The position numbers and the translations under genes are program-made. A model generated the notes under the pieces. The model searched no databases. It saw only the letters and a list, made by a program, of their open reading frames with translations, and had not been told where the DNA came from. Source: a virus (lineage: Duplodnaviria > Caudoviricetes). Taken from it: a stretch of DNA of 53,953 nucleotides. The DNA lies in the IMG/VR virus record IMGVR_UViG_3300005573_000115, positions 1 to 53,953 of that record; one strand, 5' to 3'. Shown in pieces: positions 1-53,953 of the stretch. How positions within the stretch are numbered: the first letter of the stretch is position 1; the number at the start of each line of letters is the position of its first letter.

Positions 1-160
1 ACGAGTAGTATCCGGCTGGGTATATGCCAGCCGTTTTTCCACTGAGAGCGCCGTTGTTCGGCATGGTGCCTGCGGCGTTGTAGTTCACGCCCGCGCTGAA
101 CGTCGCGCCCGTGAGGACCTGCGACGGCGTGGCATTCCCGGCGACGATGAGCTGCGCCAT
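1..160 (-). CDS. Tail fibre/baseplate-associated protein, N-terminal part (runs off window)
   Basis: ATG at 160 after SD AGGAGGAGG; translates MAQLIVAGNATPSQVLTGATFS...GTMPNNG...YPAGYY, a repeat type typical of Bacillota phage tail fibre proteins. Confidence 0.65.
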   Translation of the reverse strand, partial: MAQLIVAGNATPSQVLTGATFSAGVNYNAAGTMPNNGALSGKTAGIYPAGYYS

Positions 161-175
161 GCTGTCAGCCTCCTC

Positions 176-1273
176 CTAAGCCTGCGAGATGTCGGCGGAC
201 ACGTAGACCTGGCTGGCCGTGCCAGCCGTCACGACCACGGCGATGGCCGTTCCCGACACGGCGTTGAAGTAGACCGGGGGCAATGAGTAGGAGTCGACAG
301 CGCAGGACTGGGCGTTCAGCACCGGGTTGGTCTGCGCTCCCACGCTGTCGGCGTATGTCACCTGAACCGTGACGGTCGTGGCGGCCGTGATGACCTGTAA
401 GTAGACGCGGACGACGTAGTTCCCCTGCGCCGTTGGCGTGTAAGAGATGACGGTCGTGGCGTTGGTGGTGGTGAGGAGGGTGGGCTGCGCGTCGGCGACG
501 TGGGGAGCATTACCCGCTGGTGAGCCGTCGATCAGCGTCTTCTCCCCTGCCGCCGAAGACACCGACACCTGGCCCACCGGGTCAATCTGAATCTCCGCCC
601 CGGAGGCGTGGTGGAGCGTGACGGAGCCCGTCACCTCCGTGTTGGGCTTCCATCCCGGATTCTCGGTCGTCATGTCATGCGGCGTCGTGTCGGAGCCCAC
701 GATGAGGTAGGTCCCGTCCGGCCAGTGCATCTCGTCGTGCCAGTCCGGTAGCGTCACCCGATAGACTCCCGACTCGTGGAGATCCAGTCGGGCTCCTTCG
801 GTTGACAGGAACATCTGACTCTGAAGCGGAGGGAGAAATCCCAGGCATATGGGTTGCTGGGTCTGATTCCCCAGGAATCCGATGATGGCGTAGAGATCAT
901 CTGTTCCCGGCACCGGATAGGCGGCTCCCTCCTCATATGCGTTTGAGGAAGCCGTCACAGAGGCGGTTTGCGGAAGGATATACTGGGAGCCCGCCGAGGC
1001 CCCGAAATTTCCCAGAACCTTGACCCCTTTGATGAGACCTCCCGTCGCCATCACAACGTCGATGGTGTGATTCTTGGGGTTGCGCCGCTGGACCCGCCCC
1101 AGGGAGAGAGTCTTGGCGTTCCACCAGGGATGGGTCTTTCTCTGGTGTCGGTGAATCTCAATCTGGGCATCCGTGAGGTTGGGATTGCCGATATGGTTGA
1201 CCGGGGTCTTCTCTGGGATCTCCCAGGGACGCGGGTTCGGGGGCTCATGCTGAGAGACAATGACCGGATTCAA
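176..1273 (-). CDS. Baseplate central spike (gpV/gp5-like OB-fold + beta-helix) with C-terminal beta-rich extension
   Basis: GRVQRRN..TIDV and AIIGFLGNQTQQPICLGFL OB-fold-like segment, repeated HxSG strands, position after hub gene; start moved to TTG 1273 overlapping the upstream stop. Confidence 0.65.
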   Translation of the reverse strand: MNPVIVSQHEPPNPRPWEIPEKTPVNHIGNPNLTDAQIEIHRHQRKTHPWWNAKTLSLGRVQRRNPKNHTIDVVMATGGLIKGVKVLGNFGASAGSQYILPQTASVTASSNAYEEGAAYPVPGTDDLYAIIGFLGNQTQQPICLGFLPPLQSQMFLSTEGARLDLHESGVYRVTLPDWHDEMHWPDGTYLIVGSDTTPHDMTTENPGWKPNTEVTGSVTLHHASGAEIQIDPVGQVSVSSAAGEKTLIDGSPAGNAPHVADAQPTLLTTTNATTVISYTPTAQGNYVVRVYLQVITAATTVTVQVTYADSVGAQTNPVLNAQSCAVDSYSLPPVYFNAVSGTAIAVVVTAGTASQVYVSADISQA

Positions 1274-2793
1274 CTCGTATGGATTCCCCTTGAGACACCG
1301 AGCGTCGTGGTCCACTCCTCGAACTGCGTGAAGGTGTGCTCGACCGAGGTCACATAGAATTCGGTGTAGCCCGATGTTGTGACCTCGTGGGTCCTGATGT
1401 ACCGTCCGACGACGTACTGCTCTCTGCCGTGGCAGGTGATACTCCCTGCGAGGTAGATGGGATTGTCTCTGAAGACATCCCATTGCCAGTGAGTCATGTC
1501 CACGGCGAGTTCTTGCATGGCCTGGAGGGTGTTGTCATTAGCCGCCACGTTGCCTCCGTTGGACACGGTGGTGTCGATGTTGGCGAGGATGCCCGACAGC
1601 CACGGAGACTGAATATCAGAGGCTCGAAGACCGTATAGGTTGATGGACGGATCATCAACCATCGGGTTGGCAGGTCTGGACCCGTTGTAGATCTGAGTTC
1701 CGCTCGTGATATAGCCGGAGACGGCGAGCATTCCGTCCAGGGAGGATGGGGACAGACCGGCGGCGCTCACCCCGGCCACGCTCCCGACAGTTCCTGTGAA
1801 GGCCGCCGCCGTCAGGGTATCGGTGAGGCTGGAGTCCGCCTCGGTGAACCAGTAGTTTTGAGCGTTCTGTTGCGTTCTTCCGATCTGAAACGCCAGGATC
1901 TCCAGTGGGTCGATCTCATAGGTGGGAAGAAGCGACTCCGGGACGTGACTGGCAAGCGGGATGTCGGGAAAATTCCCGGAGGCGTTCCTGTACGGAGCGA
2001 TTCTGAACAGAAGTTCAGGGGCCGAAGATCCGGGCGGATCGTAGATGAACATCTCTCCGATAGGCGGTGACTGGTAGTAGGTGTAAAGATCCCACAAGGT
2101 GCCTGTAAAGTTCTCGACGTAGGTAGGAGCGACGAGGGGAGATGTCGGCATGTAGACCTTTGAAATGGGGAGAGGAATGCCGCCTTTGAAGTACGCCGCC
2201 AGTCTTTCCAGATAGACAGGCAGGATCTTGGAGTCCAGGGCCTTGATGAATCCCTGAAGAGTGCCGGTTCCTCCTGTGCCCAGAAACGATGTCTGGAAGA
2301 AGGTGTCCATGGCGAAGGGGAAGATCTTGGTCATCAGATTGACTGCGTAGGCGAAGGTCGAGGTCTGCCACAGATACTGGATCTGGTAGTTCTGGTAGAT
2401 AATAGTGTAGTCCGCGCCCTGTACGACAACGCTTCGGGTGGGGCCTCCCTCGGCATCGCCGAATGCCAGGGTCTCCTCGCACGTCTCCACAAATCCGCGC
2501 ATGATGATTGGCAGGGAGCCTGAGCGCTGAGGGTTGACCGCCGCCCTGATCTCAACGTAGTCCATCGGATAGATCTTGTCGCACCAGGATTGCCCGTCAG
2601 AGTCTCGAACGGCGGTGAGCTGGATTGTGAAGCTCCCCGGCTGACCAGAGGTGTCCTTTGACGTGGACCAGGACACGAAAGCGTTCTGGCCCTTGGCGGT
2701 GAGATTGTAGGTCTTGCCCCGCCATGTCTTGATGAGAATCTCGGTCTGTGGACGGAAGGTGGTGTTGCGAACGGGTTCGACCCGGACTCCCAT
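1270..2793 (-). CDS. Baseplate hub (gp27-like) protein
   Basis: STSKD..PGSFTIQL, IYPMDYVEI, IMRGFV and C-terminal FYVTSVEHTF..WTTTLGVSRG; directly follows tape measure. Confidence 0.7.
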   Translation of the reverse strand: MGVRVEPVRNTTFRPQTEILIKTWRGKTYNLTAKGQNAFVSWSTSKDTSGQPGSFTIQLTAVRDSDGQSWCDKIYPMDYVEIRAAVNPQRSGSLPIIMRGFVETCEETLAFGDAEGGPTRSVVVQGADYTIIYQNYQIQYLWQTSTFAYAVNLMTKIFPFAMDTFFQTSFLGTGGTGTLQGFIKALDSKILPVYLERLAAYFKGGIPLPISKVYMPTSPLVAPTYVENFTGTLWDLYTYYQSPPIGEMFIYDPPGSSAPELLFRIAPYRNASGNFPDIPLASHVPESLLPTYEIDPLEILAFQIGRTQQNAQNYWFTEADSSLTDTLTAAAFTGTVGSVAGVSAAGLSPSSLDGMLAVSGYITSGTQIYNGSRPANPMVDDPSINLYGLRASDIQSPWLSGILANIDTTVSNGGNVAANDNTLQAMQELAVDMTHWQWDVFRDNPIYLAGSITCHGREQYVVGRYIRTHEVTTSGYTEFYVTSVEHTFTQFEEWTTTLGVSRGIHTS

Positions 2794-2796
2794 CGT

Positions 2797-5700
2797 CTAT
2801 CGAACTCCCGAGGCACGATGGACGGGAGCGGGAACCCTGACCGTGACCTTCTTCTTGGATCGAGTGGGGTTGATCGTCAGATGGATTCCCTTATAATAGC
2901 GAGCGACCTCGTTGGCGTACTCCACGGCGCTTCTAACGGCGGTAGCGCTGTTTCCTGGGTGGCCGCTGAACCCTCCCATCTGAGCGAAGTACGCCGCCCA
3001 CCAGATGCCAGGCTCCGTGACGACTTGGCTGCCGCCCATGAATCGAGACAGGACTGGAGAGGACGACGAGACTCTGTAAGAGATCATCTTACCAGCTTTT
3101 GGAAGAAGTTCCAGAGCCTTCTGGTAGTCGTAACTGGGCCCTCTGTTGTGACTTAGGAAGGTCATGAGGGAACCCAATCCCTGGGTGAGATTTCCGACCT
3201 GCTCATAGCCCTTTCCCACCCCTTTGAACCCCAGACCGTAGGGGTTGGGGTTGCTCGGGGTGAATGAGGCGGTGTTCGGATTGGACTGATAGCGGAAGCC
3301 CGTCTCCTTGTCGCCCCATGCGATGAACGCCTTGGCGAGTTGCACGTTCCCGTGGGCGGCGGCCAGGGCGTCTTTGGAGAGCGTGGACATGCCGACAGAG
3401 CCGCCGCCGGTCTTGAAGGCCCCGGCAGTAGGGTAGTTCAGAGGCGGCACCGAGCTTTGAGGGATCTGATTGATGGAGGTCTCATAGTTTCCGTGGTAGA
3501 GAGTGCTCTTGTTGTAGCCCTCTTTACCGGCGATGAAGTTGACGGCGCTCAGGATGCCTTGGCCGATCTGGATCATTGTGTTCTGCCATTCGATCTGCTT
3601 CTGCTGGACGTTCTGCGCGGGAGTCAGAAACTGACCGCTATGGCGTTTGATATAGGACTCCAGATCCGTGATGCCTTTGGCGATCTGTCGATTCGACAGG
3701 TTTTCGCTGGCGATCTGCGTGAGGGTTCCAACACCTGTGAGATTGGGGTTCTGCCCTGTGAGCTGGTACACCTGGGTGGCGGCCGACTTAAGCATCGAGG
3801 CGGCGGCCCTGCTTTTGCCCCCGCTCAGATCGGAGGAGGCACCATAGAGATAGGAGAACACGCCCAGAGCCGATTCAGGAGCGGCCACCAGACCTTTGCC
3901 CATGCTCTGCACCTGCTGGATGGCCCTGGTGAACATATTGCTCGCCATGCCGGGGTTTTGGGAGTAGAGCTTCAGAAGAGCCGCCGACTGAGACAGGGAC
4001 AGCGCCCCGTTCGTCATGTTCGAGAGCAGGTTCTCAGCCAACCCGCCGGTGTTGCTCGTGGGGGTGAACGAGTACGCCGCCCCGCTGAAGTCGCTAGGCT
4101 TCACACCGAGGGACTTGACGAGACCTCCCAGGTAGAGTGAGATATTGGGGACTCCCGTGCCTCCCAGGGATTTGGGCATTGTGAAGTACGGACCAGCCTG
4201 CGCTGAGGCCAGTGTCTGCCACAGATTGAGCTTTCCGGTGGGGTTCAGAAGCCGAAAGTTCAGAAGTTGCCCGGCGGCTCCCAGACCGGGGTTTGCCATT
4301 CCCTGGGCGATGCCCTGCATGATGCTGGCCCCGTTCTGACCCATGAAAGCCTGGAGGCCCGTGGCGTTCAGCGCCGTCTGGACGCCCAGAATGTTCTTCC
4401 AGGGAACGCCCACAAGGGTCTGACCGACCTGCTGGGTCGCCGAGACGAGTGCCTGGAGGACTTCGCCCTGCCTGCCCTGCATCTGCGCGTCAGATACGGC
4501 GGCTCCGATCAGGTCGGCGAACTCCTTGGCGGTTACGTTCTGACCGTTGAACGCACCGGATTGAAACATCGAGCCGAACCCCTGGATCATCGACTGCCCT
4601 GACAAGCCCAGTCCAAGTCCGCCGGTCGTCAGCTGGGCGAGAGTCGGAAGGAGGGGCTTTCTGTTCCCGATGAGGGACCCCAGAAGATCGGCGTTTCCCG
4701 AGATCTGCTGCCAGTTCTCCACCGACTGAGCGCCGATGGCGTTGATGCGGTTGGTGAATTGGTTGGCCAGACTGTTCCCTCCGAGCATCCGGTAGGTGGG
4801 GGACAGAGAGACCCCCTCCAGAAGTCCGTTCTTCGCCCCCTGAATCATCTCACTTCCGACAGCGGTGAGGATGGCGTTTCCAATAATGCCCGCGATCCCG
4901 CCCAGCGCTCCCAGGAATCCCATCCCTGCACCGCCCGCTCCGGCGGCCATCTCTGCGGATGCGCCGATTCCCCCGGAGAGGGAAGGGAACAGGGAACCCA
5001 GGAGTCTAGATCCTGTGGAGAGCGCCAAAGAGCCCAGCTTCTGCCCCGGCGTATAGGTTCCGTTCTCTCCCGCCGGGGTCATGAGCTTGGTGTACGGAAA
5101 CGCCATGTAGGTGAGAGCGGCGGCTGTAGGAGCGCCTCGGTTGGTTCCCTTGACGTTCTGGATGAGAGCGTTCATGAAGCCCTCGGGGTTCTTCTGGTAC
5201 TGCTGGAGCACCGTTCCCTTGGGAGCCATAACTGTCATGGCCTGAACGATCATCTGGGAGAGTTCTTGAATGCTCTTATCCGCCAGGTTGATCTCTTCAG
5301 GGCTCTTGTTTCTCAGGCTTTCGATGCGGTTGCTGATGGCATCCGACAGTAGCAATAGCTCCTCGGGGGCTCCCCTTCTGCTGGCGGCCTGCCCGATGGC
5401 GCTGATCGCTCCCGAGAGCGATCCGCCTCCCATTCTGAGGAGGGTTTGAGCCCCGAGACTTCCGATGGCCTGAGTGCGGGGGTCATTCTCGGTGTAGCCC
5501 ATTCCCACCGCGTGCTGCTCCCACATCTGCGCCACCTTGCCCATGACGGGCTGGAGCAGATACTGCTCGTCGAGGAACTGATTGGGGCTCACTCCAGGCT
5601 GACCGGCGGCCACCTTTCCCGTTTTGGGGCTATACCTGCTCCCGATTTTGAGAAGGGACATCCGAAGTCTGGGGTCCACAGCTCCCATGCGAGCCTGCTC

Positions 5701-6402
5701 GAAGAACACCCGAGAGCGAGTTCGGGCGTCGCGAGCCGCCTGAATCGAGACGCGCTGCTCCCATGCCAGGTCGGCTTGCACTTTTCTGGCATGTGCGTTG
5801 TCCTCATTGGCTGTCCGGTTGATCTGAGCCGTCGCGTTTCGGATCTGCTCGCGCTCTTTGCGGGTGTTCTCTAGCTCCTGAGCCTTGCGAAATGCGTACC
5901 GCTTGTCGAGATGCTTCTCGTGAGCACGTGCGTTCCTCAGTTTTTCAACGTTTTCGGCGGCTGCGGCTCGTTTCGCCTCGGCCTTGGCTATAGCCTTGAT
6001 CTGCTTCGTCTCTTCGGGAGCCCGGAGGGTCTTTTGACGCTCCGCGTACTTGTCCCGGTTGGCGCTGATGCGGGCGCGCTCGGTCTTGCCCATGTCCTCC
6101 GCCACCTTGTCCACACCATACTTGGCCTGTGTGGCGGCGAATGTGGCGACAACTCCGATCATGGCCTTCTGGAAGTCAGGCCCCAGGTTGACCTTGGCCG
6201 TCTTGGGAATGCTCTTCTTGAGGTCGCGAGTGAGTTCGGCCATCCCCTTGTCGAAGATGGCCGTCATGCCAGATGCAAGGTTCTTCAGGGTGGAGTCCAG
6301 GGCTGACTTGAACTCCCCCAGCATCTGTCGGTTGTCGCTGGAGAGTTCCTGTTTGAGTTGACGCAGAAACTCTCGCATCTCATCGTTATCGGCCAAGAGC
6401 AT
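2797..6402 (-). CDS. Tape measure protein
   Basis: 1201 aa, charged helical N-terminus, Ala/Gly-rich middle, downstream of tail chaperones. Confidence 0.8.
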   Translation of the reverse strand: MLLADNDEMREFLRQLKQELSSDNRQMLGEFKSALDSTLKNLASGMTAIFDKGMAELTRDLKKSIPKTAKVNLGPDFQKAMIGVVATFAATQAKYGVDKVAEDMGKTERARISANRDKYAERQKTLRAPEETKQIKAIAKAEAKRAAAAENVEKLRNARAHEKHLDKRYAFRKAQELENTRKEREQIRNATAQINRTANEDNAHARKVQADLAWEQRVSIQAARDARTRSRVFFEQARMGAVDPRLRMSLLKIGSRYSPKTGKVAAGQPGVSPNQFLDEQYLLQPVMGKVAQMWEQHAVGMGYTENDPRTQAIGSLGAQTLLRMGGGSLSGAISAIGQAASRRGAPEELLLLSDAISNRIESLRNKSPEEINLADKSIQELSQMIVQAMTVMAPKGTVLQQYQKNPEGFMNALIQNVKGTNRGAPTAAALTYMAFPYTKLMTPAGENGTYTPGQKLGSLALSTGSRLLGSLFPSLSGGIGASAEMAAGAGGAGMGFLGALGGIAGIIGNAILTAVGSEMIQGAKNGLLEGVSLSPTYRMLGGNSLANQFTNRINAIGAQSVENWQQISGNADLLGSLIGNRKPLLPTLAQLTTGGLGLGLSGQSMIQGFGSMFQSGAFNGQNVTAKEFADLIGAAVSDAQMQGRQGEVLQALVSATQQVGQTLVGVPWKNILGVQTALNATGLQAFMGQNGASIMQGIAQGMANPGLGAAGQLLNFRLLNPTGKLNLWQTLASAQAGPYFTMPKSLGGTGVPNISLYLGGLVKSLGVKPSDFSGAAYSFTPTSNTGGLAENLLSNMTNGALSLSQSAALLKLYSQNPGMASNMFTRAIQQVQSMGKGLVAAPESALGVFSYLYGASSDLSGGKSRAAASMLKSAATQVYQLTGQNPNLTGVGTLTQIASENLSNRQIAKGITDLESYIKRHSGQFLTPAQNVQQKQIEWQNTMIQIGQGILSAVNFIAGKEGYNKSTLYHGNYETSINQIPQSSVPPLNYPTAGAFKTGGGSVGMSTLSKDALAAAHGNVQLAKAFIAWGDKETGFRYQSNPNTASFTPSNPNPYGLGFKGVGKGYEQVGNLTQGLGSLMTFLSHNRGPSYDYQKALELLPKAGKMISYRVSSSSPVLSRFMGGSQVVTEPGIWWAAYFAQMGGFSGHPGNSATAVRSAVEYANEVARYYKGIHLTINPTRSKKKVTVRVPAPVHRASGVR

Positions 6403-6757
6403 CCTCCTTTCTCCTCACAGCCTCGGCGATGATCTCATCCAGAGAGTTGGAGTCGGACTCCACGAAGGCTCTCTGGAGGTCGTCGAACGACACATAGGTG
6501 AAATCCCCGGATCTTTCGATGTCCCTCTCTCGCATCTCCAGCTCTTTCGGGTCGGGCTGCGGAATCCGCTCGCCGAAGTTCAGAATCCGGTTGGCCTTGG
6601 CGATCATCGCGGCCTCGAACACCAGTTCGGGATAGGTGTATTCTAGGATGCGGGGATCTCCTCTGGGGATTCGGTAGTGATAGCGGACGATGAACTCTGG
6701 GTCGTAGACTGAGAGCGATTCCCAATCATCATGAAGAAGACTGAACTTCTTCTCGAA
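6386..6757 (-). CDS. Tail assembly chaperone, frameshifted C-terminal (gpT-like) part
   Basis: The +1 frame is open from the TCC TTT CGA site through PEFIVRYHYRIPRGDPRILEYT to the stop at 6386, with no evident SD of its own. Confidence 0.7.
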   Translation of the reverse strand, partial: FEKKFSLLHDDWESLSVYDPEFIVRYHYRIPRGDPRILEYTYPELVFEAAMIAKANRILNFGERIPQPDPKELEMRERDIERSGDFTYVSFDDLQRAFVESDSNSLDEIIAEAVRRKEDALGR

Positions 6758-7067
6758 AGGAATTGGTGAACTTCACCCATCTTTCGTAGATGTCCAGGAA
6801 CAGGGCGCTGTCGGCATTGTCCAGGAAACTGAACCCGTCAGGCTTCTCGACGGCGGCGGCGTCCAGGATGGATGCAATCTCTAGCTCCAATGCCAAGTCA
6901 GCGTCGTCCCGCTTCAGGTCCTCCACAGACTGGTAGCCGCATTCCTTGACCTTATCCCGCAGGGCGGCGGTGGCCTTCAATCTTTTGGCCGGAGACAGAA
7001 GTTTGAACACGAATTTTCCCTTGGGGGAGTCGTACTCAAACCGTTCCTTCTCTTCAAGGATGTCCAC
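6729..7067 (-). CDS. Tail assembly chaperone (gpG-like)
   Basis: 112 aa between tube and tape measure, SD GAGGAGG, ends ..FTNSFR.. Confidence 0.75.
   Translation of the reverse strand: MDILEEKERFEYDSPKGKFVFKLLSPAKRLKATAALRDKVKECGYQSVEDLKRDDADLALELEIASILDAAAVEKPDGFSFLDNADSALFLDIYERWVKFTNSFREEVQSSS
6753..6761 (-). promoter_or_regulatory. Putative +1 programmed ribosomal frameshift site UCC_UUU_CGA
   Basis: Motif at the chaperone 3' end joins two overlapping open frames. Confidence 0.7.
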
Positions 7068-7150
7068 GAAATCTTTCCTCCTCTTCGGTTCTGAAGACAG
7101 GCAGGGAGGAGAACATAAGTTCTCCTCCTAGCCTCCCTTCGATGTGGTGT

Positions 7151-7696
7151 TTACGAGATGGCGAAAGAGCCTGATGTCTCGGTGCCCTGGAAGGTCACGT
7201 CCCATGTGACCGGGTTGTGGGCGGAGACGTTGAGGGTCCCGTTCTGATAGAGACAGTTCGATACCCTGCGGAGAACCGATCCAGTCGGACGGTCCATGAT
7301 CTCGATGGAGAACGTGTTCATCCCGAGTAAGTCCAGAAGCTCCTGCGGTGCGATTCCCAGAGACTCATAGGACTGGGACTTCACCCCGTTGAACCGCAAG
7401 GCGGTGTCGGTAAGCGACACCGATACGGTGGCAAGCCCTGGAGAATACTGCTGGACTCGGTTGTCCCCGATGCCCGAGTTCGCCTGAAGTCCGGCGTCCA
7501 TCGAGATGGTGGCACTCTGTCCCAACCCGACGTAATAGACCTGCTGACCGTTGGTGATCTTGGCATTCGGATTCGGATTTGAGGGGATGAGCATCGACAC
7601 GATGACGATGTTTCCGGTGTAGACCTGGACCTGCCCGTTGGAGTAGGGAGTCTGGATCGACATCGGCTGTCCGTTGGTATATGTGTCCTGTGCCAG
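7151..7696 (-). CDS. Tail tube protein
   Basis: YTGNIV..VGLGQS..GIGD..; follows sheath; probable start CTG 7696 behind SD AGGAGGG (first ATG at 7663). Confidence 0.8.
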   Translation of the reverse strand: MAQDTYTNGQPMSIQTPYSNGQVQVYTGNIVIVSMLIPSNPNPNAKITNGQQVYYVGLGQSATISMDAGLQANSGIGDNRVQQYSPGLATVSVSLTDTALRFNGVKSQSYESLGIAPQELLDLLGMNTFSIEIMDRPTGSVLRRVSNCLYQNGTLNVSAHNPVTWDVTFQGTETSGSFAIS

Positions 7697-7711
7697 TTCT
7701 TATTCCCTCCT

Positions 7712-9448
7712 TTAGCCCTGGTATGGAGCGGCCTGCACGTTCATCAGGACGAAATCGTTGGCCTGGGCGGGGAAGACCTGAACCTGAATCGAGACGGCGT
7801 TCGGCTGAACGGCCGTGGCCGTGAGATTCTGGTAGGACGGCTTCCCGACCAGATACCCGAGCGATGTCCAGTAGTCAAGCCGGGATGTGGCGACCGAAGT
7901 CGCCAGAGTCGTAATCGAGGGTCCGTTGTTGGCGGCAAAGCCGACGAGCTTCGCCTCCAGCTCGGCCTGGAGATCGGCGGCGATCACATCCAGCTCTCGC
8001 TCCACTTGGCTCTTCACGAGGTTGAACTGATTGGTGGCGGTGTAGGTCGTCACATCATCTGCGATGCGGAAGGAGCCGTCCGGCTTGACCTTGGTCACGC
8101 ACACGCCGCCCTCGATGGCGCTGTCGATGTCCGTCTGGGTGAGCGTCTGCTCCAGCCCTACGGCGGTCACAGGGACCAGGGTGATTGACTGCGTGGGGGG
8201 AGCGGCGGCCATGATGGCACCCGTTCTGGCGGCTTCATAGAAGGAGTCGAAGGTCTGGAGATTGCCAGCGAGGTTGGTCCCGACGAATCCTGGGAAGCGG
8301 ATGATCGTGCGGGCAGAATTCAGGTTGGCGGCGTTCGTCAATTCGGTCTCCAGCGACGCTCCGACAGCATCTCCGACGATGTTCACCCTGGGTTGGTAGA
8401 TCGAGGTCATATAGGCGGCATGGGCATCTCCCATCGCCCAGATGGATGTGGTGGATGTCAGGGGGCACACAACGCCGACCCCACTGACCGATTCGAGAAA
8501 GTTGAATCCGTTCTGCCAATCCGTGTTGGCGGGAGCGGTCGTCGCCCCCCCGGAGAGGTAGTGCCACGTCGAGTCGGCGGTGGGGGCCACGGCATTGGCC
8601 ACCCTGGTGGCGGTGATCCAGGGCTGGAAGATGCTGGAGTTTAGAAGGCTCACGACGGCTGATACGTTGGCGTAGATAGGGGTCGCCGTGGCCGACGAGG
8701 TGCCGACGGGGACGGCTGAGAGGTTGTCCAGATAGGCATAGACCACTTGGCTGGGGGATGCCGTGGGAGTGAGGGTGACGACGAGTTTGGAGCTGTTCCC
8801 GAGGGCTGTGATAAGTTGCCCCAGCGTCATGCCTGGCGTGAGCGTCACGCTGACGATGGTCGTGGAGCTTCCGCCGCTTGTGCCCTGCACCGTGACAGTT
8901 GTGTCCGAGATGGTGATTTGGGGAGAGGTGTCGGTCCCGATGTAGTAGACCGTGAACAGCTCCTGGTACACATTGTCCTTCGAGACATAGGACGGTGTGA
9001 CGAGGGAGCTGGCGTAGTCCGATCCGGCGAACACCTTGTACCCCACGCCTCCGCTCGCAGGCTGGAGCATATACTTGAGGTAGTTGCCGCTTCCCCCCCA
9101 GTAATTCGCCGACACGGTGAAGGAGGTGGCGAAGGTGCTGGTGTCGGTGGCCTGTGTCTTCTCACTGACATCCACACAGGTGATCTGGGGCACCGTCGTG
9201 ACAAGCGGTGAGGCGCTGAAGGCCAAGGCCGCCGCCTGCGCCAGCGATCCGCCGCCCAACTTCGTCGCTAGATCGGCGAAGGCGGCGATTGAGATGGCCG
9301 TCTGAGGCTTAGCCAGATCCGACTGACCGAGAAGGAAGAGGGTTTGGGTATCGGACCCAGACGACGCCCCAGAAGGCTGGCTCGTGACTGTGACCGACGC
9401 CTGGGGCTGCGTCAGATACCTGCCCGAGTACGGATCATAAATGGGCAT
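7712..9448 (-). CDS. Tail sheath protein
   Basis: 578 aa; LFLLGQSD..P, YWGGSGN, LSGGATT, DIDSAIEGGV, FRIADDVTTY motifs of contractile sheaths. Confidence 0.9.
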   Translation of the reverse strand: MPIYDPYSGRYLTQPQASVTVTSQPSGASSGSDTQTLFLLGQSDLAKPQTAISIAAFADLATKLGGGSLAQAAALAFSASPLVTTVPQITCVDVSEKTQATDTSTFATSFTVSANYWGGSGNYLKYMLQPASGGVGYKVFAGSDYASSLVTPSYVSKDNVYQELFTVYYIGTDTSPQITISDTTVTVQGTSGGSSTTIVSVTLTPGMTLGQLITALGNSSKLVVTLTPTASPSQVVYAYLDNLSAVPVGTSSATATPIYANVSAVVSLLNSSIFQPWITATRVANAVAPTADSTWHYLSGGATTAPANTDWQNGFNFLESVSGVGVVCPLTSTTSIWAMGDAHAAYMTSIYQPRVNIVGDAVGASLETELTNAANLNSARTIIRFPGFVGTNLAGNLQTFDSFYEAARTGAIMAAAPPTQSITLVPVTAVGLEQTLTQTDIDSAIEGGVCVTKVKPDGSFRIADDVTTYTATNQFNLVKSQVERELDVIAADLQAELEAKLVGFAANNGPSITTLATSVATSRLDYWTSLGYLVGKPSYQNLTATAVQPNAVSIQVQVFPAQANDFVLMNVQAAPYQG

Positions 9449-9657
9449 GGATTCATCCCTTTCGTGTTTCGATAAAGCCTGAAATCCTTTGTGAGGATTC
9501 CGTCAAATCTGGGGAGGCCCCCATCCACTGCCTCCGCGAGGGGTCCTCGGTGAGACCGATTAACAAGGTCAGACCCCTACCCTCCGCGTCTCTCACCCGT
9601 GCCTCGTCTCACCTGAAGCGGCGGGCGTACAGACGCGGCTTAGTCTCAAAATCGGTA

Positions 9658-9936
9658 TTACTGTTTCTTAAACGCCCTGTATCGACTGGCGTACTCGGAT
9701 GCCATTCGAGACCGGATGCCTGTTTCGATCTCCTGAATGACAAAAGCCGCCATCATATAGCGCTCTTTTGGGAGTGCATTGGTCGAGGCCCAGAAATCGA
9801 GAGGAACAATCGGCTCGCTTATTCTGGAAGCCTCCGCCGTCTGCGGGGCTTCCTCGACGCGGGGCTCTCCGACTGAGGGTGAAGACTCCTCCGCCACAGT
9901 CTCGGTGATGGGGTCTTCCGCTGACTTCTTAGTTAT
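9658..9936 (-). CDS. Small hypothetical virion-module protein
   Basis: Open frame between tail terminator and sheath; GTG 9897 or near-cognate ATA 9936 behind GGAGG. Confidence 0.55.
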   Translation of the reverse strand: MTKKSAEDPITETVAEESSPSVGEPRVEEAPQTAEASRISEPIVPLDFWASTNALPKERYMMAAFVIQEIETGIRSRMASEYASRYRAFKKQ

Positions 9937-9941
9937 GTCAA

Positions 9942-10583
9942 TCAGCCTCCGAAGGTGAAGGATTGGGGCGTCAGACTCACGCTTGTCGAAGTCACATAGG
10001 TTGAGGATGGAGAATACTGATAGGAGTCCACATGATCCCCGGTCACGACCAGGACGCGTTCATACTGAGTTGGTGTGTCCCGTGTGGTGCTCTCGTCGAG
10101 GGGCAGTAGTCCCGAGGCGGAGATCTGAGCGTTCATGAGACCCATCTGGGTTTCCATCCACTCCCTCTCCATGAGAAGACACCACTTCAGGATCATCTGA
10201 AGCCATAGAAGCTCTCTCTGATTGGGAGTCTGAATATGCACGGCATACACTGAGCGGAAGGGAGTCGCCAGGATATTCTGAGCGTCGGTTCCCTGACTTT
10301 GGCTACCTAGAATCATGACACCCTGAGAGGAGATCCACTGAGAGTCTCGGATCTCCTCCTGCGATTCTAGCTGGACCACGACGAGAGGCATCTGGAGGTT
10401 CGTCTGCGGAAGGGCTGTCATAGGAGAGATCGTGACCGCCGAGAGCCACGCCTGAATCGCCGTCTGTTCATCGGATGTGAAGAGGGAGAAGATGTCCGAC
10501 GTGTAGAACGCCGTATTTCCCTGAAGAAGAGACAGCCCGGCGTCCAGAGCGCCTTTCACGACAAGCTCACCGGGAAAGATCAT
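9942..10583 (-). CDS. Tail terminator/completion protein
   Basis: P..VVQLESQEE motif, size and position upstream of sheath. Confidence 0.6.
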   Translation of the reverse strand: MIFPGELVVKGALDAGLSLLQGNTAFYTSDIFSLFTSDEQTAIQAWLSAVTISPMTALPQTNLQMPLVVVQLESQEEIRDSQWISSQGVMILGSQSQGTDAQNILATPFRSVYAVHIQTPNQRELLWLQMILKWCLLMEREWMETQMGLMNAQISASGLLPLDESTTRDTPTQYERVLVVTGDHVDSYQYSPSSTYVTSTSVSLTPQSFTFGG

Positions 10584-11308
10584 GACTTCTTCCTCTTTTT
10601 TCGCTTCTTCTGCATAAGCTCCAGAACCATAGCCAGTTTGGCGATGGTGGACTCGCGTCCGCGTGGGGGGAGCATGACCTGTCCGAAATCAGGCTTGGGA
10701 GGGCTGAGGTGCATCGCTCGGGCAACCATGTCGGGCGAGAGCTTCACTGGGATCGAAACGTAAGGACGCCCTTTAAGAAGATCGGGCTTGAGGTCCCTCG
10801 GAGGGCTCACCTTGAAGACGGTGGTCGCCACCCGAACCTTTCCCGTCCTGTTTCGATAGGTGCGAACAATATTTTTCTCGTAAACCTTCGGAGGGTAAAT
10901 CCAGGACCCCGCAGGGGAGTGCGCCATCGACACCGTTCGCAGGACGACGGCCTCGCCCTTGCTGTTCCGATAGATTCTGTCGGGCGTCGGCGGAGTGACC
11001 CAGGTGTATCCTGAGAGGGTGTGAAGCCTGACGCGTCCCTTTTGGATGATCTCGTTCGTCCCGTACCGAACCTTGGGCTTCTCAATGATCTCTACGGCCT
11101 GCCAAGGCCCGAGAAACGCCCTGAGCGCCATCTCATCGACAGGAGACAGCTCCTCTCTTGCGAATTGTCGAAGCATCGCCCGATAGAGGTTCAGATAGAG
11201 CGAGACGTTCTTGGACCTGGAGCCCACCCCGATGCCGGGCTTTCGGGCCTTCGTCCATCCCTCCATGGTGGGGACCCAGACATTTCGCATGTAGCGAGTG
11301 GTCGCCAA
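10580..11308 (-). CDS. Neck/tail completion protein
   Basis: RTVS..SP.GSWIYP motif as in SPO1-like neck proteins; basic; synteny. Confidence 0.55.
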   Translation of the reverse strand: MATTRYMRNVWVPTMEGWTKARKPGIGVGSRSKNVSLYLNLYRAMLRQFAREELSPVDEMALRAFLGPWQAVEIIEKPKVRYGTNEIIQKGRVRLHTLSGYTWVTPPTPDRIYRNSKGEAVVLRTVSMAHSPAGSWIYPPKVYEKNIVRTYRNRTGKVRVATTVFKVSPPRDLKPDLLKGRPYVSIPVKLSPDMVARAMHLSPPKPDFGQVMLPPRGRESTIAKLAMVLELMQKKRKKRKKS

Positions 11309-11312
11309 GGCT

Positions 11313-12020
11313 TCAACTCTCCAGAATATTCGGGGCGTTCGGGTATTTGATGTGCCGCTTCCAGAGGATGACTCTCTGCCCTAGGTCGGTGGCCCTCTCG
11401 AATCTCTCCTGCGGAGGGATGTAGCAGACGTACTCGTAGAAGGTCGTGTATTTGATCGAGTAGACAGTCCCCAAAGCCGGAGAGGCTCCGATCCAGGTGA
11501 TCTGTCTGCCGGATGTCGTGTAGTCGGAGGGGTCGTAGGTCGTCACGGCCCCTGTGGACGGGTCCGACTGGGTGACGGAGATCACCTTGGCGACCTGATA
11601 CTGAAGGTCGTCGGAGACCCCTGCACCTCTCGCCACGTCCTGACCCATATAGGTCACTCCGTCAGGCCATTGAGGAATGATGAGGTCGAGATCCGAAAGC
11701 CGAGTCCCCACCCCCGGAGGCTGTGAGAACACAAGAGTCCCGTCGTCGATGAACCCTGGGGATTCCATGTCCTTGTCCTGAACGTACTTGGAGATGACTC
11801 CATGGATCGTCTGCGGCGGTGACATCACGAACCACCCCAGACCTCCGCAGACCTGGCAGGTCGGATCGGCCTGGGAAGGGTCTGGAATGGGGTTGGGATT
11901 GCCGAGAGAGTCCACCTGAGAGGTGCAGGAGCACCACATCCCCCTGTACCATGTGACCGCCTCGGAATGCCTCTGAAACCACTCACGAGCGAAACGCACG
12001 AACGTTCTAGAGTTGTTCAA
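11313..12020 (-). CDS. Head closure/neck protein
   Basis: W....CSC...CQVCGGLGW motif typical of SPO1-like head-closure proteins. Confidence 0.65.
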   Translation of the reverse strand: MNNSRTFVRFAREWFQRHSEAVTWYRGMWCSCTSQVDSLGNPNPIPDPSQADPTCQVCGGLGWFVMSPPQTIHGVISKYVQDKDMESPGFIDDGTLVFSQPPGVGTRLSDLDLIIPQWPDGVTYMGQDVARGAGVSDDLQYQVAKVISVTQSDPSTGAVTTYDPSDYTTSGRQITWIGASPALGTVYSIKYTTFYEYVCYIPPQERFERATDLGQRVILWKRHIKYPNAPNILES

Positions 12021-12026
12021 GAGAAG

Positions 12027-12446
12027 TCAGTTCTTTGAGACGACGTTCACCGTGACGAAGCCCCCGGAGACGGATGTGACATCCACCTGAAGCTGATCCA
12101 GTATCGCCTCGACCGTGTAGATCCCCATGGCTGTGATGGAGCCACTGGAGGCGGTCCCTGACACCACGGTCACGTTGAGCGGATAGAACTGGCCCCCCGA
12201 CCCCGGAATCGAGCCATAGATCGTGAGGGCGAAGGACGTGGCGCTGCCTGAAACCTCAAAGGTGTGGAAGCGATTGGGGCCGATCGGGACAGGTGCCTGC
12301 TCCCCAGCCACGCTGACATTGGAGGCCAGCGCGAACCCTTTCGGAGAAGCATCTGCGGCCTGCCGCCACATCTGATAGTTGAGGGCATGGTTGACTCCGT
12401 ACTCGTCCAGATCAGGACCGGGAACGCCGGGGTACTTCTCTGACAA
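12027..12446 (-). CDS. Hypothetical beta-rich virion protein
   Basis: 139 aa, Ser/Thr/Val-rich, within head-neck cluster. Confidence 0.6.
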   Translation of the reverse strand: MSEKYPGVPGPDLDEYGVNHALNYQMWRQAADASPKGFALASNVSVAGEQAPVPIGPNRFHTFEVSGSATSFALTIYGSIPGSGGQFYPLNVTVVSGTASSGSITAMGIYTVEAILDQLQVDVTSVSGGFVTVNVVSKN

Positions 12447-12830
12447 TTAGACGGCCCTCTTCTGGATCTTCTTCTTCCTAGGAGTCTCCGTCCTGGAGGG
12501 CTCGGGAAGATCGGTGAATGTCGGACGGAACTCCGGGGAGTCGATCACGTTGAGTTTATTCGAGAACGGGACGGAGACGTAGGGGCTGTTGGGACCGAAG
12601 GAGATGGTGTTCTCCTCGATAAAGCTGGAGGTGGCCTCTTCTCCCTCCGGCGCTTCGCCGAGGAGTTCCACTGAGCCCACAGTCAAAGGGAGCAGATACT
12701 CGGCGATCTCGTCATGAACGACAGCCGTGAAGTCGGGACGGAAGCGCACGATGAACCTGCGACCATCCTCCAGAGCACCGGAAAGGCTGACGTGATGACG
12801 AGGCGGCGGAGCGCTCTTCAGAAGTTTCAA
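12447..12830 (-). CDS. Hypothetical protein downstream of major capsid
   Basis: TTG 12830 behind SD AAAGGAG; the longer ORF-track call overlaps the capsid gene. Confidence 0.6.
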   Translation of the reverse strand: MKLLKSAPPPRHHVSLSGALEDGRRFIVRFRPDFTAVVHDEIAEYLLPLTVGSVELLGEAPEGEEATSSFIEENTISFGPNSPYVSVPFSNKLNVIDSPEFRPTFTDLPEPSRTETPRKKKIQKRAV

Positions 12831-12949
12831 GGCACTTTCTCCTTTCAAAATGGAATCCCCATACCCGCCCTCCCCCAAGGCGCAGACTCTCACGAGAGGA
12901 GGCGAGAGGGAAGGATCTGCGCCTGGGGTACTCACTAAGGAACTGCCAG

Positions 12950-14857
12950 CTAGAGAACGTTGCCGACTCCGCCAGGAAGACCGGCGGTGTTGAGACGACC
13001 GATGTTCTTCACCAGGAAGAGCCGCTGTGGAGCCTTGACGACGAGTGCGTGATAGAGCAGAACGAGCCACTCCACCGTGGTGCTCTGGATCGCCAGAGGC
13101 CACTTGAGCATCGGCAGCATCTGGGCGATGGCGAGGTTCGAGGGAGTACGCTCCAGAACCAGGATCATGCCCTGCTGAGGCCGCCAGGAGTTCGTATCCG
13201 TATAGGTCACGGCATTTGAGCCGTTGGCCGCCACGATGGCAATGCATCCGGTGGCTGAGTCGTAGGGGTTGTTGACGGTGCCGCGGTAGATAAAATACTT
13301 CGTCACCGGCTGGCCGTTCGAGCTACCGGGGGTGATCGTCGCAGTGACGACCTGACCGACCGAGACGACTACCGACTGGGAAGCGGAGGCTACCGACTCG
13401 CCCGAGTCGTTGGCCGCCGTGACCCAGTAGTAATAAGTCCCGGCGTCAGAGGCCCCAGCGCCGTTCGTGCCTACGAAGTCGGAGACGGTGCCGCCCGTGG
13501 GGGCTCCCGCCTGCAGCGCTACAGTCGGGGTGGCGGGGGACTGCTGACCTGCGGCGAGAGGAGGTTGGTCGGTGAAGCCCGCCCTCTTCAGGAAGATGTC
13601 GTAGGTGAAGGGGATGAACCCGAAGTTCGTCTGGTGCCCCGTGAGAGGAGCGCCAGAGTAGAACCCACGATACGGCTCCTGAAGAAGCGGTTTATACTCC
13701 TCAACGAACTTGATCTTCGCGAGGTCTTCCAGTACACTCGGCGACATGAACGCCCTGACGTTGCGGAAGTCCACGAGGAAGGCCCTCTCCGCCAGGATGC
13801 GACCGATACCCTCGAAGATCTGGAAGTCAGGGGGAGCACCCATGAGGTCGATGACGTTCTGGCCACCCGTGTAGTAGTTCGGCATCTGGTTCTGGGTGTT
13901 GCCGTCCACATACTGGGTGCCGTTCTCCAGAGCGAGCACGAGGCCGTCATAGTTCACGGTGTTTCCGCTGTTGTCGGGGATGTTGTGGTCGCCCCAGACG
14001 AAGTTCTTCTCGATTCGGGAGAGGAGCTGAAGAGCGCCGTCTCGGTTCTCTTCCTTCACGGGATCGACCATCGCGCCGCCGAGCTGTCCAGTCAGCGCCA
14101 TCTGGTGGGTGATACCACGCCGGACACCGAACCATCTCACGTAGATCTGGTTGCGGCTGAACTGTGCTGTGCCACCGGCCGGGGAGCCGCCTTCCATAAA
14201 GGCCGCCGATCCACGGTCGTCACCGTAGGCGAGACGGTCCACCCATTCGTAGAGCGGCTGGATCGAGGGGACTCGCTCAAACCAGTTCCACTTGACAAGG
14301 TGCTGCGCCTCGAACAGAACAGAGGTCATGGTGGCGTCCAGGTTCTGAAGTCGGAGGGGAGTGTCGTCGCCATAGCCGGAGCCGATGTTCTCGGTTGCCA
14401 TGGCCTTGGCGAGGTCGGCGAGCGTCTGGTCTCCCTGGAAGGTGGGTCCGAAATACTCCCGACCGAGGTTCTGATTGAATCCGAGCGACTTTCCGAAGCG
14501 AGATCCTGCGGGCTGTCTGCCGGAGGCGACATCCATGAGGTTCCAGAACCCAGGGTTGGACTGGTAGAGCGCTTCCTCGTAGGCGATGAGATGGCGATCC
14601 CCGGTGAGACGGCGAGCCCAGACGGCGTTGGCCTTCTTGAGCACGGCGTCGTAGGTGCGCGGGATAACTCGCCCGGTTGCGGGATCGATGTCCGTGGCCG
14701 CACCGGCGCGCGTGAAGTCAGAGGCGGCCTCCAGAGCGAGCGCCTTGTTCATCCGGGCGTTCTGACTGGCCGCCACGCCCCGATACGGGTTGTTGTCACG
14801 GCTGGAGCCAATGTCGGCCATTACGCCGTTGCCCGAGGGGACGTTCAGAGCATCCAA
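12950..14857 (-). CDS. Major capsid protein (SPO1/Herelleviridae-like) with inserted beta-sandwich domain
   Basis: PLRLQNLDATM, FMEGG.P, IEKNFVWGD, YDGL motifs; insert GTYYYWVTAANDSGES..YFIYRG..YTDTN; TTG 14857 behind SD AAGGAGG. Confidence 0.9.
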   Translation of the reverse strand: MDALNVPSGNGVMADIGSSRDNNPYRGVAASQNARMNKALALEAASDFTRAGAATDIDPATGRVIPRTYDAVLKKANAVWARRLTGDRHLIAYEEALYQSNPGFWNLMDVASGRQPAGSRFGKSLGFNQNLGREYFGPTFQGDQTLADLAKAMATENIGSGYGDDTPLRLQNLDATMTSVLFEAQHLVKWNWFERVPSIQPLYEWVDRLAYGDDRGSAAFMEGGSPAGGTAQFSRNQIYVRWFGVRRGITHQMALTGQLGGAMVDPVKEENRDGALQLLSRIEKNFVWGDHNIPDNSGNTVNYDGLVLALENGTQYVDGNTQNQMPNYYTGGQNVIDLMGAPPDFQIFEGIGRILAERAFLVDFRNVRAFMSPSVLEDLAKIKFVEEYKPLLQEPYRGFYSGAPLTGHQTNFGFIPFTYDIFLKRAGFTDQPPLAAGQQSPATPTVALQAGAPTGGTVSDFVGTNGAGASDAGTYYYWVTAANDSGESVASASQSVVVSVGQVVTATITPGSSNGQPVTKYFIYRGTVNNPYDSATGCIAIVAANGSNAVTYTDTNSWRPQQGMILVLERTPSNLAIAQMLPMLKWPLAIQSTTVEWLVLLYHALVVKAPQRLFLVKNIGRLNTAGLPGGVGNVL

Positions 14858-14889
14858 TTCATTTCCTCCTTGTATGGTATGCAATTTTC

Positions 14890-16029
14890 CTACTCAACCG
14901 GAATGTTGAGAGCGGTGATCTGCTCGGGCGTGAGGGTGGATTCGACCCATTCCCTGGCCGAGTAGTTCTGCATCCTGAAGGCGTCGAACTCGGCAACGGC
15001 GTCGGGGGATACGATCCCTCGGACCATACCGTTGTAGAGGGCCTTGCGGATGATATTATCCGAGATCGGGGCCTTCTCGGTCTTGGCGGTGGCATTGGAC
15101 TTGGTTACGGCAGGGAACATTCCAATCCCGGCCATAGGCTGGTTAGCGACCTCGCTGTCTCGACTCTTCGCCATCTCGACCAGAACGCCGGACTGTGCCT
15201 TCTGGACCTTCTCAACCTGATCGAGACGCTCGTTCAGGCTCTTGATGAGACCCTGAACGCCGTCGAGATGAGCACCCAGCACATCGGTGAGATGTGCGAG
15301 GGCGTCGGAGGCATCCACGATGGCCGCTGTCTCCTTGGACTTGGCGATGTCTCGATAGAACGCTTCACGCAAGCTCTTCTTTCGACCCTCCTTGGCGTCA
15401 GCGCTGGAACGGACACGACGACCCATGTTGGTGATAATGGTCTTGTCGTCGCCGGAACCGGGGGCGTCCTCCTCAGCCGGGTCCTCGAAGTGGCCGTGGA
15501 GATCCTCGTCGTCCTTGTTCCAGTCGTCGTCGTAGATGTAGGCGCGCTGACTCTCGTCGATGGCGCGCTCGGCGGCGTCCTCATGCCCCTTGCGGGACTT
15601 GCGGGCCTTCATGCACTCGGCGCACTTGCAGGTCTCGTCATGGAGGCTCTTGTCCGTGCGCCTCTCATCCTCGCCGTCGTCGCCCTCGTCCTGGCGGGAC
15701 TCGAACATCTTCTCGCCCTCTCTGTGACGGCGGGACTTCTCCTCCTCATCCTCGCCGTTGTCCTCGCGTCGGGCCTTGTTGGCGTGCTCGACCCGGCGCT
15801 CGGCGGCGGCCTGGGCGTGTTCGTCCTCGGTGTCTCGGGGCTCTCCTGACGTGCCCTCCCATCGAACGCTCCTGTCCGCTTCGCCTCCCTCGTCAACGTG
15901 ACGGGGAGCTGCGGGGTCAACCTGGCCTCGGTGGGACTTCACGAGGGCCAGTACGGACTTGGCAAGAGCCGAGAGCGCCTCGTCCTTGGTGCCGTTCACC
16001 TCGGCGTCCAGCTCCTTATTGAGGTCCAA
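14890..16029 (-). CDS. Scaffold-like acidic/coiled-coil protein
   Basis: Highly charged, several xxKS motifs, between protease and capsid; TTG 16029 behind AAAGGAG. Confidence 0.65.
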   Translation of the reverse strand: MDLNKELDAEVNGTKDEALSALAKSVLALVKSHRGQVDPAAPRHVDEGGEADRSVRWEGTSGEPRDTEDEHAQAAAERRVEHANKARREDNGEDEEEKSRRHREGEKMFESRQDEGDDGEDERRTDKSLHDETCKCAECMKARKSRKGHEDAAERAIDESQRAYIYDDDWNKDDEDLHGHFEDPAEEDAPGSGDDKTIITNMGRRVRSSADAKEGRKKSLREAFYRDIAKSKETAAIVDASDALAHLTDVLGAHLDGVQGLIKSLNERLDQVEKVQKAQSGVLVEMAKSRDSEVANQPMAGIGMFPAVTKSNATAKTEKAPISDNIIRKALYNGMVRGIVSPDAVAEFDAFRMQNYSAREWVESTLTPEQITALNIPVE

Positions 16030-16052
16030 ATTCCAATCTCCTTTCATACCGT

Positions 16053-16832
16053 TTAGGCGTAGATTCCGTGATAGATCAGTTTCAGGATGTTGGCGGCGGC
16101 CTGCGGCTCATACCCACGACAGGAGATCATGTGGTTCAGAGCACCCTGGACGCCTCCCCTGAAACGCTTGGTGGACGGGTTGTAGTGACCTTCGTGGCAT
16201 TCTCCCCAGATGAGGTCGGTGACACCTGCGTCGAGATTTTGATTGAGGAGCGCCGTGTCTGAAGTCGTCATGGCGCTGGACATAGGGAATCCGACGAGGG
16301 ATTTGGTCATTGACTTGACAAGATCGGTCCATGTGAAGGGGTTGACCGGCTCGTGAGTGAAGGCGATCATGTCGATCACACACTTCTCGATCCGGTAGCC
16401 GTCCAGAACGATCTTCTCGCCCTCGACGGAGAGACCCAACTTTCTGACGGGTCCGCCCGCCTCTGTGACCTCCGACATGGAGCGCATCAGGTCTCTGATG
16501 GCCCTCGCCCGCTCGACATGCGGGTAGAGAACACCTTGGATGAAGAGGGCTGGTCCGTCTGTGATCTCCGCTCTGAGCGGAGCGGCCACTTGGTCTTCCG
16601 GGTTATGAGAGTGGTTCCAGTTGAAGTAGCCCGATGCCAGGAAGGGTCGAAAGTCGATCCCCTTCTGGACCACAACCTCGCCTTGGATGTCCCGATCCTC
16701 CGTGGAGGCGATGCCGTAGAAGACCCACTCCCGAAGCTCCTCCGGGATGTCCTCGGCTGGAGCGGCTTGGGACTTCGAGAGAGGAGCCCCGTAGAGCGGC
16801 ACGGTGAGGGTGAATCGCTCACGGGTCTCCAA
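16053..16832 (-). CDS. Prohead protease
   Basis: GIASTEDRDIQGE, FNWNH, LGLSVEG, AFTHEPVNP motifs. Confidence 0.9.
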   Translation of the reverse strand: METRERFTLTVPLYGAPLSKSQAAPAEDIPEELREWVFYGIASTEDRDIQGEVVVQKGIDFRPFLASGYFNWNHSHNPEDQVAAPLRAEITDGPALFIQGVLYPHVERARAIRDLMRSMSEVTEAGGPVRKLGLSVEGEKIVLDGYRIEKCVIDMIAFTHEPVNPFTWTDLVKSMTKSLVGFPMSSAMTTSDTALLNQNLDAGVTDLIWGECHEGHYNPSTKRFRGGVQGALNHMISCRGYEPQAAANILKLIYHGIYA

Positions 16833-16844
16833 GCGAGTGACCTC

Positions 16845-17228
16845 CTAGTACGCGAACACAATGGTGAAGTTCTGACTGGCGGCAGTCGAGGCGACCGTGA
16901 AAGTCACCTCTCCGCTCGCCACGCTGACTCCCCCATCGGCGACATAGGCATTGCCCTGGACGGAGAACAGGACGGCATTCGCAGCAGTCGTGACGAGACC
17001 GCCCGTTTCGGACGTGACGGTGACGGTCGTACCGGCGGTGGCGTTCGTCGTCCCCGTGACCGTTCCCGTGCGGATGATCGCCCCTGATGTCGCCCCTGCG
17101 AGAAGACCCGTTCCCGAGGTCGATCCGTTCGTCAGATCGTAGAGGATGTCCCCTACATGAGCATCGGCGAAGGATCTGGGGGCCGGGTGACGGTCGAGCA
17201 TCAGACGCTGGCCGTTTGTGATCGGCAA
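16845..17228 (-). CDS. Putative head decoration/fibre protein
   Basis: 127 aa Thr/Gly/Val-rich, SD GAGGTG, TTG start. Confidence 0.5.
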   Translation of the reverse strand: MPITNGQRLMLDRHPAPRSFADAHVGDILYDLTNGSTSGTGLLAGATSGAIIRTGTVTGTTNATAGTTVTVTSETGGLVTTAANAVLFSVQGNAYVADGGVSVASGEVTFTVASTAASQNFTIVFAY

Positions 17229-17531
17229 TCAATTCACCTCTTTGTCGTTTTTCATTCGTCGGAAAGCCTCCTCAAAGTGAAGGCTCATGGACCCCTTCAG
17301 GGGTACAAGGGTGGATCGGGCGTAAGTGATGGTTTCGGCCACCGAGGGGCTGATCGCGACCTCACGGCAGAAGGAGCACCACACCGCCGGGACATCGATG
17401 AGAAAGAGGCCCCGCTTGGCGTTCTCCGTCAGCACGGAGGTGGGCGACCCTGGGCGACCGTCCTCTCCCTGCATCACATTCACCGTAATAGGGAACGAGG
17501 TCATCGGTCTCCCGCATCCGGGACATCTCAC
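17229..17531 (-). CDS. YgiT/MqsA-type zinc-finger protein
   Basis: CPGCG...DVPAVWCSFCRE. Confidence 0.65.
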   Translation of the reverse strand: MRCPGCGRPMTSFPITVNVMQGEDGRPGSPTSVLTENAKRGLFLIDVPAVWCSFCREVAISPSVAETITYARSTLVPLKGSMSLHFEEAFRRMKNDKEVN

Positions 17532-18928
17532 AGAACGGTGGCGGTCAGGCCGCCGAAACGCTTGCGAATGGCGATCAGGTTCGAGTTGCGGCCCTGATCG
17601 TCACCGTACAGCCATCGCCGATACTCTCTGGCGAGCGAGGCTCCTGGAAATCCCTCCTCGAAGGCCACGTCCTCCACCACCTGATCTCTGGAGATCCTGC
17701 GAGACTTCGCGCCCCCGGCGTAGGAGAGCCCCGCCTGCTTGATGAGATCGAGAGCCCCTCGCTTGGCGATGGCCTCCCGAACGATGGCGTAGTCCCCGTC
17801 GAGCGTCCTGAGACCCGATGTGATCCAGTAGTGCCAGAAGGACGGAATGTGGTTGTAGATGAACAGAAACTGAAGCATGGCGGACTCATAGAACTGCCAT
17901 GTCACGATGGCTCCGTTGGAAGGGACCAGCTCCAGCTCGCCGTTCATCTCATTCCACACGATCCAGTCGAGCGTGATGTCCAGCGTGAGGGTCGAGTTGA
18001 AGTACCCAGTCAGGTTATGGACCTTGACGAGGCGCTTGTACGGCATCTGCACGGACATCCAGCGCATGAAATCCTTGGGGCGGTAGTACGAGACGGGGAT
18101 GGCCGTCACATCCGCCCATCCGGTGAGAACGTTCGTCTCCGGTCCCTGCGCCAGGGTGTTCGGGTCCGTAGCCACATAAGTCGGCTCGGCGAAGAACCAG
18201 ATCTTCTGCTCGACACCGTTCTGCCCATAGTCCAGGAGACGCTGAACCGTCTCGGTCGTTATCGGGAGATCGTCCACGATGAGGTTCTCCTGAGTGTCGG
18301 CGGCTGGCATGAGTTGCGAAACCGTCTTGACCTCGATGAACTGCTCGTTCGACGCGTCCAGAAGAGACAGACGGGAGACGCCTGCCGGAACCGTCACAGT
18401 GGCTCCGCCGTTCCAGGAGAGCGTCTGAGGGTTCGCCTTGTAGACGAGGGTGTAGACGCCCTTCAGATGGTAGTCCGGCACACGCTCCACCGTGACGCCG
18501 GTGACGATCTGAGGCTGTCGAACGACGCCCACCTGGGACGTGGACCACAGGTTCACGCCGTTCAGCCACACGCTTCGCATCTCATCGGTCGTCACGACCG
18601 AGACGCGAAAGGTGGGGGAGGCGACGGTCCCGGAGATCCCGGTCGCGCCTGCGGCCTGCACCTGATAGAGACCGTGCCGAGCGACGTTGATCCCGTCCAC
18701 GTCCGTGCAGTCGGAGAGAGGGATGACCTGCGTGTAGGTGGTCTGCCCAGCCGACAGGGTGACGTTCGTGGTCCACACGATCCCGTATCCGTCCATGCGG
18801 ACGAGGGAGAGAGCGAAGGTGTCGCCAGCTTCGGCTCCCTGGATGAGACAGGTCGCCGTCACGTCCTTGTAATTTGGGGAATAGATAGAATACTCGTCGT
18901 TGTCCACGAGTATCTGAAGGGAGGTGAT
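17528..18928 (-). CDS. Head-tail adaptor with N-terminal extension
   Basis: C-terminal IPSFWHYWITSG..EAIAKRGALD..SRD segment resembles SPO1-like adaptors; first canonical start GTG 18907 lacks an SD, ATC 18928/18934 follows AAGGGGAG. Confidence 0.6.
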   Translation of the reverse strand: MTSLQILVDNDEYSIYSPNYKDVTATCLIQGAEAGDTFALSLVRMDGYGIVWTTNVTLSAGQTTYTQVIPLSDCTDVDGINVARHGLYQVQAAGATGISGTVASPTFRVSVVTTDEMRSVWLNGVNLWSTSQVGVVRQPQIVTGVTVERVPDYHLKGVYTLVYKANPQTLSWNGGATVTVPAGVSRLSLLDASNEQFIEVKTVSQLMPAADTQENLIVDDLPITTETVQRLLDYGQNGVEQKIWFFAEPTYVATDPNTLAQGPETNVLTGWADVTAIPVSYYRPKDFMRWMSVQMPYKRLVKVHNLTGYFNSTLTLDITLDWIVWNEMNGELELVPSNGAIVTWQFYESAMLQFLFIYNHIPSFWHYWITSGLRTLDGDYAIVREAIAKRGALDLIKQAGLSYAGGAKSRRISRDQVVEDVAFEEGFPGASLAREYRRWLYGDDQGRNSNLIAIRKRFGGLTATVL

Positions 18929-18943
18929 TTGGATGTCTCCCCT

Positions 18944-19243
18944 TCAAGACTGGTAGATTCGGTGCGTCGGGTAAAGAGCGGTGAGAGTTTCCATGTCGGA
19001 CTGGGTGATATTGCGGAATCGCACATAGGAGCCGAATCGGAGGACCTTGGCGGCCATAGTCATATACGACATGAACGAGTCCCAGAACGGCTGGCCTGTC
19101 TGAGTGACGCCTGTGAAGTCCAGGACAACCGGGCGGTCCCCGTAGGAGGTTGCATACCGTCCGACAGTCGCCCCATCAGTCCAGTCGAGAGTCGTCTTCC
19201 CCGTCAGACCCAGGACGTTCAGGAGGACGACCTTTCCGAACGT
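18944..19243 (-). CDS. STAS-like (DUF4325-like) small protein, not in ORF track
   Basis: 99 open codons filling the gap; VVLDFTGVTQTGQPFWDSF...VRFRNI; no ATG/GTG/TTG near the 5' end (CTG 19222 behind GGAAAGGT). Confidence 0.55.
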   Translation of the reverse strand, partial: TFGKVVLLNVLGLTGKTTLDWTDGATVGRYATSYGDRPVVLDFTGVTQTGQPFWDSFMSYMTMAAKVLRFGSYVRFRNITQSDMETLTALYPTHRIYQS

Positions 19244-19834
19244 CTACACCACGTCCTCAAGCTGCTGACCGGGGAAGGCCCCCCGCTCGGCATGCTCGGA
19301 CTTCTCCTCACGAGATGCCCTCATGCCATCCGGCAGATCTACGCCGATCCCCTTCTTCGTCCCCTCGTGAAGCTCGATGCCGTGCTTGGAGGCAAAAGCC
19401 TTGATACGACGCTTCACAGCGGCTCCGTGGTCGCTGTACTTGTCGGCGTTGCGCCTGACGTTGATGTAGTCCCATGCATGAATGATCCGCTCCCTGGAGG
19501 GCTTTCCCCCTTCGGTCAGCGGGTAGGAATGGTGCTCAGGGTCGGCGAAGGTCTCCTTGGAGCCGTACTCGTGCTCCTTATTACGATTGACCTCTTCCCA
19601 GTCCTCGGCGGTTCGGGCGTCGGCCATGACCGCCTCGCTCTCGCGGGCGTGGCGAAGGAGAGAGTTGGTGATCTCCATGGCCCTGCGCCACACCTCTTCG
19701 TTGCCAGCCTTCCTGAGCCACCCTCGGAAGCCGGTGTACCGACAACTCCTGTAAAAATCTCTAAATTCGATGCTCCTCACGCCCCTTCCGATGAATCCTC
19801 GATCCAGACTGATGCGCGGAATGCCCAGCGTCAC
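19244..19834 (-). CDS. DUF6582-like head-region protein
   Basis: YG...FADPEHHSYPL...IIHAWDYI...KY...VKRRIKAFASKHGIE; start uncertain. Confidence 0.6.
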   Translation of the reverse strand: MTLGIPRISLDRGFIGRGVRSIEFRDFYRSCRYTGFRGWLRKAGNEEVWRRAMEITNSLLRHARESEAVMADARTAEDWEEVNRNKEHEYGSKETFADPEHHSYPLTEGGKPSRERIIHAWDYINVRRNADKYSDHGAAVKRRIKAFASKHGIELHEGTKKGIGVDLPDGMRASREEKSEHAERGAFPGQQLEDVV

Positions 19835-19865
19835 TACGACTTGAGCCTAGGGTGTCTTATGGCCG

Positions 19866-29319: not shown

Positions 29320-29377
29320 GGATTCAGACCGAATCAGAGGAAAATTTTCTTCCCTTCAGAGACTTCGCCTTAACCAG

Positions 29378-29806
29378 CTACGCGTTGGACTCCTGCTGAA
29401 GCGATTTCAGATAGGTCACGCACTCGTCGAGATCACGGAAGATCCTCTCCGCCGACTCCTGAAGAAACAGATGATCGTGAAGAGACCCTGGGATCAGAAA
29501 CACCCGCTTGCCGAGAGCGTAGGAGAATCCGATTTCCCAGACGGTTCCTATCGACACGGAGCGCGCCCCTGTCAGATTCACCAGAACGAAATCGGACAGC
29601 CGCAGACACCATGTGTCACGCTCGAAGTCGTTGAGGTCCCATGTGACTGGAATGGGCTTCCCCTCGACGAATCGCTCCGGGTGGCTGTCGGTCGGGTCGA
29701 ACACGTAGAATCGCCCGCGCAGATCCTCTGTCACCCGCCTCCGCCAGCCGGAGGACTCCTCTGGGGTCAGACCGGAGATGGGACCCGCCAGGTAGATCGA
29801 GAACAA
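29378..29806 (-). CDS. Nucleoside 2-deoxyribosyltransferase-like protein
   Basis: IYLAGPI, WR, RD...SD..LVN, SIGTVWEIG. Confidence 0.8.
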   Translation of the reverse strand: MFSIYLAGPISGLTPEESSGWRRRVTEDLRGRFYVFDPTDSHPERFVEGKPIPVTWDLNDFERDTWCLRLSDFVLVNLTGARSVSIGTVWEIGFSYALGKRVFLIPGSLHDHLFLQESAERIFRDLDECVTYLKSLQQESNA

Positions 29807-30187
29807 CTATTCGACCTCCTCGACCGCCGGGGCCGCAGCCTCGGTAGGGTGGGAGTGTCTCGTGTTCAGGGACCAACAGGTCATAAGTCGCCAGCCCCGC
29901 ATCGTCGGCTGGATGATGACCTTGGCGTGATGCCGAAACAGCGTGAGAGCGAAGCTCTGCTCACCATTCTGACCCCGGCGCAGAACGACCCTGGAGGTCG
30001 AGGACATGGCGACCCTGACCGCCTCCCGAATCCTGTCCTCTGACCATGCGGGCTTCCCTGGACCGACGACTCTGGTGTTCCATCGGTGAACGAAGTGCTC
30101 CGGGACATGAATACAAACCCGCTTGGAGCGAAATCCGACCACCGTTATCCCCCCCACTTTCGTCTGCTCAGGGTCTCGAAGGTCCAC
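29807..30187 (-). CDS. Hypothetical protein
   Basis: HFVHRWNTR and C-terminal LMTCW; start may lie downstream (~30143). Confidence 0.5.
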   Translation of the reverse strand: MDLRDPEQTKVGGITVVGFRSKRVCIHVPEHFVHRWNTRVVGPGKPAWSEDRIREAVRVAMSSTSRVVLRRGQNGEQSFALTLFRHHAKVIIQPTMRGWRLMTCWSLNTRHSHPTEAAAPAVEEVE

Positions 30188-30543
30188 TCGATGTCAGGCT
30201 CCAGACCGCTGGCCCGCTCCGACCTGGACATATCGTGGATGGATTCGATGAGATCCGAGATCGTCTTCATGATGTCCTCCCCGGAGCGATCCCGGCGAGC
30301 TCGCACAAGAAGCCTCAGAAATCCGACCGGAGCGCTCATCCGAACCGCAGGCGTCGGCTTCCGAAGCCCGAGACGATGGATGATGCGAGTGGCGTGCTGG
30401 GGGCTGCATCCCAGCATTCTGCCGATCTGAGCGTGGGCGTGACCCTCATCAAGAAGAGCCTTCAGATACGCCTTGAGCTGCGCGTCGGTCATATGTGGAG
30501 CGACTCTGCGCTCCCGGCCTCGGCGGCCAGTCGCCGTTCCCAT
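30145..30543 (-). CDS. HTH DNA-binding protein
   Basis: AQIGRMLGCSPQHATRIIHRLGL; ATG overlaps ATPase stop. Confidence 0.6.
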   Translation of the reverse strand: MGTATGRRGRERRVAPHMTDAQLKAYLKALLDEGHAHAQIGRMLGCSPQHATRIIHRLGLRKPTPAVRMSAPVGFLRLLVRARRDRSGEDIMKTISDLIESIHDMSRSERASGLEPDIEWTFETLSRRKWGG

Positions 30544-31907
30544 CAGGTAACGATCCTTTTGGCGACAGTTTTCTCGCCGGGGATTTCGGGGGAAGAGAAT
30601 CCAAGTCCGGCGGCATGGTAGCGGGTGCCCCACTCAGGAGAGGGAGACGCCTTTCTGGCCTCTCTGAGAGACCTGATAAGCTCCTTAACCTCATCCAGGG
30701 AGCAACCGTCCCCCAGAACCTTGCGGGTGACGGCCTCCAGGCGGATTTCGTTGAGATCGGCGAGCGAGAGGCCATCCGTCATCTCCGCGATGCTCCGAAT
30801 GTCACTCTGGGAGAAAAGTCTGTAATCCAAGATCCTCTCCAGATAGCGGAGGCGCATCTTCACATCCGGCATTCCCACGGTGATGAGTCGGTCGAACCTC
30901 CCCACGCGCCCCACCAGAGCCGGGTCGATCTGCTCGGGGTAGTTGGTAGTTCCGATGAGATAGACGCCCTTCTTCGACGTGAGCCCGTCGAGCTGATTCA
31001 GGAACGAGGTCCTGGAAACCTTCGGGCACTGCTGAATAGACTCCAGATCCTCGATGAACAGCATCGACGGGGCCTTGGAGACGACGAAGGCAAAGTTCTC
31101 ACGCATATCCTCCTCCGTGGTGTTGGCGGATATGGTCCAGTAGACCTTGCTCACCGCCGGGTACTTGGAGGCGATGAGGCGGAGAAGGGTGGTCTTGCCG
31201 TTGCCGGGAGGACCTGCCAGCAACACCCCCCGCTTATAGGGGATGTTGTACTCGGTATAGATCTCCGGGTGGTTGAAGAAGAGATCCAGAGACCGCCCCA
31301 CGTCCTCCAGCGTACTGTCGGGCAGGATGACATCCTCCTTTGAAATCAGGTCGATCTCCTGATAACTGTGATCTCCGTTATTCCAGACGTACATGCCTGT
31401 GTGATCTGCGCTCCATCTCCGGGCGAATTCAGCGGACTGGGACGCGATCCTGTCAATGGCGGAGACCGATGGAGCCAGGATGATGATGTCCGCTGGGTAG
31501 TCCCCAGTCAATGACTTCTGGTGTGGCTTGAAAACGAAGAGCTTGAATGAGCCCGTGTCAGGGTCTTCCATCAGCTCGGCGGTATGAGCGATGTCAAAAT
31601 GGTGGTCATTCGACCGGAGAAGCCTCCGTTTCTCCAGAAAATTCTTGTAGACCACCCTAAGAGAGGGAAGTCCCAGATACGGGGCGAGAGACAGCCACGG
31701 CTCATCTGGCGGCACAGAGCGGAAAACCCAGTTATGCCTGGTATACAGGTCGAGATCCCCGTCAAATTTAACCTTCACGGCGATCCCGTCAGGTCCGAAG
31801 AGCGTTCGGGCGGCATTCTGCATATCCTGCATGAAAGCCGCCTCCGCCCTGACATCCGGGCATTTCTCCTCGAACCGATCTAGATCGATATTCGTCAGCA
31901 GCTGCAA
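30543..31907 (-). CDS. AAA+ ATPase (classic AAA clade)
   Basis: KRGVLLAGPPGNGKT, LFIEDLE, FLNQLDG, TTNYPEQIDPAL..GRFD. Confidence 0.9.
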   Translation of the reverse strand: MQLLTNIDLDRFEEKCPDVRAEAAFMQDMQNAARTLFGPDGIAVKVKFDGDLDLYTRHNWVFRSVPPDEPWLSLAPYLGLPSLRVVYKNFLEKRRLLRSNDHHFDIAHTAELMEDPDTGSFKLFVFKPHQKSLTGDYPADIIILAPSVSAIDRIASQSAEFARRWSADHTGMYVWNNGDHSYQEIDLISKEDVILPDSTLEDVGRSLDLFFNHPEIYTEYNIPYKRGVLLAGPPGNGKTTLLRLIASKYPAVSKVYWTISANTTEEDMRENFAFVVSKAPSMLFIEDLESIQQCPKVSRTSFLNQLDGLTSKKGVYLIGTTNYPEQIDPALVGRVGRFDRLITVGMPDVKMRLRYLERILDYRLFSQSDIRSIAEMTDGLSLADLNEIRLEAVTRKVLGDGCSLDEVKELIRSLREARKASPSPEWGTRYHAAGLGFSSPEIPGEKTVAKRIVT

Positions 31908-31969
31908 TCCAATAACCTCCTGAGACTAAAGTACACCGCATAGATCCTGCACAGACAAAACAGAGAGGA

Positions 31970-32623
31970 TCAGATCATGGTGAGTGTCTGAGTACCGATG
32001 GAGACAAGGTGTTTCACACCAGGCCATGCATTTATCGCTTTGTCCCCGTAGAGACGCGGGTCGGGATCCGCCCCCAGTCTTCGCAGGCACAGCTCCCCAA
32101 ACAGTTCGCTGTCCCCGAGAGCCTTCCACACCTCCTCCGGGATTCTCGGCGAGCGATCGCCGTCTCCGGCCAGCATGCAGACTCGCCAGGCAGGGTATGT
32201 CCACTTGGGCAGGGCGCTAGGGAGGGGGTCCTGCCGGTGGGTGACACCGCTGAAGGTCAGCCCCCAACCGAAGCCCTCCACCATACCCCTCGCTCTTTTG
32301 AGACGGCTGGTTGACCATCCTAGGCCAGACAGCTCCACGAAGAGGTGGTCCCCCACAGAAGGGTACGCCACCGCTGGAGCGCAGTAGGCGTCCATTCTGC
32401 GGGGGAGTGACATCAGCATTATCGTCTGCTTATCGAAGGCGTTCAGTTCCATCGGAGACAGGTACTCCGGCAGAAGACTCCTCGGTGTCTGATAAACGCT
32501 CTCCAGGAAAACGGCGTGGTACCCTCTCCCACCCGTCCTCTCGTGGAATCCCTGGCACCCGATGGCATCAGGCAGCAGAATGGCGTCGGACCACAAAGGG
32601 CAGACCACGATATGCACCCTCAA
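31970..32623 (-). CDS. Hypothetical protein
   Basis: 217 aa, TTG behind GAGGAGG. Confidence 0.6.
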   Translation of the reverse strand: MRVHIVVCPLWSDAILLPDAIGCQGFHERTGGRGYHAVFLESVYQTPRSLLPEYLSPMELNAFDKQTIMLMSLPRRMDAYCAPAVAYPSVGDHLFVELSGLGWSTSRLKRARGMVEGFGWGLTFSGVTHRQDPLPSALPKWTYPAWRVCMLAGDGDRSPRIPEEVWKALGDSELFGELCLRRLGADPDPRLYGDKAINAWPGVKHLVSIGTQTLTMI

Positions 32624-32641
32624 GCGAACCCCTCCTCTCGA

Positions 32642-32992
32642 TCAGTATCTGGAGACCATGGGGTGCACGATCGGCTGGATCTCGTCCTCGGAGAGCCCGT
32701 CGTAGACCCCGGCCATGAACGGCCCGAAGAAGTCGTCTCCGAGCCCAGTCCGTCTCAATTCCGCCACGATGTCGGGGTTCTTCTCGAAGTACTTCCTGGT
32801 GAACGCCCCGAACTCCTCCGGTGGCAGCTCCGACCCGGCGAAGTCCGACTCCAGGATTCTTATGATCCTGACCCGGCTCTCCACTCGCTTCCGAAACGAC
32901 CGCTGTCTCAGCCATCTCACAAGTAGCCACCCGAAGATCCCGCCGACGACCGCCGCATCCCATGTGCGACCCGCTCCGTCATCGTCATTCAC
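32642..32992 (-). CDS. Hypothetical membrane-anchored protein
   Basis: N-terminal hydrophobic helix; SD GAGGAGGTG. Confidence 0.65.
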   Translation of the reverse strand: MNDDDGAGRTWDAAVVGGIFGWLLVRWLRQRSFRKRVESRVRIIRILESDFAGSELPPEEFGAFTRKYFEKNPDIVAELRRTGLGDDFFGPFMAGVYDGLSEDEIQPIVHPMVSRY

Positions 32993-33058
32993 TCAGAACA
33001 CCTCCTCTTTCATCCATCACCACCCTAACACAGTCTGCATCTTCTACCCCAGCCCCTC

Positions 33059-33086
33059 TTGACATTGACTTTTTGTAATGTATAAT
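33059..33086 (+). promoter_or_regulatory. sigmaA-type promoter TTGACA-N16-TATAAT
   Basis: Both hexamers match consensus, AT-rich context. Confidence 0.65.
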
Positions 33087-33487
33087 GCATTTTGGGGGAG
33101 TGTATATATTTTTTAAACTCACTCTCAAGGGAGGGGGTTGAGGGATTTCAAGAGGGAATCAATATAGAGAGACCCACTATAGGTTCTTTTGTCATAAAGG
33201 AGGCGCACCGGGGGCGCTGCGGGCCGGGGTTTCGGATGAGCGGGATCTTGACGTGTGATCTTCGGGATGTTTCAGTGGAGATGGGAAGCCCACGTCTCCT
33301 CGGTTATGGGGGTTAAGAGGGGAGAGGGAGCGATCCCTCTCTTCTCTCGCCTTCTGACTCACTATAGGGTGTTTAGGAATACCCCGACATCATCGCGGTG
33401 GTGGTGGAGTAGCCTCTCCCCTATTGTCACCGCCTGCGGCCATCCATCATCTGGAAGCATAATGCGGAAAGGGGGGGGTACTAGTAG

Positions 33488-33596
33488 ACTCCCCAATAGG
33501 CCCAATAGAAGCGCAATAGACGCCACAATAGACTCCCCAATAGGCTCAAGTGGGCGCATGTAGGCGTATTGGGTATACGGGCGAGTGCGCAATAGG
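33488..33596. repeat. Clustered CAATAG repeats including two copies of GACTCCCCAATAGGC
   Basis: CAATAG at 33494, 33503, 33514, 33526, 33538 and 33590. Confidence 0.85.
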
Positions 33597-33624
33597 CGAC
33601 TGCGCTATCGTATACGCTGACGGT

Positions 33625-33730
33625 GGGTGCCGCCGGGGGCACGGTGAGGGTGCCGCCGGGGGCACGGTGAGGGTGCCGCCGGGGGCACGGTGAGGGTGCC
33701 GCCGGGGGCACGGTGAGGGTGCCGCCGGGG
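33625..33730. repeat. 23-bp tandem repeat GGGTGCCGCCGGGGGCACGGTGA, 4 full copies + 1 partial
   Basis: Exact units start at 33625, 33648, 33671, 33694 and 33717. Confidence 0.95.
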
Positions 33731-33764
33731 TAGCGGACTGGGCAGGCTAGGGGCAAATTGGGGG

Positions 33765-33794
33765 TTGACATCGGCGGTGGGCAGGGTGTAGACT
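33765..33794 (+). promoter_or_regulatory. Putative early promoter TTGACA-N18-TAGACT
   Basis: Upstream of the first plus-strand gene. Confidence 0.6.
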
Positions 33795-33946
33795 GACCTT
33801 AGCAGGAGTCGGTCCTGCGGTCCCTCTGTTGCTGGGGGCAGAATCCAGAGAGGGAGGTTGAGAATTGAAGGGAGCGACGCAGATTCAGTTCTGATCCAAC
33901 GACGCTAGATCCGTTTAGATCCAATTTCCCTGGGAGGGGACAAGAT

Positions 33947-34600
33947 ATGGCCAAGATGAAGATGCAGGGTAAAGCGTCAGAGACGCCTAGGCTCAGTACG
34001 CCAACGGCTACTGAGCCGTCTCCAACGAAGATCGACAGTATGCAGGCTAAGCCTGCAACGCTAGAGGCCAGAAGCGGGCATGATCCCGCTAAAAGGCCCT
34101 GGAAGTCCCTCATCAGTTACACCTACCGGCCTATGGGCTCTTTCCCCATAGGCCCCCAGGGTTTCCTTCCGCTCCCCACTCGGGGGACGAAGGAAGCTTA
34201 CGGCGTGACCGGAACGACGCTCCTCCGGGCGCTTCTCGAAGCCCGAGAGGAAGTCGTCCTAACCTCACTCGTAGGGGATCCCCAGCCTGACGGGGATTCC
34301 CTACAAGACGTCCTCACGTTGGCGGCATCGTCGACGGCATCGACGTGGTTGATCTATACCAAGCCGGGGGCTCTCGCGAGAGCCAAGGACAGACTGGCGT
34401 CCGGGTCCTGGGACGCCGTCGTCCGTAAGGTCACGGCCGCAGGTTGGGCCGTGCACCGGCAGTCAGGAGAAAACCGGCAGCTCCTTCGGGAGCTGTTCGA
34501 AAAGGCCATTGCAGAAGGCCGGCCCGTCAGCGAAGGCCGCGATGCGGCTGACGCTGACGACGCTGATGAGGAAGAGGAGGAGGAGGAAGCAGAGGAGTAG
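33947..34600 (+). CDS. Hypothetical early protein with acidic C-terminal tail
   Basis: SD GGGAGGGG; ends DAADADDADEEEEEEEAEE. Confidence 0.75.
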   Translation: MAKMKMQGKASETPRLSTPTATEPSPTKIDSMQAKPATLEARSGHDPAKRPWKSLISYTYRPMGSFPIGPQGFLPLPTRGTKEAYGVTGTTLLRALLEAREEVVLTSLVGDPQPDGDSLQDVLTLAASSTASTWLIYTKPGALARAKDRLASGSWDAVVRKVTAAGWAVHRQSGENRQLLRELFEKAIAEGRPVSEGRDAADADDADEEEEEEEAEE

Positions 34601-34627
34601 CCTCTGCTCCCTCTCCCGTATCCTGCA

Positions 34628-34675
34628 GAGGATCCCTGAGACGGAATCTCAGGGATCCTCCTTTTTTTGGGAGGG
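34628..34675 (+). terminator. Hairpin + U-tract + SD unit
   Basis: 14-bp stem GAGGATCCCTGAGA/TCTCAGGGATCCTC, T7, GGGAGGG. Confidence 0.8.
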
Positions 34676-34682
34676 ATGCCGT

Positions 34683-34898
34683 ATGACGAAGACACTGGGA
34701 TCATGCTCATTGGGGACCATATCCGCCGTTGGTGAGAAATTTCAACTCACTACCAGGGGCGGTAACAGCCTCCTTCTGACGAAGGAGGAACTTTCGGAAA
34801 TGCTTCTCTGGGCAATCGCCCAGAGAGAAAAGGAGCAGGAGATAAGACTACAACTTCCCACGGCATATGTGGCAAGTATGGTCCGTCTAGGATTCTGA
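34683..34898 (+). CDS. Hypothetical protein
   Basis: ATG 34683 behind SD. Confidence 0.6.
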   Translation: MTKTLGSCSLGTISAVGEKFQLTTRGGNSLLLTKEELSEMLLWAIAQREKEQEIRLQLPTAYVASMVRLGF

Positions 34899-34914
34899 CG
34901 CCTTCGGTTGCTCT

Positions 34915-34964
34915 GGAATCCCGAAGAACGAATTCTTCGGGATTCCTCTTTTTTTTGGAGGTGA
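34915..34964 (+). terminator. Hairpin + U-tract + SD unit
   Basis: 14-bp stem, T8, GGAGGTGA. Confidence 0.8.
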
Positions 34965-34969
34965 TGTCC

Positions 34970-35257
34970 ATGTCGTACAATGGCTGGACGAATCGCGAGA
35001 CCTGGGCCGTAGATCTCTGGCTCACAGATGAGCCGGGGAGAGTTCCTGACATAGAGGTTGCTCCCGATCCCGACAGTCTTCAGGAATATGTCGAGGATCT
35101 GTGGGAAGACTTCCGCAGATACGTGGCAGACCTGTGGAAGAAGTCAGTCGGTTCGTCGCATGGCGATTGGGTCGCCGACATGATCGACGACGCATTCGTC
35201 TATTGGGATAAAATCAACTGGGAGGAGATTCACAAAAACCTCTACAGCACCTTCTAA
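34970..35257 (+). CDS. Conserved phage protein (YNGWTNRETW family)
   Basis: MSYNGWTNRETWAVDLW...INWEEI. Confidence 0.75.
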   Translation: MSYNGWTNRETWAVDLWLTDEPGRVPDIEVAPDPDSLQEYVEDLWEDFRRYVADLWKKSVGSSHGDWVADMIDDAFVYWDKINWEEIHKNLYSTF

Positions 35258-35273
35258 AATCCGACTCTTGGTT

Positions 35274-35328
35274 AGAGAAACCCTCGAAGGGATTGCAACT
35301 TCGAGGGTTCTCTTTTTTTTGGAGGTGA
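35274..35328 (+). terminator. Hairpin + U-tract + SD unit
   Basis: AACCCTCGAAG/CTTCGAGGGTT stem, T8, GGAGGTGA. Confidence 0.8.
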
Positions 35329-35332
35329 GAAA

Positions 35333-36001
35333 ATGGAGAGGTATTCTCGTCAGGACGTAGACGGCAAGGCCGTCTATGTCACCTCGTCCCGGAACGGGGC
35401 GTGGGGTGCTTATCCCCACGCCATCGAAGAGGATCCCTGGGTCATACCGACGCGGATAGAGCGTCGATATGACCCCACATGGGATCCGTGGCTACCAGAG
35501 CCGCAGATCACGGCCACCCACGCCCTGGGCCTCGCCCACGGGCACGAGTGGGCAAGCATCCTCGGGCGAAACCCGTCCTTTCCGAAGGACGGTCTGTCCG
35601 CCTGGAATCTGGCGGGCAAGATCGAGATTACATGTAAAGGAAGAGGCTACACTCCTTCCTGGCAGGACCCGGAAGCCATTACGGGCATTCGGTTTCCCGA
35701 TCTTGTCCCTTATTGGCGTGGGGGTGCGATGCACATCCATCGCACCGCCACCGGCCGCCTCCGATGGGCAGTGATGCCCTCGGGGACGGCATACATCGCC
35801 GTGTACCGACCAGAGGGGCTCGCCCTCGCCGCCCGCGTCGGCTCCTCGTCCCGCCTGATCTACGTCGCGTACACGGACGTTCCCGTGTACGCGCGCCACG
35901 TAGGAGCCCTCCGTTATGCACTAGGAGCGTTAGGAGCGCTCGATGGTGAGCCGGATCTCACCGAGGCGGTACCAGTCCTTGGCGAAACATCTACGCGCTA
36001 G
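35333..36001 (+). CDS. Hypothetical protein
   Basis: 222 aa, strong SD. Confidence 0.7.
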   Translation: MERYSRQDVDGKAVYVTSSRNGAWGAYPHAIEEDPWVIPTRIERRYDPTWDPWLPEPQITATHALGLAHGHEWASILGRNPSFPKDGLSAWNLAGKIEITCKGRGYTPSWQDPEAITGIRFPDLVPYWRGGAMHIHRTATGRLRWAVMPSGTAYIAVYRPEGLALAARVGSSSRLIYVAYTDVPVYARHVGALRYALGALGALDGEPDLTEAVPVLGETSTR

Positions 36002-36019
36002 GCGGTATACGCCTAGCCC

Positions 36020-36083
36020 CACCTCCACAAAAAACGAAGCCTCGGAGAATTCGATCTCCGAGGCTTCGTTTTTTGTGGAGGTG
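36020..36083 (+). terminator. Perfect 29-bp inverted repeat covering U-tract and SD
   Basis: CACCTCCACAAAAAACGAAGCCTCGGAGA-ATTCGA-reverse complement. Confidence 0.85.
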
Positions 36084-36089
36084 AAATGG

Positions 36090-36332
36090 ATGGATAGCAT
36101 CTTGAGACCCACTCCGAAAAGGAGACCAATCATCGTGTCTCTATTCAACCCCGCTCACGAAAAACCGCGCTATGTGGTTTTCAAGGGCGGCAGATTCATC
36201 GTCTTCGGGGAGGGCGCGGTCGGCGGCGTTCCCGCCCTCCTGTGTGGGAGCGGATCCAGCAGTTTCTGGATCCGCCGGGAAGACGCCACCTTCGTCAAGC
36301 CGGGGACGGAGGCTTGGGACGCTCTCGGCTAG
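36090..36332 (+). CDS. Hypothetical protein
   Basis: ATG behind GGAGGTG. Confidence 0.6.
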   Translation: MDSILRPTPKRRPIIVSLFNPAHEKPRYVVFKGGRFIVFGEGAVGGVPALLCGSGSSSFWIRREDATFVKPGTEAWDALG

Positions 36333-36342
36333 GGAACCTCGT

Positions 36343-36392
36343 GAGGATCCTGGGAGGTTGCCCCTCCCAGGATCCTCTTTTTTTGGAGGTGA
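36343..36392 (+). terminator. Hairpin + U-tract + SD unit
   Basis: GAGGATCCTGGGAGG/CCTCCCAGGATCCTC, T7, GGAGGTGA. Confidence 0.8.
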
Positions 36393-36396
36393 AATT

Positions 36397-36528
36397 GTGA
36401 CAGAGATGCAGGTTTACGCTTCCGTGGAAGCGTATTTCGTGCTTTTGGCGGTCATCGTGATCGGAGCATATTTCCTGTCGGCGCTGGAAAATGCGCTGAC
36501 TCACCGAAGAAAGAAGCGCCAAAAGTGA
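36397..36528 (+). CDS. Small single-pass membrane protein
   Basis: YFVLLAVIVIGAYFL followed by RRKKRQK. Confidence 0.6.
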   Translation: MTEMQVYASVEAYFVLLAVIVIGAYFLSALENALTHRRKKRQK

Positions 36529-36532
36529 GCAC

Positions 36533-36575
36533 AAGAGGAGAGGGTTTCAACCCTCTCCTCTTTTTTTGGAGGTGA
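36533..36575 (+). terminator. Hairpin + U-tract + SD unit
   Basis: AAGAGGAGAGGGT/ACCCTCTCCTCTT stem, T-run, GGAGGTGA. Confidence 0.8.
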
Positions 36576-36581
36576 TGTTCC

Positions 36582-37145
36582 ATGGATAATGTGGTTTACG
36601 AGTTCGAGGAAGGCCACCGACGACTCCTGATTCTCTACGACGAGTTCCCCCCAAACCCCCAAACTGAGTTCTCGAATCTGGGAACGATGGTGTGTGGTCA
36701 TAGGCGATACATACTGGGGAACGAGCAGGTCTCCTCCGCGGAGGAGATGAACGAGAGGATTCGAGCGCTCCCGAAGGGAAGTCTCGTACTTCCTCTTTAC
36801 CTCTACGATCACTCGGGCGTGGTGATGCAGACAAGGGGATTCTCCGAGATCGACTCTCACGGGTGGGACTGGGGATGCGTAGGATTCGTGTACGCCACCC
36901 CCGAGAAGATCCGGGAGAGTTACATGGTCAAGCAAATCACCAAGAAGATTCGAGAGAGAGCCCAAAGCCTCTTGGAAAGTGAGGTGGAGACGTACAGCCA
37001 CTACCTTAACGGAGAGGTATACGGGTTCATCGCCTACGAAGACGGAGAGGAGGTGGATTCCTGCTGGGGGTTCTACGGGTGGGATTGGGATAAGAACGGG
37101 CTGACTGAACACCTGCCGGAAGAGTTCCGCCCGCTCCTTCACTGA
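36582..37145 (+). CDS. Conserved phage/MGE protein
   Basis: NLGTMVCGHRRY.LG, LPLYLYDHSG, YLNGEVYG, DSCWGFYG. Confidence 0.8.
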   Translation: MDNVVYEFEEGHRRLLILYDEFPPNPQTEFSNLGTMVCGHRRYILGNEQVSSAEEMNERIRALPKGSLVLPLYLYDHSGVVMQTRGFSEIDSHGWDWGCVGFVYATPEKIRESYMVKQITKKIRERAQSLLESEVETYSHYLNGEVYGFIAYEDGEEVDSCWGFYGWDWDKNGLTEHLPEEFRPLLH

Positions 37146-37160
37146 TCCCCATGTGTGAGT

Positions 37161-37213
37161 AGAGAGGGAGGGCATTTTACTATGCTCTCCCTCTCTGTAT
37201 TTTTGGAAGGGAG
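37161..37213 (+). terminator. Hairpin + U-tract + SD unit
   Basis: AGAGAGGGAGGGCAT/ATGCTCTCCCTCTCT, T-run, GGAAGGGAG. Confidence 0.7.
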
Positions 37214-37223
37214 ATGAGATTTC

Positions 37224-37335
37224 GAGAGCGGCTCCTACTCCTACGCTACACTCTTCGACGAGGTGGCGTACTGGCGGAAGGCTAACGCCGTCCACAGTTG
37301 GTTCATGATGCACGCCCAGGACAAGGAGACTTTTC
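37224..37335 (+). pseudogene. Fragment of a YWRKAN-motif phage protein
   Basis: LFDEVAYWRKANAVHSWFM, out of frame with the ATG following the SD, and truncated. Confidence 0.55.
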
Positions 37336-37369
37336 GGTCATCTTCCTCACTTTTTTTGGAGGTGATCCC

Positions 37370-37714
37370 ATGGAGAAGATCCGTGTTCTGGTCTTTCCGC
37401 AGGATGGGAGTGGGGTTCGGGAGGAAAAGATCGCGAACGACTGGAAGGAGATGCAGAAGATCGTAGGGGGGTTCTTCGAGGCCGTCTCTCTTCTGCCAGA
37501 GGGTTACACCCTCTACTGCAACGAAGATGGGCTCGCAGAGAACCTTCCTCCCAACCCTTACACCAGACTTCTGGGACGAGACATCGCTTCGATGGTGCTC
37601 TGCCCGGATGGCCATCATATCCTGGGCACCTTCTTCGTCTCAAAGGAGGACGAGGAAGGAGAGTCCGTATCCCTGACAGATGAGGACATTTCGTTCATTC
37701 TGTCGGACGCCTGA
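37370..37714 (+). CDS. DUF3846-like protein
   Basis: MQKIVGGFFEAV, LYCNEDG...LPPN, ILGTFFV, SLTDE. Confidence 0.8.
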   Translation: MEKIRVLVFPQDGSGVREEKIANDWKEMQKIVGGFFEAVSLLPEGYTLYCNEDGLAENLPPNPYTRLLGRDIASMVLCPDGHHILGTFFVSKEDEEGESVSLTDEDISFILSDA

Positions 37715-37732
37715 CATCCCAAGTCAGGCGAT

Positions 37733-37947
37733 AGCCCCCGGAGTTTTCTCCGGGGGCTCTCTTTTTTTTGAGGGGGTTTCCCCCTTTCACCTCCCAGGGA
37801 CACGGGAGGGGGCAGAGAATGCTCCCTCCCGTTCTTTGTTTGGTGGAGAAAAACCCAAGCGACTAGACGAGTCTCTAGTCTCTACGTTCCAGAAGAAGCC
37901 TCGCTCGAAACTCGGGCGGGGCTTCTCATTTTTCTGAAGGGAGGTGA
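37733..37947 (+). terminator. Cluster of at least three hairpin + U-tract units with no intervening gene
   Basis: AGCCCCCGGAG/CTCCGGGGGCT T8; GGGAGGGGGCA/TGCTCCCTCCC; GAAGCCTCGCTCG/CGGGCGGGGCTTC T5 GGGAGGTGA. Confidence 0.7.
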
Positions 37948-37952
37948 CAGAG

Positions 37953-38168
37953 ATGAAGGTGAGTTTGTTTAACCCCACCAGCGTCAAGACCGTCTTCTTC
38001 CCAGACCCAGAGATCTTCGCCGTCGTAAGGATGGAGAGTGATCGAGGATCAGTGGATGTGTTCATTGATTGTCCACAGTGGGAGGCCGCCGCTGAGATGT
38101 TGGAGAAGGCGGCGAGAGAGCTTCGTGCAGCCGCAGAGTCACATGCGGCGGAAGCGGTGGTCTCCTAG
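37953..38168 (+). CDS. Hypothetical protein
   Basis: ATG behind GGGAGGTG. Confidence 0.65.
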   Translation: MKVSLFNPTSVKTVFFPDPEIFAVVRMESDRGSVDVFIDCPQWEAAAEMLEKAARELRAAAESHAAEAVVS

Positions 38169-38298
38169 GTCTGACTGAGACGATGGTTTCGAGACAGGGA
38201 GGGGAGGACTTCGGTCCTCCCCTTTCTATTTAAGGAGGAGGTGATTCTAGAAACGCAGTCCCGTGACTGATACTTTTGGATGAGAGGAGCATGGTTGT

Positions 38299-38997
38299 GT
38301 GAGTCATTTTCTGACGGCGGTGATCTCCCGGTCGGGAAGCGAGGAGGAGACAAGAAACCTTCTCGCTCCGTTCGACGAGGGGATCGAGGTTGATCCCTAC
38401 GAGAAGCGATGCTGGTGCGTCGGATCCAAGGCACGTGCAGACGTGCTTGCGGAACTGGCGAAGACGATCGGCGTCTATGAGAATCTGGATGAGGCGTTCT
38501 GGAATTCTCATAGAGGGAAGATGGAGGAGGACCCTCTGTGGGCCTGTAGCACGGAAGCGCTACTGGAGCATCACAAATGGATGTCCGAGTTCGATCAGGC
38601 AAAGGAGCAGGCGCTTCTCCAGCATCCTCTGCGGAACGTCCCAGAAGCCGGATGCTCTCAGTGTCACGGGAGCGGAGTCTACGTGACGACCCAAAACCCA
38701 CGGAGCAAGTGGGACTGTTGGGAGATAGGAGGGCAGTTCAACGGGGAGATAACCGGACGACGGATCAGGCCGGACGTGGTTCGCATCGAGGACAACAGAG
38801 TCCCGGTTCCGATCATGCTGGAACTAGAGATCATTCCGTTCGCCCTGATCACGCCAGATGGAGAGTGGCACGAGAGAGGGTCCATGAGATGGTTCGGTCC
38901 GCCTCTCAATCTCAGAGACGACTGGCCGGACGAGGTGCGAAAAATCCTCTCGCAGCATCGAGAGTGCATCGCTGTGGGAGTGGACTGTCACATTTGA
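38299..38997 (+). CDS. Conserved phage protein with CxxCxGxG
   Basis: SHF..V, NPRSKWDCWEIGG, PFALITPDGEWHERG, VDCHI. Confidence 0.8.
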   Translation: MSHFLTAVISRSGSEEETRNLLAPFDEGIEVDPYEKRCWCVGSKARADVLAELAKTIGVYENLDEAFWNSHRGKMEEDPLWACSTEALLEHHKWMSEFDQAKEQALLQHPLRNVPEAGCSQCHGSGVYVTTQNPRSKWDCWEIGGQFNGEITGRRIRPDVVRIEDNRVPVPIMLELEIIPFALITPDGEWHERGSMRWFGPPLNLRDDWPDEVRKILSQHRECIAVGVDCHI

Positions 38998-39053
38998 GTG
39001 AGCGCCGCAAAGGAAGAGAGGATCATAGGGCACCACAAAAGGAGGAGATCGAG

Positions 39054-39560
39054 ATGCCCAAGTCCAAGTCCCAATTTGACCTTAGTGGAGCGCCGGAGGA
39101 CGTGGCGGCCTACTGCCGCCTCGCGTGGAAAAGGTCCTCACCGGCGGCGTATTCGATGTGGATTGATAGGATCCCGGAAATCATCCAGGCCCCTGCCCTC
39201 GCTGATGATCCCAATCGGCCTTATCGGATCGCCGACTGGGCGGTGAGGGAGGTGGCGGGAGTTAGGTGCGCGCCCATCATGGACGCGGCGACCGCACGGG
39301 CGGCCCGCGAAAAAGCAGACTACGCCGCCTCCTTCGCCCCTTCCGCCTCTGCCGAAGCCGTCTACACCGACGTCCGCTCCGCCGCCGCCCACGCCGCCGA
39401 CACATTTGCTACGCCCCCCGCCGCCGCCGCCGACATGTATGCTGCGTCCGTCGCCGCCTACAGAGCTGCCTCCTCTGCCGCTCACGCGGTGCGGCGCTCC
39501 CTGGAGCGTGACGCCCTCTTCCTGGAGGGCCTCGGCGTACTGCTAGGCCTTCCCGCCTGA
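39054..39560 (+). CDS. Ala-rich hypothetical protein, paralog A
   Basis: ATG behind GGAGGAG; aligns with 40296-40817 (PEDVAAYCR.AWK..PEI.QAP.LADDP.RP.RIADWA.R); TGA lies in ribozyme core. Confidence 0.75.
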   Translation: MPKSKSQFDLSGAPEDVAAYCRLAWKRSSPAAYSMWIDRIPEIIQAPALADDPNRPYRIADWAVREVAGVRCAPIMDAATARAAREKADYAASFAPSASAEAVYTDVRSAAAHAADTFATPPAAAADMYAASVAAYRAASSAAHAVRRSLERDALFLEGLGVLLGLPA

Positions 39561-39603
39561 CGAGGCCGGAAGGCCGAAACTCCCCGCAAGGGGAGTCGCG
39601 GGA
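39551..39603 (+). ncRNA. Type I hammerhead ribozyme
   Basis: TCCCGC-CTGACGA-GGCC(GGAA)GGCC-GAAA-CTCCCC(GCAA)GGGGAG-TC-GCGGGA: complete core, all three stems, GUC cleavage triplet 39595-39597. Confidence 0.92.
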
Positions 39604-39634
39604 TACCCGCAAGATTGAGGAGGAGGAGATCAGG

Positions 39635-40030
39635 ATGAAGTGTCAGCACCCTAGCATCCGAATCGTGCGGGAGGAGGCCTTCGTGGGCCCCTTGGGCGTC
39701 CTCGATGAAGAGCCTCGTGCTCACGGGGGAGTCCAAATTACTGAGCGGTGCGCCGACTGCGGAGCAGAACGCACCGTGAACGCAAATCAGGGGTTCCGCG
39801 AGGAAGGTCCCTGGGAGACGCAGGCGTACCGTCGCTTGGCGGACATTGGGGTCCACGTTCTGGGCGTCCAAGGTGGAATCGCCACCGTACAGTCGGGGCC
39901 GTTCCTCGAAAGGGTGACTGTGGCTTCCGTGCGGGCGGCTGCTCATCAGAGCGACGCCATGGCGGCTGCGATCTACCTCGATGTGATGGATCGCATCATG
40001 GAGCTGTCCGGTCCTCGAACGCGTCGGTAA
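39635..40030 (+). CDS. Hypothetical protein
   Basis: C.H...AHGGV...ERCADCGA.R..N.N...EEGPW; strong SD. Confidence 0.7.
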   Translation: MKCQHPSIRIVREEAFVGPLGVLDEEPRAHGGVQITERCADCGAERTVNANQGFREEGPWETQAYRRLADIGVHVLGVQGGIATVQSGPFLERVTVASVRAAAHQSDAMAAAIYLDVMDRIMELSGPRTRR

Positions 40031-40059
40031 ACGACAAGAAGAAGAAGGAGGAGATAGAT

Positions 40060-40272
40060 ATGATCCGTACCGAGTGCGCCGTGTGCTCCAGGGCCGGTCA
40101 GGACAACGCCGCCACACACATCGTGACATGGCACGATCCGCTCTTCCTGGGTGTATCCAGAGAAGAGCCAGTCTGTGGAGAGTGCGCACGGCAGGTTGGC
40201 GATCAGGGTACTGTGCGCCTTATGGGCGATTCCGGGGATGAGTGGGCAGGGGAGTCGCGGGATACCCGCTGA
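40060..40272 (+). CDS. Small zinc-binding protein
   Basis: CAVC...VCGEC; SD GGAGGAG. Confidence 0.6.
   Translation: MIRTECAVCSRAGQDNAATHIVTWHDPLFLGVSREEPVCGECARQVGDQGTVRLMGDSGDEWAGESRDTR
40248..40269 (+). repeat. 3' half of the hammerhead unit
   Basis: AGGGGAGTCGCGGGATACCCGC is identical to the two full copies. Confidence 0.85.
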
Positions 40273-40295
40273 TCCGAAAGAAGGAGGAGATCAGG

Positions 40296-40817
40296 ATGAC
40301 CCAGTTCCAGTATTCCGAACTTTACTTGAACTTGATTGGAGTGCCGGAGGACGTGGCGGCTTATTGTCGTCACGCGTGGAAAAAGTCCTCATCGGTGGCG
40401 CATTCTCGGTGGAAAGAGCGGAACCCGGAAATCGTCCAGGCTCCGAAGTTGGCCGATGATCCGGGGCGGCCCTTCCGCATTGCTGATTGGGCCATGAGGC
40501 GGGTGGCAATAGTCTTCTCTGCTCCCCCCATCGTAGACATACAGAGCGCATGGGCGGCCATCGAAGAAGCGAGATACAGAGGCTCCTTCGGCCTTTCCGC
40601 CCGGGGCGAAGCCGTCCACAGAGCTGCCTGCTCCGCCGCCGCCCACGCCGCCGACACATTTGCTACGCCCCCCGCCGCCGCCGCCGACATGTATGCTGCG
40701 TCCGTCGCCGCCTACAAAGCTGCCTCCTGCGCCGCTCAAGCGGTGCGGAGCGGACCGAAGCGTGATGCCCTTTTGTTGGATGGCCTCAATGTACTGCTAA
40801 ACTCACGCCACGCCTGA
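40296..40817 (+). CDS. Ala-rich hypothetical protein, paralog B
   Basis: Paralog of 39054-39560; TGA lies in ribozyme core. Confidence 0.75.
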   Translation: MTQFQYSELYLNLIGVPEDVAAYCRHAWKKSSSVAHSRWKERNPEIVQAPKLADDPGRPFRIADWAMRRVAIVFSAPPIVDIQSAWAAIEEARYRGSFGLSARGEAVHRAACSAAAHAADTFATPPAAAADMYAASVAAYKAASCAAQAVRSGPKRDALLLDGLNVLLNSRHA

Positions 40818-40860
40818 CGAGCCCGGAAGGGCGAAACTCCCCGCAAGGGGAGTCGCGGGA
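40809..40860 (+). ncRNA. Type I hammerhead ribozyme, second copy (short stem I)
   Basis: CGC-CTGACGA-GCCC(GGAA)GGGC-GAAA-CTCCCC(GCAA)GGGGAG-TC-GCG; compensatory stem II change; GUC 40852-40854. Confidence 0.85.
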
Positions 40861-40883
40861 TACCCGCAAAGGAGGAGATCAAA

Positions 40884-41552
40884 ATGTCCAATTTCCAGTC
40901 CCAGCCGCTACTTGCATGGCACTTTCTACGAAAAGGCGGCGTCACACGCGACGGGCAAACCGTCACGGTGGGGAGCCGTATGCACGTGAACCCCCCTGTG
41001 ATCATGGGCGAGCGCGAGCTTCACGCATCACTCAGGCTGCTCGACGCCCTGCGCTACACGTCGTTTAGTCCAGTCGCGTGCCGAGTTCGCATGAGTGGCG
41101 AGATCATCAAGGGATCAGACAAAATCGTCGCCACCGACCGAGAGGTGCTGGCAATGGTGGACGCGACCAAAATTCTCCATGAGTTTGCCTGCGTGGTGGC
41201 GGAGGAAGCCCTGCAAAAGGCGGGGGTTACTGACAAACGCTCTTGGAATGTCATCGCTTTGAAAAGGCGTTGGCTGTCTGGCGATGATAATGACAGGGAA
41301 TTCTCAGCGGCTAAGGCGGCGGCTAGGGAGGCGGCTGAGGCGGATTGGCGGGTGGATAGGAAAGCTAGCGCGTCTAGGGCGGCTAAGGCGGCGGCTAAGG
41401 CGGCGGTTTGGGCGGCGGATTTGGCGGCTGAGTCGGCGGCTTTTGAGGCGGTCAGCTCGGTTTTGGAGGGGTTTCGGGGGGAGGAGTTTGAGGCAGAACG
41501 TTCTCGCCTCAACGACATTCTCACGCGGATGGTCGAGGAGGCGCTGTTGTGA
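40884..41552 (+). CDS. Conserved phage protein with Ala-rich helical C-terminus
   Basis: LAWHF, LHAS..LDALRY, ILHEFAC, KRRWL.G. Confidence 0.75.
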   Translation: MSNFQSQPLLAWHFLRKGGVTRDGQTVTVGSRMHVNPPVIMGERELHASLRLLDALRYTSFSPVACRVRMSGEIIKGSDKIVATDREVLAMVDATKILHEFACVVAEEALQKAGVTDKRSWNVIALKRRWLSGDDNDREFSAAKAAAREAAEADWRVDRKASASRAAKAAAKAAVWAADLAAESAAFEAVSSVLEGFRGEEFEAERSRLNDILTRMVEEALL

Positions 41553-41986
41553 GGCGTGCCTTTTTCGTCCGACGGGAACCTTCCGTTGACGCCGCCCAAG
41601 CGTCACTGGAACGGGGGCGTAGCGTGCGCTCTTGGAGTGCGTATGGAATGTGTGCCCACGTCCTGCAAGACTGGGCGGAGGACGGCCTTGTGCCGCCCCT
41701 CTGTGAGGCGGAGGAAGTCCCGCCCCTGAGCGGGGATAACGACCGCCGCTGTGCGAGATGTAGGCTTGAGGATGCTCCGGCCTACGCGCACTTCCTGCCC
41801 GGCCTTTGCGCCATCGCCGAGGGCGACGATGCAGATGAGGCCCTAGAGATGGGCATCCGAGGGTCTACTTACGACTGGCTCCCAGTGCTGGCTCTTTTCG
41901 AGGGCGAGGAGGTGGGCACGGATCCTGACGAAGGATGGACCTTGTTTCGGCCTACGCGTCTCTTGTGGGCACGCGAGTATGAGTGA
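41549..41986 (+). CDS. Hypothetical protein
   Basis: GTGA overlap; GLCA, LFEG..VG.DPDEG..LFRP. Confidence 0.6.
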   Translation: MRRAFFVRREPSVDAAQASLERGRSVRSWSAYGMCAHVLQDWAEDGLVPPLCEAEEVPPLSGDNDRRCARCRLEDAPAYAHFLPGLCAIAEGDDADEALEMGIRGSTYDWLPVLALFEGEEVGTDPDEGWTLFRPTRLLWAREYE

Positions 41987-41998
41987 CAGATTCCGTGA

Positions 41999-42043
41999 AG
42001 CGCCTCCTGTGAGACATCCGGAGGCGCTCTTTTTTTGGGGAGG
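41999..42043 (+). terminator. Hairpin + U-tract + SD unit
   Basis: AGCGCCTCC/GGAGGCGCT, T7, GGGGAGG. Confidence 0.7.
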
Positions 42044-42077
42044 CGATAGGTGATAGAGTGAAGATGGAACAGGTTCT

Positions 42078-43232
42078 GTGCCATCCAGTTTCGGATCAAA
42101 AGAGTCAAAGGAGGTTCCACCATTGTCAGTTTCTGTTGCCGAAGTGCCCATCGCCGTGGAGGCGTCTGCTTTGAGAAAGGCGCTGGACGCCCTGAAGCCC
42201 CTTGTCGATAGCCGCACCTACATTGACGAGATGGAGTGCATCCTCATCAAGTCGAACGAGAATCGCACCGCTCTGAGCCTGAGCGCCACGAACGGGGACT
42301 GTGGAGCCACCATCACAATTCCGGCCCGTGTCTCAAAGGACATCGAGGTGCTGGTGACAGCAGAGCAGTTCCGATCCGTCATCCCCAAGACCGGGGGCGT
42401 GATGATTCGTACCCTCGAAGACGCTCTGGAGGTGTTGAACGATCTTGGTACCTTCCAGTGCAAAACTAAGGCCCCGGAGGGGACCTTCTGGAAACAGCCC
42501 GAGTGTGATACACCTCCTTCCATGACGATCCGCTCTGAGGAGTGGGATCGCATCGGGAAGATCACCCAACGCTATCAGCAGAGCAGGAAGGAGTATGCGC
42601 TTCCGGTGCTGGCGGGTGTTCACGTCGTCGTCGAAAACGGTCAGGTACACGTCGAGGCCAGCGACAATTTCCGACTCGTCAGCATTCTGGCAGGAGCCGA
42701 GGAGGTTGCGAAGACTCCGGGCAGGATCGACAAGGTGGTCTCGGATTGGAGCCGTCTCACAAAGGTGATCATGCATGGGGGCGAGACGGCGACGGTCTTC
42801 CTGACGGATCATCACATGATCGTCAGAACGGAAGGCAGCACCGCCTGGAGCGTCTACAGGGAAGGAGTCTTCCCGCAGAGCGAGCGACTGTTTGACAAGC
42901 CCTACGAGAGCAGAGGAGTGGTGCCGGACGCCGTTCGGAAGAACGCGTTGAAGAAGCTTCGTCTCACGAAGGCGTTCGTGGAGGATCGCAAGCACCCCAA
43001 GGTCTGCGTCCGTGTGGCGGACGGCGACATCGCGGTGTCGGTCGAAGATGTCGCGAAGGAGCAGTTCGAGAGCGAGGGATGGATCTGCCTGAATCCCAAT
43101 TTCCTGGCGGACGCCCTGGAATCCCTGGACAATCTGGAGTGGAGTCAGATAGGACCCACCAGCCCGATCCAAATCACCTCCGGTTCGGTGAAGGCGCTTG
43201 TTCTCCCGATTAAGCCCTTCTGGATGGCGTAG
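42078..43232 (+). CDS. dnaN: DNA polymerase III beta sliding clamp-like protein
   Basis: LSATN, PVLAGVH, EASDNFRL, GVFP, LNPNFLADAL, SPIQI, ALVLPIK. Confidence 0.75.
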   Translation: MPSSFGSKESKEVPPLSVSVAEVPIAVEASALRKALDALKPLVDSRTYIDEMECILIKSNENRTALSLSATNGDCGATITIPARVSKDIEVLVTAEQFRSVIPKTGGVMIRTLEDALEVLNDLGTFQCKTKAPEGTFWKQPECDTPPSMTIRSEEWDRIGKITQRYQQSRKEYALPVLAGVHVVVENGQVHVEASDNFRLVSILAGAEEVAKTPGRIDKVVSDWSRLTKVIMHGGETATVFLTDHHMIVRTEGSTAWSVYREGVFPQSERLFDKPYESRGVVPDAVRKNALKKLRLTKAFVEDRKHPKVCVRVADGDIAVSVEDVAKEQFESEGWICLNPNFLADALESLDNLEWSQIGPTSPIQITSGSVKALVLPIKPFWMA

Positions 43233-43295
43233 ACAACTCTATGGATTCCCCCTCTAGGTTCAGAGGGGGAGTTCACTTTTCGGAGAGGAGGCGAC

Positions 43296-43505
43296 GTGAT
43301 GATTTGTGACATCTGCGGCGAGTCTATCAGAGATACGGTCTATACCATTGAATCGTCAGAGTACCGTGGGCAGTTCTGGGGATCTCCCGCATACGAGACT
43401 ATGGTGTACCGAGTCTGCGGGGAGTGCGCTGACTACGGATATGTCATCGACGAGGAGTCACTCGAAGACGAGGAAGACGAGGATCTCGAAGACGAGGAGA
43501 TGTGA
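43296..43505 (+). CDS. Small zinc-binding acidic protein
   Basis: CDIC..EYRGQFWGSPAYE..CGEC; SD GAGGAGG. Confidence 0.65.
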   Translation: MMICDICGESIRDTVYTIESSEYRGQFWGSPAYETMVYRVCGECADYGYVIDEESLEDEEDEDLEDEEM

Positions 43506-43507
43506 GA

Positions 43508-43962
43508 TGGCTCACCTGCCCGTCCGATACACGAGACTTGTGCATCATTGGGCTGACCCGCCTCGCTACACCCGAATCTACGGAAGTCTGGAGGAGCTGC
43601 GCCAGAGGCGTGAGGCTCTCCTTGAGATTCTCCGGGACAGCGGCGCTCCCGATGTCATCCTCCAAGCGCTGGTAGTCGTGGAGCGGGAAGGGCATCCGCC
43701 CTTCCTGTTCTGCCCCACCGGCAAGGGCGTGAGGGACCCGATCCAGCCGCCCGATCCTGTGCCTGATGGCGACGGGTTTCTGTGCCCGAGCGACGGACAG
43801 CACCTGGGTAGGGTCGGGAGGAGGTCCTTCCACTGTCATCTGTGCCGCCGACTGTATGTGCAAGGGTCCGATGGATGGGAGGTCCCCCAAGGAGACCGAA
43901 GAAGACAGTCGCTGGAGCGAATTGAGGTTGAGAAGGTTCTACGCAGGGAGACTTCGTTGTAG
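43508..43962 (+). CDS. Hypothetical Cys-containing protein (start approximate)
   Basis: MAHLPVRY.. behind GAGGAG; CP..CP..CHLC. Confidence 0.55.
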
Positions 43963-43985
43963 TAGAATCAGGATGACCAAGGGAG

Positions 43986-44534
43986 GTGGAGCGGATGAAG
44001 ATTGTGAAGAAATCCTATCTTCTTCTGCCCGAGGACGTATGGCCCTTCGGGGAGAGACGCTGCCTCCCGATCATCCATCCTCTAACGATACGATCTCGTG
44101 TGGATATGACTCTGCCCGATTTCATACTGATTTGGCTCTCCGTCCGACTCGGAGCCAACAAGTACGATCGGGGGTTTGTTACTCACGACGGATCGTGGGT
44201 TGTTGAAGAGGAGATAACCGAGGGAGATATTCTAGATGGGTGTTGGGAGAGTGTTGATGATCCTGGGGAAAAGAGCCTGTACCGAGCCGAATTTCAGGTG
44301 GAGGGCAAAGACCTTACACAGTCCTACGTCTGCCTTCGGCGTCTGTTCCCGAGCGAAGCGAAGATGCTCCTGGAATCCCAAGATGGGGACAGGTTTCTGA
44401 AAGAGATGGGCTTGGCAGAGCTGGGCATCCTCTCCACTTTCGAGCGGATGGACCCTGACAAGAGGTTTCGGCTGATTCTGGCGCTGAATCGCGTCTACCG
44501 TCCCAACCATCTAGACCAGTCCAACAAGAATTGA
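43986..44534 (+). CDS. Hypothetical protein
   Basis: 182 aa, SD GGGAGG. Confidence 0.6.
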   Translation: MERMKIVKKSYLLLPEDVWPFGERRCLPIIHPLTIRSRVDMTLPDFILIWLSVRLGANKYDRGFVTHDGSWVVEEEITEGDILDGCWESVDDPGEKSLYRAEFQVEGKDLTQSYVCLRRLFPSEAKMLLESQDGDRFLKEMGLAELGILSTFERMDPDKRFRLILALNRVYRPNHLDQSNKN

Positions 44535-44553
44535 GCATGGGGAGGTTCCGAGG

Positions 44554-45687
44554 ATGAACATTGATGACAGAGCGACAGTCACGATCTCGGAGGCGAAGGA
44601 GGTGCTTCGCAAAGTAGCGATTCAGGAGCCCGAAATCTCGGTGGCGCTGTGGTCTCTTCCCGGCATCGGCAAGACGGCGATCTGCCATCAGGTGATCGAG
44701 GAGGCAAATCGGGAACTGCCGGAGGACAAGAGGTTCAAAGGGCTGCTGGACATCCGCCTCGTCTCGCACAACCCCGTCGATCTTGCGGGGATCCCCCGCT
44801 TCGTGCAGGACGGAGACAGCGAGTTCGTTCGGTGGACGCCTACGGAGATGTTTTATAACCTGTCGAAGGACCGGTACCTCGTTCTGCTGGACGAACTCAC
44901 GACCGCACCGGCGGCCTCGATGAACGCGGGTCTGGAGATCGTCTGGGAGCGCAAGTCAGGACCGATCAGATTCCGCGACGACACGGTGATCGTGGCGGCG
45001 GCAAACCCCATTGAGTCCCTGGCCGCCGTCTCTCGTCTGACAGCGCCGCTCGCCAATCGGTTCGCTCTTCACCTCACCATTCGCCCGGACGTGGACGCCT
45101 TTGCAGAATACGCCCTCGCCAACGGACTGCACCCGTCCATCTCCTCCTATCTGCGATTCCGGCCGGAGCATCTCCTGAAGATGCCGGACGCCAAGGGGGA
45201 CATCCAGGGATGGCCATCGCCCCGCTCCTGGGAGTCTCTCTCGAAGATCCTGTTGCTCTACGGAATCCGCCCTGGGGACAAGGCACCTCTGGATCTGGTT
45301 CAGGGGGCGGTCGGCAACGAGACGGGGCGCGAGTTCTGCGCCTTCAACTCGATCACCGGACTTTCCTCGTGGGCGGACGCCATCGCCAAGCAGGGTGTGT
45401 CGGCGGGAGTCGTGACATCGGATCCGGGGGCGCTCTACGCCCTGGAGGGGGTGCTGGCTCCCACGTACACGCAGAAACTGCCGGAGAAGGAATCGGACCA
45501 CATCGCGGAGTGGGTGTTGGAGCACCTGAACATCGCTCTCCAGACCCTGTTCTTCCGGGACGTGACCATTCTGACGAAGGACGATGGGGAGAAGCGCAGA
45601 CAGGTGATCATGAGCGCTCCGTTCACCCAATGGGCGCAAGAGCACCGGGAAGCTTTGCTTCGGTTCGAGGGGAGTAGCTCGAAATGA
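44554..45687 (+). CDS. MoxR-type AAA+ ATPase
   Basis: LPGIGKT, DIRL...PVDLAGIP, LLDEL, AAN, PLANRF, PSPRSWE. Confidence 0.9.
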   Translation: MNIDDRATVTISEAKEVLRKVAIQEPEISVALWSLPGIGKTAICHQVIEEANRELPEDKRFKGLLDIRLVSHNPVDLAGIPRFVQDGDSEFVRWTPTEMFYNLSKDRYLVLLDELTTAPAASMNAGLEIVWERKSGPIRFRDDTVIVAAANPIESLAAVSRLTAPLANRFALHLTIRPDVDAFAEYALANGLHPSISSYLRFRPEHLLKMPDAKGDIQGWPSPRSWESLSKILLLYGIRPGDKAPLDLVQGAVGNETGREFCAFNSITGLSSWADAIAKQGVSAGVVTSDPGALYALEGVLAPTYTQKLPEKESDHIAEWVLEHLNIALQTLFFRDVTILTKDDGEKRRQVIMSAPFTQWAQEHREALLRFEGSSSK

Positions 45688-46124
45688 GTGTTCTTGTCTG
45701 CCTCCCCGAAGACATCGGAGGAGGATGGTGGGATGAGGGGCAGGGAGTGGCGTTTCGGGACTGGCAGTCTATGGAGGGCTTCGACGACGCCATTTCAATG
45801 CTGAACATCCCGTGGGTGGTGCCCCTTCGTCGGTCATCGCTGGGGGCTTACAGGGGCGATGTGGACACATGGCTCTATCGGCTTCGGCTCTACATCCGTC
45901 AGGCGGACAACTTTCTGGAGGACGTGAGCCAGCCGCCGCCCTGGAGAGCCGTCTCACAGATCAGCGACAGCCGTGCCAGAGCGGAGTACGTGCTCTACAG
46001 CAAGATCGGCGAGCTGCAGGACTTCTCCCGCAGTCTGATCCGCCAGCGCCGATGCGATTTCGTCTACTTCGACACAGCGCTCAGATCCTCTCGGGGAGTG
46101 ATTGAGATGAGAAGGCATGCCTAA
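45684..46124 (+). CDS. Hypothetical protein
   Basis: 146 aa between MoxR and VWA genes, overlapping both. Confidence 0.6.
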   Translation: MSVLVCLPEDIGGGWWDEGQGVAFRDWQSMEGFDDAISMLNIPWVVPLRRSSLGAYRGDVDTWLYRLRLYIRQADNFLEDVSQPPPWRAVSQISDSRARAEYVLYSKIGELQDFSRSLIRQRRCDFVYFDTALRSSRGVIEMRRHA

Positions 46125-47385
46125 GTCCGTAGGGGAGACCAAGCTGGAGGAGGCGATCCTGAGAATCGTCGTGGACTCGCCCTTCTTCCGAAGCCTTGTC
46201 ACCTATCTGAACTTCGAGGTCTACCCTGGGGAGTGTCCGATCACATCCTCGGACGGAACGCATCCGGTCGGGGGCATCCAGACGGGGGACCGGGTGATCC
46301 TGTATGAGAACGGGATCATTCGCATGACGAGCGACGAGCTGACTGGGATCGTCATGGAGCAGATTCTTCACGCCGCTCTCGCCCACCCCGCCAGGAGGAG
46401 AGGGCTTCCTGACGAGACGGCATGGAGGACGGCTGCGGATCTCGCCGCATGGCAGCTGGAGGCTGAACATGCTCTCTGGCTGACGATGCAGGGCAAGAGC
46501 CGCCCTCGGGTCCCCGACGTGAAGGCGATTGCCGGGGCGTTGCGGGAGGCCCTCGGAGTTCCTCTCTTCGACCCGTCCGTACAGACGGAGGAGGAGATGT
46601 ATCGGCTTCTGGAGGGAAACATGGGGGGACTCGGTCTGGGAGCGATTCCTCAGAGAGACTCCCATGAGTGGGAGGATCCTGACGGGGAAGGCACCTCCTC
46701 GGATGACTGGAGCGACCGCCTTCAGAGCGCCGCTCTCCAGCAGGAGATGGCTGAGGAGGGAAGTCCGAAGAGGGGCTACGACCCCCTGGGATTCCGACGC
46801 ATCGTGAAGCGCCGCCTCACCCCGGCAGTCTCCTGGCAGTCGGTGCTTCTTCCCTACCTGACGAGGGACCGAAACGAGTACGATCCTCTCTCATGGGATC
46901 GGCGGTTCCTCCACAGGGAGGAGTTCTGGTGGCCTGACCTGTCGGATGAGGAGACTCTCAGAATCTGCATCGCCGTGGACAACTCCGGGTCAGTGCTCGA
47001 CGACACGCTCGCTCGGTTCTTCACTGAGATGTTCAGCGTTCTCTCCATGTACCGCACGGAGGCGACGCTTCTCTCCTTCGACGCCGCCGTGCACACGAAG
47101 ACGGTGGCGAGCTGGCGGGAGGGATTCGATCCTGACGAGCTGGCGTCCTTCTTCAAAGGAGGAGGGGGCACGGACTACGAACCCGTGTTCGAATGGCTGG
47201 AGAAGGAGGGGATGAAGCCTGATGTGCTCCTGATCCTGACAGATGGGCTCTGCACCTGGGAGGATCGCAACCCGGACTTCCCAGTTTTCTGGGGGATCTG
47301 TCCGTGCTCTGGAACGTATGACGAGTTCCTTCGGATAGCGTCTGTCATTCCCTATGGAACCCCGATCTTCATACCTTCTCCGTGA
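46117..47385 (+). CDS. DUF2201-like metallopeptidase-fold + VWA domain protein
   Basis: AWRTAADLA, VSWQSVL, MIDAS DNSGS, GGGGTDYEPVF, LTDG. Confidence 0.85.
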   Translation: MPKSVGETKLEEAILRIVVDSPFFRSLVTYLNFEVYPGECPITSSDGTHPVGGIQTGDRVILYENGIIRMTSDELTGIVMEQILHAALAHPARRRGLPDETAWRTAADLAAWQLEAEHALWLTMQGKSRPRVPDVKAIAGALREALGVPLFDPSVQTEEEMYRLLEGNMGGLGLGAIPQRDSHEWEDPDGEGTSSDDWSDRLQSAALQQEMAEEGSPKRGYDPLGFRRIVKRRLTPAVSWQSVLLPYLTRDRNEYDPLSWDRRFLHREEFWWPDLSDEETLRICIAVDNSGSVLDDTLARFFTEMFSVLSMYRTEATLLSFDAAVHTKTVASWREGFDPDELASFFKGGGGTDYEPVFEWLEKEGMKPDVLLILTDGLCTWEDRNPDFPVFWGICPCSGTYDEFLRIASVIPYGTPIFIPSP

Positions 47386-47484
47386 CACGTCGGAAGGAGA
47401 GTGTGTTTTGATAGCACAGGACGAAGACGACCGAATCCAGGGCGAGTTACACGGTTGGAAGTGGATGTGAGGAGGTGGAATGGA

Positions 47485-47700
47485 ATGTCCGCTGATCTGA
47501 ACGGGATGACGAGGAAGGACCCGATCGATCTGATTCAGGAGGCGCAGAGCCGATACATGCAGGCGAAGGAGACGTGGGCCATCGCCGATCACAGCGACCC
47601 GCTGGTGGAGTCGGTCCTGTGGCTCCGTAGGGAGAGCGCCCGTCTGTCTTTAGAGATTCTGATAAGGGACTTTCGCTGCGGGAAGGGGACGGAGGCATGA
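47485..47700 (+). CDS. YaaL/DUF2508-like small helical protein
   Basis: IQEAQSRYMQA...DPLVESVLW...SARLSLEILIR pattern; SD GAGGAGG. Confidence 0.45.
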   Translation: MSADLNGMTRKDPIDLIQEAQSRYMQAKETWAIADHSDPLVESVLWLRRESARLSLEILIRDFRCGKGTEA

Positions 47701-47900
47701 CAGCGAATCAGATGGCGCAGGCCCAGCGAGATCTGGCGGAGATGGGGTGGGTGGCGTTCGACGGCCTTCAGGATTTGCAGGACTTCCTGGCCTCCTCCCG
47801 ACTGCTCCTTCAGGGGAAGGTGGGGATATACCGACGCACAGGCTCCGGGGGGTGGATGATGGAGGTTACGGAGGATGCACGAAAGGGGGACAAAACATGA
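47697..47900 (+). CDS. Hypothetical protein
   Basis: ATGA overlaps on both sides. Confidence 0.6.
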   Translation: MTANQMAQAQRDLAEMGWVAFDGLQDLQDFLASSRLLLQGKVGIYRRTGSGGWMMEVTEDARKGDKT

Positions 47901-48313
47901 GAGTGCTCTGCCTGGGAAACCCGAAGATGATGCGAGACGCCTTCGGCCCGATGGTCGGGTCCGCCCTGCATCGGAAGTCGCCCTCTCTCCAGATCCTCGG
48001 AACGATGGAGTCGCCTATCTGGGGCGACAAGCTGACTCCCACAGCGGTGCGGTGGCTGGATCTACGGCAGGGGTCAGGAATTCTGGTGGACACCGTGTAC
48101 CCTCCTGTCGTTGAGGGTCTGACAGGAAGCGAAAACGGTCTGTACATCGTGTCGCAACCCAACATCGTGAGCGGGGGAGCCCACTTCCGAGCCGAGTACG
48201 GTGTGTTTTGGCGTATCGAGTCGGCCTACGGTAAGATCCCCAGAGACGTGATCGACGAGGGTGTTAGGCTGGTGGAGCAGATTGTTAGCGTGGCAGATAG
48301 CTCATGTGCGTAG
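47897..48313 (+). CDS. yyaC: YyaC-like spore protease homolog (shortened)
   Basis: VLCLG....RDAFGPMVGSAL...ILGTMESPI...ILVD matches the YyaC pattern. Confidence 0.65.
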   Translation: MRVLCLGNPKMMRDAFGPMVGSALHRKSPSLQILGTMESPIWGDKLTPTAVRWLDLRQGSGILVDTVYPPVVEGLTGSENGLYIVSQPNIVSGGAHFRAEYGVFWRIESAYGKIPRDVIDEGVRLVEQIVSVADSSCA

Positions 48314-49301
48314 AGATGGGGCGGTCATATCAGAGGGGGAGATCTATCGGGTGTACGCCGATCTCCCGGTTCGACCCGCCTTCGTGTCCCTCTCCAGAAA
48401 GCGGGCGCTGTCCGTCGTCTCGATCTTCGGGTCAGTGACGGTTGAGGATGCGGCGTTTTCTGGTATACTTGAAAGGGAGAAACAGATTCTCAGGGTACAG
48501 GACCGTACCCTGAGAAACCAGAGAGACTGGCTGCGGGAGGGTCAGAATCTGGGGGTGGACACCGCATCTCTCGTGGACATCATCGACCGGAGGAGAGCGG
48601 AGATTCTCATCGTCAGGCAGGAGCTTCGCCGAGTCCGCAGCGACTGGGACACGCTCCTTCTGGGTGGAAGCCCCTCATCGAGATGGTGGATCCGAAGAGC
48701 GGTGCCCATCTTCCCGGAGAGACTTCTGACCCTGTGGGATCTGGCATCGGAGGAGAGGAGACGTGTACGGGTGAAGACCCAGGGGGTTCCGGTCACAGAT
48801 GAGCGACTCAAGGAGTCGGCCCTGCGGCTGATGCTGGAGCAGGACCCAGGGGCGATCGGTGAGGCGGTGCCTCTTGTTCTGGGGATCGATCCCGGACAGA
48901 CGACGGGGTTCGCTCTGTGTCGAGGTTCCGAGGTCCTATGGACAGCGACAGCGCAGGGGGATAAGGAAGTCTGGACGACGCTGGCCGCTCTCTTTCGGGA
49001 GCACGGGCTGGGACCGCCTGACGGATTCCCCGTCCGTGCTGTCGTCGAGCGCGCAGTCAACTTTCAGTTCATCAACAAGGAGCGGGTGGCGACCATCCAA
49101 GCGGAGGGAACGTCCACGCTGTTCCTTCATCTTCTGGAGATCCCCTACAAGTACCAGACCTCCTCTCAGATTGGGGCCTATAGTATGTCTAGACTCAAGG
49201 CCCTGACCGGAAGCGAGTTCAAGACTCGGCACATGGCGGACGCCTGTGCTCACGCTCTCTACAGTCAGGGGATCTTCACGCCGAAAGGAGGCGAGGCGTG
49301 A
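48261..49301 (+). CDS. Protein with C-terminal RuvC-like Holliday junction resolvase domain
   Basis: VLGIDPGQTTGFA, VVE, HMADACAHA; start uncertain. Confidence 0.75.
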   Translation: MLGWWSRLLAWQIAHVRRDGAVISEGEIYRVYADLPVRPAFVSLSRKRALSVVSIFGSVTVEDAAFSGILEREKQILRVQDRTLRNQRDWLREGQNLGVDTASLVDIIDRRRAEILIVRQELRRVRSDWDTLLLGGSPSSRWWIRRAVPIFPERLLTLWDLASEERRRVRVKTQGVPVTDERLKESALRLMLEQDPGAIGEAVPLVLGIDPGQTTGFALCRGSEVLWTATAQGDKEVWTTLAALFREHGLGPPDGFPVRAVVERAVNFQFINKERVATIQAEGTSTLFLHLLEIPYKYQTSSQIGAYSMSRLKALTGSEFKTRHMADACAHALYSQGIFTPKGGEA

Positions 49302-49755
49302 ATTCAGGGTTGTGTCATGGGATGACAGGATCCAGAAAGGGAGCGACAGAGCGATGAAGATTGCGAATGAAGGCGACATACCCGAGCCGAACGTGACCCG
49401 AGAGATCAGACCCACCAACCACCCGACTATCAGCTATCTCCTTCAGACGTGGATTCCCGAAAAGAACGCGATGGTGTCCACAGTCGCGCACACGGTACCG
49501 ATCGGTTGGGACCGCACCTCCGAGACGATAGTCTTCACCACGGACGAAAAGGGAAAGATCATCAGCTTCGCCGAGCGCTACTTTAAGTCCCATGGGTATG
49601 ATAGCGATCACGGCAGCCTTTTACAGGCTCACACTGACATCGTGGAGGGCACTCGGTCGGGCGAGATCCCGCTCCAGGAGGATGAGGATGAGGATTCAAC
49701 TTGGCTCTCCTCACCTTGGGAGGACGGGGAAGACGAAGTGGAGGATGACTCATGA
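49298..49755 (+). CDS. Hypothetical protein (start approximate)
   Basis: MVSTV...ETIVF..D.KG..; acidic tail. Confidence 0.55.
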
Positions 49756-49820
49756 GCCACACACCGGGACCGTGGACCTTTACCATGGAGAGTTCACGGA
49801 GTAGTCCCGGATTACTCTAA
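49752..49820 (+). pseudogene. HTPGPW-motif phage gene remnant (22 codons)
   Basis: MSHTPGPWT.. then early stop. Confidence 0.45.
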
Positions 49821-49896
49821 GCAACCTGCCTGATGAATCGCCCTAGGGTGCAGGAGGGCGGCGAAGGATCCGCTTGATTCAGAGAGGAGTGATCCC

Positions 49897-50205
49897 ATGA
49901 TCCGCAAGATGTATCGACACGGGGACCTGCTTATCGTCAGTGTCGAGTCGGCCCCGGATCAGACAACGCCCCGTCCGTCCGGTATCGTCGCCGAGGGGGA
50001 GGTGACGGGCCACGCCCACGTCCTCACCGGAGGAGTGGTGCTAGAGGCTAAGGACGGAGAGGTGTACCTCCGCATCACGGAGGATGGAGCCGTCATGACT
50101 CACGAGGAGCACGGTCCTCTCACTCTGGAGCCTGGAGACTATCAGGTGGTGCACCAGGTCGAGTGGCGTCCGTATGACGCCGCCGTCGCTCGGGTGACCG
50201 ACTGA
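49897..50205 (+). CDS. Conserved small protein (RHGD..GEVTGHAH..HEEH) that usually precedes DUF6745 genes
   Basis: Motifs and synteny. Confidence 0.8.
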   Translation: MIRKMYRHGDLLIVSVESAPDQTTPRPSGIVAEGEVTGHAHVLTGGVVLEAKDGEVYLRITEDGAVMTHEEHGPLTLEPGDYQVVHQVEWRPYDAAVARVTD

Positions 50206-51530
50206 TGATCGACCACCTCACACCCGAACAGGAACGATCCCTGCTGGAGTTCCGATCCCGGTACCTCGCCTACGGTCTCTCCACCGATCCTGCCGACCGC
50301 CCACGGGCTGAGGCCGCCATAGCGCGAGCATATCGCCGCATCGGGCGAGATCCCGTTCCGGTGATATGGGTAGACAGTCCACTCACAGCGTCGCTCCTCC
50401 TCCACATCCTGACCGCCGGTGCCTCGTCGCAGCCCCTACTGAGGGACTCGCTGAGGGGATCGCTGGAGGGATCGCTGAGGGACTCGCTGAGGGCCTCGCT
50501 GTGGTACTCGCTGGAGTTCTCGCTGAGGGACTCGCTGTGGGCCTCGCTGTGGTCCTCGCTGTGGTCCTCGCTGAGTGCCTCGCTGTGGGACTCGCTGAGG
50601 GCCTCGCTGGAGGGATCGCTGGAGGGATCGCTGAGGGACTCGCTGAGTGCCTCGCTGGGGTCCTCACTGAGGTCCTCGCTGAGGTCCTCGCTGGAGGGAT
50701 CGCTGAGGGACTCGCTGGGGAACTCGCTGTGGTACTCGCTGGAGTTCTCGCTGAGGGACTCGCTGTGGGCCTCGCTGAGGGCCTCGCTGGAGTTCTCGCT
50801 GGGGTCCTCACTGGGGGACTCGCTGGAGACCTCCACGATAGAACCCCAGTGGGCACCGTGGTGGGGCTCGATGGAACTCTCATGGGTGGCGTTCTACCGC
50901 TTCTGCGCCGAGATCGGCGTCGAATTCAACCCGGAGGACGCCGACGGCCTCAACATCCTGGACGAGATCGGCCAGTCGTGCGGATGGTGGTATCCGCGAG
51001 ACGGAATCTGCGTCGCCTGCGAGCGCCCCGAGGCTATCCGCATGGAGCCGTGGGGGAACAATGATCGCCAGCGCCCTCACTGTGAGGATGCCCCCGCCGT
51101 TCAGTTCCGCGACGGATGGAGAATCTATGCGTGGCACGGCGTCCGGCTAAGCGGCGAGTTCGGCCAGCGACTCATCGAGACGCCCGATTCAATCACTAGA
51201 GAGGACCTGATGGGCGTGACGAACGCCGAGGTGCGAAGGGCGGCGCTGGAGCGTCTCGGGACTGATCGATTCGTCTCCCTCCTGGATCTGGAGGAGATCC
51301 ACAAGGAATCCTGGGGACACCCGGAGATGATGCAGGAGGCCGTGCTACTGCGAACCCGTGAGCCCGATCCTGTTGTTGGCGAGCACATCCAGTTCGTGCG
51401 GGTGTCATGCCCCAGTACCGAGCGCACATTCCACCTGTGTGTGCCAGCCGATGTGACGAGAGCGCGTGAGGCGGTGGCTTGGACCTTCGGCATGGGGGCC
51501 GACGACTACCTGCCTCTGATCGAGCGGTGA
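50205..51530 (+). CDS. DUF6745-like protein with internal SLxx repeats
   Basis: PADRPRAE, WVDSP, SCGWWYP, ERP, HCEDAPAVQFRDGW.IYAWHGV, NAEVRR, CPST. Confidence 0.85.
   Translation: MIDHLTPEQERSLLEFRSRYLAYGLSTDPADRPRAEAAIARAYRRIGRDPVPVIWVDSPLTASLLLHILTAGASSQPLLRDSLRGSLEGSLRDSLRASLWYSLEFSLRDSLWASLWSSLWSSLSASLWDSLRASLEGSLEGSLRDSLSASLGSSLRSSLRSSLEGSLRDSLGNSLWYSLEFSLRDSLWASLRASLEFSLGSSLGDSLETSTIEPQWAPWWGSMELSWVAFYRFCAEIGVEFNPEDADGLNILDEIGQSCGWWYPRDGICVACERPEAIRMEPWGNNDRQRPHCEDAPAVQFRDGWRIYAWHGVRLSGEFGQRLIETPDSITREDLMGVTNAEVRRAALERLGTDRFVSLLDLEEIHKESWGHPEMMQEAVLLRTREPDPVVGEHIQFVRVSCPSTERTFHLCVPADVTRAREAVAWTFGMGADDYLPLIER
50448..50831 (+). repeat. 12-bp coding minisatellite TC(G/A)CTGNNNNNN x32
   Basis: 32 consecutive SLxx tetrapeptides. 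Confidence 0.95.
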
Positions 51531-51550
51531 GTGGAGGAGGATGAGCCTCT

Positions 51551-53266
51551 TTGCCGGTCATACGGTTCAACCTAAAGACAGGCACCCTGATGGTCCAGGG
51601 AGGGGACAACAGCATTCACGCCTCCCTGGGTGGAAGGCAGGTCAGAAATCTGGCCGAGGGATGGGCCTACGTCCCCTCGCTCCTGATGGTCACGACCCTT
51701 CTTCGCGTCTTCCCCGACATGAAGGCTGCCGATGAGGACACGGAGGCGTTTCTGATCTCCATGCGCCAGCGTCTGTCCACGGTGGCGAAGATCCGACAGG
51801 CTTCCGACTGGGAGGGACCGGAGGAGGTGTCTGGAATCCGTCTGGACCCTCCCCAGAGAGTAGGAATCGCCTTCCTGAGAACCGTCCGTCGAGCCATCCT
51901 GGGTGACGGTGTGGGAGTAGGCAAGACGGCTCAGGCGCTCCTGGCGGCGGATGAGGGTCCGGTGGTGGTGGTGTGCCCAAAGTATCTCACCTATCACTGG
52001 AAATCCCAGGCGACGCTCTGGCGACCTGACCTGGAGATTATCGAGGAGCCTTACAAGGCCCTTCCGGTTGGATCGTATCCGAACGCCTCCGCCACCCTGT
52101 CCGTCGTCGGGTACGAGGAGTTCACCCGTCACGGCATCCCGTCTATATGGGATCGAGAGATGCATCGGAGAAAGGACACCACTCACTTCGGCACCCTGAT
52201 CGTGGACGAGGCGCACAGGATCTCCAACCGAAACTCCCAGAGGTCGAAGGCTGTGCGCCACGCCTCTCGCAGGTTCACCTCGGTTTATCTCCTGACGGGA
52301 ACGCCGATACGACGGGACAACTCCGACCTGTGGGCGCAGCTCAACTGTCTGGACCCCGGCGTCTGGGGCTCCTACTGGAAGTTCGCCTCCGAGTTCTGCA
52401 TCGTGACCGAAGGGCCATTCGGGAAGATCGTGGAGCAGCCCAATCCGAAGCTGTCCGTGGGAGCGGCCAAGATCCAGCGGCTCAAGGACGTTCTGGAGTT
52501 CTACCTCCTGAAGAGGGAGACGAAGGATGTGCTACCGGATCTCCCGGACAAGCGCAGGCTCTTCATTCCCTATCCGCTCTCATCGGAGCAGACCGAGTGG
52601 TACGAAGCGCTTGAGCGGAATCTGGCTCTGGAGGTTAGAGACCGACTGGTGGAGACCCCCACGGCTCTGTCGCTCCAGATGCGCCTTCGCCAGATCTGTC
52701 TGGACCCTGATCTGGTCGGAATCGAGGGGCCTTCGAATCGACTGTCCGCTCTCCTGGACATCCTTCGGGACACCGCCGGGGAGGAGCGAGAGCAGGTGGT
52801 GGTGTTCACGGTGTTCAGCGAGTTCGCAAAGCGCATCGTGGAGAGACTCCCGGCCAAATACCGCCCGGTGCTGATCCACGGTCAGATCGACGCCAGGACC
52901 AGGGACCGCTCTGTGTCTGAGTTCCAGCAGGGGATCTCCAGGGTCCTGGTGGGAACGATCGGGGCCATGTCCGAAGGTCTCGACTTCTCGTGTGCTCGAA
53001 TCGCCGTCTTCACTGATCTCCCCTGGTCCTCCCTGGAGATGGAGCAGGCTGAGGGACGGCTCAGGCGTCGGGGCCAGGAGAGGGATGTGGAGTCCGTCAT
53101 CCTCTACGCTCCCGGAACCGTCGAAGAGGATGTCATGAGGATTATGAGCCGAAAGGAGCGAGCTGGTGTGGACGTGTTCGGCAGCGAGTCGCCCAAGCGG
53201 GAGACGGTGGCGTTCAGTCACGAGGTACTTAGGTCCATCCTGAACAGACGGGGGGTGAGAGTGTGA
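51551..53266 (+). CDS. SNF2-family helicase/translocase
   Basis: GDGVGVGKT, DEAH, LTGTP, LRQ, EGLD, QAEGRLRRRGQ. Confidence 0.9.
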   Translation: MPVIRFNLKTGTLMVQGGDNSIHASLGGRQVRNLAEGWAYVPSLLMVTTLLRVFPDMKAADEDTEAFLISMRQRLSTVAKIRQASDWEGPEEVSGIRLDPPQRVGIAFLRTVRRAILGDGVGVGKTAQALLAADEGPVVVVCPKYLTYHWKSQATLWRPDLEIIEEPYKALPVGSYPNASATLSVVGYEEFTRHGIPSIWDREMHRRKDTTHFGTLIVDEAHRISNRNSQRSKAVRHASRRFTSVYLLTGTPIRRDNSDLWAQLNCLDPGVWGSYWKFASEFCIVTEGPFGKIVEQPNPKLSVGAAKIQRLKDVLEFYLLKRETKDVLPDLPDKRRLFIPYPLSSEQTEWYEALERNLALEVRDRLVETPTALSLQMRLRQICLDPDLVGIEGPSNRLSALLDILRDTAGEEREQVVVFTVFSEFAKRIVERLPAKYRPVLIHGQIDARTRDRSVSEFQQGISRVLVGTIGAMSEGLDFSCARIAVFTDLPWSSLEMEQAEGRLRRRGQERDVESVILYAPGTVEEDVMRIMSRKERAGVDVFGSESPKRETVAFSHEVLRSILNRRGVRV

Positions 53267-53617
53267 AGATCCCGCCGCGGCACAGACGGCTCATCACTAT
53301 GATCCTGTTTCTGCTGTCCCTCGTCTCGGCCGTCACCATGCTTCCAAGATCTCATTCGACCCCCGGCATGTCCCGTCGCACCTTGAAGATCCTGCACTTT
53401 CCCTGGGCGTCCTCTGTCCTTCGGCCCCGAACCCCCTCGCCCCGCAGGCTCGCATCCTCATCCGCGCCTGTGGTCGTTGTCGTAATGGACTCCCGCACCA
53501 CCCCCGCTCAGAGAGACTTTGTGAAGCTGGTGGCACCTGCGGCGCTCTACGTCCATCAAAAGACGGGCATCAGCATGCGGACCCTCATCAGTCAGTGGGC
53601 TCTGGAGTCGGGGTGGG
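53263..53617 (+). pseudogene. GH73 glucosaminidase-like cell-wall hydrolase, interrupted after ESGW
   Basis: N-terminal TM/signal segment; FVKLVAPAA...GIS...ISQWALESGW followed by unrelated sequence. Confidence 0.7.
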
Positions 53618-53953
53618 CGGCTCATGGCGTATGGCGGAGCGGCAACGGAAACGGAGGGTTTCAAACAGTTCACTTGATTCCAATTTATTTCTAATCTATC
53701 CTAATTGATATGGACGGGGATCTGAACGTCACGGGCATGGTGAAGAACCACCGCCTTGCCCGTGCGGTGTCCGACAAGAGCTTCGGGGGATCGTCGTGGC
53801 CGACCGGTTCTTCCCGTCCTCGAAGCGGTGCTCGGCCTGCGGGGCGGACCACCTGCGGGACCTGAACGCCGCCAGGAATCTGGCCCGATACGCCGCGAGT
53901 TCCGCGGTGTCTGCCTGTGGAGGGGAAGGCTCTGGCGATGGTCATGGGACCAT
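53618..53953 (+). mobile_element. tnpB: Non-autonomous IS607/IS605-type element with internally deleted tnpB and start of omegaRNA-like region
   Basis: DLNVTGMVKNHRLARAVSD, frameshift, ADRFFPSSKRCSACG..RDLNAARNL, then GAGTTCCGCGG..GCCTGTGGAG; left boundary approximate. Confidence 0.8.

Follow-up and report, generated by a model that had tools for sequence, protein, structure and literature searches.

Two type I hammerhead ribozyme motifs among co-directional early genes of a hot-spring phage and a proposed mechanism for the cutting of its messenger RNA

What are the short repeats which lie between the genes of a small co-directional block in a phage genome, and what may they do to the transcript which carries them? 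The question comes from a first-pass annotation of the window (the whole stretch of viral DNA analyzed here, 53,953 bases), in which the repeats were described as a second cassette system, with ribozyme units in place of terminator hairpins as junctions and acting as recombination points. The locus lies in the early region of the phage, and its source is a hot-spring metagenome. Here we analyzed the genes, leaders and repeats of the block and we propose, with a probability of about 0.7 and on the basis of the sequence, that two type I hammerhead self-cleaving ribozymes are embedded in this co-directional early operon and may cut its mRNA.

The block has five consecutive genes read in the same direction in the order A1-B-C-A2-D (ORFs of 168, 131, 70, 173 and 222 aa). 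The genes and their leaders are distributed as follows.

39041 to 39053, + strand: leader of A1, GGAGGAGAT plus 4 nt, an extended Shine-Dalgarno whose first G stands 13 nt ahead of the ATG
39054 to 39560, + strand: gene A1, 168 aa, Ala-rich orphan protein
39622 to 39634, + strand: leader of B, GGAGGAGATCAGG ahead of the ATG
39635 to 40030, + strand: gene B, 131 aa, without family match
40047 to 40059, + strand: leader of C, GGAGGAGATAGAT ahead of the ATG
40060 to 40272, + strand: gene C, 70 aa orphan with two CxxC pairs, the final 8 codons being the 22-mer described below
40283 to 40295, + strand: leader of A2, GGAGGAGATCAGGATGA, the same as the leader and start of gene B (20/21, repeat family D6)
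40296 to 40817, + strand: gene A2, 173 aa, paralogue of A1 with 65% identity and with the stop TGA in the core of hammerhead 2
40871 to 40883, + strand: leader of D, of the GGAGGAGAT type
40884 to 41552, + strand: gene D, 222 aa

In a search of 5.8 billion proteins A1/A2 and C had no relatives but themselves, and an exhaustive profile search gave for gene A one distant relative (P0004, E 1.7e-21), which is without genomic context. No relatives of A1, of the sliding clamp or of P0004 were confirmed in the viral contigs searched for them, blastn of 38900-41600 gave no match in the phage collection, and neither the viral contigs nor the phage collection yielded a close relative of the phage. The A1 and D proteins have no sequence likeness, and there is weak evidence (a Pfam score of 22.2 bits against a cut-off of 27, along with Atlas feature and structure matches) for a DUF7666 or Imm5-like product of gene D.

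On the + strand of the window GGAGGAGAT has 9 copies; five of them (39041, 39622, 40047, 40283 and 40871) lie exactly 13 nt ahead of an ATG which opens an ORF, which bears out the leader that the first-pass annotation had noticed in five consecutive genes, and the other four (35221, 36740, 46590 and 51290) have no start codon behind them. The annotation had also set this leader apart from the units lying upstream, and rightly so. Seven GGAGGTGA sites were found ahead of start codons at 34957-37940, six of them directly after a T-run, and with seven start sites of this type upstream and five of the other here the leader types truly form distinct blocks. GGAGGAGAT itself is a variant of an extended Shine-Dalgarno and departs at a single base from the GGAGGTGA form found upstream. 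Strong terminator-like sites are absent from 39000-41500, as against eight in 34628-37926, and no promoter is evident at the A1-D junctions.

The junctions of the block carry the following RNA elements, for which the bit scores are those of a covariance model, R1.

39551 to 39610, + strand: hammerhead 1, type I, 78.1 bits
39551 to 39556, + strand: hammerhead 1, stem I 5′ strand
39557 to 39563, + strand: hammerhead 1, core CUGACGA
39564 to 39575, + strand: hammerhead 1, stem II, GGCC-GGAA-GGCC, with GAA at 39576-39578
39579 to 39596, + strand: hammerhead 1, stem III, with C17 at 39597 and the predicted cut at 39597/39598
39598 to 39610, + strand: hammerhead 1, GCGGG-AUA-CCCGC, which contains the stem I 3′ strand, with a hairpin of its own as an alternative fold
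40248 to 40269, + strand: third copy of the 22-mer, with the stem III 3′ strand, GUC and hairpin only, 10.4 bits, E 0.7
40809 to 40867, + strand: hammerhead 2, type I, 75.1 bits
40809 to 40813, + strand: hammerhead 2, stem I 5′ strand CACGC, one A.G mismatch
40814 to 40820, + strand: hammerhead 2, core
40821 to 40832, + strand: hammerhead 2, stem II, GCCC-GGAA-GGGC, with GAA at 40833-40835
40836 to 40853, + strand: hammerhead 2, stem III, with C17 at 40854 and the predicted cut at 40854/40855
40855 to 40867, + strand: hammerhead 2, hairpin

When both strands of the window were scanned, the full core with its three helices was present at two sites only, with cores at 39557 and 40814. The invariant positions (CUGANGA, GAA, the A15.1-U16.1 pair and C17) are all present in both, the contiguous pairs in stems I/II/III number 6/4/7 in hammerhead 1 and 3/4/7 in hammerhead 2, and in both units stems II and III are closed by loops and stem I is open, which is the type I layout. 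A type II or type III reading, with the hairpin as a closed stem I, was rejected because no CUGANGA lies 3′ of the hairpin. The 59-nt units differ at two positions only, and these form a compensatory G-C/C-G swap in stem II (repeat family D5), while the coding sequence which flanks them is 62–68% identical. The hammerhead descriptor found these two sites in the window and 9 in total in 300 dinucleotide shuffles, and no shuffle matched the weaker real copy. Judged by core and helices, both full units are real type I hammerhead motifs between co-directional phage genes.

The standard models scarcely register them. The whole window gave no match to Rfam at gathering thresholds; Hammerhead_1 (RF00163) scored copy 2 at 14 bits against a threshold of 34 and did not report copy 1, Hammerhead_II (RF02276) scored the two at 18.9 and 16.7 bits against 37, and a permissive Rfam search of 39400-41000 gave weak Hammerhead_II and chance matches and nothing else. 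As a control, 14 full-core hammerheads in nine loci were used, two of them being the window copies; only 4 of the 14 had a sub-threshold Rfam match and none reached the gathering score, so the Rfam models are insensitive to this phage lineage.

A covariance model built from 7 copies of the motif gives 24 motifs in 13 sources, all phage-like contigs. In their alignment 97.3% of cells are paired and both sides change in 12 of 16 pairs, the alignment having been fitted to the model, which favours structure; this covariation was reached by 0 of 500 shuffles, and slid controls were at most 58% paired. The first two stem III pairs, A-U and C-G, are kept in 24/24 motifs. All 23 complete motifs place the ribozyme at the end of a long upstream ORF or at most 33 nt past it, and most of them have the start codon of another ORF within about 90 nt downstream. 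The upstream stop codon coincides with core U4-G5-A6 in three of the 23, namely the two window copies and L002. Fast cleavage at physiological Mg2+ calls for a tertiary contact between stem I and loop II. In relatives loop II (GGGAC, GGAC) is, by eye, complementary to the tail GUCCC; such pairing would not be available to the window copies, whose loop II, a bare GGAA tetraloop, offers no more than 2 complementary bases. A search with the pattern GGGGAGTCGCGGGNNNCCCGC gave no hammerhead among 45 loci of a metagenome scan, and in a genome scan it gave 51 matches at 50 loci with 6 hammerheads (two in L069 and one each in L077, L085, L092 and L095), the non-hammerhead matches in the latter scan being chance matches in GC-rich DNA.

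The first-pass annotation had also considered, as a case against its reading, a motif that occurs with the one duplicated gene only. Within the window this is so, each whole ribozyme standing behind a copy of duplicated gene A. Outside this genome the tie is broken: six other sources (L003, L115, L116, L117, G001 and G002) carry 2 to 5 motifs of this lineage per contig, next to genes without likeness to A, B, C or D.

Given these motifs, the hammerheads probably cut the long early polycistronic mRNA just past gene A, into shorter pieces. Transcription would read through A1-B-C-A2-D without strong terminators, and each ribozyme would take its stem I 5′ strand from the last bases of gene A and its core from the stretch with the UGA stop, would have two GNRA-capped hairpins as stems II and III, and would be completed by the GCGGG past the cut site. 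In A1 the final codon GCC supplies positions 2.2-2.1-C3 and the stop TGA supplies U4-G5-A6. Cleavage 3′ of C39597 and C40854 would part the gene A message from the downstream RNA. Two stable hairpins and a 2′,3′-cyclic phosphate would make up the end of the upstream product. The downstream product would begin with a 5′-OH, and its first 13 nt (GCGGG-AUA-CCCGC) could form a hairpin, with 2 to 11 nt between it and the Shine-Dalgarno that follows for the next gene. The outcome may be an mRNA stability or a translation of gene A separate from that of its neighbours. A comparable task is performed in phage T7 by RNase III sites between early genes, which cut the long early transcript into mRNAs, each with a protective end hairpin; T7 early processing needs a host enzyme, whereas the window RNA would cut itself.

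Whole ribozymes stand at two of the five junctions (A1|B and A2|D), a relic stands at C|A2, and none is found before A1 or at B|C. The suggestion that ribozymes replace terminators as junctions thus holds in part, as the hammerheads do lie between co-directional genes in a block without the strong hairpin-plus-T-run terminators which part the genes upstream, but a whole ribozyme serves only those two junctions.

The relic belongs to a 22-mer, AGGGGAGTCGCGGGATACCCGC, which has three exact + strand matches in the window (39589, 40248 and 40846) and none in 100 dinucleotide shuffles. The search suggested in the first-pass annotation gave three copies of the 22-mer and two of the full motif in the window, relatives of the motif through the covariance model, and no exact match to the 22-mer in the viral contigs. 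As that annotation had seen, the third copy lacks the catalytic half and is now the end of an ORF: no CUGANGA or GAAA lies upstream, and the copy forms the last 8 codons and stop context of ORF C. Its likeness to the ribozymes ends sharply at the 5′ end of the 22-mer, and the hairpin survives there without the catalytic half. Since it is without the catalytic half and codes for the last eight residues of gene C, it is read as a truncated, non-catalytic relic of a ribozyme junction, with the common GGAGGAGAT leader as an extended Shine-Dalgarno that would have been copied together with the junctions. Two other readings were rejected. A decayed full ribozyme is not indicated, as the upstream 46 nt, when aligned to the ribozyme 5′ halves, are matched in score by 765 of 2000 shuffles and by 1254 of 2000 random 46-mers of the window; cutting in trans by a separate enzyme strand is not indicated either, as no other CUGANGA-hairpin-GAA followed by ACUCCCC is present in the window. 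The closed stem III of each full copy keeps that copy's own substrate strand.

It is also possible, though we think it rather unlikely, that the ribozyme 3′ half, hairpin and leader are mainly homology tracts for the duplication, insertion and swapping of cassettes between phages, with the half ribozyme as the scar that one such exchange left; the RNA could be a working ribozyme all the same. The B-C segment does lie between direct repeats of the 22-mer plus GGAGGAGATCAGGATGA (39589-39610 with 39622-39638, and 40248-40269 with 40283-40299), 22-mers are present on both sides of A2, and the sharp end of the third copy fits a joint. D is similar to A1 over its leader and first 7 codons (30/36, repeat family D4), and a perfectly identical block of 86 nt inside A1 and A2 (39377-39462 in A1) shows recent sequence exchange between the units. 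The occurrence of the lineage beside unrelated genes elsewhere points the same way, as do the G002 contigs, which terminate inside ribozyme copies, and a precedent exists in the PeSL cassettes (PMC2839356). Against this, 22 bases are short for homologous recombination, and, with a compensatory pair in stem II, selection on a functional ribozyme accounts equally well for the identity of the RNA elements. The runs listed with this sequence are two DNA runs labelled hot springs metagenome, with no RNA runs, and their contigs hold no joint which skips or swaps a cassette; breaks fall at the repeats, as is usual for assemblies, and run X2 contigs have no cover over 39400-41100 and are uninformative for joints there. 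Nor did the viral contigs or the phage collection supply a close phage relative for a comparison of cassette content. The direct junction repeats (the 22-mer plus GGAGGAGATCAGGATGA before B and A2) make the recombination points of the first-pass annotation suggestive, and with no alternative joint in the two DNA runs they stay unproven.

The preferred reading, cutting of the early mRNA, must also be weighed against the predicted folds. At 37 C the minimum-energy fold of copy 1, in which the end of gene A pairs to the core and to stem II, has −38.6 kcal/mol against −31.2 kcal/mol for the active fold. Copy 2 has a stem I of just three contiguous pairs, and for this reason its hairpin form (−30.1) is favoured over its active form (−23.5). 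In both copies the stem I 3′ strand doubles as the 5′ arm of the hairpin, just ahead of the next ribosome-binding site, so the hairpin competes with the active fold. Where the search did not demand a hairpin, it was present in 2/2 window copies, 3/3 in L116, 1/2 in L117 and 0/3 in L115.

We doubt, without dismissing it, that a hammerhead sub-lineage carries this hairpin as a built-in switch for strand exchange, with cleavage coupled to the termination of gene A translation. Before cleavage GCGGG would pair with CCCGC at the upstream gene end to give the active stem I, a pairing which would be exposed only while the UGA stop in the core is free of a ribosome; after cleavage GCGGG would flip to the downstream CCCGC, which would make the cut irreversible and leave a 5′-OH, hairpin-capped leader directly ahead of the Shine-Dalgarno. 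If true, the switch would be a natural counterpart of RiboJ, a synthetic insulator in which the sTRSV hammerhead is followed by a 23-nt hairpin (PMC8794103). The likeness is one of working only: according to that source a hammerhead is directly followed by a hairpin upstream of a ribosome-binding site, and the mRNA then starts with a defined hairpin. RiboJ, however, is an engineered derivative of the type III ribozyme of a plant satellite, with a hairpin that stands apart from stem I.

It is quite improbable that the competing folds dominate and that the motifs are inactive, serving as stable hairpins which protect mRNA ends or pause ribosomes or RNases. The minimum-energy folds and the scores under the Rfam thresholds would agree with this, as would the short stem I of copy 2 and the lack of an obvious tertiary contact. 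A pure hairpin role would not preserve CUGANGA and GAAA, though, and the cores are intact in both copies while the surrounding genes have diverged to 65% protein identity; the relatives, too, keep the core and covary in all three stems.

A freed or circular RNA is most improbable: the two hammerheads, 1,257 nt apart, form a direct repeat and agree fully in their 3′ halves (22/22), so double cleavage would release a B-C-A2 RNA (39598-40854) whose ends could rebuild one complete hammerhead and might ligate to a circle as in retrozymes and viroid-like satellites, and spliced or circular products were raised as a possibility for clustered phage hammerheads by Perreault et al., who by their own account could not detect them (PMC3088659), but the stem I needed to close the circle is the weaker one of copy 2, and B, C and A2 have ordinary ribosome-binding sites and need no circle.

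The closest known systems are the clustered type I, II and III hammerheads of Perreault et al. 2011 (PMC3088659; Rfam clan CL00010), which are described there as flanking genes in prophages and phages; those that flank single prophage genes are stated to cleave in vitro and, for one case, in E. coli. The description agrees with the present locus in the complete core, the nearby copies between co-directional phage genes, the varied neighbours and the proposed role, the cutting of a long phage transcript into gene-length mRNAs. The window copies differ in scoring below every Rfam gathering score, in holding the upstream stop codon in the core, in having bare GNRA tetraloops as loops II and III, in sharing the stem I 3′ strand with the hairpin 5′ arm, and in their hot-spring metagenome source. 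Such clusters have been described since 2011 (PMC3088659), and the arrangement is no new "system"; the shared leader is simply a long Shine-Dalgarno.

RAGATH-1 (RF03152), a variant of the type I hammerhead, likewise has an additional hairpin, but there the hairpin lies 5′ of stem I and stem II is minimal; phage copies in L003 and L005 match it weakly (28–34 bits against a cut-off of 56.3), and the window copies do not match it at E ≤ 10. The PeSL cassettes of T4-type phages (Arbiol et al. 2010, PMC2839356; Comeau et al. 2014, PMC4122927) are alike in that short repeated regulatory motifs bracket small non-essential early genes and could be recombination points. The PeSL motif is, however, a promoter and terminator for which recombination has been demonstrated by experiment, whereas the window repeat is part of a ribozyme, with no promoter evident and no recombination product seen. 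The upstream units at 34600-38240, with hairpin, T-run and GGAGGTGA, look nearer to the PeSL type than the ribozyme units do.

The locus is thus an ordinary example of a known phage feature and adds one to a well-known class, with a few unusual details: the stop codon within the core and the hairpin which re-uses a stem I strand ahead of the next ribosome-binding site. In the wording of a 2019 review, the purpose of bacterial and phage hammerheads needs more work to define (PMC6765202). For such work the locus offers a compact test case, as it has a near-identical ribozyme pair, a stop in the core and a competing hairpin before the ribosome-binding site, along with a natural "half" copy usable as an internal non-cleaving control. 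Coming from a thermophilic setting, these short GC-rich ribozymes may be useful parts. The Rfam hammerhead models miss a whole phage lineage, of which the 14 full-core examples under threshold are members.

Two motifs, which on their sequence are complete type I hammerheads of known kind and arrangement, lie at the ends of the paralogous genes A1 and A2 in a module of five consecutive genes directly upstream of a sliding clamp gene. The features are given below.

39054-39560, plus strand, gene A1 (168 aa)
39551-39610, plus strand, hammerhead copy 1, A1/B junction
39635-40030, plus strand, gene B (131 aa)
40060-40272, plus strand, gene C (70 aa)
40248-40269, plus strand, third copy (22-mer alone)
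40296-40817, plus strand, gene A2 (173 aa)
40809-40867, plus strand, hammerhead copy 2, A2/D junction
40884-41552, plus strand, gene D (222 aa)
42078-43232, plus strand, DNA polymerase III beta-like sliding clamp (Pfam PF00712, 38 bits; phrog_947)

Both copies share one layout, in which the stem I 5′ strand (CCCGC in copy 1, CACGC in copy 2) is followed by CUGACGA, stem II (GGCC-GGAA-GGCC or GCCC-GGAA-GGGC, respectively), GAA, ACUCCCC-GCAA-GGGGAGU, C, the predicted cut and GCGGG-AUA-CCCGC. The seven-base core with C as N7, G12-A13-A14, a paired A15.1-U16.1 and the cleavage triplet GUC are present in each, GNRA tetraloops close stems II and III, and stem I is open. Stem I joins the final bases of gene A to the GCGGG 3′ of the predicted cut site, by six pairs in copy 1 and by three contiguous pairs, a mismatch and one further pair in copy 2; the stop TGA of A1 and of A2 is U4-G5-A6 of the core. 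Over 59 nt the copies differ solely at one stem II pair, where both bases are exchanged (G-C versus C-G), and identity in the coding sequence around them is 62-68%. A descriptor scan of both strands of the window returned these two sites only, and 300 dinucleotide shuffles gave nine sites in total, none matching the strength of the weaker real copy.

No match was obtained in the window at Rfam gathering thresholds, copy 2 scoring 14 bits on Hammerhead_1 (threshold 34; copy 1 not reported) and the two copies 18.9 and 16.7 bits on Hammerhead_II (threshold 37). The two copies thus fail membership by Rfam score, but this criterion is a weak one. None of the 14 full-core hammerheads at nine control loci, two of the 14 being the window copies, reached a gathering score; only four gave any sub-threshold match, one of them 15.9 bits on Hammerhead_1.

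Close kin of the phage were not found in the collections searched. In pattern scans, five viral contigs yielded type I hammerheads that share stem III with the window copies, and phage-like regions (41-44% G+C) of two metagenome-assembled genomes yielded copies that share stem I and the hairpin; G001 has two, 615 nt apart, and G002 four. Three more viral contigs (L115-L117) were found once the hairpin was dropped from the pattern. Hammerheads were present at 0 of 45 metagenome loci and in 6 of 51 genome-contig matches, most pattern matches being chance in GC-rich DNA. The loci are as follows.

L003 6190-9285, viral contig, five hammerheads in 3.1 kb
L115 5003-7235, viral contig, three hammerheads
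L116 1631-2843, viral contig, three hammerheads
L117 12080-12904, viral contig, multiple hammerheads
L085 73-150, GC-rich hammerhead, genome G002
L113 7341-7417 and 16841-16897, GC-rich hammerheads, genome G002
L114 9348-9432, GC-rich hammerhead, genome G002
L112 5238-5933, GC-rich hammerheads, genome G001

Copy number per contig ranges from 2 to 5, with one or a few genes between copies and single-gene spacing in L003 and L115-L117, where none of the hammerheads reaches an Rfam gathering score. A small GGG(A)...(U)CCC hairpin directly follows four of the five copies of L003. The hammerheads of G001 and G002 are near-identical to one another, and two G002 contigs terminate inside a copy, probably by the assembly breaking at repeats.

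A covariance model, R1, was built from seven copies and recovered 24 motifs from 13 sources. With filters off it found no third full copy in the window, the 22-mer at 40248 scoring 10.4 bits (E 0.7). In the alignment of the 24 motifs, which was fitted to R1 and so leans toward structure, standard pairs fill 97.3% of cells and both sides change in 12 of 16 pairs; 0 of 500 shuffles reach any of these measures and slid controls are at most 58% paired. A long ORF ends at, or at most 33 nt before, each complete motif, and most motifs have a further start codon soon after. The first-pass annotation had proposed that hammerheads delimit a cassette module, and the full motif does recur elsewhere beside other cargo, no gene adjoining the related motifs being like A, B, C or D. 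The sole shared gene likeness is the window's 571-aa replication-region protein, with distant relatives in L116 and L117.

The plus strand of the window has nine occurrences of the leader GGAGGAGAT. Five in succession (39041, 39622, 40047, 40283 and 40871) stand exactly 13 nt 5′ of the ATG opening A1, B, C, A2 and D, respectively, and the remaining four have no start codon behind them. The leader differs by one base from GGAGGTGAT, which is complementary to the whole anti-Shine-Dalgarno tail at the 3′ end of bacterial 16S rRNA in its general form; by its sequence the leader is an extended ribosome-binding site and not a new signal. Upstream, seven GGAGGTGA sites precede start codons over 34957-37940, six of them directly after a T-run, and eight strong terminator-like hairpins occupy 34628-37926, against weak 5-pair matches only in 39000-41600. 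The contrast between the two blocks is therefore real in leader type and in hairpin distribution, as had been proposed for the five-gene leader. Small plus-strand genes at 34600-38240 are separated by units of a strong hairpin, a T-run and directly GGAGGTGA with a start codon, which are similar to PeSL-type cassettes in T4-like phages; examples are the following.

34915-34970, plus strand, hairpin/T-run/GGAGGTGA unit
36343-36400, plus strand, hairpin/T-run/GGAGGTGA unit
36533-36585, plus strand, hairpin/T-run/GGAGGTGA unit

The 22-mer has three exact matches (starts 39589, 40248 and 40846) where chance predicts none. As first described, the third copy lacks the catalytic half and is read as an ORF end: it holds the stem III 3′ strand, GUC and the hairpin, core elements are absent 5′ of it, and it forms the final eight codons of gene C, whose stop TGA directly follows the hairpin. 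In the 46 nt upstream, relatedness to the ribozyme 5′ half was not detectable. Cutting of this copy by a separate enzyme strand was rejected, none such being present in the window. Its sequence reads as the non-catalytic remnant of a junction.

Past the third copy the similarity picks up again: GGAGGAGATCAGGATGA stands ahead of both B and A2 (20/21 including flanks), so that direct repeats of the 22-mer together with the leader flank B-C, and a 22-mer lies on either side of A2. D and A1 are 83% identical (30/36) over the leader and seven opening codons (40868-40903 in D, 39038-39073 in A1), the proteins being otherwise unrelated, and the start of D looks like a chimera left by leader recombination. 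A1 and A2 share an 86-nt block of 100% identity (39377-39462 / 40631-40716) in surroundings of roughly 70% (about 57-85% per 40-nt window), which suggests recent exchange or gene conversion, or else constraint on the nucleotide sequence itself. These three features appear to be traces of duplication or recombination events in which the junctions took part, and they make plausible the earlier proposal that the junction repeats act as recombination points. Contigs from two DNA runs showed breaks at repeats only, and alternative joints were not seen.

A1 and A2 are 65% identical and belong to no family; proteins A and C were orphans in protein searches, and a profile search gave one distant relative of A. 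For D, Atlas features (0.96) and structure (TM 0.79) point to a phage DUF7666 / Imm5-like protein, with Pfam below threshold (22.2 bits versus 27), and A1 has a weak Atlas lead toward Imm5-like phage proteins (0.86); the module may therefore encode diversifying immunity-like accessory proteins. These matches are leads, not assignments.

GCGGG can pair with either the upstream CCCGC (active stem I) or the downstream CCCGC (hairpin). Predicted energies, which leave out tertiary contacts and ribosomes, are close in copy 1 (active -31.2 versus hairpin -30.1 kcal/mol at 37 C; -17.1 versus -14.6 at 65 C) and favour the hairpin in copy 2 (-30.1 versus -23.5 kcal/mol); a third, still more stable fold of copy 1 pairs the gene A end with stem II. 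Where the search did not require it, the hairpin (4-5 pairs) is present in 2/2 window copies, 3/3 in L116, 1/2 in L117 and 0/3 in L115, and in the six complete G001/G002 copies it is present by search construction. GC-rich contigs with the hairpin have AAGGAGG and a start codon directly 3′. RiboJ, a synthetic insulator (PMC8794103), likewise has a hammerhead and then a hairpin ahead of a ribosome-binding site; the window hairpin differs in re-using a stem I strand. In the low-GC G001/G002 copies, the tail GUCCC after stem I is by eye complementary to loop II GGGAC or GGAC, a possible pseudoknot matching the loop II pseudoknots described by Perreault et al. (PMC3088659); the GGAA loops of the window copies do not offer this complementarity.

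Perreault et al. 2011 (PMC3088659) report that multiple hammerheads in prophages often flank single genes or short gene blocks of varying identity, and suggest that long phage transcripts are processed to operon- or gene-length mRNAs; they demonstrated cleavage of three tandem arrangements in vitro and of one in E. coli, and were unable to detect spliced or circular products. A 2019 review (PMC6765202) calls the purpose of hammerheads still undefined. From the sequence and this precedent we infer that self-cleavage would split the message of gene A from the downstream RNA and would give the following gene a leader capped by a hairpin. Recombination at the junctions is a reasonable candidate addition to this reading.

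The window is the entire record (53,953 bases, 59.7% G+C, completeness estimate 63%), with large minus-strand genes over roughly 750-33,000 and a long plus-strand gene run over 33,000-53,900 that includes the module. Since it is rated 63% complete and the longest contig listed in the protein search with A1, A2 and C has 79,730 bases, it is probably part of a larger phage genome, and additional ribozyme copies may lie outside it. Only two public runs contain the module stretch, both DNA and labelled hot springs metagenome. These phage hammerheads depart from the ordinary only in the stop codon inside the core, the hairpin that shares a strand with stem I, the relic copy and the thermophilic origin.

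Follow-up and report, generated by a model that had tools for sequence, protein, structure and literature searches.

The question posed by this locus is what a hammerhead-like RNA motif is doing at the junction between two small phage genes, with one strand of its stem I able to pair with a sequence just downstream. The window analysed here, meaning the whole 53,953-nucleotide stretch of the IMG/VR record IMGVR_UViG_3300005573_000115, contains structural phage genes, and its source is a myovirus-like phage from a hot spring, with a thermophilic member of the Bacillota as the probable host. Relatives of the capsid of this hot-spring phage occur in Bacillota genomes, and of five genomes with such capsid relatives, one (G005) gives a match to our hammerhead model R1. 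As detailed below, there are two copies of the motif, HH1 and HH2, and we give a probability of about 60 % to the reading that both are genuine type I hammerheads which cut a polycistronic RNA, and that a hairpin on the 3′ side of each cut locks the products and shields the 5′ end of the downstream message.

Both copies lie inside a same-strand block of genes of ~4 kb, encoded on the plus strand and including gene A1 (39054..39560, 168 aa), gene B (39635..40030, 131 aa), gene D (40060..40272, 70 aa, with two CxxC pairs), gene A2 (40296..40817, 173 aa) and gene C (40884..41552, 222 aa, with an Ala-rich repeat). A2 is a paralogue of A1, with 66 % identity at the protein level and 72–77 % at the DNA level across most of the length. 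Neither A1 nor B belongs to a family; A1, A2, B and D have no match above the cut-off in Pfam or PHROGs, and the match of C to DUF7666 is weak and under the cut-off. Among 5.8 billion proteins, the only relatives of A1 are A1 itself and A2. Leads for A1 in the Atlas consist of unnamed viral clusters (0.89–0.91) and an Imm5-like entry (0.86). A blastn comparison of 38900–41600 with phage records gave no match, and searches for related loci with A1 and with 38299–38997 found none; relatives of gene C occur at two distant loci (L008 and L009), both of which are without a hammerhead. Contigs from two DNA runs match the window exactly but break at the repeats, and no variant spans HH1 or HH2; one further contig is divergent and covers gene C only.

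HH1 spans 39551..39603 on the plus strand and has a fully consensus core, with stems I, II and III of 6, 4 and 7 bp. In stem I, 39551–39556 pairs with 39598–39603; this is followed by the core CUGACGA (39557–39563), stem II (39564–39575, closed by a GGAA loop), GAA (39576–39578), stem III (39579–39596, including A15.1–U16.1 and capped by a GCAA loop) and C17 (39597). The full type I hammerhead that an earlier note had reported from position 39551 is thus borne out at every core position and in all three stems, as is its statement that the UGA of the core is the stop codon of the upstream gene: the UGA at 39558–39560 ends A1 and forms U4-G5-A6 of the core. Hammerhead self-cleavage is site-specific and leaves a 2′,3′-cyclic phosphate and a 5′-OH; motif position and this established chemistry place the predicted cut of HH1 at 39597..39598, 3′ of C17 in a GUC triplet. 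Immediately beyond lies a hairpin of 5 bp with a 3-nt loop (39598..39610), here called the anti-stem-I hairpin, in which GCGGG (39598–39602) can pair with CCCGC (39606–39610), the alternative pairing that had been noticed before. Its 5′ arm is the 3′ strand of stem I, so the hairpin is flush with the predicted new 5′ end. A Shine-Dalgarno sequence and the start codon of gene B follow (39617..39637), with a GAGGAGGAGGAG run at 39617–39628 and the ATG at 39635, 37 nt past the predicted cleavage site. The motif does sit at an operon junction, between the stop of A1 and the ribosome binding site and start of B. An intrinsic terminator at 39598–39610 or at the equivalent hairpin of HH2 was considered and rejected, since AAG and AAAGG, respectively, come next, there is no U run, and a terminator scan lists none. 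[quoted passage not shown] Loop II of HH1 is GGAA, and U-A comes after the 6-bp stem I; in a comparison set partly selected on GNRA loops, the loop is GGAA in 33/82 and UA comes next in 37/82. No pseudoknot conserved between HH1 and HH2 was seen; the one candidate, between loop II and a flank, was discarded, as the UUCC complement is present in copy 1 only, belongs to a competitor hairpin and is not conserved.

Detection of the motif is well above background. A descriptor of our own, requiring hammerhead stems of at least 3 bp and applied to both strands of the window, finds two sites, with stems of 6/4/7 bp (HH1) and 3/4/7 bp (HH2); first-order Markov shuffles contain a mean of 0.003 sites, with any match in just 1/300. 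An independent covariance model, whose 45 training sequences are unrelated hammerheads of other phages and do not include the window copies, scores HH1 at 60.2 bits (E 6.8e-18) and HH2 at 47.4 bits (E 1.7e-13), the next match in the window being at 15.9, and the alignment spans positions 1–51 of 51. Judged by motif membership, HH1 and HH2 are genuine type I hammerheads. The Rfam scan that the earlier note had proposed as a check, once run, gave no match in the window at the gathering score, including to Hammerhead_1 (RF00163), whose type I topology and catalytic core are common to HH1 and HH2, and detected no other ribozyme family. This miss reflects the reach of the Rfam model and is no argument against the motif: as a control, RF00163 recovers only 1/28 sites found by our model R1 in five other phage loci, which leaves the Rfam threshold with little power for hammerheads of this class.

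HH2 (40808..40860, plus strand) has the same core, together with the GUC triplet with C17, G10.1–C11.1, A15.1–U16.1 and GAA, all of which it has in common with HH1. Its core UGA (40815–40817) is again a stop codon, in this case of A2. Stem II bears a compensatory G-C to C-G flip relative to HH1, and stem I is weakened, to 3 bp or, if an A is bulged out, 5 bp. Cleavage is predicted after C40854; an anti-stem-I hairpin identical to that of HH1 comes next (40855..40867), and is followed by a Shine-Dalgarno sequence and the ATG of gene C (40870..40886), with the start codon 29 nt past the predicted cut. Each hammerhead lies directly behind one copy of the duplicated gene and 29–37 nt ahead of the next start codon; 1257 nt separate the two, with B, D and A2 between them. 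A 22-nt element (family D10) at 40248..40269, through which the final 8 codons of gene D run, is identical to the part of HH1 and HH2 made up of the 3′ strand of stem III, C17 and the anti-stem-I hairpin. As a third ribozyme it was rejected, with no core, no 5′ half, no GAAA and no covariance-model match at E values up to 10. However, although it is ribozyme-less, its 8 nt of stem III plus C17 mark it as a decayed hammerhead, which shows that such elements decay and that the hairpin can outlast the ribozyme. The second copy, this remnant and a strong 5′ competitor hairpin at copy 1 were all absent from the earlier note.

The anti-stem-I hairpin is not peculiar to this phage. At -8.7 kcal/mol, that of HH1 is well below the background median of -2.0. 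When the 3′ strand of stem I starts with GCGG, a flush hairpin of 4 bp or more is present in 52/123 distinct hammerheads, with ~21 expected and 0/300 shuffles reaching this number. G+C-rich stems other than GCGG give 15/73 distinct hammerheads with the hairpin, compared with 3.4 expected from shuffles and 5.3 from tail swaps (0/1000 for each), in comparison sets that were chosen by our own patterns and a perfect-stem descriptor and include paralogues on single contigs (L265 supplies 6 of the 15 hairpin bearers) as well as one doubtful member (L125). Keeping a single hammerhead for each locus leaves 10/57, where 2.4 (shuffle) and 3.5 (tail swap) are expected. Across these other phages, the 3′ arm of the hairpin varies along with stem I, the sequences differing and the pairing being kept, and native tails outdo swapped ones. 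Thus, where stem I of phage hammerheads is G+C-rich, the hairpin is both enriched and covarying with it. A+T-rich stems show no enrichment (9/83 vs 5.6 expected), and a class-wide trait was rejected, with 29/101 against 32.6 expected when G-U pairs are allowed. A target-site duplication as the origin of the repeated CCCGC was rejected by reasoning, the upstream copy being part of the ribozyme. The claim that the 3′ product would start with a flush hairpin is therefore strengthened by recurrence and covariation elsewhere. No description of the hairpin in phage hammerheads was found in open-licence PMC papers and bioRxiv, and the main text of PMC3088659, on prophage hammerhead clusters, makes no mention of it.

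In our favoured reading, these features would serve cleavage, product release and 5′-end protection, in that order. The polycistronic RNA would cut itself after C39597 and C40854, leaving an upstream mRNA that retains its stop codon and ends in a compact ribozyme. After cleavage, stem I would be a mere intermolecular duplex of 5–6 bp, and its freed 3′ strand could pair instead with CCCGC, the repeat of the stem I 5′ strand that lies downstream, whereupon the anti-stem-I hairpin would release the products and prevent re-ligation. The downstream mRNA would then begin with a flush hairpin that hides its 5′-OH, and a strong ribosome binding site would come only a few nucleotides later. By nearest-neighbour estimates, which ignore tertiary contacts, the hammerhead is more stable than the 3′ hairpin in 53/69 hairpin bearers (median -1.7 kcal/mol). 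This slight deficit, usual for the 3′ hairpin, is compatible with a lock that closes once the RNA has been cut. The balance is -2.1 kcal/mol for HH1 and +5.7 for HH2; in a separate fold comparison, the 3′ hairpin fold of HH2 is at -30.1 vs -26.0 kcal/mol for its hammerhead before cleavage.

The expected outcome, a standard protected leader, would be RiboJ-like. [quoted passage not shown] As described there, it shares with the window the order of ribozyme, hairpin and ribosome binding site and a uniform hairpin-capped leader after cleavage; however, RiboJ is an engineered construct to which the hairpin was added as a module of its own, whereas in the window the 5′ arm of the hairpin is a strand of stem I, which makes hairpin and ribozyme mutually exclusive folds. 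The likeness is one of mode of working and not of family membership. A second comparison is the glmS ribozyme, whose 5′-OH product is degraded by RNase J1, according to the account in PMC3997798. Self-cleavage in a Bacillota-type setting leaves a 5′-OH on the coding fragment there as it would here, but the exposed 5′-OH of glmS leads RNase J1 to destroy the mRNA, while the 5′ end in the window is predicted to be base-paired, with the opposite effect; additionally, HH1 and HH2 lack a ligand-sensing domain. The suggestion that the hairpin could protect against RNase J thus gains in plausibility, in that the likely host group, the Bacillota, uses RNase J, an enzyme reported in that same account to degrade 5′-OH ribozyme products.

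The two copies are thermodynamic outliers, with unusually strong competing folds. Enforcing the hammerhead costs 11.7 kcal/mol for HH1 and 7.7 for HH2 at 37 °C, compared with a median of 0.2 in 101 comparison hammerheads, in which it is at least 5 in 3/101; these penalties fall to 6.8 and 2.8 kcal/mol, respectively, at 65 °C. For HH1, the free minimum is -50.5 kcal/mol vs -38.8 with the hammerhead pairs enforced, and the minimum-energy fold is a core-burying 5′ hairpin (39546..39575, plus strand, 12 bp with one internal mismatch), which ties up the core and stem II as well as the 5′ strand of stem I. This 5′ competitor is specific to copy 1, being absent from HH2 and from the homologous hammerheads of two other records (L135 and L212). 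Shuffles of the flanks reach the observed frustration at 37 °C in 0/400 cases for the HH1 5′ flank and 11/400 for HH2. Given the 5′ competitor of HH1 and the weak stem I of HH2, processing may be partial or conditional.

These penalties also bear on whether the copies are active at all. Over the 59 nt from core through hairpin, HH1 and HH2 are identical at 57/59 positions, yet an 85-nt tract of A1 and A2 without a single mismatch in their alignment (39378–39462) shows that the two genes have undergone gene conversion, so that some of the close resemblance between the hammerheads may stem from recent copying. On that basis, the elements might be inherited cassette junctions, homogenized by gene conversion, of which one or both no longer cleave. 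The remnant, the broken stem I of HH2, the large misfolding penalties and the mismatch-free tract are all in keeping with such decay. We nevertheless consider it unlikely, as core nucleotides are intact throughout in both copies, the sole two differences in the 59 nt form one compensatory stem II pair, and the conserved island stops exactly at the motif, the preceding 53 nt being only 72 % identical. Moreover, the homologues in L135 and L212 retain the core and hold the fold through compensatory changes: RNAalifold on four sequences (W1, W2, L135, L212) returns the three-way junction, with 3/15 pairs changed on both sides and stem I invariant.

The fused stop codon had suggested that cleavage may be translation-gated, ribosomes terminating at the core UGA making it depend on translation of A1 or A2. 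By footprint geometry, a terminating ribosome would sit over the core, over stem I and over the 5′ side of stem II, and could block the fold while present; in the mirror image for HH1, ribosomes could melt the 5′ competitor, whose 5′ arm lies within the last A1 codons, and so give the hammerhead a new chance to fold at each departure. Flanks more antagonistic than chance, and a core UGA that is a stop codon in both copies, speak for such gating. However, the fusion turns out to be ordinary rather than a special feature. The core UGA is a stop in 17/88 comparison hammerheads, while in the closest relatives, L135 and L212, the stop lies 8 and 10 nt before C3. In 74/88, the upstream frame ends either at the core UGA or at most 13 nt ahead of C3, from which it follows both that ribosome contact with the 5′ half of the hammerhead is the rule, as gating would need, and that this geometry marks nothing special at HH1 and HH2. 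The distance from cut to start codon is likewise typical, the median being 33 nt (84 of 101 scorable) and the window copies having 37 and 29 nt. The absence of the 5′ competitor from HH2, L135 and L212 also counts against gating. Moreover, the cut is irreversible and a single interval free of ribosomes suffices for it, which means that gating could only be kinetic; we regard it as improbable. No description of stop-codon overlap in phage hammerheads was found in open-licence PMC papers and bioRxiv.

A bolder combination of these elements would make HH1 a self-locking switch reset by translation, and the anti-stem-I hairpin a hitherto undescribed module, conserved in phage hammerheads whose stem I is G+C-rich, that traps the cleavage products, i.e. 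a natural counterpart of RiboJ. The 5′ hairpin at 39546–39575 would keep HH1 off until ribosomes ending A1 at the core UGA melted it; their departure would let the hammerhead try to fold, a single successful fold would cut the RNA, and closure of the anti-stem-I hairpin would then make the cut irreversible and cap the downstream mRNA. We hold this full scheme to be a speculative and distinctly unlikely extension of the processing model.

The hairpin might instead be an element in its own right, for instance a site for a protein or an RNase, or a translation operator belonging to a repeated ribosome-binding-site cassette, with its overlap with stem I incidental. It occurs three times, each 2–12 nt ahead of the same ribosome-binding-site motif and once without a ribozyme, and that motif (AGGAGGAGATC...ATG) occurs five times, all inside 39040–40886. 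Yet the covariation of the 3′ arm with stem I, which outperforms swapped tails, implies RNA pairing to the stem I strand and not a fixed recognition sequence, and the ribozyme-less copy carries the 8 nt of stem III and C17 of a remnant; an independent element is thus very doubtful. Finally, a type II hammerhead in another register, with the GCGGG/CCCGC hairpin as a closed stem I, can be dismissed on the sequence itself, for although RF02276 (type II) is the only Rfam match in E-value mode (39572–39634, 16.7 bits; 40829–40883, 18.9 bits), these scores, with E values of 1–4, fall far short of the gathering threshold (37), copy 2 lacks the CUGANGA that has to follow the hairpin, copy 1 has UUGAGGA there, and each of the four homologues has a perfect core when read as type I.

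Transcript processing at HH1 and HH2, our preferred reading, has precedents. Two hammerheads flanking a small block of phage genes is an already described arrangement (Perreault 2011): as set out in the main text of that paper (PMC3088659), prophage hammerhead clusters flank single genes or short blocks, and their proposed role is the cutting of long phage transcripts into gene-length mRNAs. Those clusters and the window have in common consensus cores in phage DNA, multiple same-strand copies and flanked genes of varying identity; the window copies differ in coming from a hot-spring phage, in their G+C-rich stems, in carrying the anti-stem-I hairpin and in the unusual strength of their competing folds. 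In L135, a twister-sister ribozyme (RF02681, 53.9 bits) lies ~200 nt past the homologous hammerhead, and the pair flanks a 59-codon gene. The role of hammerheads in phages and bacteria is described as still open in the text of a review (PMC6765202). To this, the present analysis contributes a design rule drawn from ~300 other phage hammerheads, namely that a G+C-rich stem I is often accompanied by a downstream copy of its 5′ strand, which could drive product release and hide the new 5′-OH just before the ribosome binding site. That ribosomes end at the 5′ edge of the hammerhead as a rule bears on any model that couples translation and cleavage. If confirmed, the rule would offer hints for better annotation, Rfam thresholds having missed 27/28 control-locus sites, and would supply insulator parts of natural origin for use in Bacillota and thermophiles. 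It would also explain how ribozyme cuts may stabilize downstream phage messages, whereas the glmS cut destroys its own.

Reading of the sequence confirmed each element that an earlier note had described at the end of gene A1 (39054-39560; this and the other features below lie on the plus strand unless stated). The type I hammerhead there, HH1 (39551-39603), consists of a 6 bp stem I (39551-39556 with 39598-39603), the core CUGACGA (39557-39563), a 4 bp stem II with a GGAA loop, followed by GAA, and a 7 bp stem III with a GCAA loop and A-U as its first pair, with C17 at 39597; A1 is ended by the UGA inside the core. GCGGG at 39598-39602 can pair with CCCGC at 39606-39610, and downstream of this hairpin (39598-39610) come a purine-rich Shine-Dalgarno run and the ATG of gene B at 39635. 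A second copy, HH2 (40808-40860), stands behind A2 (40296-40817), whose protein is 66 % identical to that of A1 and whose stop is again the core UGA. B and C (40884-41552), the genes following HH1 and HH2, respectively, bear no relation to each other. Gene C contains a 12 nt periodic repeat (41307-41460) encoding an alanine-rich, AAKA-like repeat, and the C-terminal halves of A1 and A2 are also alanine-rich.

Rfam gave no match in the window at gathering score; viral contigs were therefore searched for type I hammerheads by means of a loose pattern and a descriptor, which left 101 sites after duplicate removal. Forty-five of these, chosen for a 6 bp stem I, a length of 47–55 nt and <85 % mutual identity, and with the window left out, trained a covariance model, R1. 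With filters off, HH1 reached 60.2 bits and HH2 47.4 bits under R1, and no other match over the 53,953 bases and both strands exceeded 15.9 bits; the descriptor found exactly two hammerhead sites in the window, whereas Markov shuffles averaged 0.003 (any match in 1 of 300). The Rfam/Infernal scan suggested in the earlier note was empty at the Rfam gathering score and positive with the covariance model, and the type I assignment held. The Rfam type II matches in the window, all <19 bits, were rejected as being in the wrong register. In a control on five other loci with 28 R1 sites, Rfam reported one hammerhead at gathering threshold and one twister-sister. That the training alignment is 99 % paired results from the selection of its members and cannot count as independent support; its varied stems nevertheless show the class to be genuine. 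The motif itself is genuine too, a new member of a known phage hammerhead class, with cleavage predicted after C39597 and C40854.

The A1 and A2 modules are 72–77 % identical in DNA across most of gene A and 72 % over its last 53 nt. From the core through the hairpin, HH1 and HH2 are identical at 57 of 59 positions, both differences belonging to one compensatory stem II pair; past the hairpin, identity falls to 60 % and then 43 %. An 85 nt tract in the two genes (39378-39462 versus 40632-40716) aligns with zero mismatches, in genes otherwise ~75 % identical, which points to gene conversion between the two in the recent past. Homologous hammerheads occur at two loci elsewhere, L135 in a Bacillota bin and L212 on a metagenome contig; given the four sequences and no structure, RNAalifold recovered the hammerhead junction, with 3 of 15 pairs altered on both sides. 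In L135, a twister-sister (RF02681, 53.9 bits, 1756-1837) lies ~200 nt downstream of the hammerhead, the two flanking a 59-codon gene, a setting that is typical of ribozyme-rich phages. R1 matches on one strand number 11 in viral contig L265 (within 13.6 kb of 43.8 kb), 10 in L093 and 5 in L004, phages in which nearly every gene junction appears to be cut by hammerheads; those of L265 each have a separate stem I and a tail matching it.

For 88 of the 101 comparison hammerheads, an open frame of 60 codons or more ends close by on the upstream side. The stop is the core UGA in 17 of the 88; it falls in the stretch from 13 nt ahead of C3 to the core UGA in 74, earlier in 6 and later in 8, and in the nearest relatives it precedes C3 by 8 nt (L135) and 10 nt (L212). 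The fusion of stop codon and core emphasized in the earlier note is real in A1 and A2 but nothing unusual within the class, and the nearest relatives do not share it. Since stops cluster at the 5′ edge of the ribozyme, the footprint of a terminating ribosome should as a rule extend over the 5′ half of the ribozyme. In the earlier note, translation was proposed to gate cleavage in this way.

The competing pairing was not enriched in the first comparison set (29 of 101 flush hairpins versus 32.6 expected, G-U allowed). In a scan for hammerheads with the window's stem I start (123 distinct sites), the 3′ strand of stem I can fold onto a downstream CCGC-like tail in 52 versus ~21 expected, a count reached in 0 of 300 shuffles, and loop sequences differ among the 52. 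As the 123 sites have a common stem sequence, an extra scan accepted any G+C-only stem I start. When pooled viral loci were binned by how many of the first five nucleotides of the product are G or C, with Watson-Crick pairs only, flush hairpins were present in 9 of 102 sites with at most two G+C (6.3 expected from shuffling; reached in 64 of 400), 6 of 39 with three (1.9; 4 of 400), 10 of 40 with at least four but not GCGG (2.0; 0 of 400) and 13 of 30 with GCGG (1.5; 0 of 400). Collapsed to distinct products, the G+C-rich, non-GCGG set, which includes one doubtful hammerhead (L125), had 15 hairpins (10 loci) among 73, compared with 3.4 after shuffling and 5.3 after swapping tails between hammerheads (each 0 of 1000). 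Taking one per locus gave 10 of 57 (shuffled 2.4, 1 of 1000; swapped 3.5, 0 of 1000), and removing contig L265 gave 9 of 67 (2.7, 1 of 1000; 3.8, 5 of 1000). Since the swap control is beaten, i.e. the tail fits its own stem I, the competing hairpin is an accessory that recurs among these hammerheads and covaries with stem I. It appears to be without earlier description, a limited literature search having returned no account of an anti-stem-I hairpin or of stop-codon statistics.

HH1 and HH2 face competing folds. With 20 nt flanks, enforcing the hammerhead pairs costs a median of 0.2 kcal/mol at the 101 comparison sites (zero in 48, at least 5 in 3), versus 11.7 for HH1 and 7.7 for HH2; raising the temperature to 65 °C lowers these two values to 6.8 and 2.8 kcal/mol, with a comparison median of 0.0. 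At 37 °C, none of 400 shuffles of both flanks gave HH1 a cost as high as the observed one, versus 11 of 400 for HH2, and at 65 °C HH2 is ordinary (63 of 400). Most of the HH1 penalty comes from a predicted hairpin at 39546-39575, which pairs the last A1 codons with loop II and the 3′ strand of stem II and which, in the four-homologue comparison, is absent from HH2, L135 and L212. It could attenuate the ribozyme, act as a translation-sensitive switch or be due to chance in a G+C-rich gene end.

The final eight codons of a small gene, D, are formed by a 22 nt hammerhead remnant (40248-40269) immediately ahead of the A2 ribosome binding site (RBS). The remnant retains the final nucleotide of loop III, the 3′ strand of stem III, C17 and the complete hairpin. 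Within the window, the RBS motif AGGAGGAGATC...ATG has five copies, which all fall in 39040-40886. Together with the remnant, these repeated motifs give the region the look of gene cassettes linked by a recurring ribozyme-hairpin-RBS junction, one copy having lost the 5′ half. Further upstream, between 34.6 and 37.9 kb, the separators between genes are instead strong terminator-like hairpins, which a T-run and GGAGGTGA follow. Eight such hairpins (11–17 bp) lie between small genes at 34628-37926, each with a T-run and a GGAGG-type RBS behind it, and TCCTCTTTTTTTGGAGGTGA is common to several; these junctions differ in kind from the ribozyme cassettes downstream.

The window, a complete virus record of 53,953 bases, encodes tail sheath, major head, portal and large terminase on the minus strand, and a long plus-strand block starts at ~27.9 kb. 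The DNA runs containing it are labelled hot springs metagenome, and the capsid protein has relatives (45–63 %) in genome bins that carry the labels Bacillota, Moorellaceae, Alicyclobacillaceae and Actinomycetes; a thermophile from the Bacillota is therefore the probable host. The large terminase frame (24188-27112, minus strand) is 974 aa long, with the terminase match starting near residue 638 and an unrelated match, phrog_36001, at residues 231-339; it could reflect a fusion, an insertion or too early a start call. A1 and A2 are listed in the protein database on a 79,730-base contig, as opposed to the 53,953-base record, and the phage may thus have a longer assembly. A 1,337 nt contig from run X1 shows 62 differences from gene C over ~310 nt (40914-41226) and diverges before 40914; a related variant of the phage is present in the same sample, its junction region not recovered.

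HH1 and HH2 resemble the prophage arrays of Perreault et al. 2011 (PMC3088659), where single genes or short blocks are flanked by multiple hammerheads and processing of long transcripts was proposed, in having two hammerheads around a short gene block; a 2019 review (PMC6765202) speaks of the purpose as still undefined. The hammerhead fold is slightly more stable than the hairpin in 53 of 69 hairpin-bearing sites (median −1.7 kcal/mol; HH1 −2.1, HH2 +5.7). In a proposed post-cleavage lock, the ribozyme fold would be favoured while the chain is intact, and after the cut, when stem I would be an intermolecular duplex only, the intramolecular hairpin would be favoured; the calculated balance is what such a lock would need. 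The occurrence of the hairpin with G+C-rich stems fits this proposal, since products with such stems would otherwise stay paired and able to re-ligate. The glmS product with an exposed 5′-OH is degraded by RNase J1 (PMC3997798). RiboJ, in which a hammerhead and then a hairpin precede the RBS, provides insulation and higher expression in bacteria, its terminal hairpin being a suggested stabilizer (PMC6206723); HH1 has the same order of hammerhead, hairpin and RBS, and here cleavage and end protection are predicted.

Follow-up and report, generated by a model that had tools for sequence, protein, structure and literature searches.

Paired type I hammerhead motifs with fold-back hairpins at gene junctions of an uncultured phage contig

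The plus-strand segment 40808–40860 of the window, a 53,953-nt stretch of viral DNA (Caudoviricetes; IMG/VR record IMGVR_UViG_3300005573_000115, positions 1 to 53,953), was confirmed from its sequence as a type I hammerhead motif, with all conserved core positions and three helices in the type I order. With moderate confidence, this element (copy 2) and its twin at 39551–39603 (copy 1) are assigned as type I self-cleaving hammerheads of a large class located at gene junctions of phage operons, and a cleavage mechanism is proposed below. Their most likely role is to divide a long phage message into separate parts. Judged by its sequence features, the window copy is a further member of an already known kind of phage hammerhead, unusual only in the competing hairpins that flank it.

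Anatomy of the two copies and their gene junctions

Core and stem positions are numbered by the hammerhead convention (Table 1). In copy 2, stems II and III are capped by loops and stem I is open, which is the type I arrangement. The consensus given by Perreault et al. (2011, PMC3088659) comprises C3 U4 G5 A6 N7 G8 A9, G12 A13 A14, the pair A15.1-U16.1 and H (not G) at position 17. Copy 2 carries all the conserved core residues quoted there, including C40854 at position 17, and the pairs adjoining the core (G40821-C40832, G40855-C40813 and A40836-U40853) are all standard, in agreement with the no-mispair rule of that study. The cleavage site originally predicted after 40854 coincides with C17 of the consensus. 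Position 1.7 is U in both copies, a residue more than 90% conserved in the class described below.

Stem I of copy 2 begins with three contiguous pairs (GCG/CGC), as had been stated, followed by a G·A and then a G-C pair; bulging A40810 extends the earlier description to five G-C pairs. This stem is an outlier, as four or fewer contiguous pairs occur in 6 of 103 class members and exactly six in 78 of 103.

Table 1 Coordinates of the hammerhead copies and neighboring features in the window.
Feature	Position	Strand	Details
Paralogous gene para1, precedes copy 1	39054..39560	+	
Competing 5' helix of copy 1, 12 pairs (8 + 4)	39546..39575	+	Minimum-energy fold, −46.3 kcal/mol, z −6.5
First hammerhead (copy 1)	39551..39610	+	6-bp stem I, core at 39557, predicted cut after 39597
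Fold-back hairpin of copy 1	39598–39610	+	Same as that of copy 2
Third-module remnant, last 22 nt (stem III 3' strand, UC, hairpin)	40248..40269	+	Identical to both hammerheads; core gone
Upstream gene para2, 173 aa	40296..40817	+	No known family; ORF list, translation
Copy 2 stem I 5' strand (positions 2.6–2.1)	40808..40813	+	Inside the upstream coding sequence
Copy 2 core CUGACGA (C3–A9)	40814..40820	+	Read from sequence
Copy 2 stem II, 4 bp GCCC/GGGC, GGAA loop	40821..40832	+	Swapped pair C40822-G40831 (G-C in copy 1)
Copy 2 core G12 A13 A14 (GAA)	40833..40835	+	Read from sequence
Copy 2 stem III, 7 bp from A15.1-U16.1 (A40836-U40853), GCAA loop	40836..40853	+	
Predicted cleavage site of copy 2	After C17 (40854), before G1.1 (40855)	+	Position in the hammerhead consensus
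Copy 2 stem I 3' strand (40855–40860); alternative hairpin with 40863–40867	40855..40867	+	Minimum-energy folds
Shine-Dalgarno leader AGGAGGAGATC and ATG of the downstream gene	40870..40886	+	
Downstream gene, 222 aa, weak DUF7666 similarity	40884..41552	+	Pfam E 0.0002, 22.2 bits, below the 27-bit cut-off

The ribozyme part of copy 1 spans 39551–39603. The two copies are embedded in 59-nt blocks, 39554–39612 and 40811–40869, that are identical at 57 of 59 positions (97%). As originally described, copy 1 (39557–39597, core through C17) and copy 2 (40814–40854) share core and stem III without change, and stem II carries a double change that keeps the pairing. The sole differences between the blocks are the two sides of pair 10.2/11.2, which is G39565-C39574 in copy 1 and C40822-G40831 in copy 2. 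By our arithmetic, two random substitutions in a 59-nt block would fall on both sides of one pair and retain pairing in ~ 0.4% of cases, which supports selection on the fold. The coding DNA directly 5' of the blocks is 81% and 75% identical. Within the paralogous genes, a common stretch reaches 100% identity in two 30-column bins, so that recent gene conversion could explain part of the identity between the copies. Since the copies are paralogous, they count as one origin, not two.

The intact copies lie 1257 nt apart, and the window contains in addition one remnant of a third module, located in the final codons of a CxxC...CxxC ORF of 70 aa (40060–40272). Random decay of the core, named beforehand as an observation that would speak against selection on the fold, is seen in neither intact copy but did take place at this third junction.

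Both copies overlap the end of the gene that precedes them. The ORFs 38577..39560 and 40242..40817 terminate at the UGA of the CUGA core; the para2 stop, UGA 40815–40817, lies within the core as had been noticed, and the last para2 codons double as the 5' strand of stem I. The predicted cut precedes the start codon of the next gene by 29 nt in copy 2 and 37 nt in copy 1, compared with a class median of 33 nt. Between 37926 and 43250, no terminator-like site with at least six pairs was called on the plus strand, and no T run follows any of the hairpins.

The genes around the junctions have few relatives. The para2 and para1 proteins are 59% identical over 127 aa. A search of 5.8 billion protein clusters, at near lengths only, gave para2 and its paralogue as the sole members related to it, and a 79,730-base contig encodes the same protein. 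Of 33 stretches in viral contigs that fitted its peptide pattern none was confirmed, and tblastn against GenBank phages returned no relative. A DNA pattern fixing stem III gave no match in viral contigs. The downstream gene has two distant relatives in viral contigs (L003 and L004), in which the stem descriptor detected no hammerhead, and a tblastn comparison of all fetched loci with 18 proteins of the window yielded nothing beyond the matches to these two. Taken over the viral contigs, GenBank phages, the 5.8-billion-cluster search and the fetched loci, nothing closely related to this phage region came to light. The sequencing runs listed as sharing words with the window are two of DNA, one of them at 0.92, and none of RNA. 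The two DNA runs contain no variant inside either hammerhead, and their contigs break at the repeated blocks.

The viral gene-junction class

The occurrence of the motif is not due to chance. A descriptor requiring no more than 3-bp stems finds exactly two sites on both strands of the window, which are the two copies, while 200 dinucleotide shuffles contain a mean of 0.015 sites, with any site present in 3 of 200. The loose pattern CTGANGA...GAAA...TH is uninformative alone (9 matches, 7.05 expected). No Rfam family matches at the gathering score anywhere in the window, and the best sub-threshold match in E-value mode for both copies is Hammerhead_II, mis-registered, at 18.9 and 16.7 bits (threshold 37). 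This threshold test is uninformative for the subclass because the same models also miss all 18 pattern-defined hammerheads in 10 class loci; a typical class member has RAGATH-1-hammerhead as its best sub-threshold match, at 17.6 bits. The models Hammerhead_1, Hammerhead_II, Hammerhead_3, HH9, HH10 and RAGATH-1-hammerhead share the catalytic core with the window copies, yet none reaches its gathering score. The released Rfam hammerhead models do not cover this phage subclass.

A 24-nt pattern derived from the two copies yielded 110 matches in viral contigs, in 109 of which stem II is complementary. In cellular genome contigs the same pattern gave 57 matches, a number close to our chance estimate of roughly 70, and 19 of these have a complementary stem II. 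In seven of the 112 matches (the 110 plus the two of the window) the parser did not resolve stems I and III, these matches being truncated, mispaired in stem I or provided with a long stem III. The seed alignment omits duplicates, copies lacking 10-nt flanks and those whose stem III hairpin exceeds 24 nt, leaving 85 distinct sequences, 83 of them from outside the window. As the search pattern was itself derived from the window copies, identity of the core across the class holds by construction, which does not apply to the helices.

Covariation in the 83 non-window sequences, the check that the original prediction had proposed, supports its claim that the fold is under selection. In this alignment 98.9% of cells pair, versus 64.8% in shuffles and 27–40% with slid partners, in a set slightly biased towards pairing by the parser's minimum of two stem I and three stem III pairs. 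Twelve of the 15 pairs change on both sides and all three stems strongly covary, with a covariation score of 0.823 against 0.171 (0 of 500 shuffles reach 0.823). Pair 10.2/11.2, the one swapped between the window copies, is itself variable (CG 39, GC 25, UA 12, AU 7). A class model built without the window scores copy 1 at 64.5 bits (E 1.7e-17) and copy 2 at 52.6 bits (E 8.7e-14); its next best window site reaches 14.1 bits, and even with E values up to 10 allowed it does not match the third-module remnant. In 95 of 103 class members, the stop codon of an ORF with 40 or more codons lies in the core or no more than 30 nt upstream of it, and in 20 of these 95 it is the UGA of CUGA. Two to 11 copies are present at 16 of 100 class loci. 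A pattern for the GGAUA subfamily matched 34 stretches in metagenome contigs and none in genome contigs.

Hammerhead clusters around phage genes have been on record since 2011 (PMC3088659). Clustered prophage hammerheads cleave in vitro, as three such arrays did in the 2011 work, and processing of polycistronic phage RNA has been proposed as their role (PMC3088659; PMC6765202). The window copies resemble the arrays of PMC3088659 in having the canonical core, several coding-strand copies around single genes or short blocks, conformity with the acceptance rules, and a context suited to the proposed processing of long phage transcripts. They lie on the coding strand between consecutive phage genes and in more than one copy, as do the phage arrays. 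They differ from the arrays of that study in belonging to an uncultured phage contig, in flanking genes without relatives and in being embedded in unusually strong competing helices. The window subclass is characterized by a 4-bp stem II, a GGAA loop and a 6-bp stem I, and its window copies carry the fold-back hairpin. Thermophilic minimal hammerheads have been designed as well (PMC13738344).

The fold-back hairpin and competing helices

The first 13 bases of the predicted 3' product of copy 2 form a 5-bp hairpin, GCGGG-AUA-CCCGC (40855–40867, −8.7 kcal/mol), that starts at the very first base. It is present in the minimum-energy fold of both copies, and persists in the dead third module, where no 5' end is possible. 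The same design occurs in a second IMG/VR record, L063, which contains 11 type I hammerheads within ~ 8 kb, each at a gene junction and with covariation among the copies. All 11 give a predicted 3' product with a hairpin from base 1 or 2 (−5.1 to −8.7 kcal/mol) that competes with the hammerhead, followed by a conserved Shine-Dalgarno leader as in the window. The hairpins comprise 10 distinct sequences; head-tail swaps average 4.0 of 10, the full 10 being attained in 1 of 1000 permutations. L063 differs from the window in showing no protein similarity to this region at E 1e-4, in its loop II sequences, and in that hairpin and stem I are nearly isoenergetic (0 to 4.5 kcal/mol), whereas the window values are 7.8 and 13.1 kcal/mol.

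As a general feature of the class, the fold-back hairpin was largely rejected, since pair-count tests show no enrichment. Helices that start at base 1 and have 4 bp or more occur in 38 of 89 members (38.5 in shuffles), those of at least 5 bp in 10 (18.9 expected, if anything a depletion), and compact hairpins in 14 of 75 (13.8 expected). Stable hairpins, at −5 kcal/mol or better, were found in 4 of 75 members against 1.1 (5 of 300 shuffles reach 4). Among model matches in 100 viral loci there were 7 of 77 against 3.24, made up of 7 of 7 non-redundant copies in L063 and 0 of 70 elsewhere; the four tests are related and use overlapping data, and the strong result is that of L063 only. No description of a product-capping hairpin in natural phage hammerheads was found in the literature searched.

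The closest functional parallel is synthetic. RiboJ consists of a hammerhead, a hairpin and a ribosome-binding site; its authors propose that mRNA stability may be increased by the terminal hairpin that cleavage leaves behind, and that this hairpin contributes to exposing the ribosome-binding site (PMC6206723). The order of elements is common to both, as would be a hairpin-bearing 5' end after self-cleavage. RiboJ was engineered from the sTRSV hammerhead and a hairpin-containing part of it stays on the downstream message; in the type I topology of the window, the ribozyme body would stay upstream and the hairpin would be made from the 3' strand of stem I. On this comparison the resemblance is one of working principle and not of family membership.

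The calculated minimum-energy fold consists of three separate hairpins, and the predicted probability of stem I is close to zero in both copies. In full context, the hammerhead fold of copy 2 lies 7.8 kcal/mol above the minimum and that of copy 1 13.1 kcal/mol above it, relative to a class median of 0.7 kcal/mol (n = 91); 1 of 91 and 0 of 91 class members, respectively, are as high. These nearest-neighbor energies ignore tertiary contacts that stabilize natural hammerheads. The copy 1 value arises from a helix in which the last para1 codons pair with the stem II/loop II region, sequestering the stem I 5' strand, C3, U4, A9, stem II and loop II, and the resulting cost of the hammerhead fold exceeds that of 1000 of 1000 shuffles of the 5' flank. 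In copy 2, the 3' flank makes this cost higher than in 998 of 1000 shuffles. For both copies, the competing helices are non-random and unusual in the class.

The calculations bear on two related proposals made for the junctions. With the 5' flank trimmed, the hammerhead fold costs 2.7 kcal/mol in copy 1 and 8.0 kcal/mol in copy 2, in line with the idea that a weaker stem I lets the hairpin compete better. The implied ranking, an efficient copy 1 and a weak copy 2, is incomplete, since it overlooked the much stronger 5' helix of copy 1, with which the order reverses. It is plausible that the two junctions are tuned to different cleavage efficiencies.

Proposed mechanism and alternative readings

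In the proposed mechanism, phage early or replication-region genes would be transcribed as one long RNA. Upon formation of the three helices, the RNA would cut itself between C40854 and G40855, leaving an upstream message closed by a 2',3'-cyclic phosphate just 3' of the stable hairpin of stem III, and a downstream message (the DUF7666-like gene and onward) that starts with a 5'-hydroxyl G. The short stem I would then fall apart, allowing the first 13 downstream bases to refold into the hairpin, 2 nt before the AGGAGG ribosome-binding site. Such refolding may render the cut irreversible, protect the new message from 5'-end-dependent decay by virtue of its structured 5' end, and insulate the ribosome-binding site from the upstream context. 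Before cleavage, the hairpin would compete with stem I, and in copy 1 a second competing helix would come from the last upstream codons. Because the hairpin in both copies and the 5' helix in copy 1 compete with the hammerhead fold, cleavage is probably slow or conditional, and different at the two junctions.

The same energies raise the question whether the copies are recently inactivated relics, that is, once-active hammerheads trapped in alternative folds whose near-identity reflects recent duplication or gene conversion and not selection. This would account for a hammerhead fold whose cost equals or surpasses the highest in the class, for the decay of the third module to its last 22 nt, for the fully identical stretch in the paralogous genes, for the two non-standard pairs in stem I of copy 2, and for the lack, among the databases searched, of relatives that would show long-term conservation. 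However, the core is intact in both copies and their only two differences are compensatory, which random change would seldom produce. The calculated costs leave out stabilizing tertiary contacts, copy 1 without its 5' flank has the hammerhead at minimum energy, and L063 keeps 11 covarying hammerheads next to competing fold-back hairpins. Inactivation is regarded as unlikely, with some weight nonetheless.

Less probable again, and in our view a rather doubtful reading, is that the competing helices act as switches, with copy 1 off until ribosomes or high temperature melt its helix, in which case cleavage would report translation of the upstream gene, or temperature. The 5' helix is non-random (z −6.5, its effect reached by 0 of 1000 flank shuffles) and extends over the stop codon and the codons that precede it, and the cost of the copy 1 hammerhead fold drops from 13.1 kcal/mol at 37 °C to 5.0 kcal/mol at 70 °C. 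The sole run containing 0.92 of the window words is labeled a hot springs metagenome; since the window may come from this very sample, the run does not count as independent support. A ribosome positioned at the stop codon would, however, occlude the 5' strand of stem I and the core as well, which clouds the logic of a switch. Moreover, the 5' helix is known from a single sequence, so that it has no comparative support, and 0 of 91 class members have a comparable competitor. That the three consecutive hairpins are instead a protein-binding, RNase processing or transcription signal that merely resembles a hammerhead is very improbable, since the minimum-energy fold and the missing Rfam match in its favor are set against core positions all correctly placed between helices (chance expectation 0.015 per window), the class-model scores of both copies, and the lack of a T run or a called terminator.

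The preferred reading, in which both copies are self-cleaving hammerheads that divide a phage message, is compatible with a wider one, which is held only tentatively and is itself unlikely. Hammerhead, fold-back hairpin and Shine-Dalgarno leader may together form an evolved cut-and-cap cassette, gated in this phage and with copies that possibly re-ligate. If true, it would be a natural counterpart of the synthetic RiboJ, in which the first bases of the released message snap into a protective hairpin; an anti-ribozyme helix built from the last upstream codons would leave the timing of operon cutting to ribosome traffic or temperature. Since the stem I 3' strands of the two copies are identical, re-ligation across the interval could occur, and over these 1257 nt it could skip or circularize three intervening genes.

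The role of many phage and prophage hammerheads is still described as undefined (PMC6765202). A simple 24-nt pattern recovers from viral contigs a large and nearly pure class of type I hammerheads at gene junctions. The window provides a natural series, comprising a full stem I with a 5' anti-helix, a weak stem I, and a dead copy that retains hairpin and leader only. The predicted hairpin-first 3' product ahead of a ribosome-binding site, in at least two unrelated phage contigs, offers a concrete candidate function for such elements, in which the hairpin would stabilize and insulate the downstream message.

Architecture and setting of the two hammerhead copies

Judged from its sequence, the second hammerhead of the record (copy 2) is a complete core with its helices in type I order. 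The first pair of stem III is A-U and its loop is GCAA; the cut is predicted between 40854 and 40855. A strict hammerhead pattern matches exactly two sites in the record, both forward: copy 2 and the first hammerhead, copy 1. A reversed control pattern matches no site in the same record, for which the estimated completeness is 63% (53,953 bases). Direct reading bore out the original description of copy 2 in every particular (core, stem III, GCCC/GGGC stem II, a stop codon in CUGA, and a stem I of 3 contiguous pairs), and an alternative stem I register with A40810 bulged provides five G-C pairs. The blocks 39554-39612 and 40811-40869 (59 nt) agree at 57 positions. Both mismatches belong to one swap, G-C to C-G, at stem II pair 10.2/11.2, so that the proposed compensatory change is real and is the lone difference between the copies.

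In the coding DNA immediately upstream the identity drops to 81% and 75%. The genes preceding the copies are paralogues of ~170 amino acids with 59% identity across 127 residues, and in both copies the UGA of the CUGA core doubles as the stop codon of the upstream gene. On the 3' side, both copies are followed by a common 13-nt hairpin, a AGGAGGAGATC leader and an ATG located 37 nt (copy 1) or 29 nt (copy 2) from the cut. Five consecutive genes have leaders of almost the same sequence (AGGAGGAGAT, then a short spacer and ATG), and AGGAGGAGATC with at most one mismatch occurs 17 times in the whole window versus 3.5 expected.

Coordinates of the hammerheads and associated features
Feature	Position	Strand	Description
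Copy 1	39557-39597	+	strict pattern match
Copy 2, core and stems	40814-40854	+	CUGACGA; stem II 4 bp, GGAA loop; GAA; stem III 7 bp; C
Third junction remnant	40248-40269		22 nt identical to both hammerheads: stem III 3' strand, UC, hairpin
Identical stretch of paralogues	about 39391-39450 and matching part of 40296-40817		approximate, from alignment
Five shared leaders	39037-39057, 39618-39638, 40043-40063, 40279-40299, 40867-40887
L063 hammerhead array	about 5825-13470	minus	11 type I hammerheads, successive gene junctions, ~8 kb

Products of the + strand genes around both copies include a DUF3846 protein, a weak DUF7666 match, a DNA polymerase sliding-clamp homologue, an ATPase and an HNH endonuclease. 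No terminator-like site with at least 6 pairs was found on the + strand from 37926 to 43250. With the genes around the copies on the + strand and no such site among them, their co-transcription is plausible. Just 5' of this operon (34628-37926, +), small + strand genes have eight strong terminator-like hairpins between them, each with 11-17 pairs and a T run behind it; the 33000-48000 region contains 23 terminator-like sites versus 10.5 expected. One sequencing run also contains a diverged second version of the DUF7666-like gene (40914-41226; 62 differences over ~310 bases, other upstream sequence), indicating a related phage variant in the same kind of sample.

A class of phage gene-junction hammerheads

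Related hammerheads were collected with the pattern CTGANGAG-NNN-GGAA-NNN-CGAAAC, taken from the window's copies. Viral contigs contained it in 101 stretches (110 matches), with the three free stem II positions complementary in 109 of the 110. The same pattern yielded 57 matches in cellular genome contigs (596 Gb), where ~70 were estimated for chance; stem II was paired in 19 and complete hammerheads numbered 12. With nearly all viral matches paired versus a third of cellular matches occurring at chance number, the class is strongly tied to phage DNA.

In 95 of 103 parsed members, an upstream open reading frame (40 codons or longer) terminates inside the core or no more than 30 nt 5' of it. 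The most frequent stop position is 7 nt 5' of the core, within the stem I 5' strand (36/95); the core UGA serves as stop in 20/95, a count that may be inflated because this UGA is always there as a candidate. A Shine-Dalgarno sequence and start codon follow within 150 nt in 80 of 103 members (median 33 nt from the cut), and 16 of 100 loci have 2 to 11 model hits. This context and the multi-copy loci agree with the prophage arrays of Perreault et al. 2011 (PMC3088659), who describe prophage genes flanked by multiple hammerheads, report in vitro cleavage for three such arrays, and propose that hammerheads process long phage transcripts. As late as 2019, a review described the purpose of phage and prophage hammerheads as undefined (PMC6765202).

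The original prediction held that the fold is under selection and called for covariation analysis of homologs. This was run on 83 non-window sequences, remaining after parsing and duplicate removal, with a 15-pair structure. Standard pairs occupy 98.9% of cells; shuffling the columns lowers this to 64.8%, and sliding the partners to 27-40%. Both-sided changes occur at 12 of the 15 pairs, the three invariant ones being fixed by the collecting pattern or the parser, and the covariation score of 0.823 (0.171 in shuffles) was reached by none of 500 shuffles. Pair 10.2/11.2, at which copies 1 and 2 diverge, is CG in 39 sequences, GC in 25, UA in 12 and AU in 7. A covariance model built from the same 83 sequences scores copy 1 at 64.5 bits (E 1.7e-17) and copy 2 at 52.6 bits (E 8.7e-14); class members themselves score 25-74 bits and the third-ranking site in the window 14.1 bits. 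Since the pattern was derived from the window's copies, the match in the core and loop II was built in; that in stems I and III and at the conserved U following stem I was not.

Nowhere in the window does an Rfam family score at or above its gathering threshold. In E-value mode the best hits to the copies come from Hammerhead_II at 18.9 and 16.7 bits, short of the threshold of 37, and their alignments are permuted and out of register. This negative is uninformative because 18 pattern-defined type I hammerheads in ten phage loci (L011, L020, L025, L031, L057, L058, L069, L097, L098 and L105) all went unreported by Rfam release 15 at gathering score; a typical class member scores 17.6 bits against RAGATH-1-hammerhead (threshold 56.3). 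Released Rfam models appear not to cover this phage hammerhead subclass. The sole report in the ten loci is a Twister-P5 ribozyme in L069 (11164-11219, +; 61.8 bits, gathering score 37.6), ~250 nt downstream of the hammerhead at 10858-10914, an instance of the known twister-hammerhead neighbourhood. Copy 2 is very probably an intact type I hammerhead of this common class.

Decay, possible gene conversion and competing folds

The third junction carries the same kind of leader 3' of its remnant. Its upstream part aligns in fragments, CUGA, GAAA and the stem III 5' strand are absent, and the class covariance model finds no match there. The remnant is inside the last codons of a zinc-ribbon-like CxxC...CxxC open reading frame of 70 amino acids (40060-40272), with the stop 3' of the hairpin. 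It looks like a decayed module of hammerhead, fold-back hairpin and leader. Core decay, the outcome named at the outset as contrary to selection, is thus seen at one of three modules, while the cores of copies 1 and 2 are full; decay occurs when the ribozyme is not maintained. The same junction also shows the hairpin and leader kept, or recently copied, where no 5' cap role is possible. In addition, the paralogous genes are 100% identical in two 30-column bins and 53-87% elsewhere, which suggests gene conversion and makes conversion between modules a live alternative to selection. That copy 2 is a recently inactivated relic is unlikely.

Neither copy forms the hammerhead in its minimum-energy fold. 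When stems II and III were enforced together with the three innermost pairs of stem I, with the core unpaired and the rest free (flanks of 20 nt upstream and 30 nt downstream), the hammerhead lay 13.1 (copy 1) and 7.8 kcal/mol (copy 2) above the minimum, compared with a class median of 0.7 (n=91; quartiles 0-2.3, maximum 9.8); no class member is as costly as copy 1 and one is as costly as copy 2. The costs fall as temperature rises, and at 70 C they are 5.0 (copy 1) and 4.9 kcal/mol (copy 2, older stem I register). All these energies rank sequences and do not forecast activity, because nearest-neighbour values omit tertiary contacts. The high costs are due to a 3' hairpin in both copies and a 5' helix in copy 1. 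In the former, the stem I 3' strand folds back on the next bases (5 bp, -8.7 kcal/mol); when the 3' flank of copy 2 was shuffled, 2/1000 cases reached the observed cost. In the latter, 39546-39558 (last codons of the upstream gene, stem I 5' strand, C3 and U4) pairs with 39563-39575 (A9, stem II and loop II) in a helix of 8 + 4 pairs. This helix is the minimum-energy fold (z -6.5), shuffles of the 5' flank reached the observed cost in 0/1000 cases, and it may be an anti-ribozyme element. Freed of its 5' flank and the hairpin 3' arm, copy 1 folds as a hammerhead (0.0 kcal/mol); with the arm kept the cost is 2.7 kcal/mol. The expectation that the hairpin competes better in copy 2 therefore holds when that hairpin is the sole competitor (8.0 versus 2.7 kcal/mol), but in full context copy 1 is the more hindered. 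Across the class, stem I has exactly 6 contiguous pairs in 78/103 members and at most 4 in 6/103, making copy 2 an outlier. Tuning of the two junctions to different efficiencies is plausible, in either direction.

That copy 2 acts as a gated switch is somewhat less probable again than that it is a relic. That it is no ribozyme at all is scarcely credible; a loose descriptor (the core plus three stems, each 3 bp or longer; both strands) finds only copies 1 and 2 in the whole window and averages 0.015 sites in 200 dinucleotide-preserving shuffles, three of which have any site. Being paralogous, the copies represent one non-chance origin plus retention.

The product hairpin and a putative processing cassette

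In the window, the predicted 3' product would open with the hairpin at its very first base, and 2 nt separate the hairpin from the Shine-Dalgarno sequence. Class-wide recurrence of fold-back hairpins was not found (stable in 4/75 members, 1.1 expected). Phage contig L063 is the exception: in 11/11 cases the first or second base of the 3' product begins a hairpin of -5.1 to -8.7 kcal/mol, and a conserved CCCAAGGAGGA-type leader comes next. Helix sequences differ among the 10 distinct products, and the hairpin covaries. When heads were joined to tails of other copies, 4.0/10 had a stable hairpin on average, with 10 reached in 1/1000 permutations; with shuffled tails the average was 2.0, and 10 was reached in 0/1000. 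In L063 little energy separates the hairpin from stem I (0-4.5 kcal/mol). L063 and the window's region have no common protein at E 1e-4, and the same layout is seen once each in L132 and L133 (metagenome loci) and L163 (a genome locus).

Our reading is that hammerhead, product hairpin and ribosome-binding site would form a lineage-specific cassette. A 5'-terminal stem-loop shields bacterial mRNA against decay dependent on the 5' end. In working principle the cassette resembles the engineered insulator RiboJ, whose authors propose that the hairpin remaining at the message's end once cleavage has occurred may raise mRNA stability, and that the hairpin aids exposure of the ribosome-binding site (PMC6206723). 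On balance, copy 2 probably self-cleaves usefully in vivo and would process the phage operon by cutting its long transcript at the gene junction.
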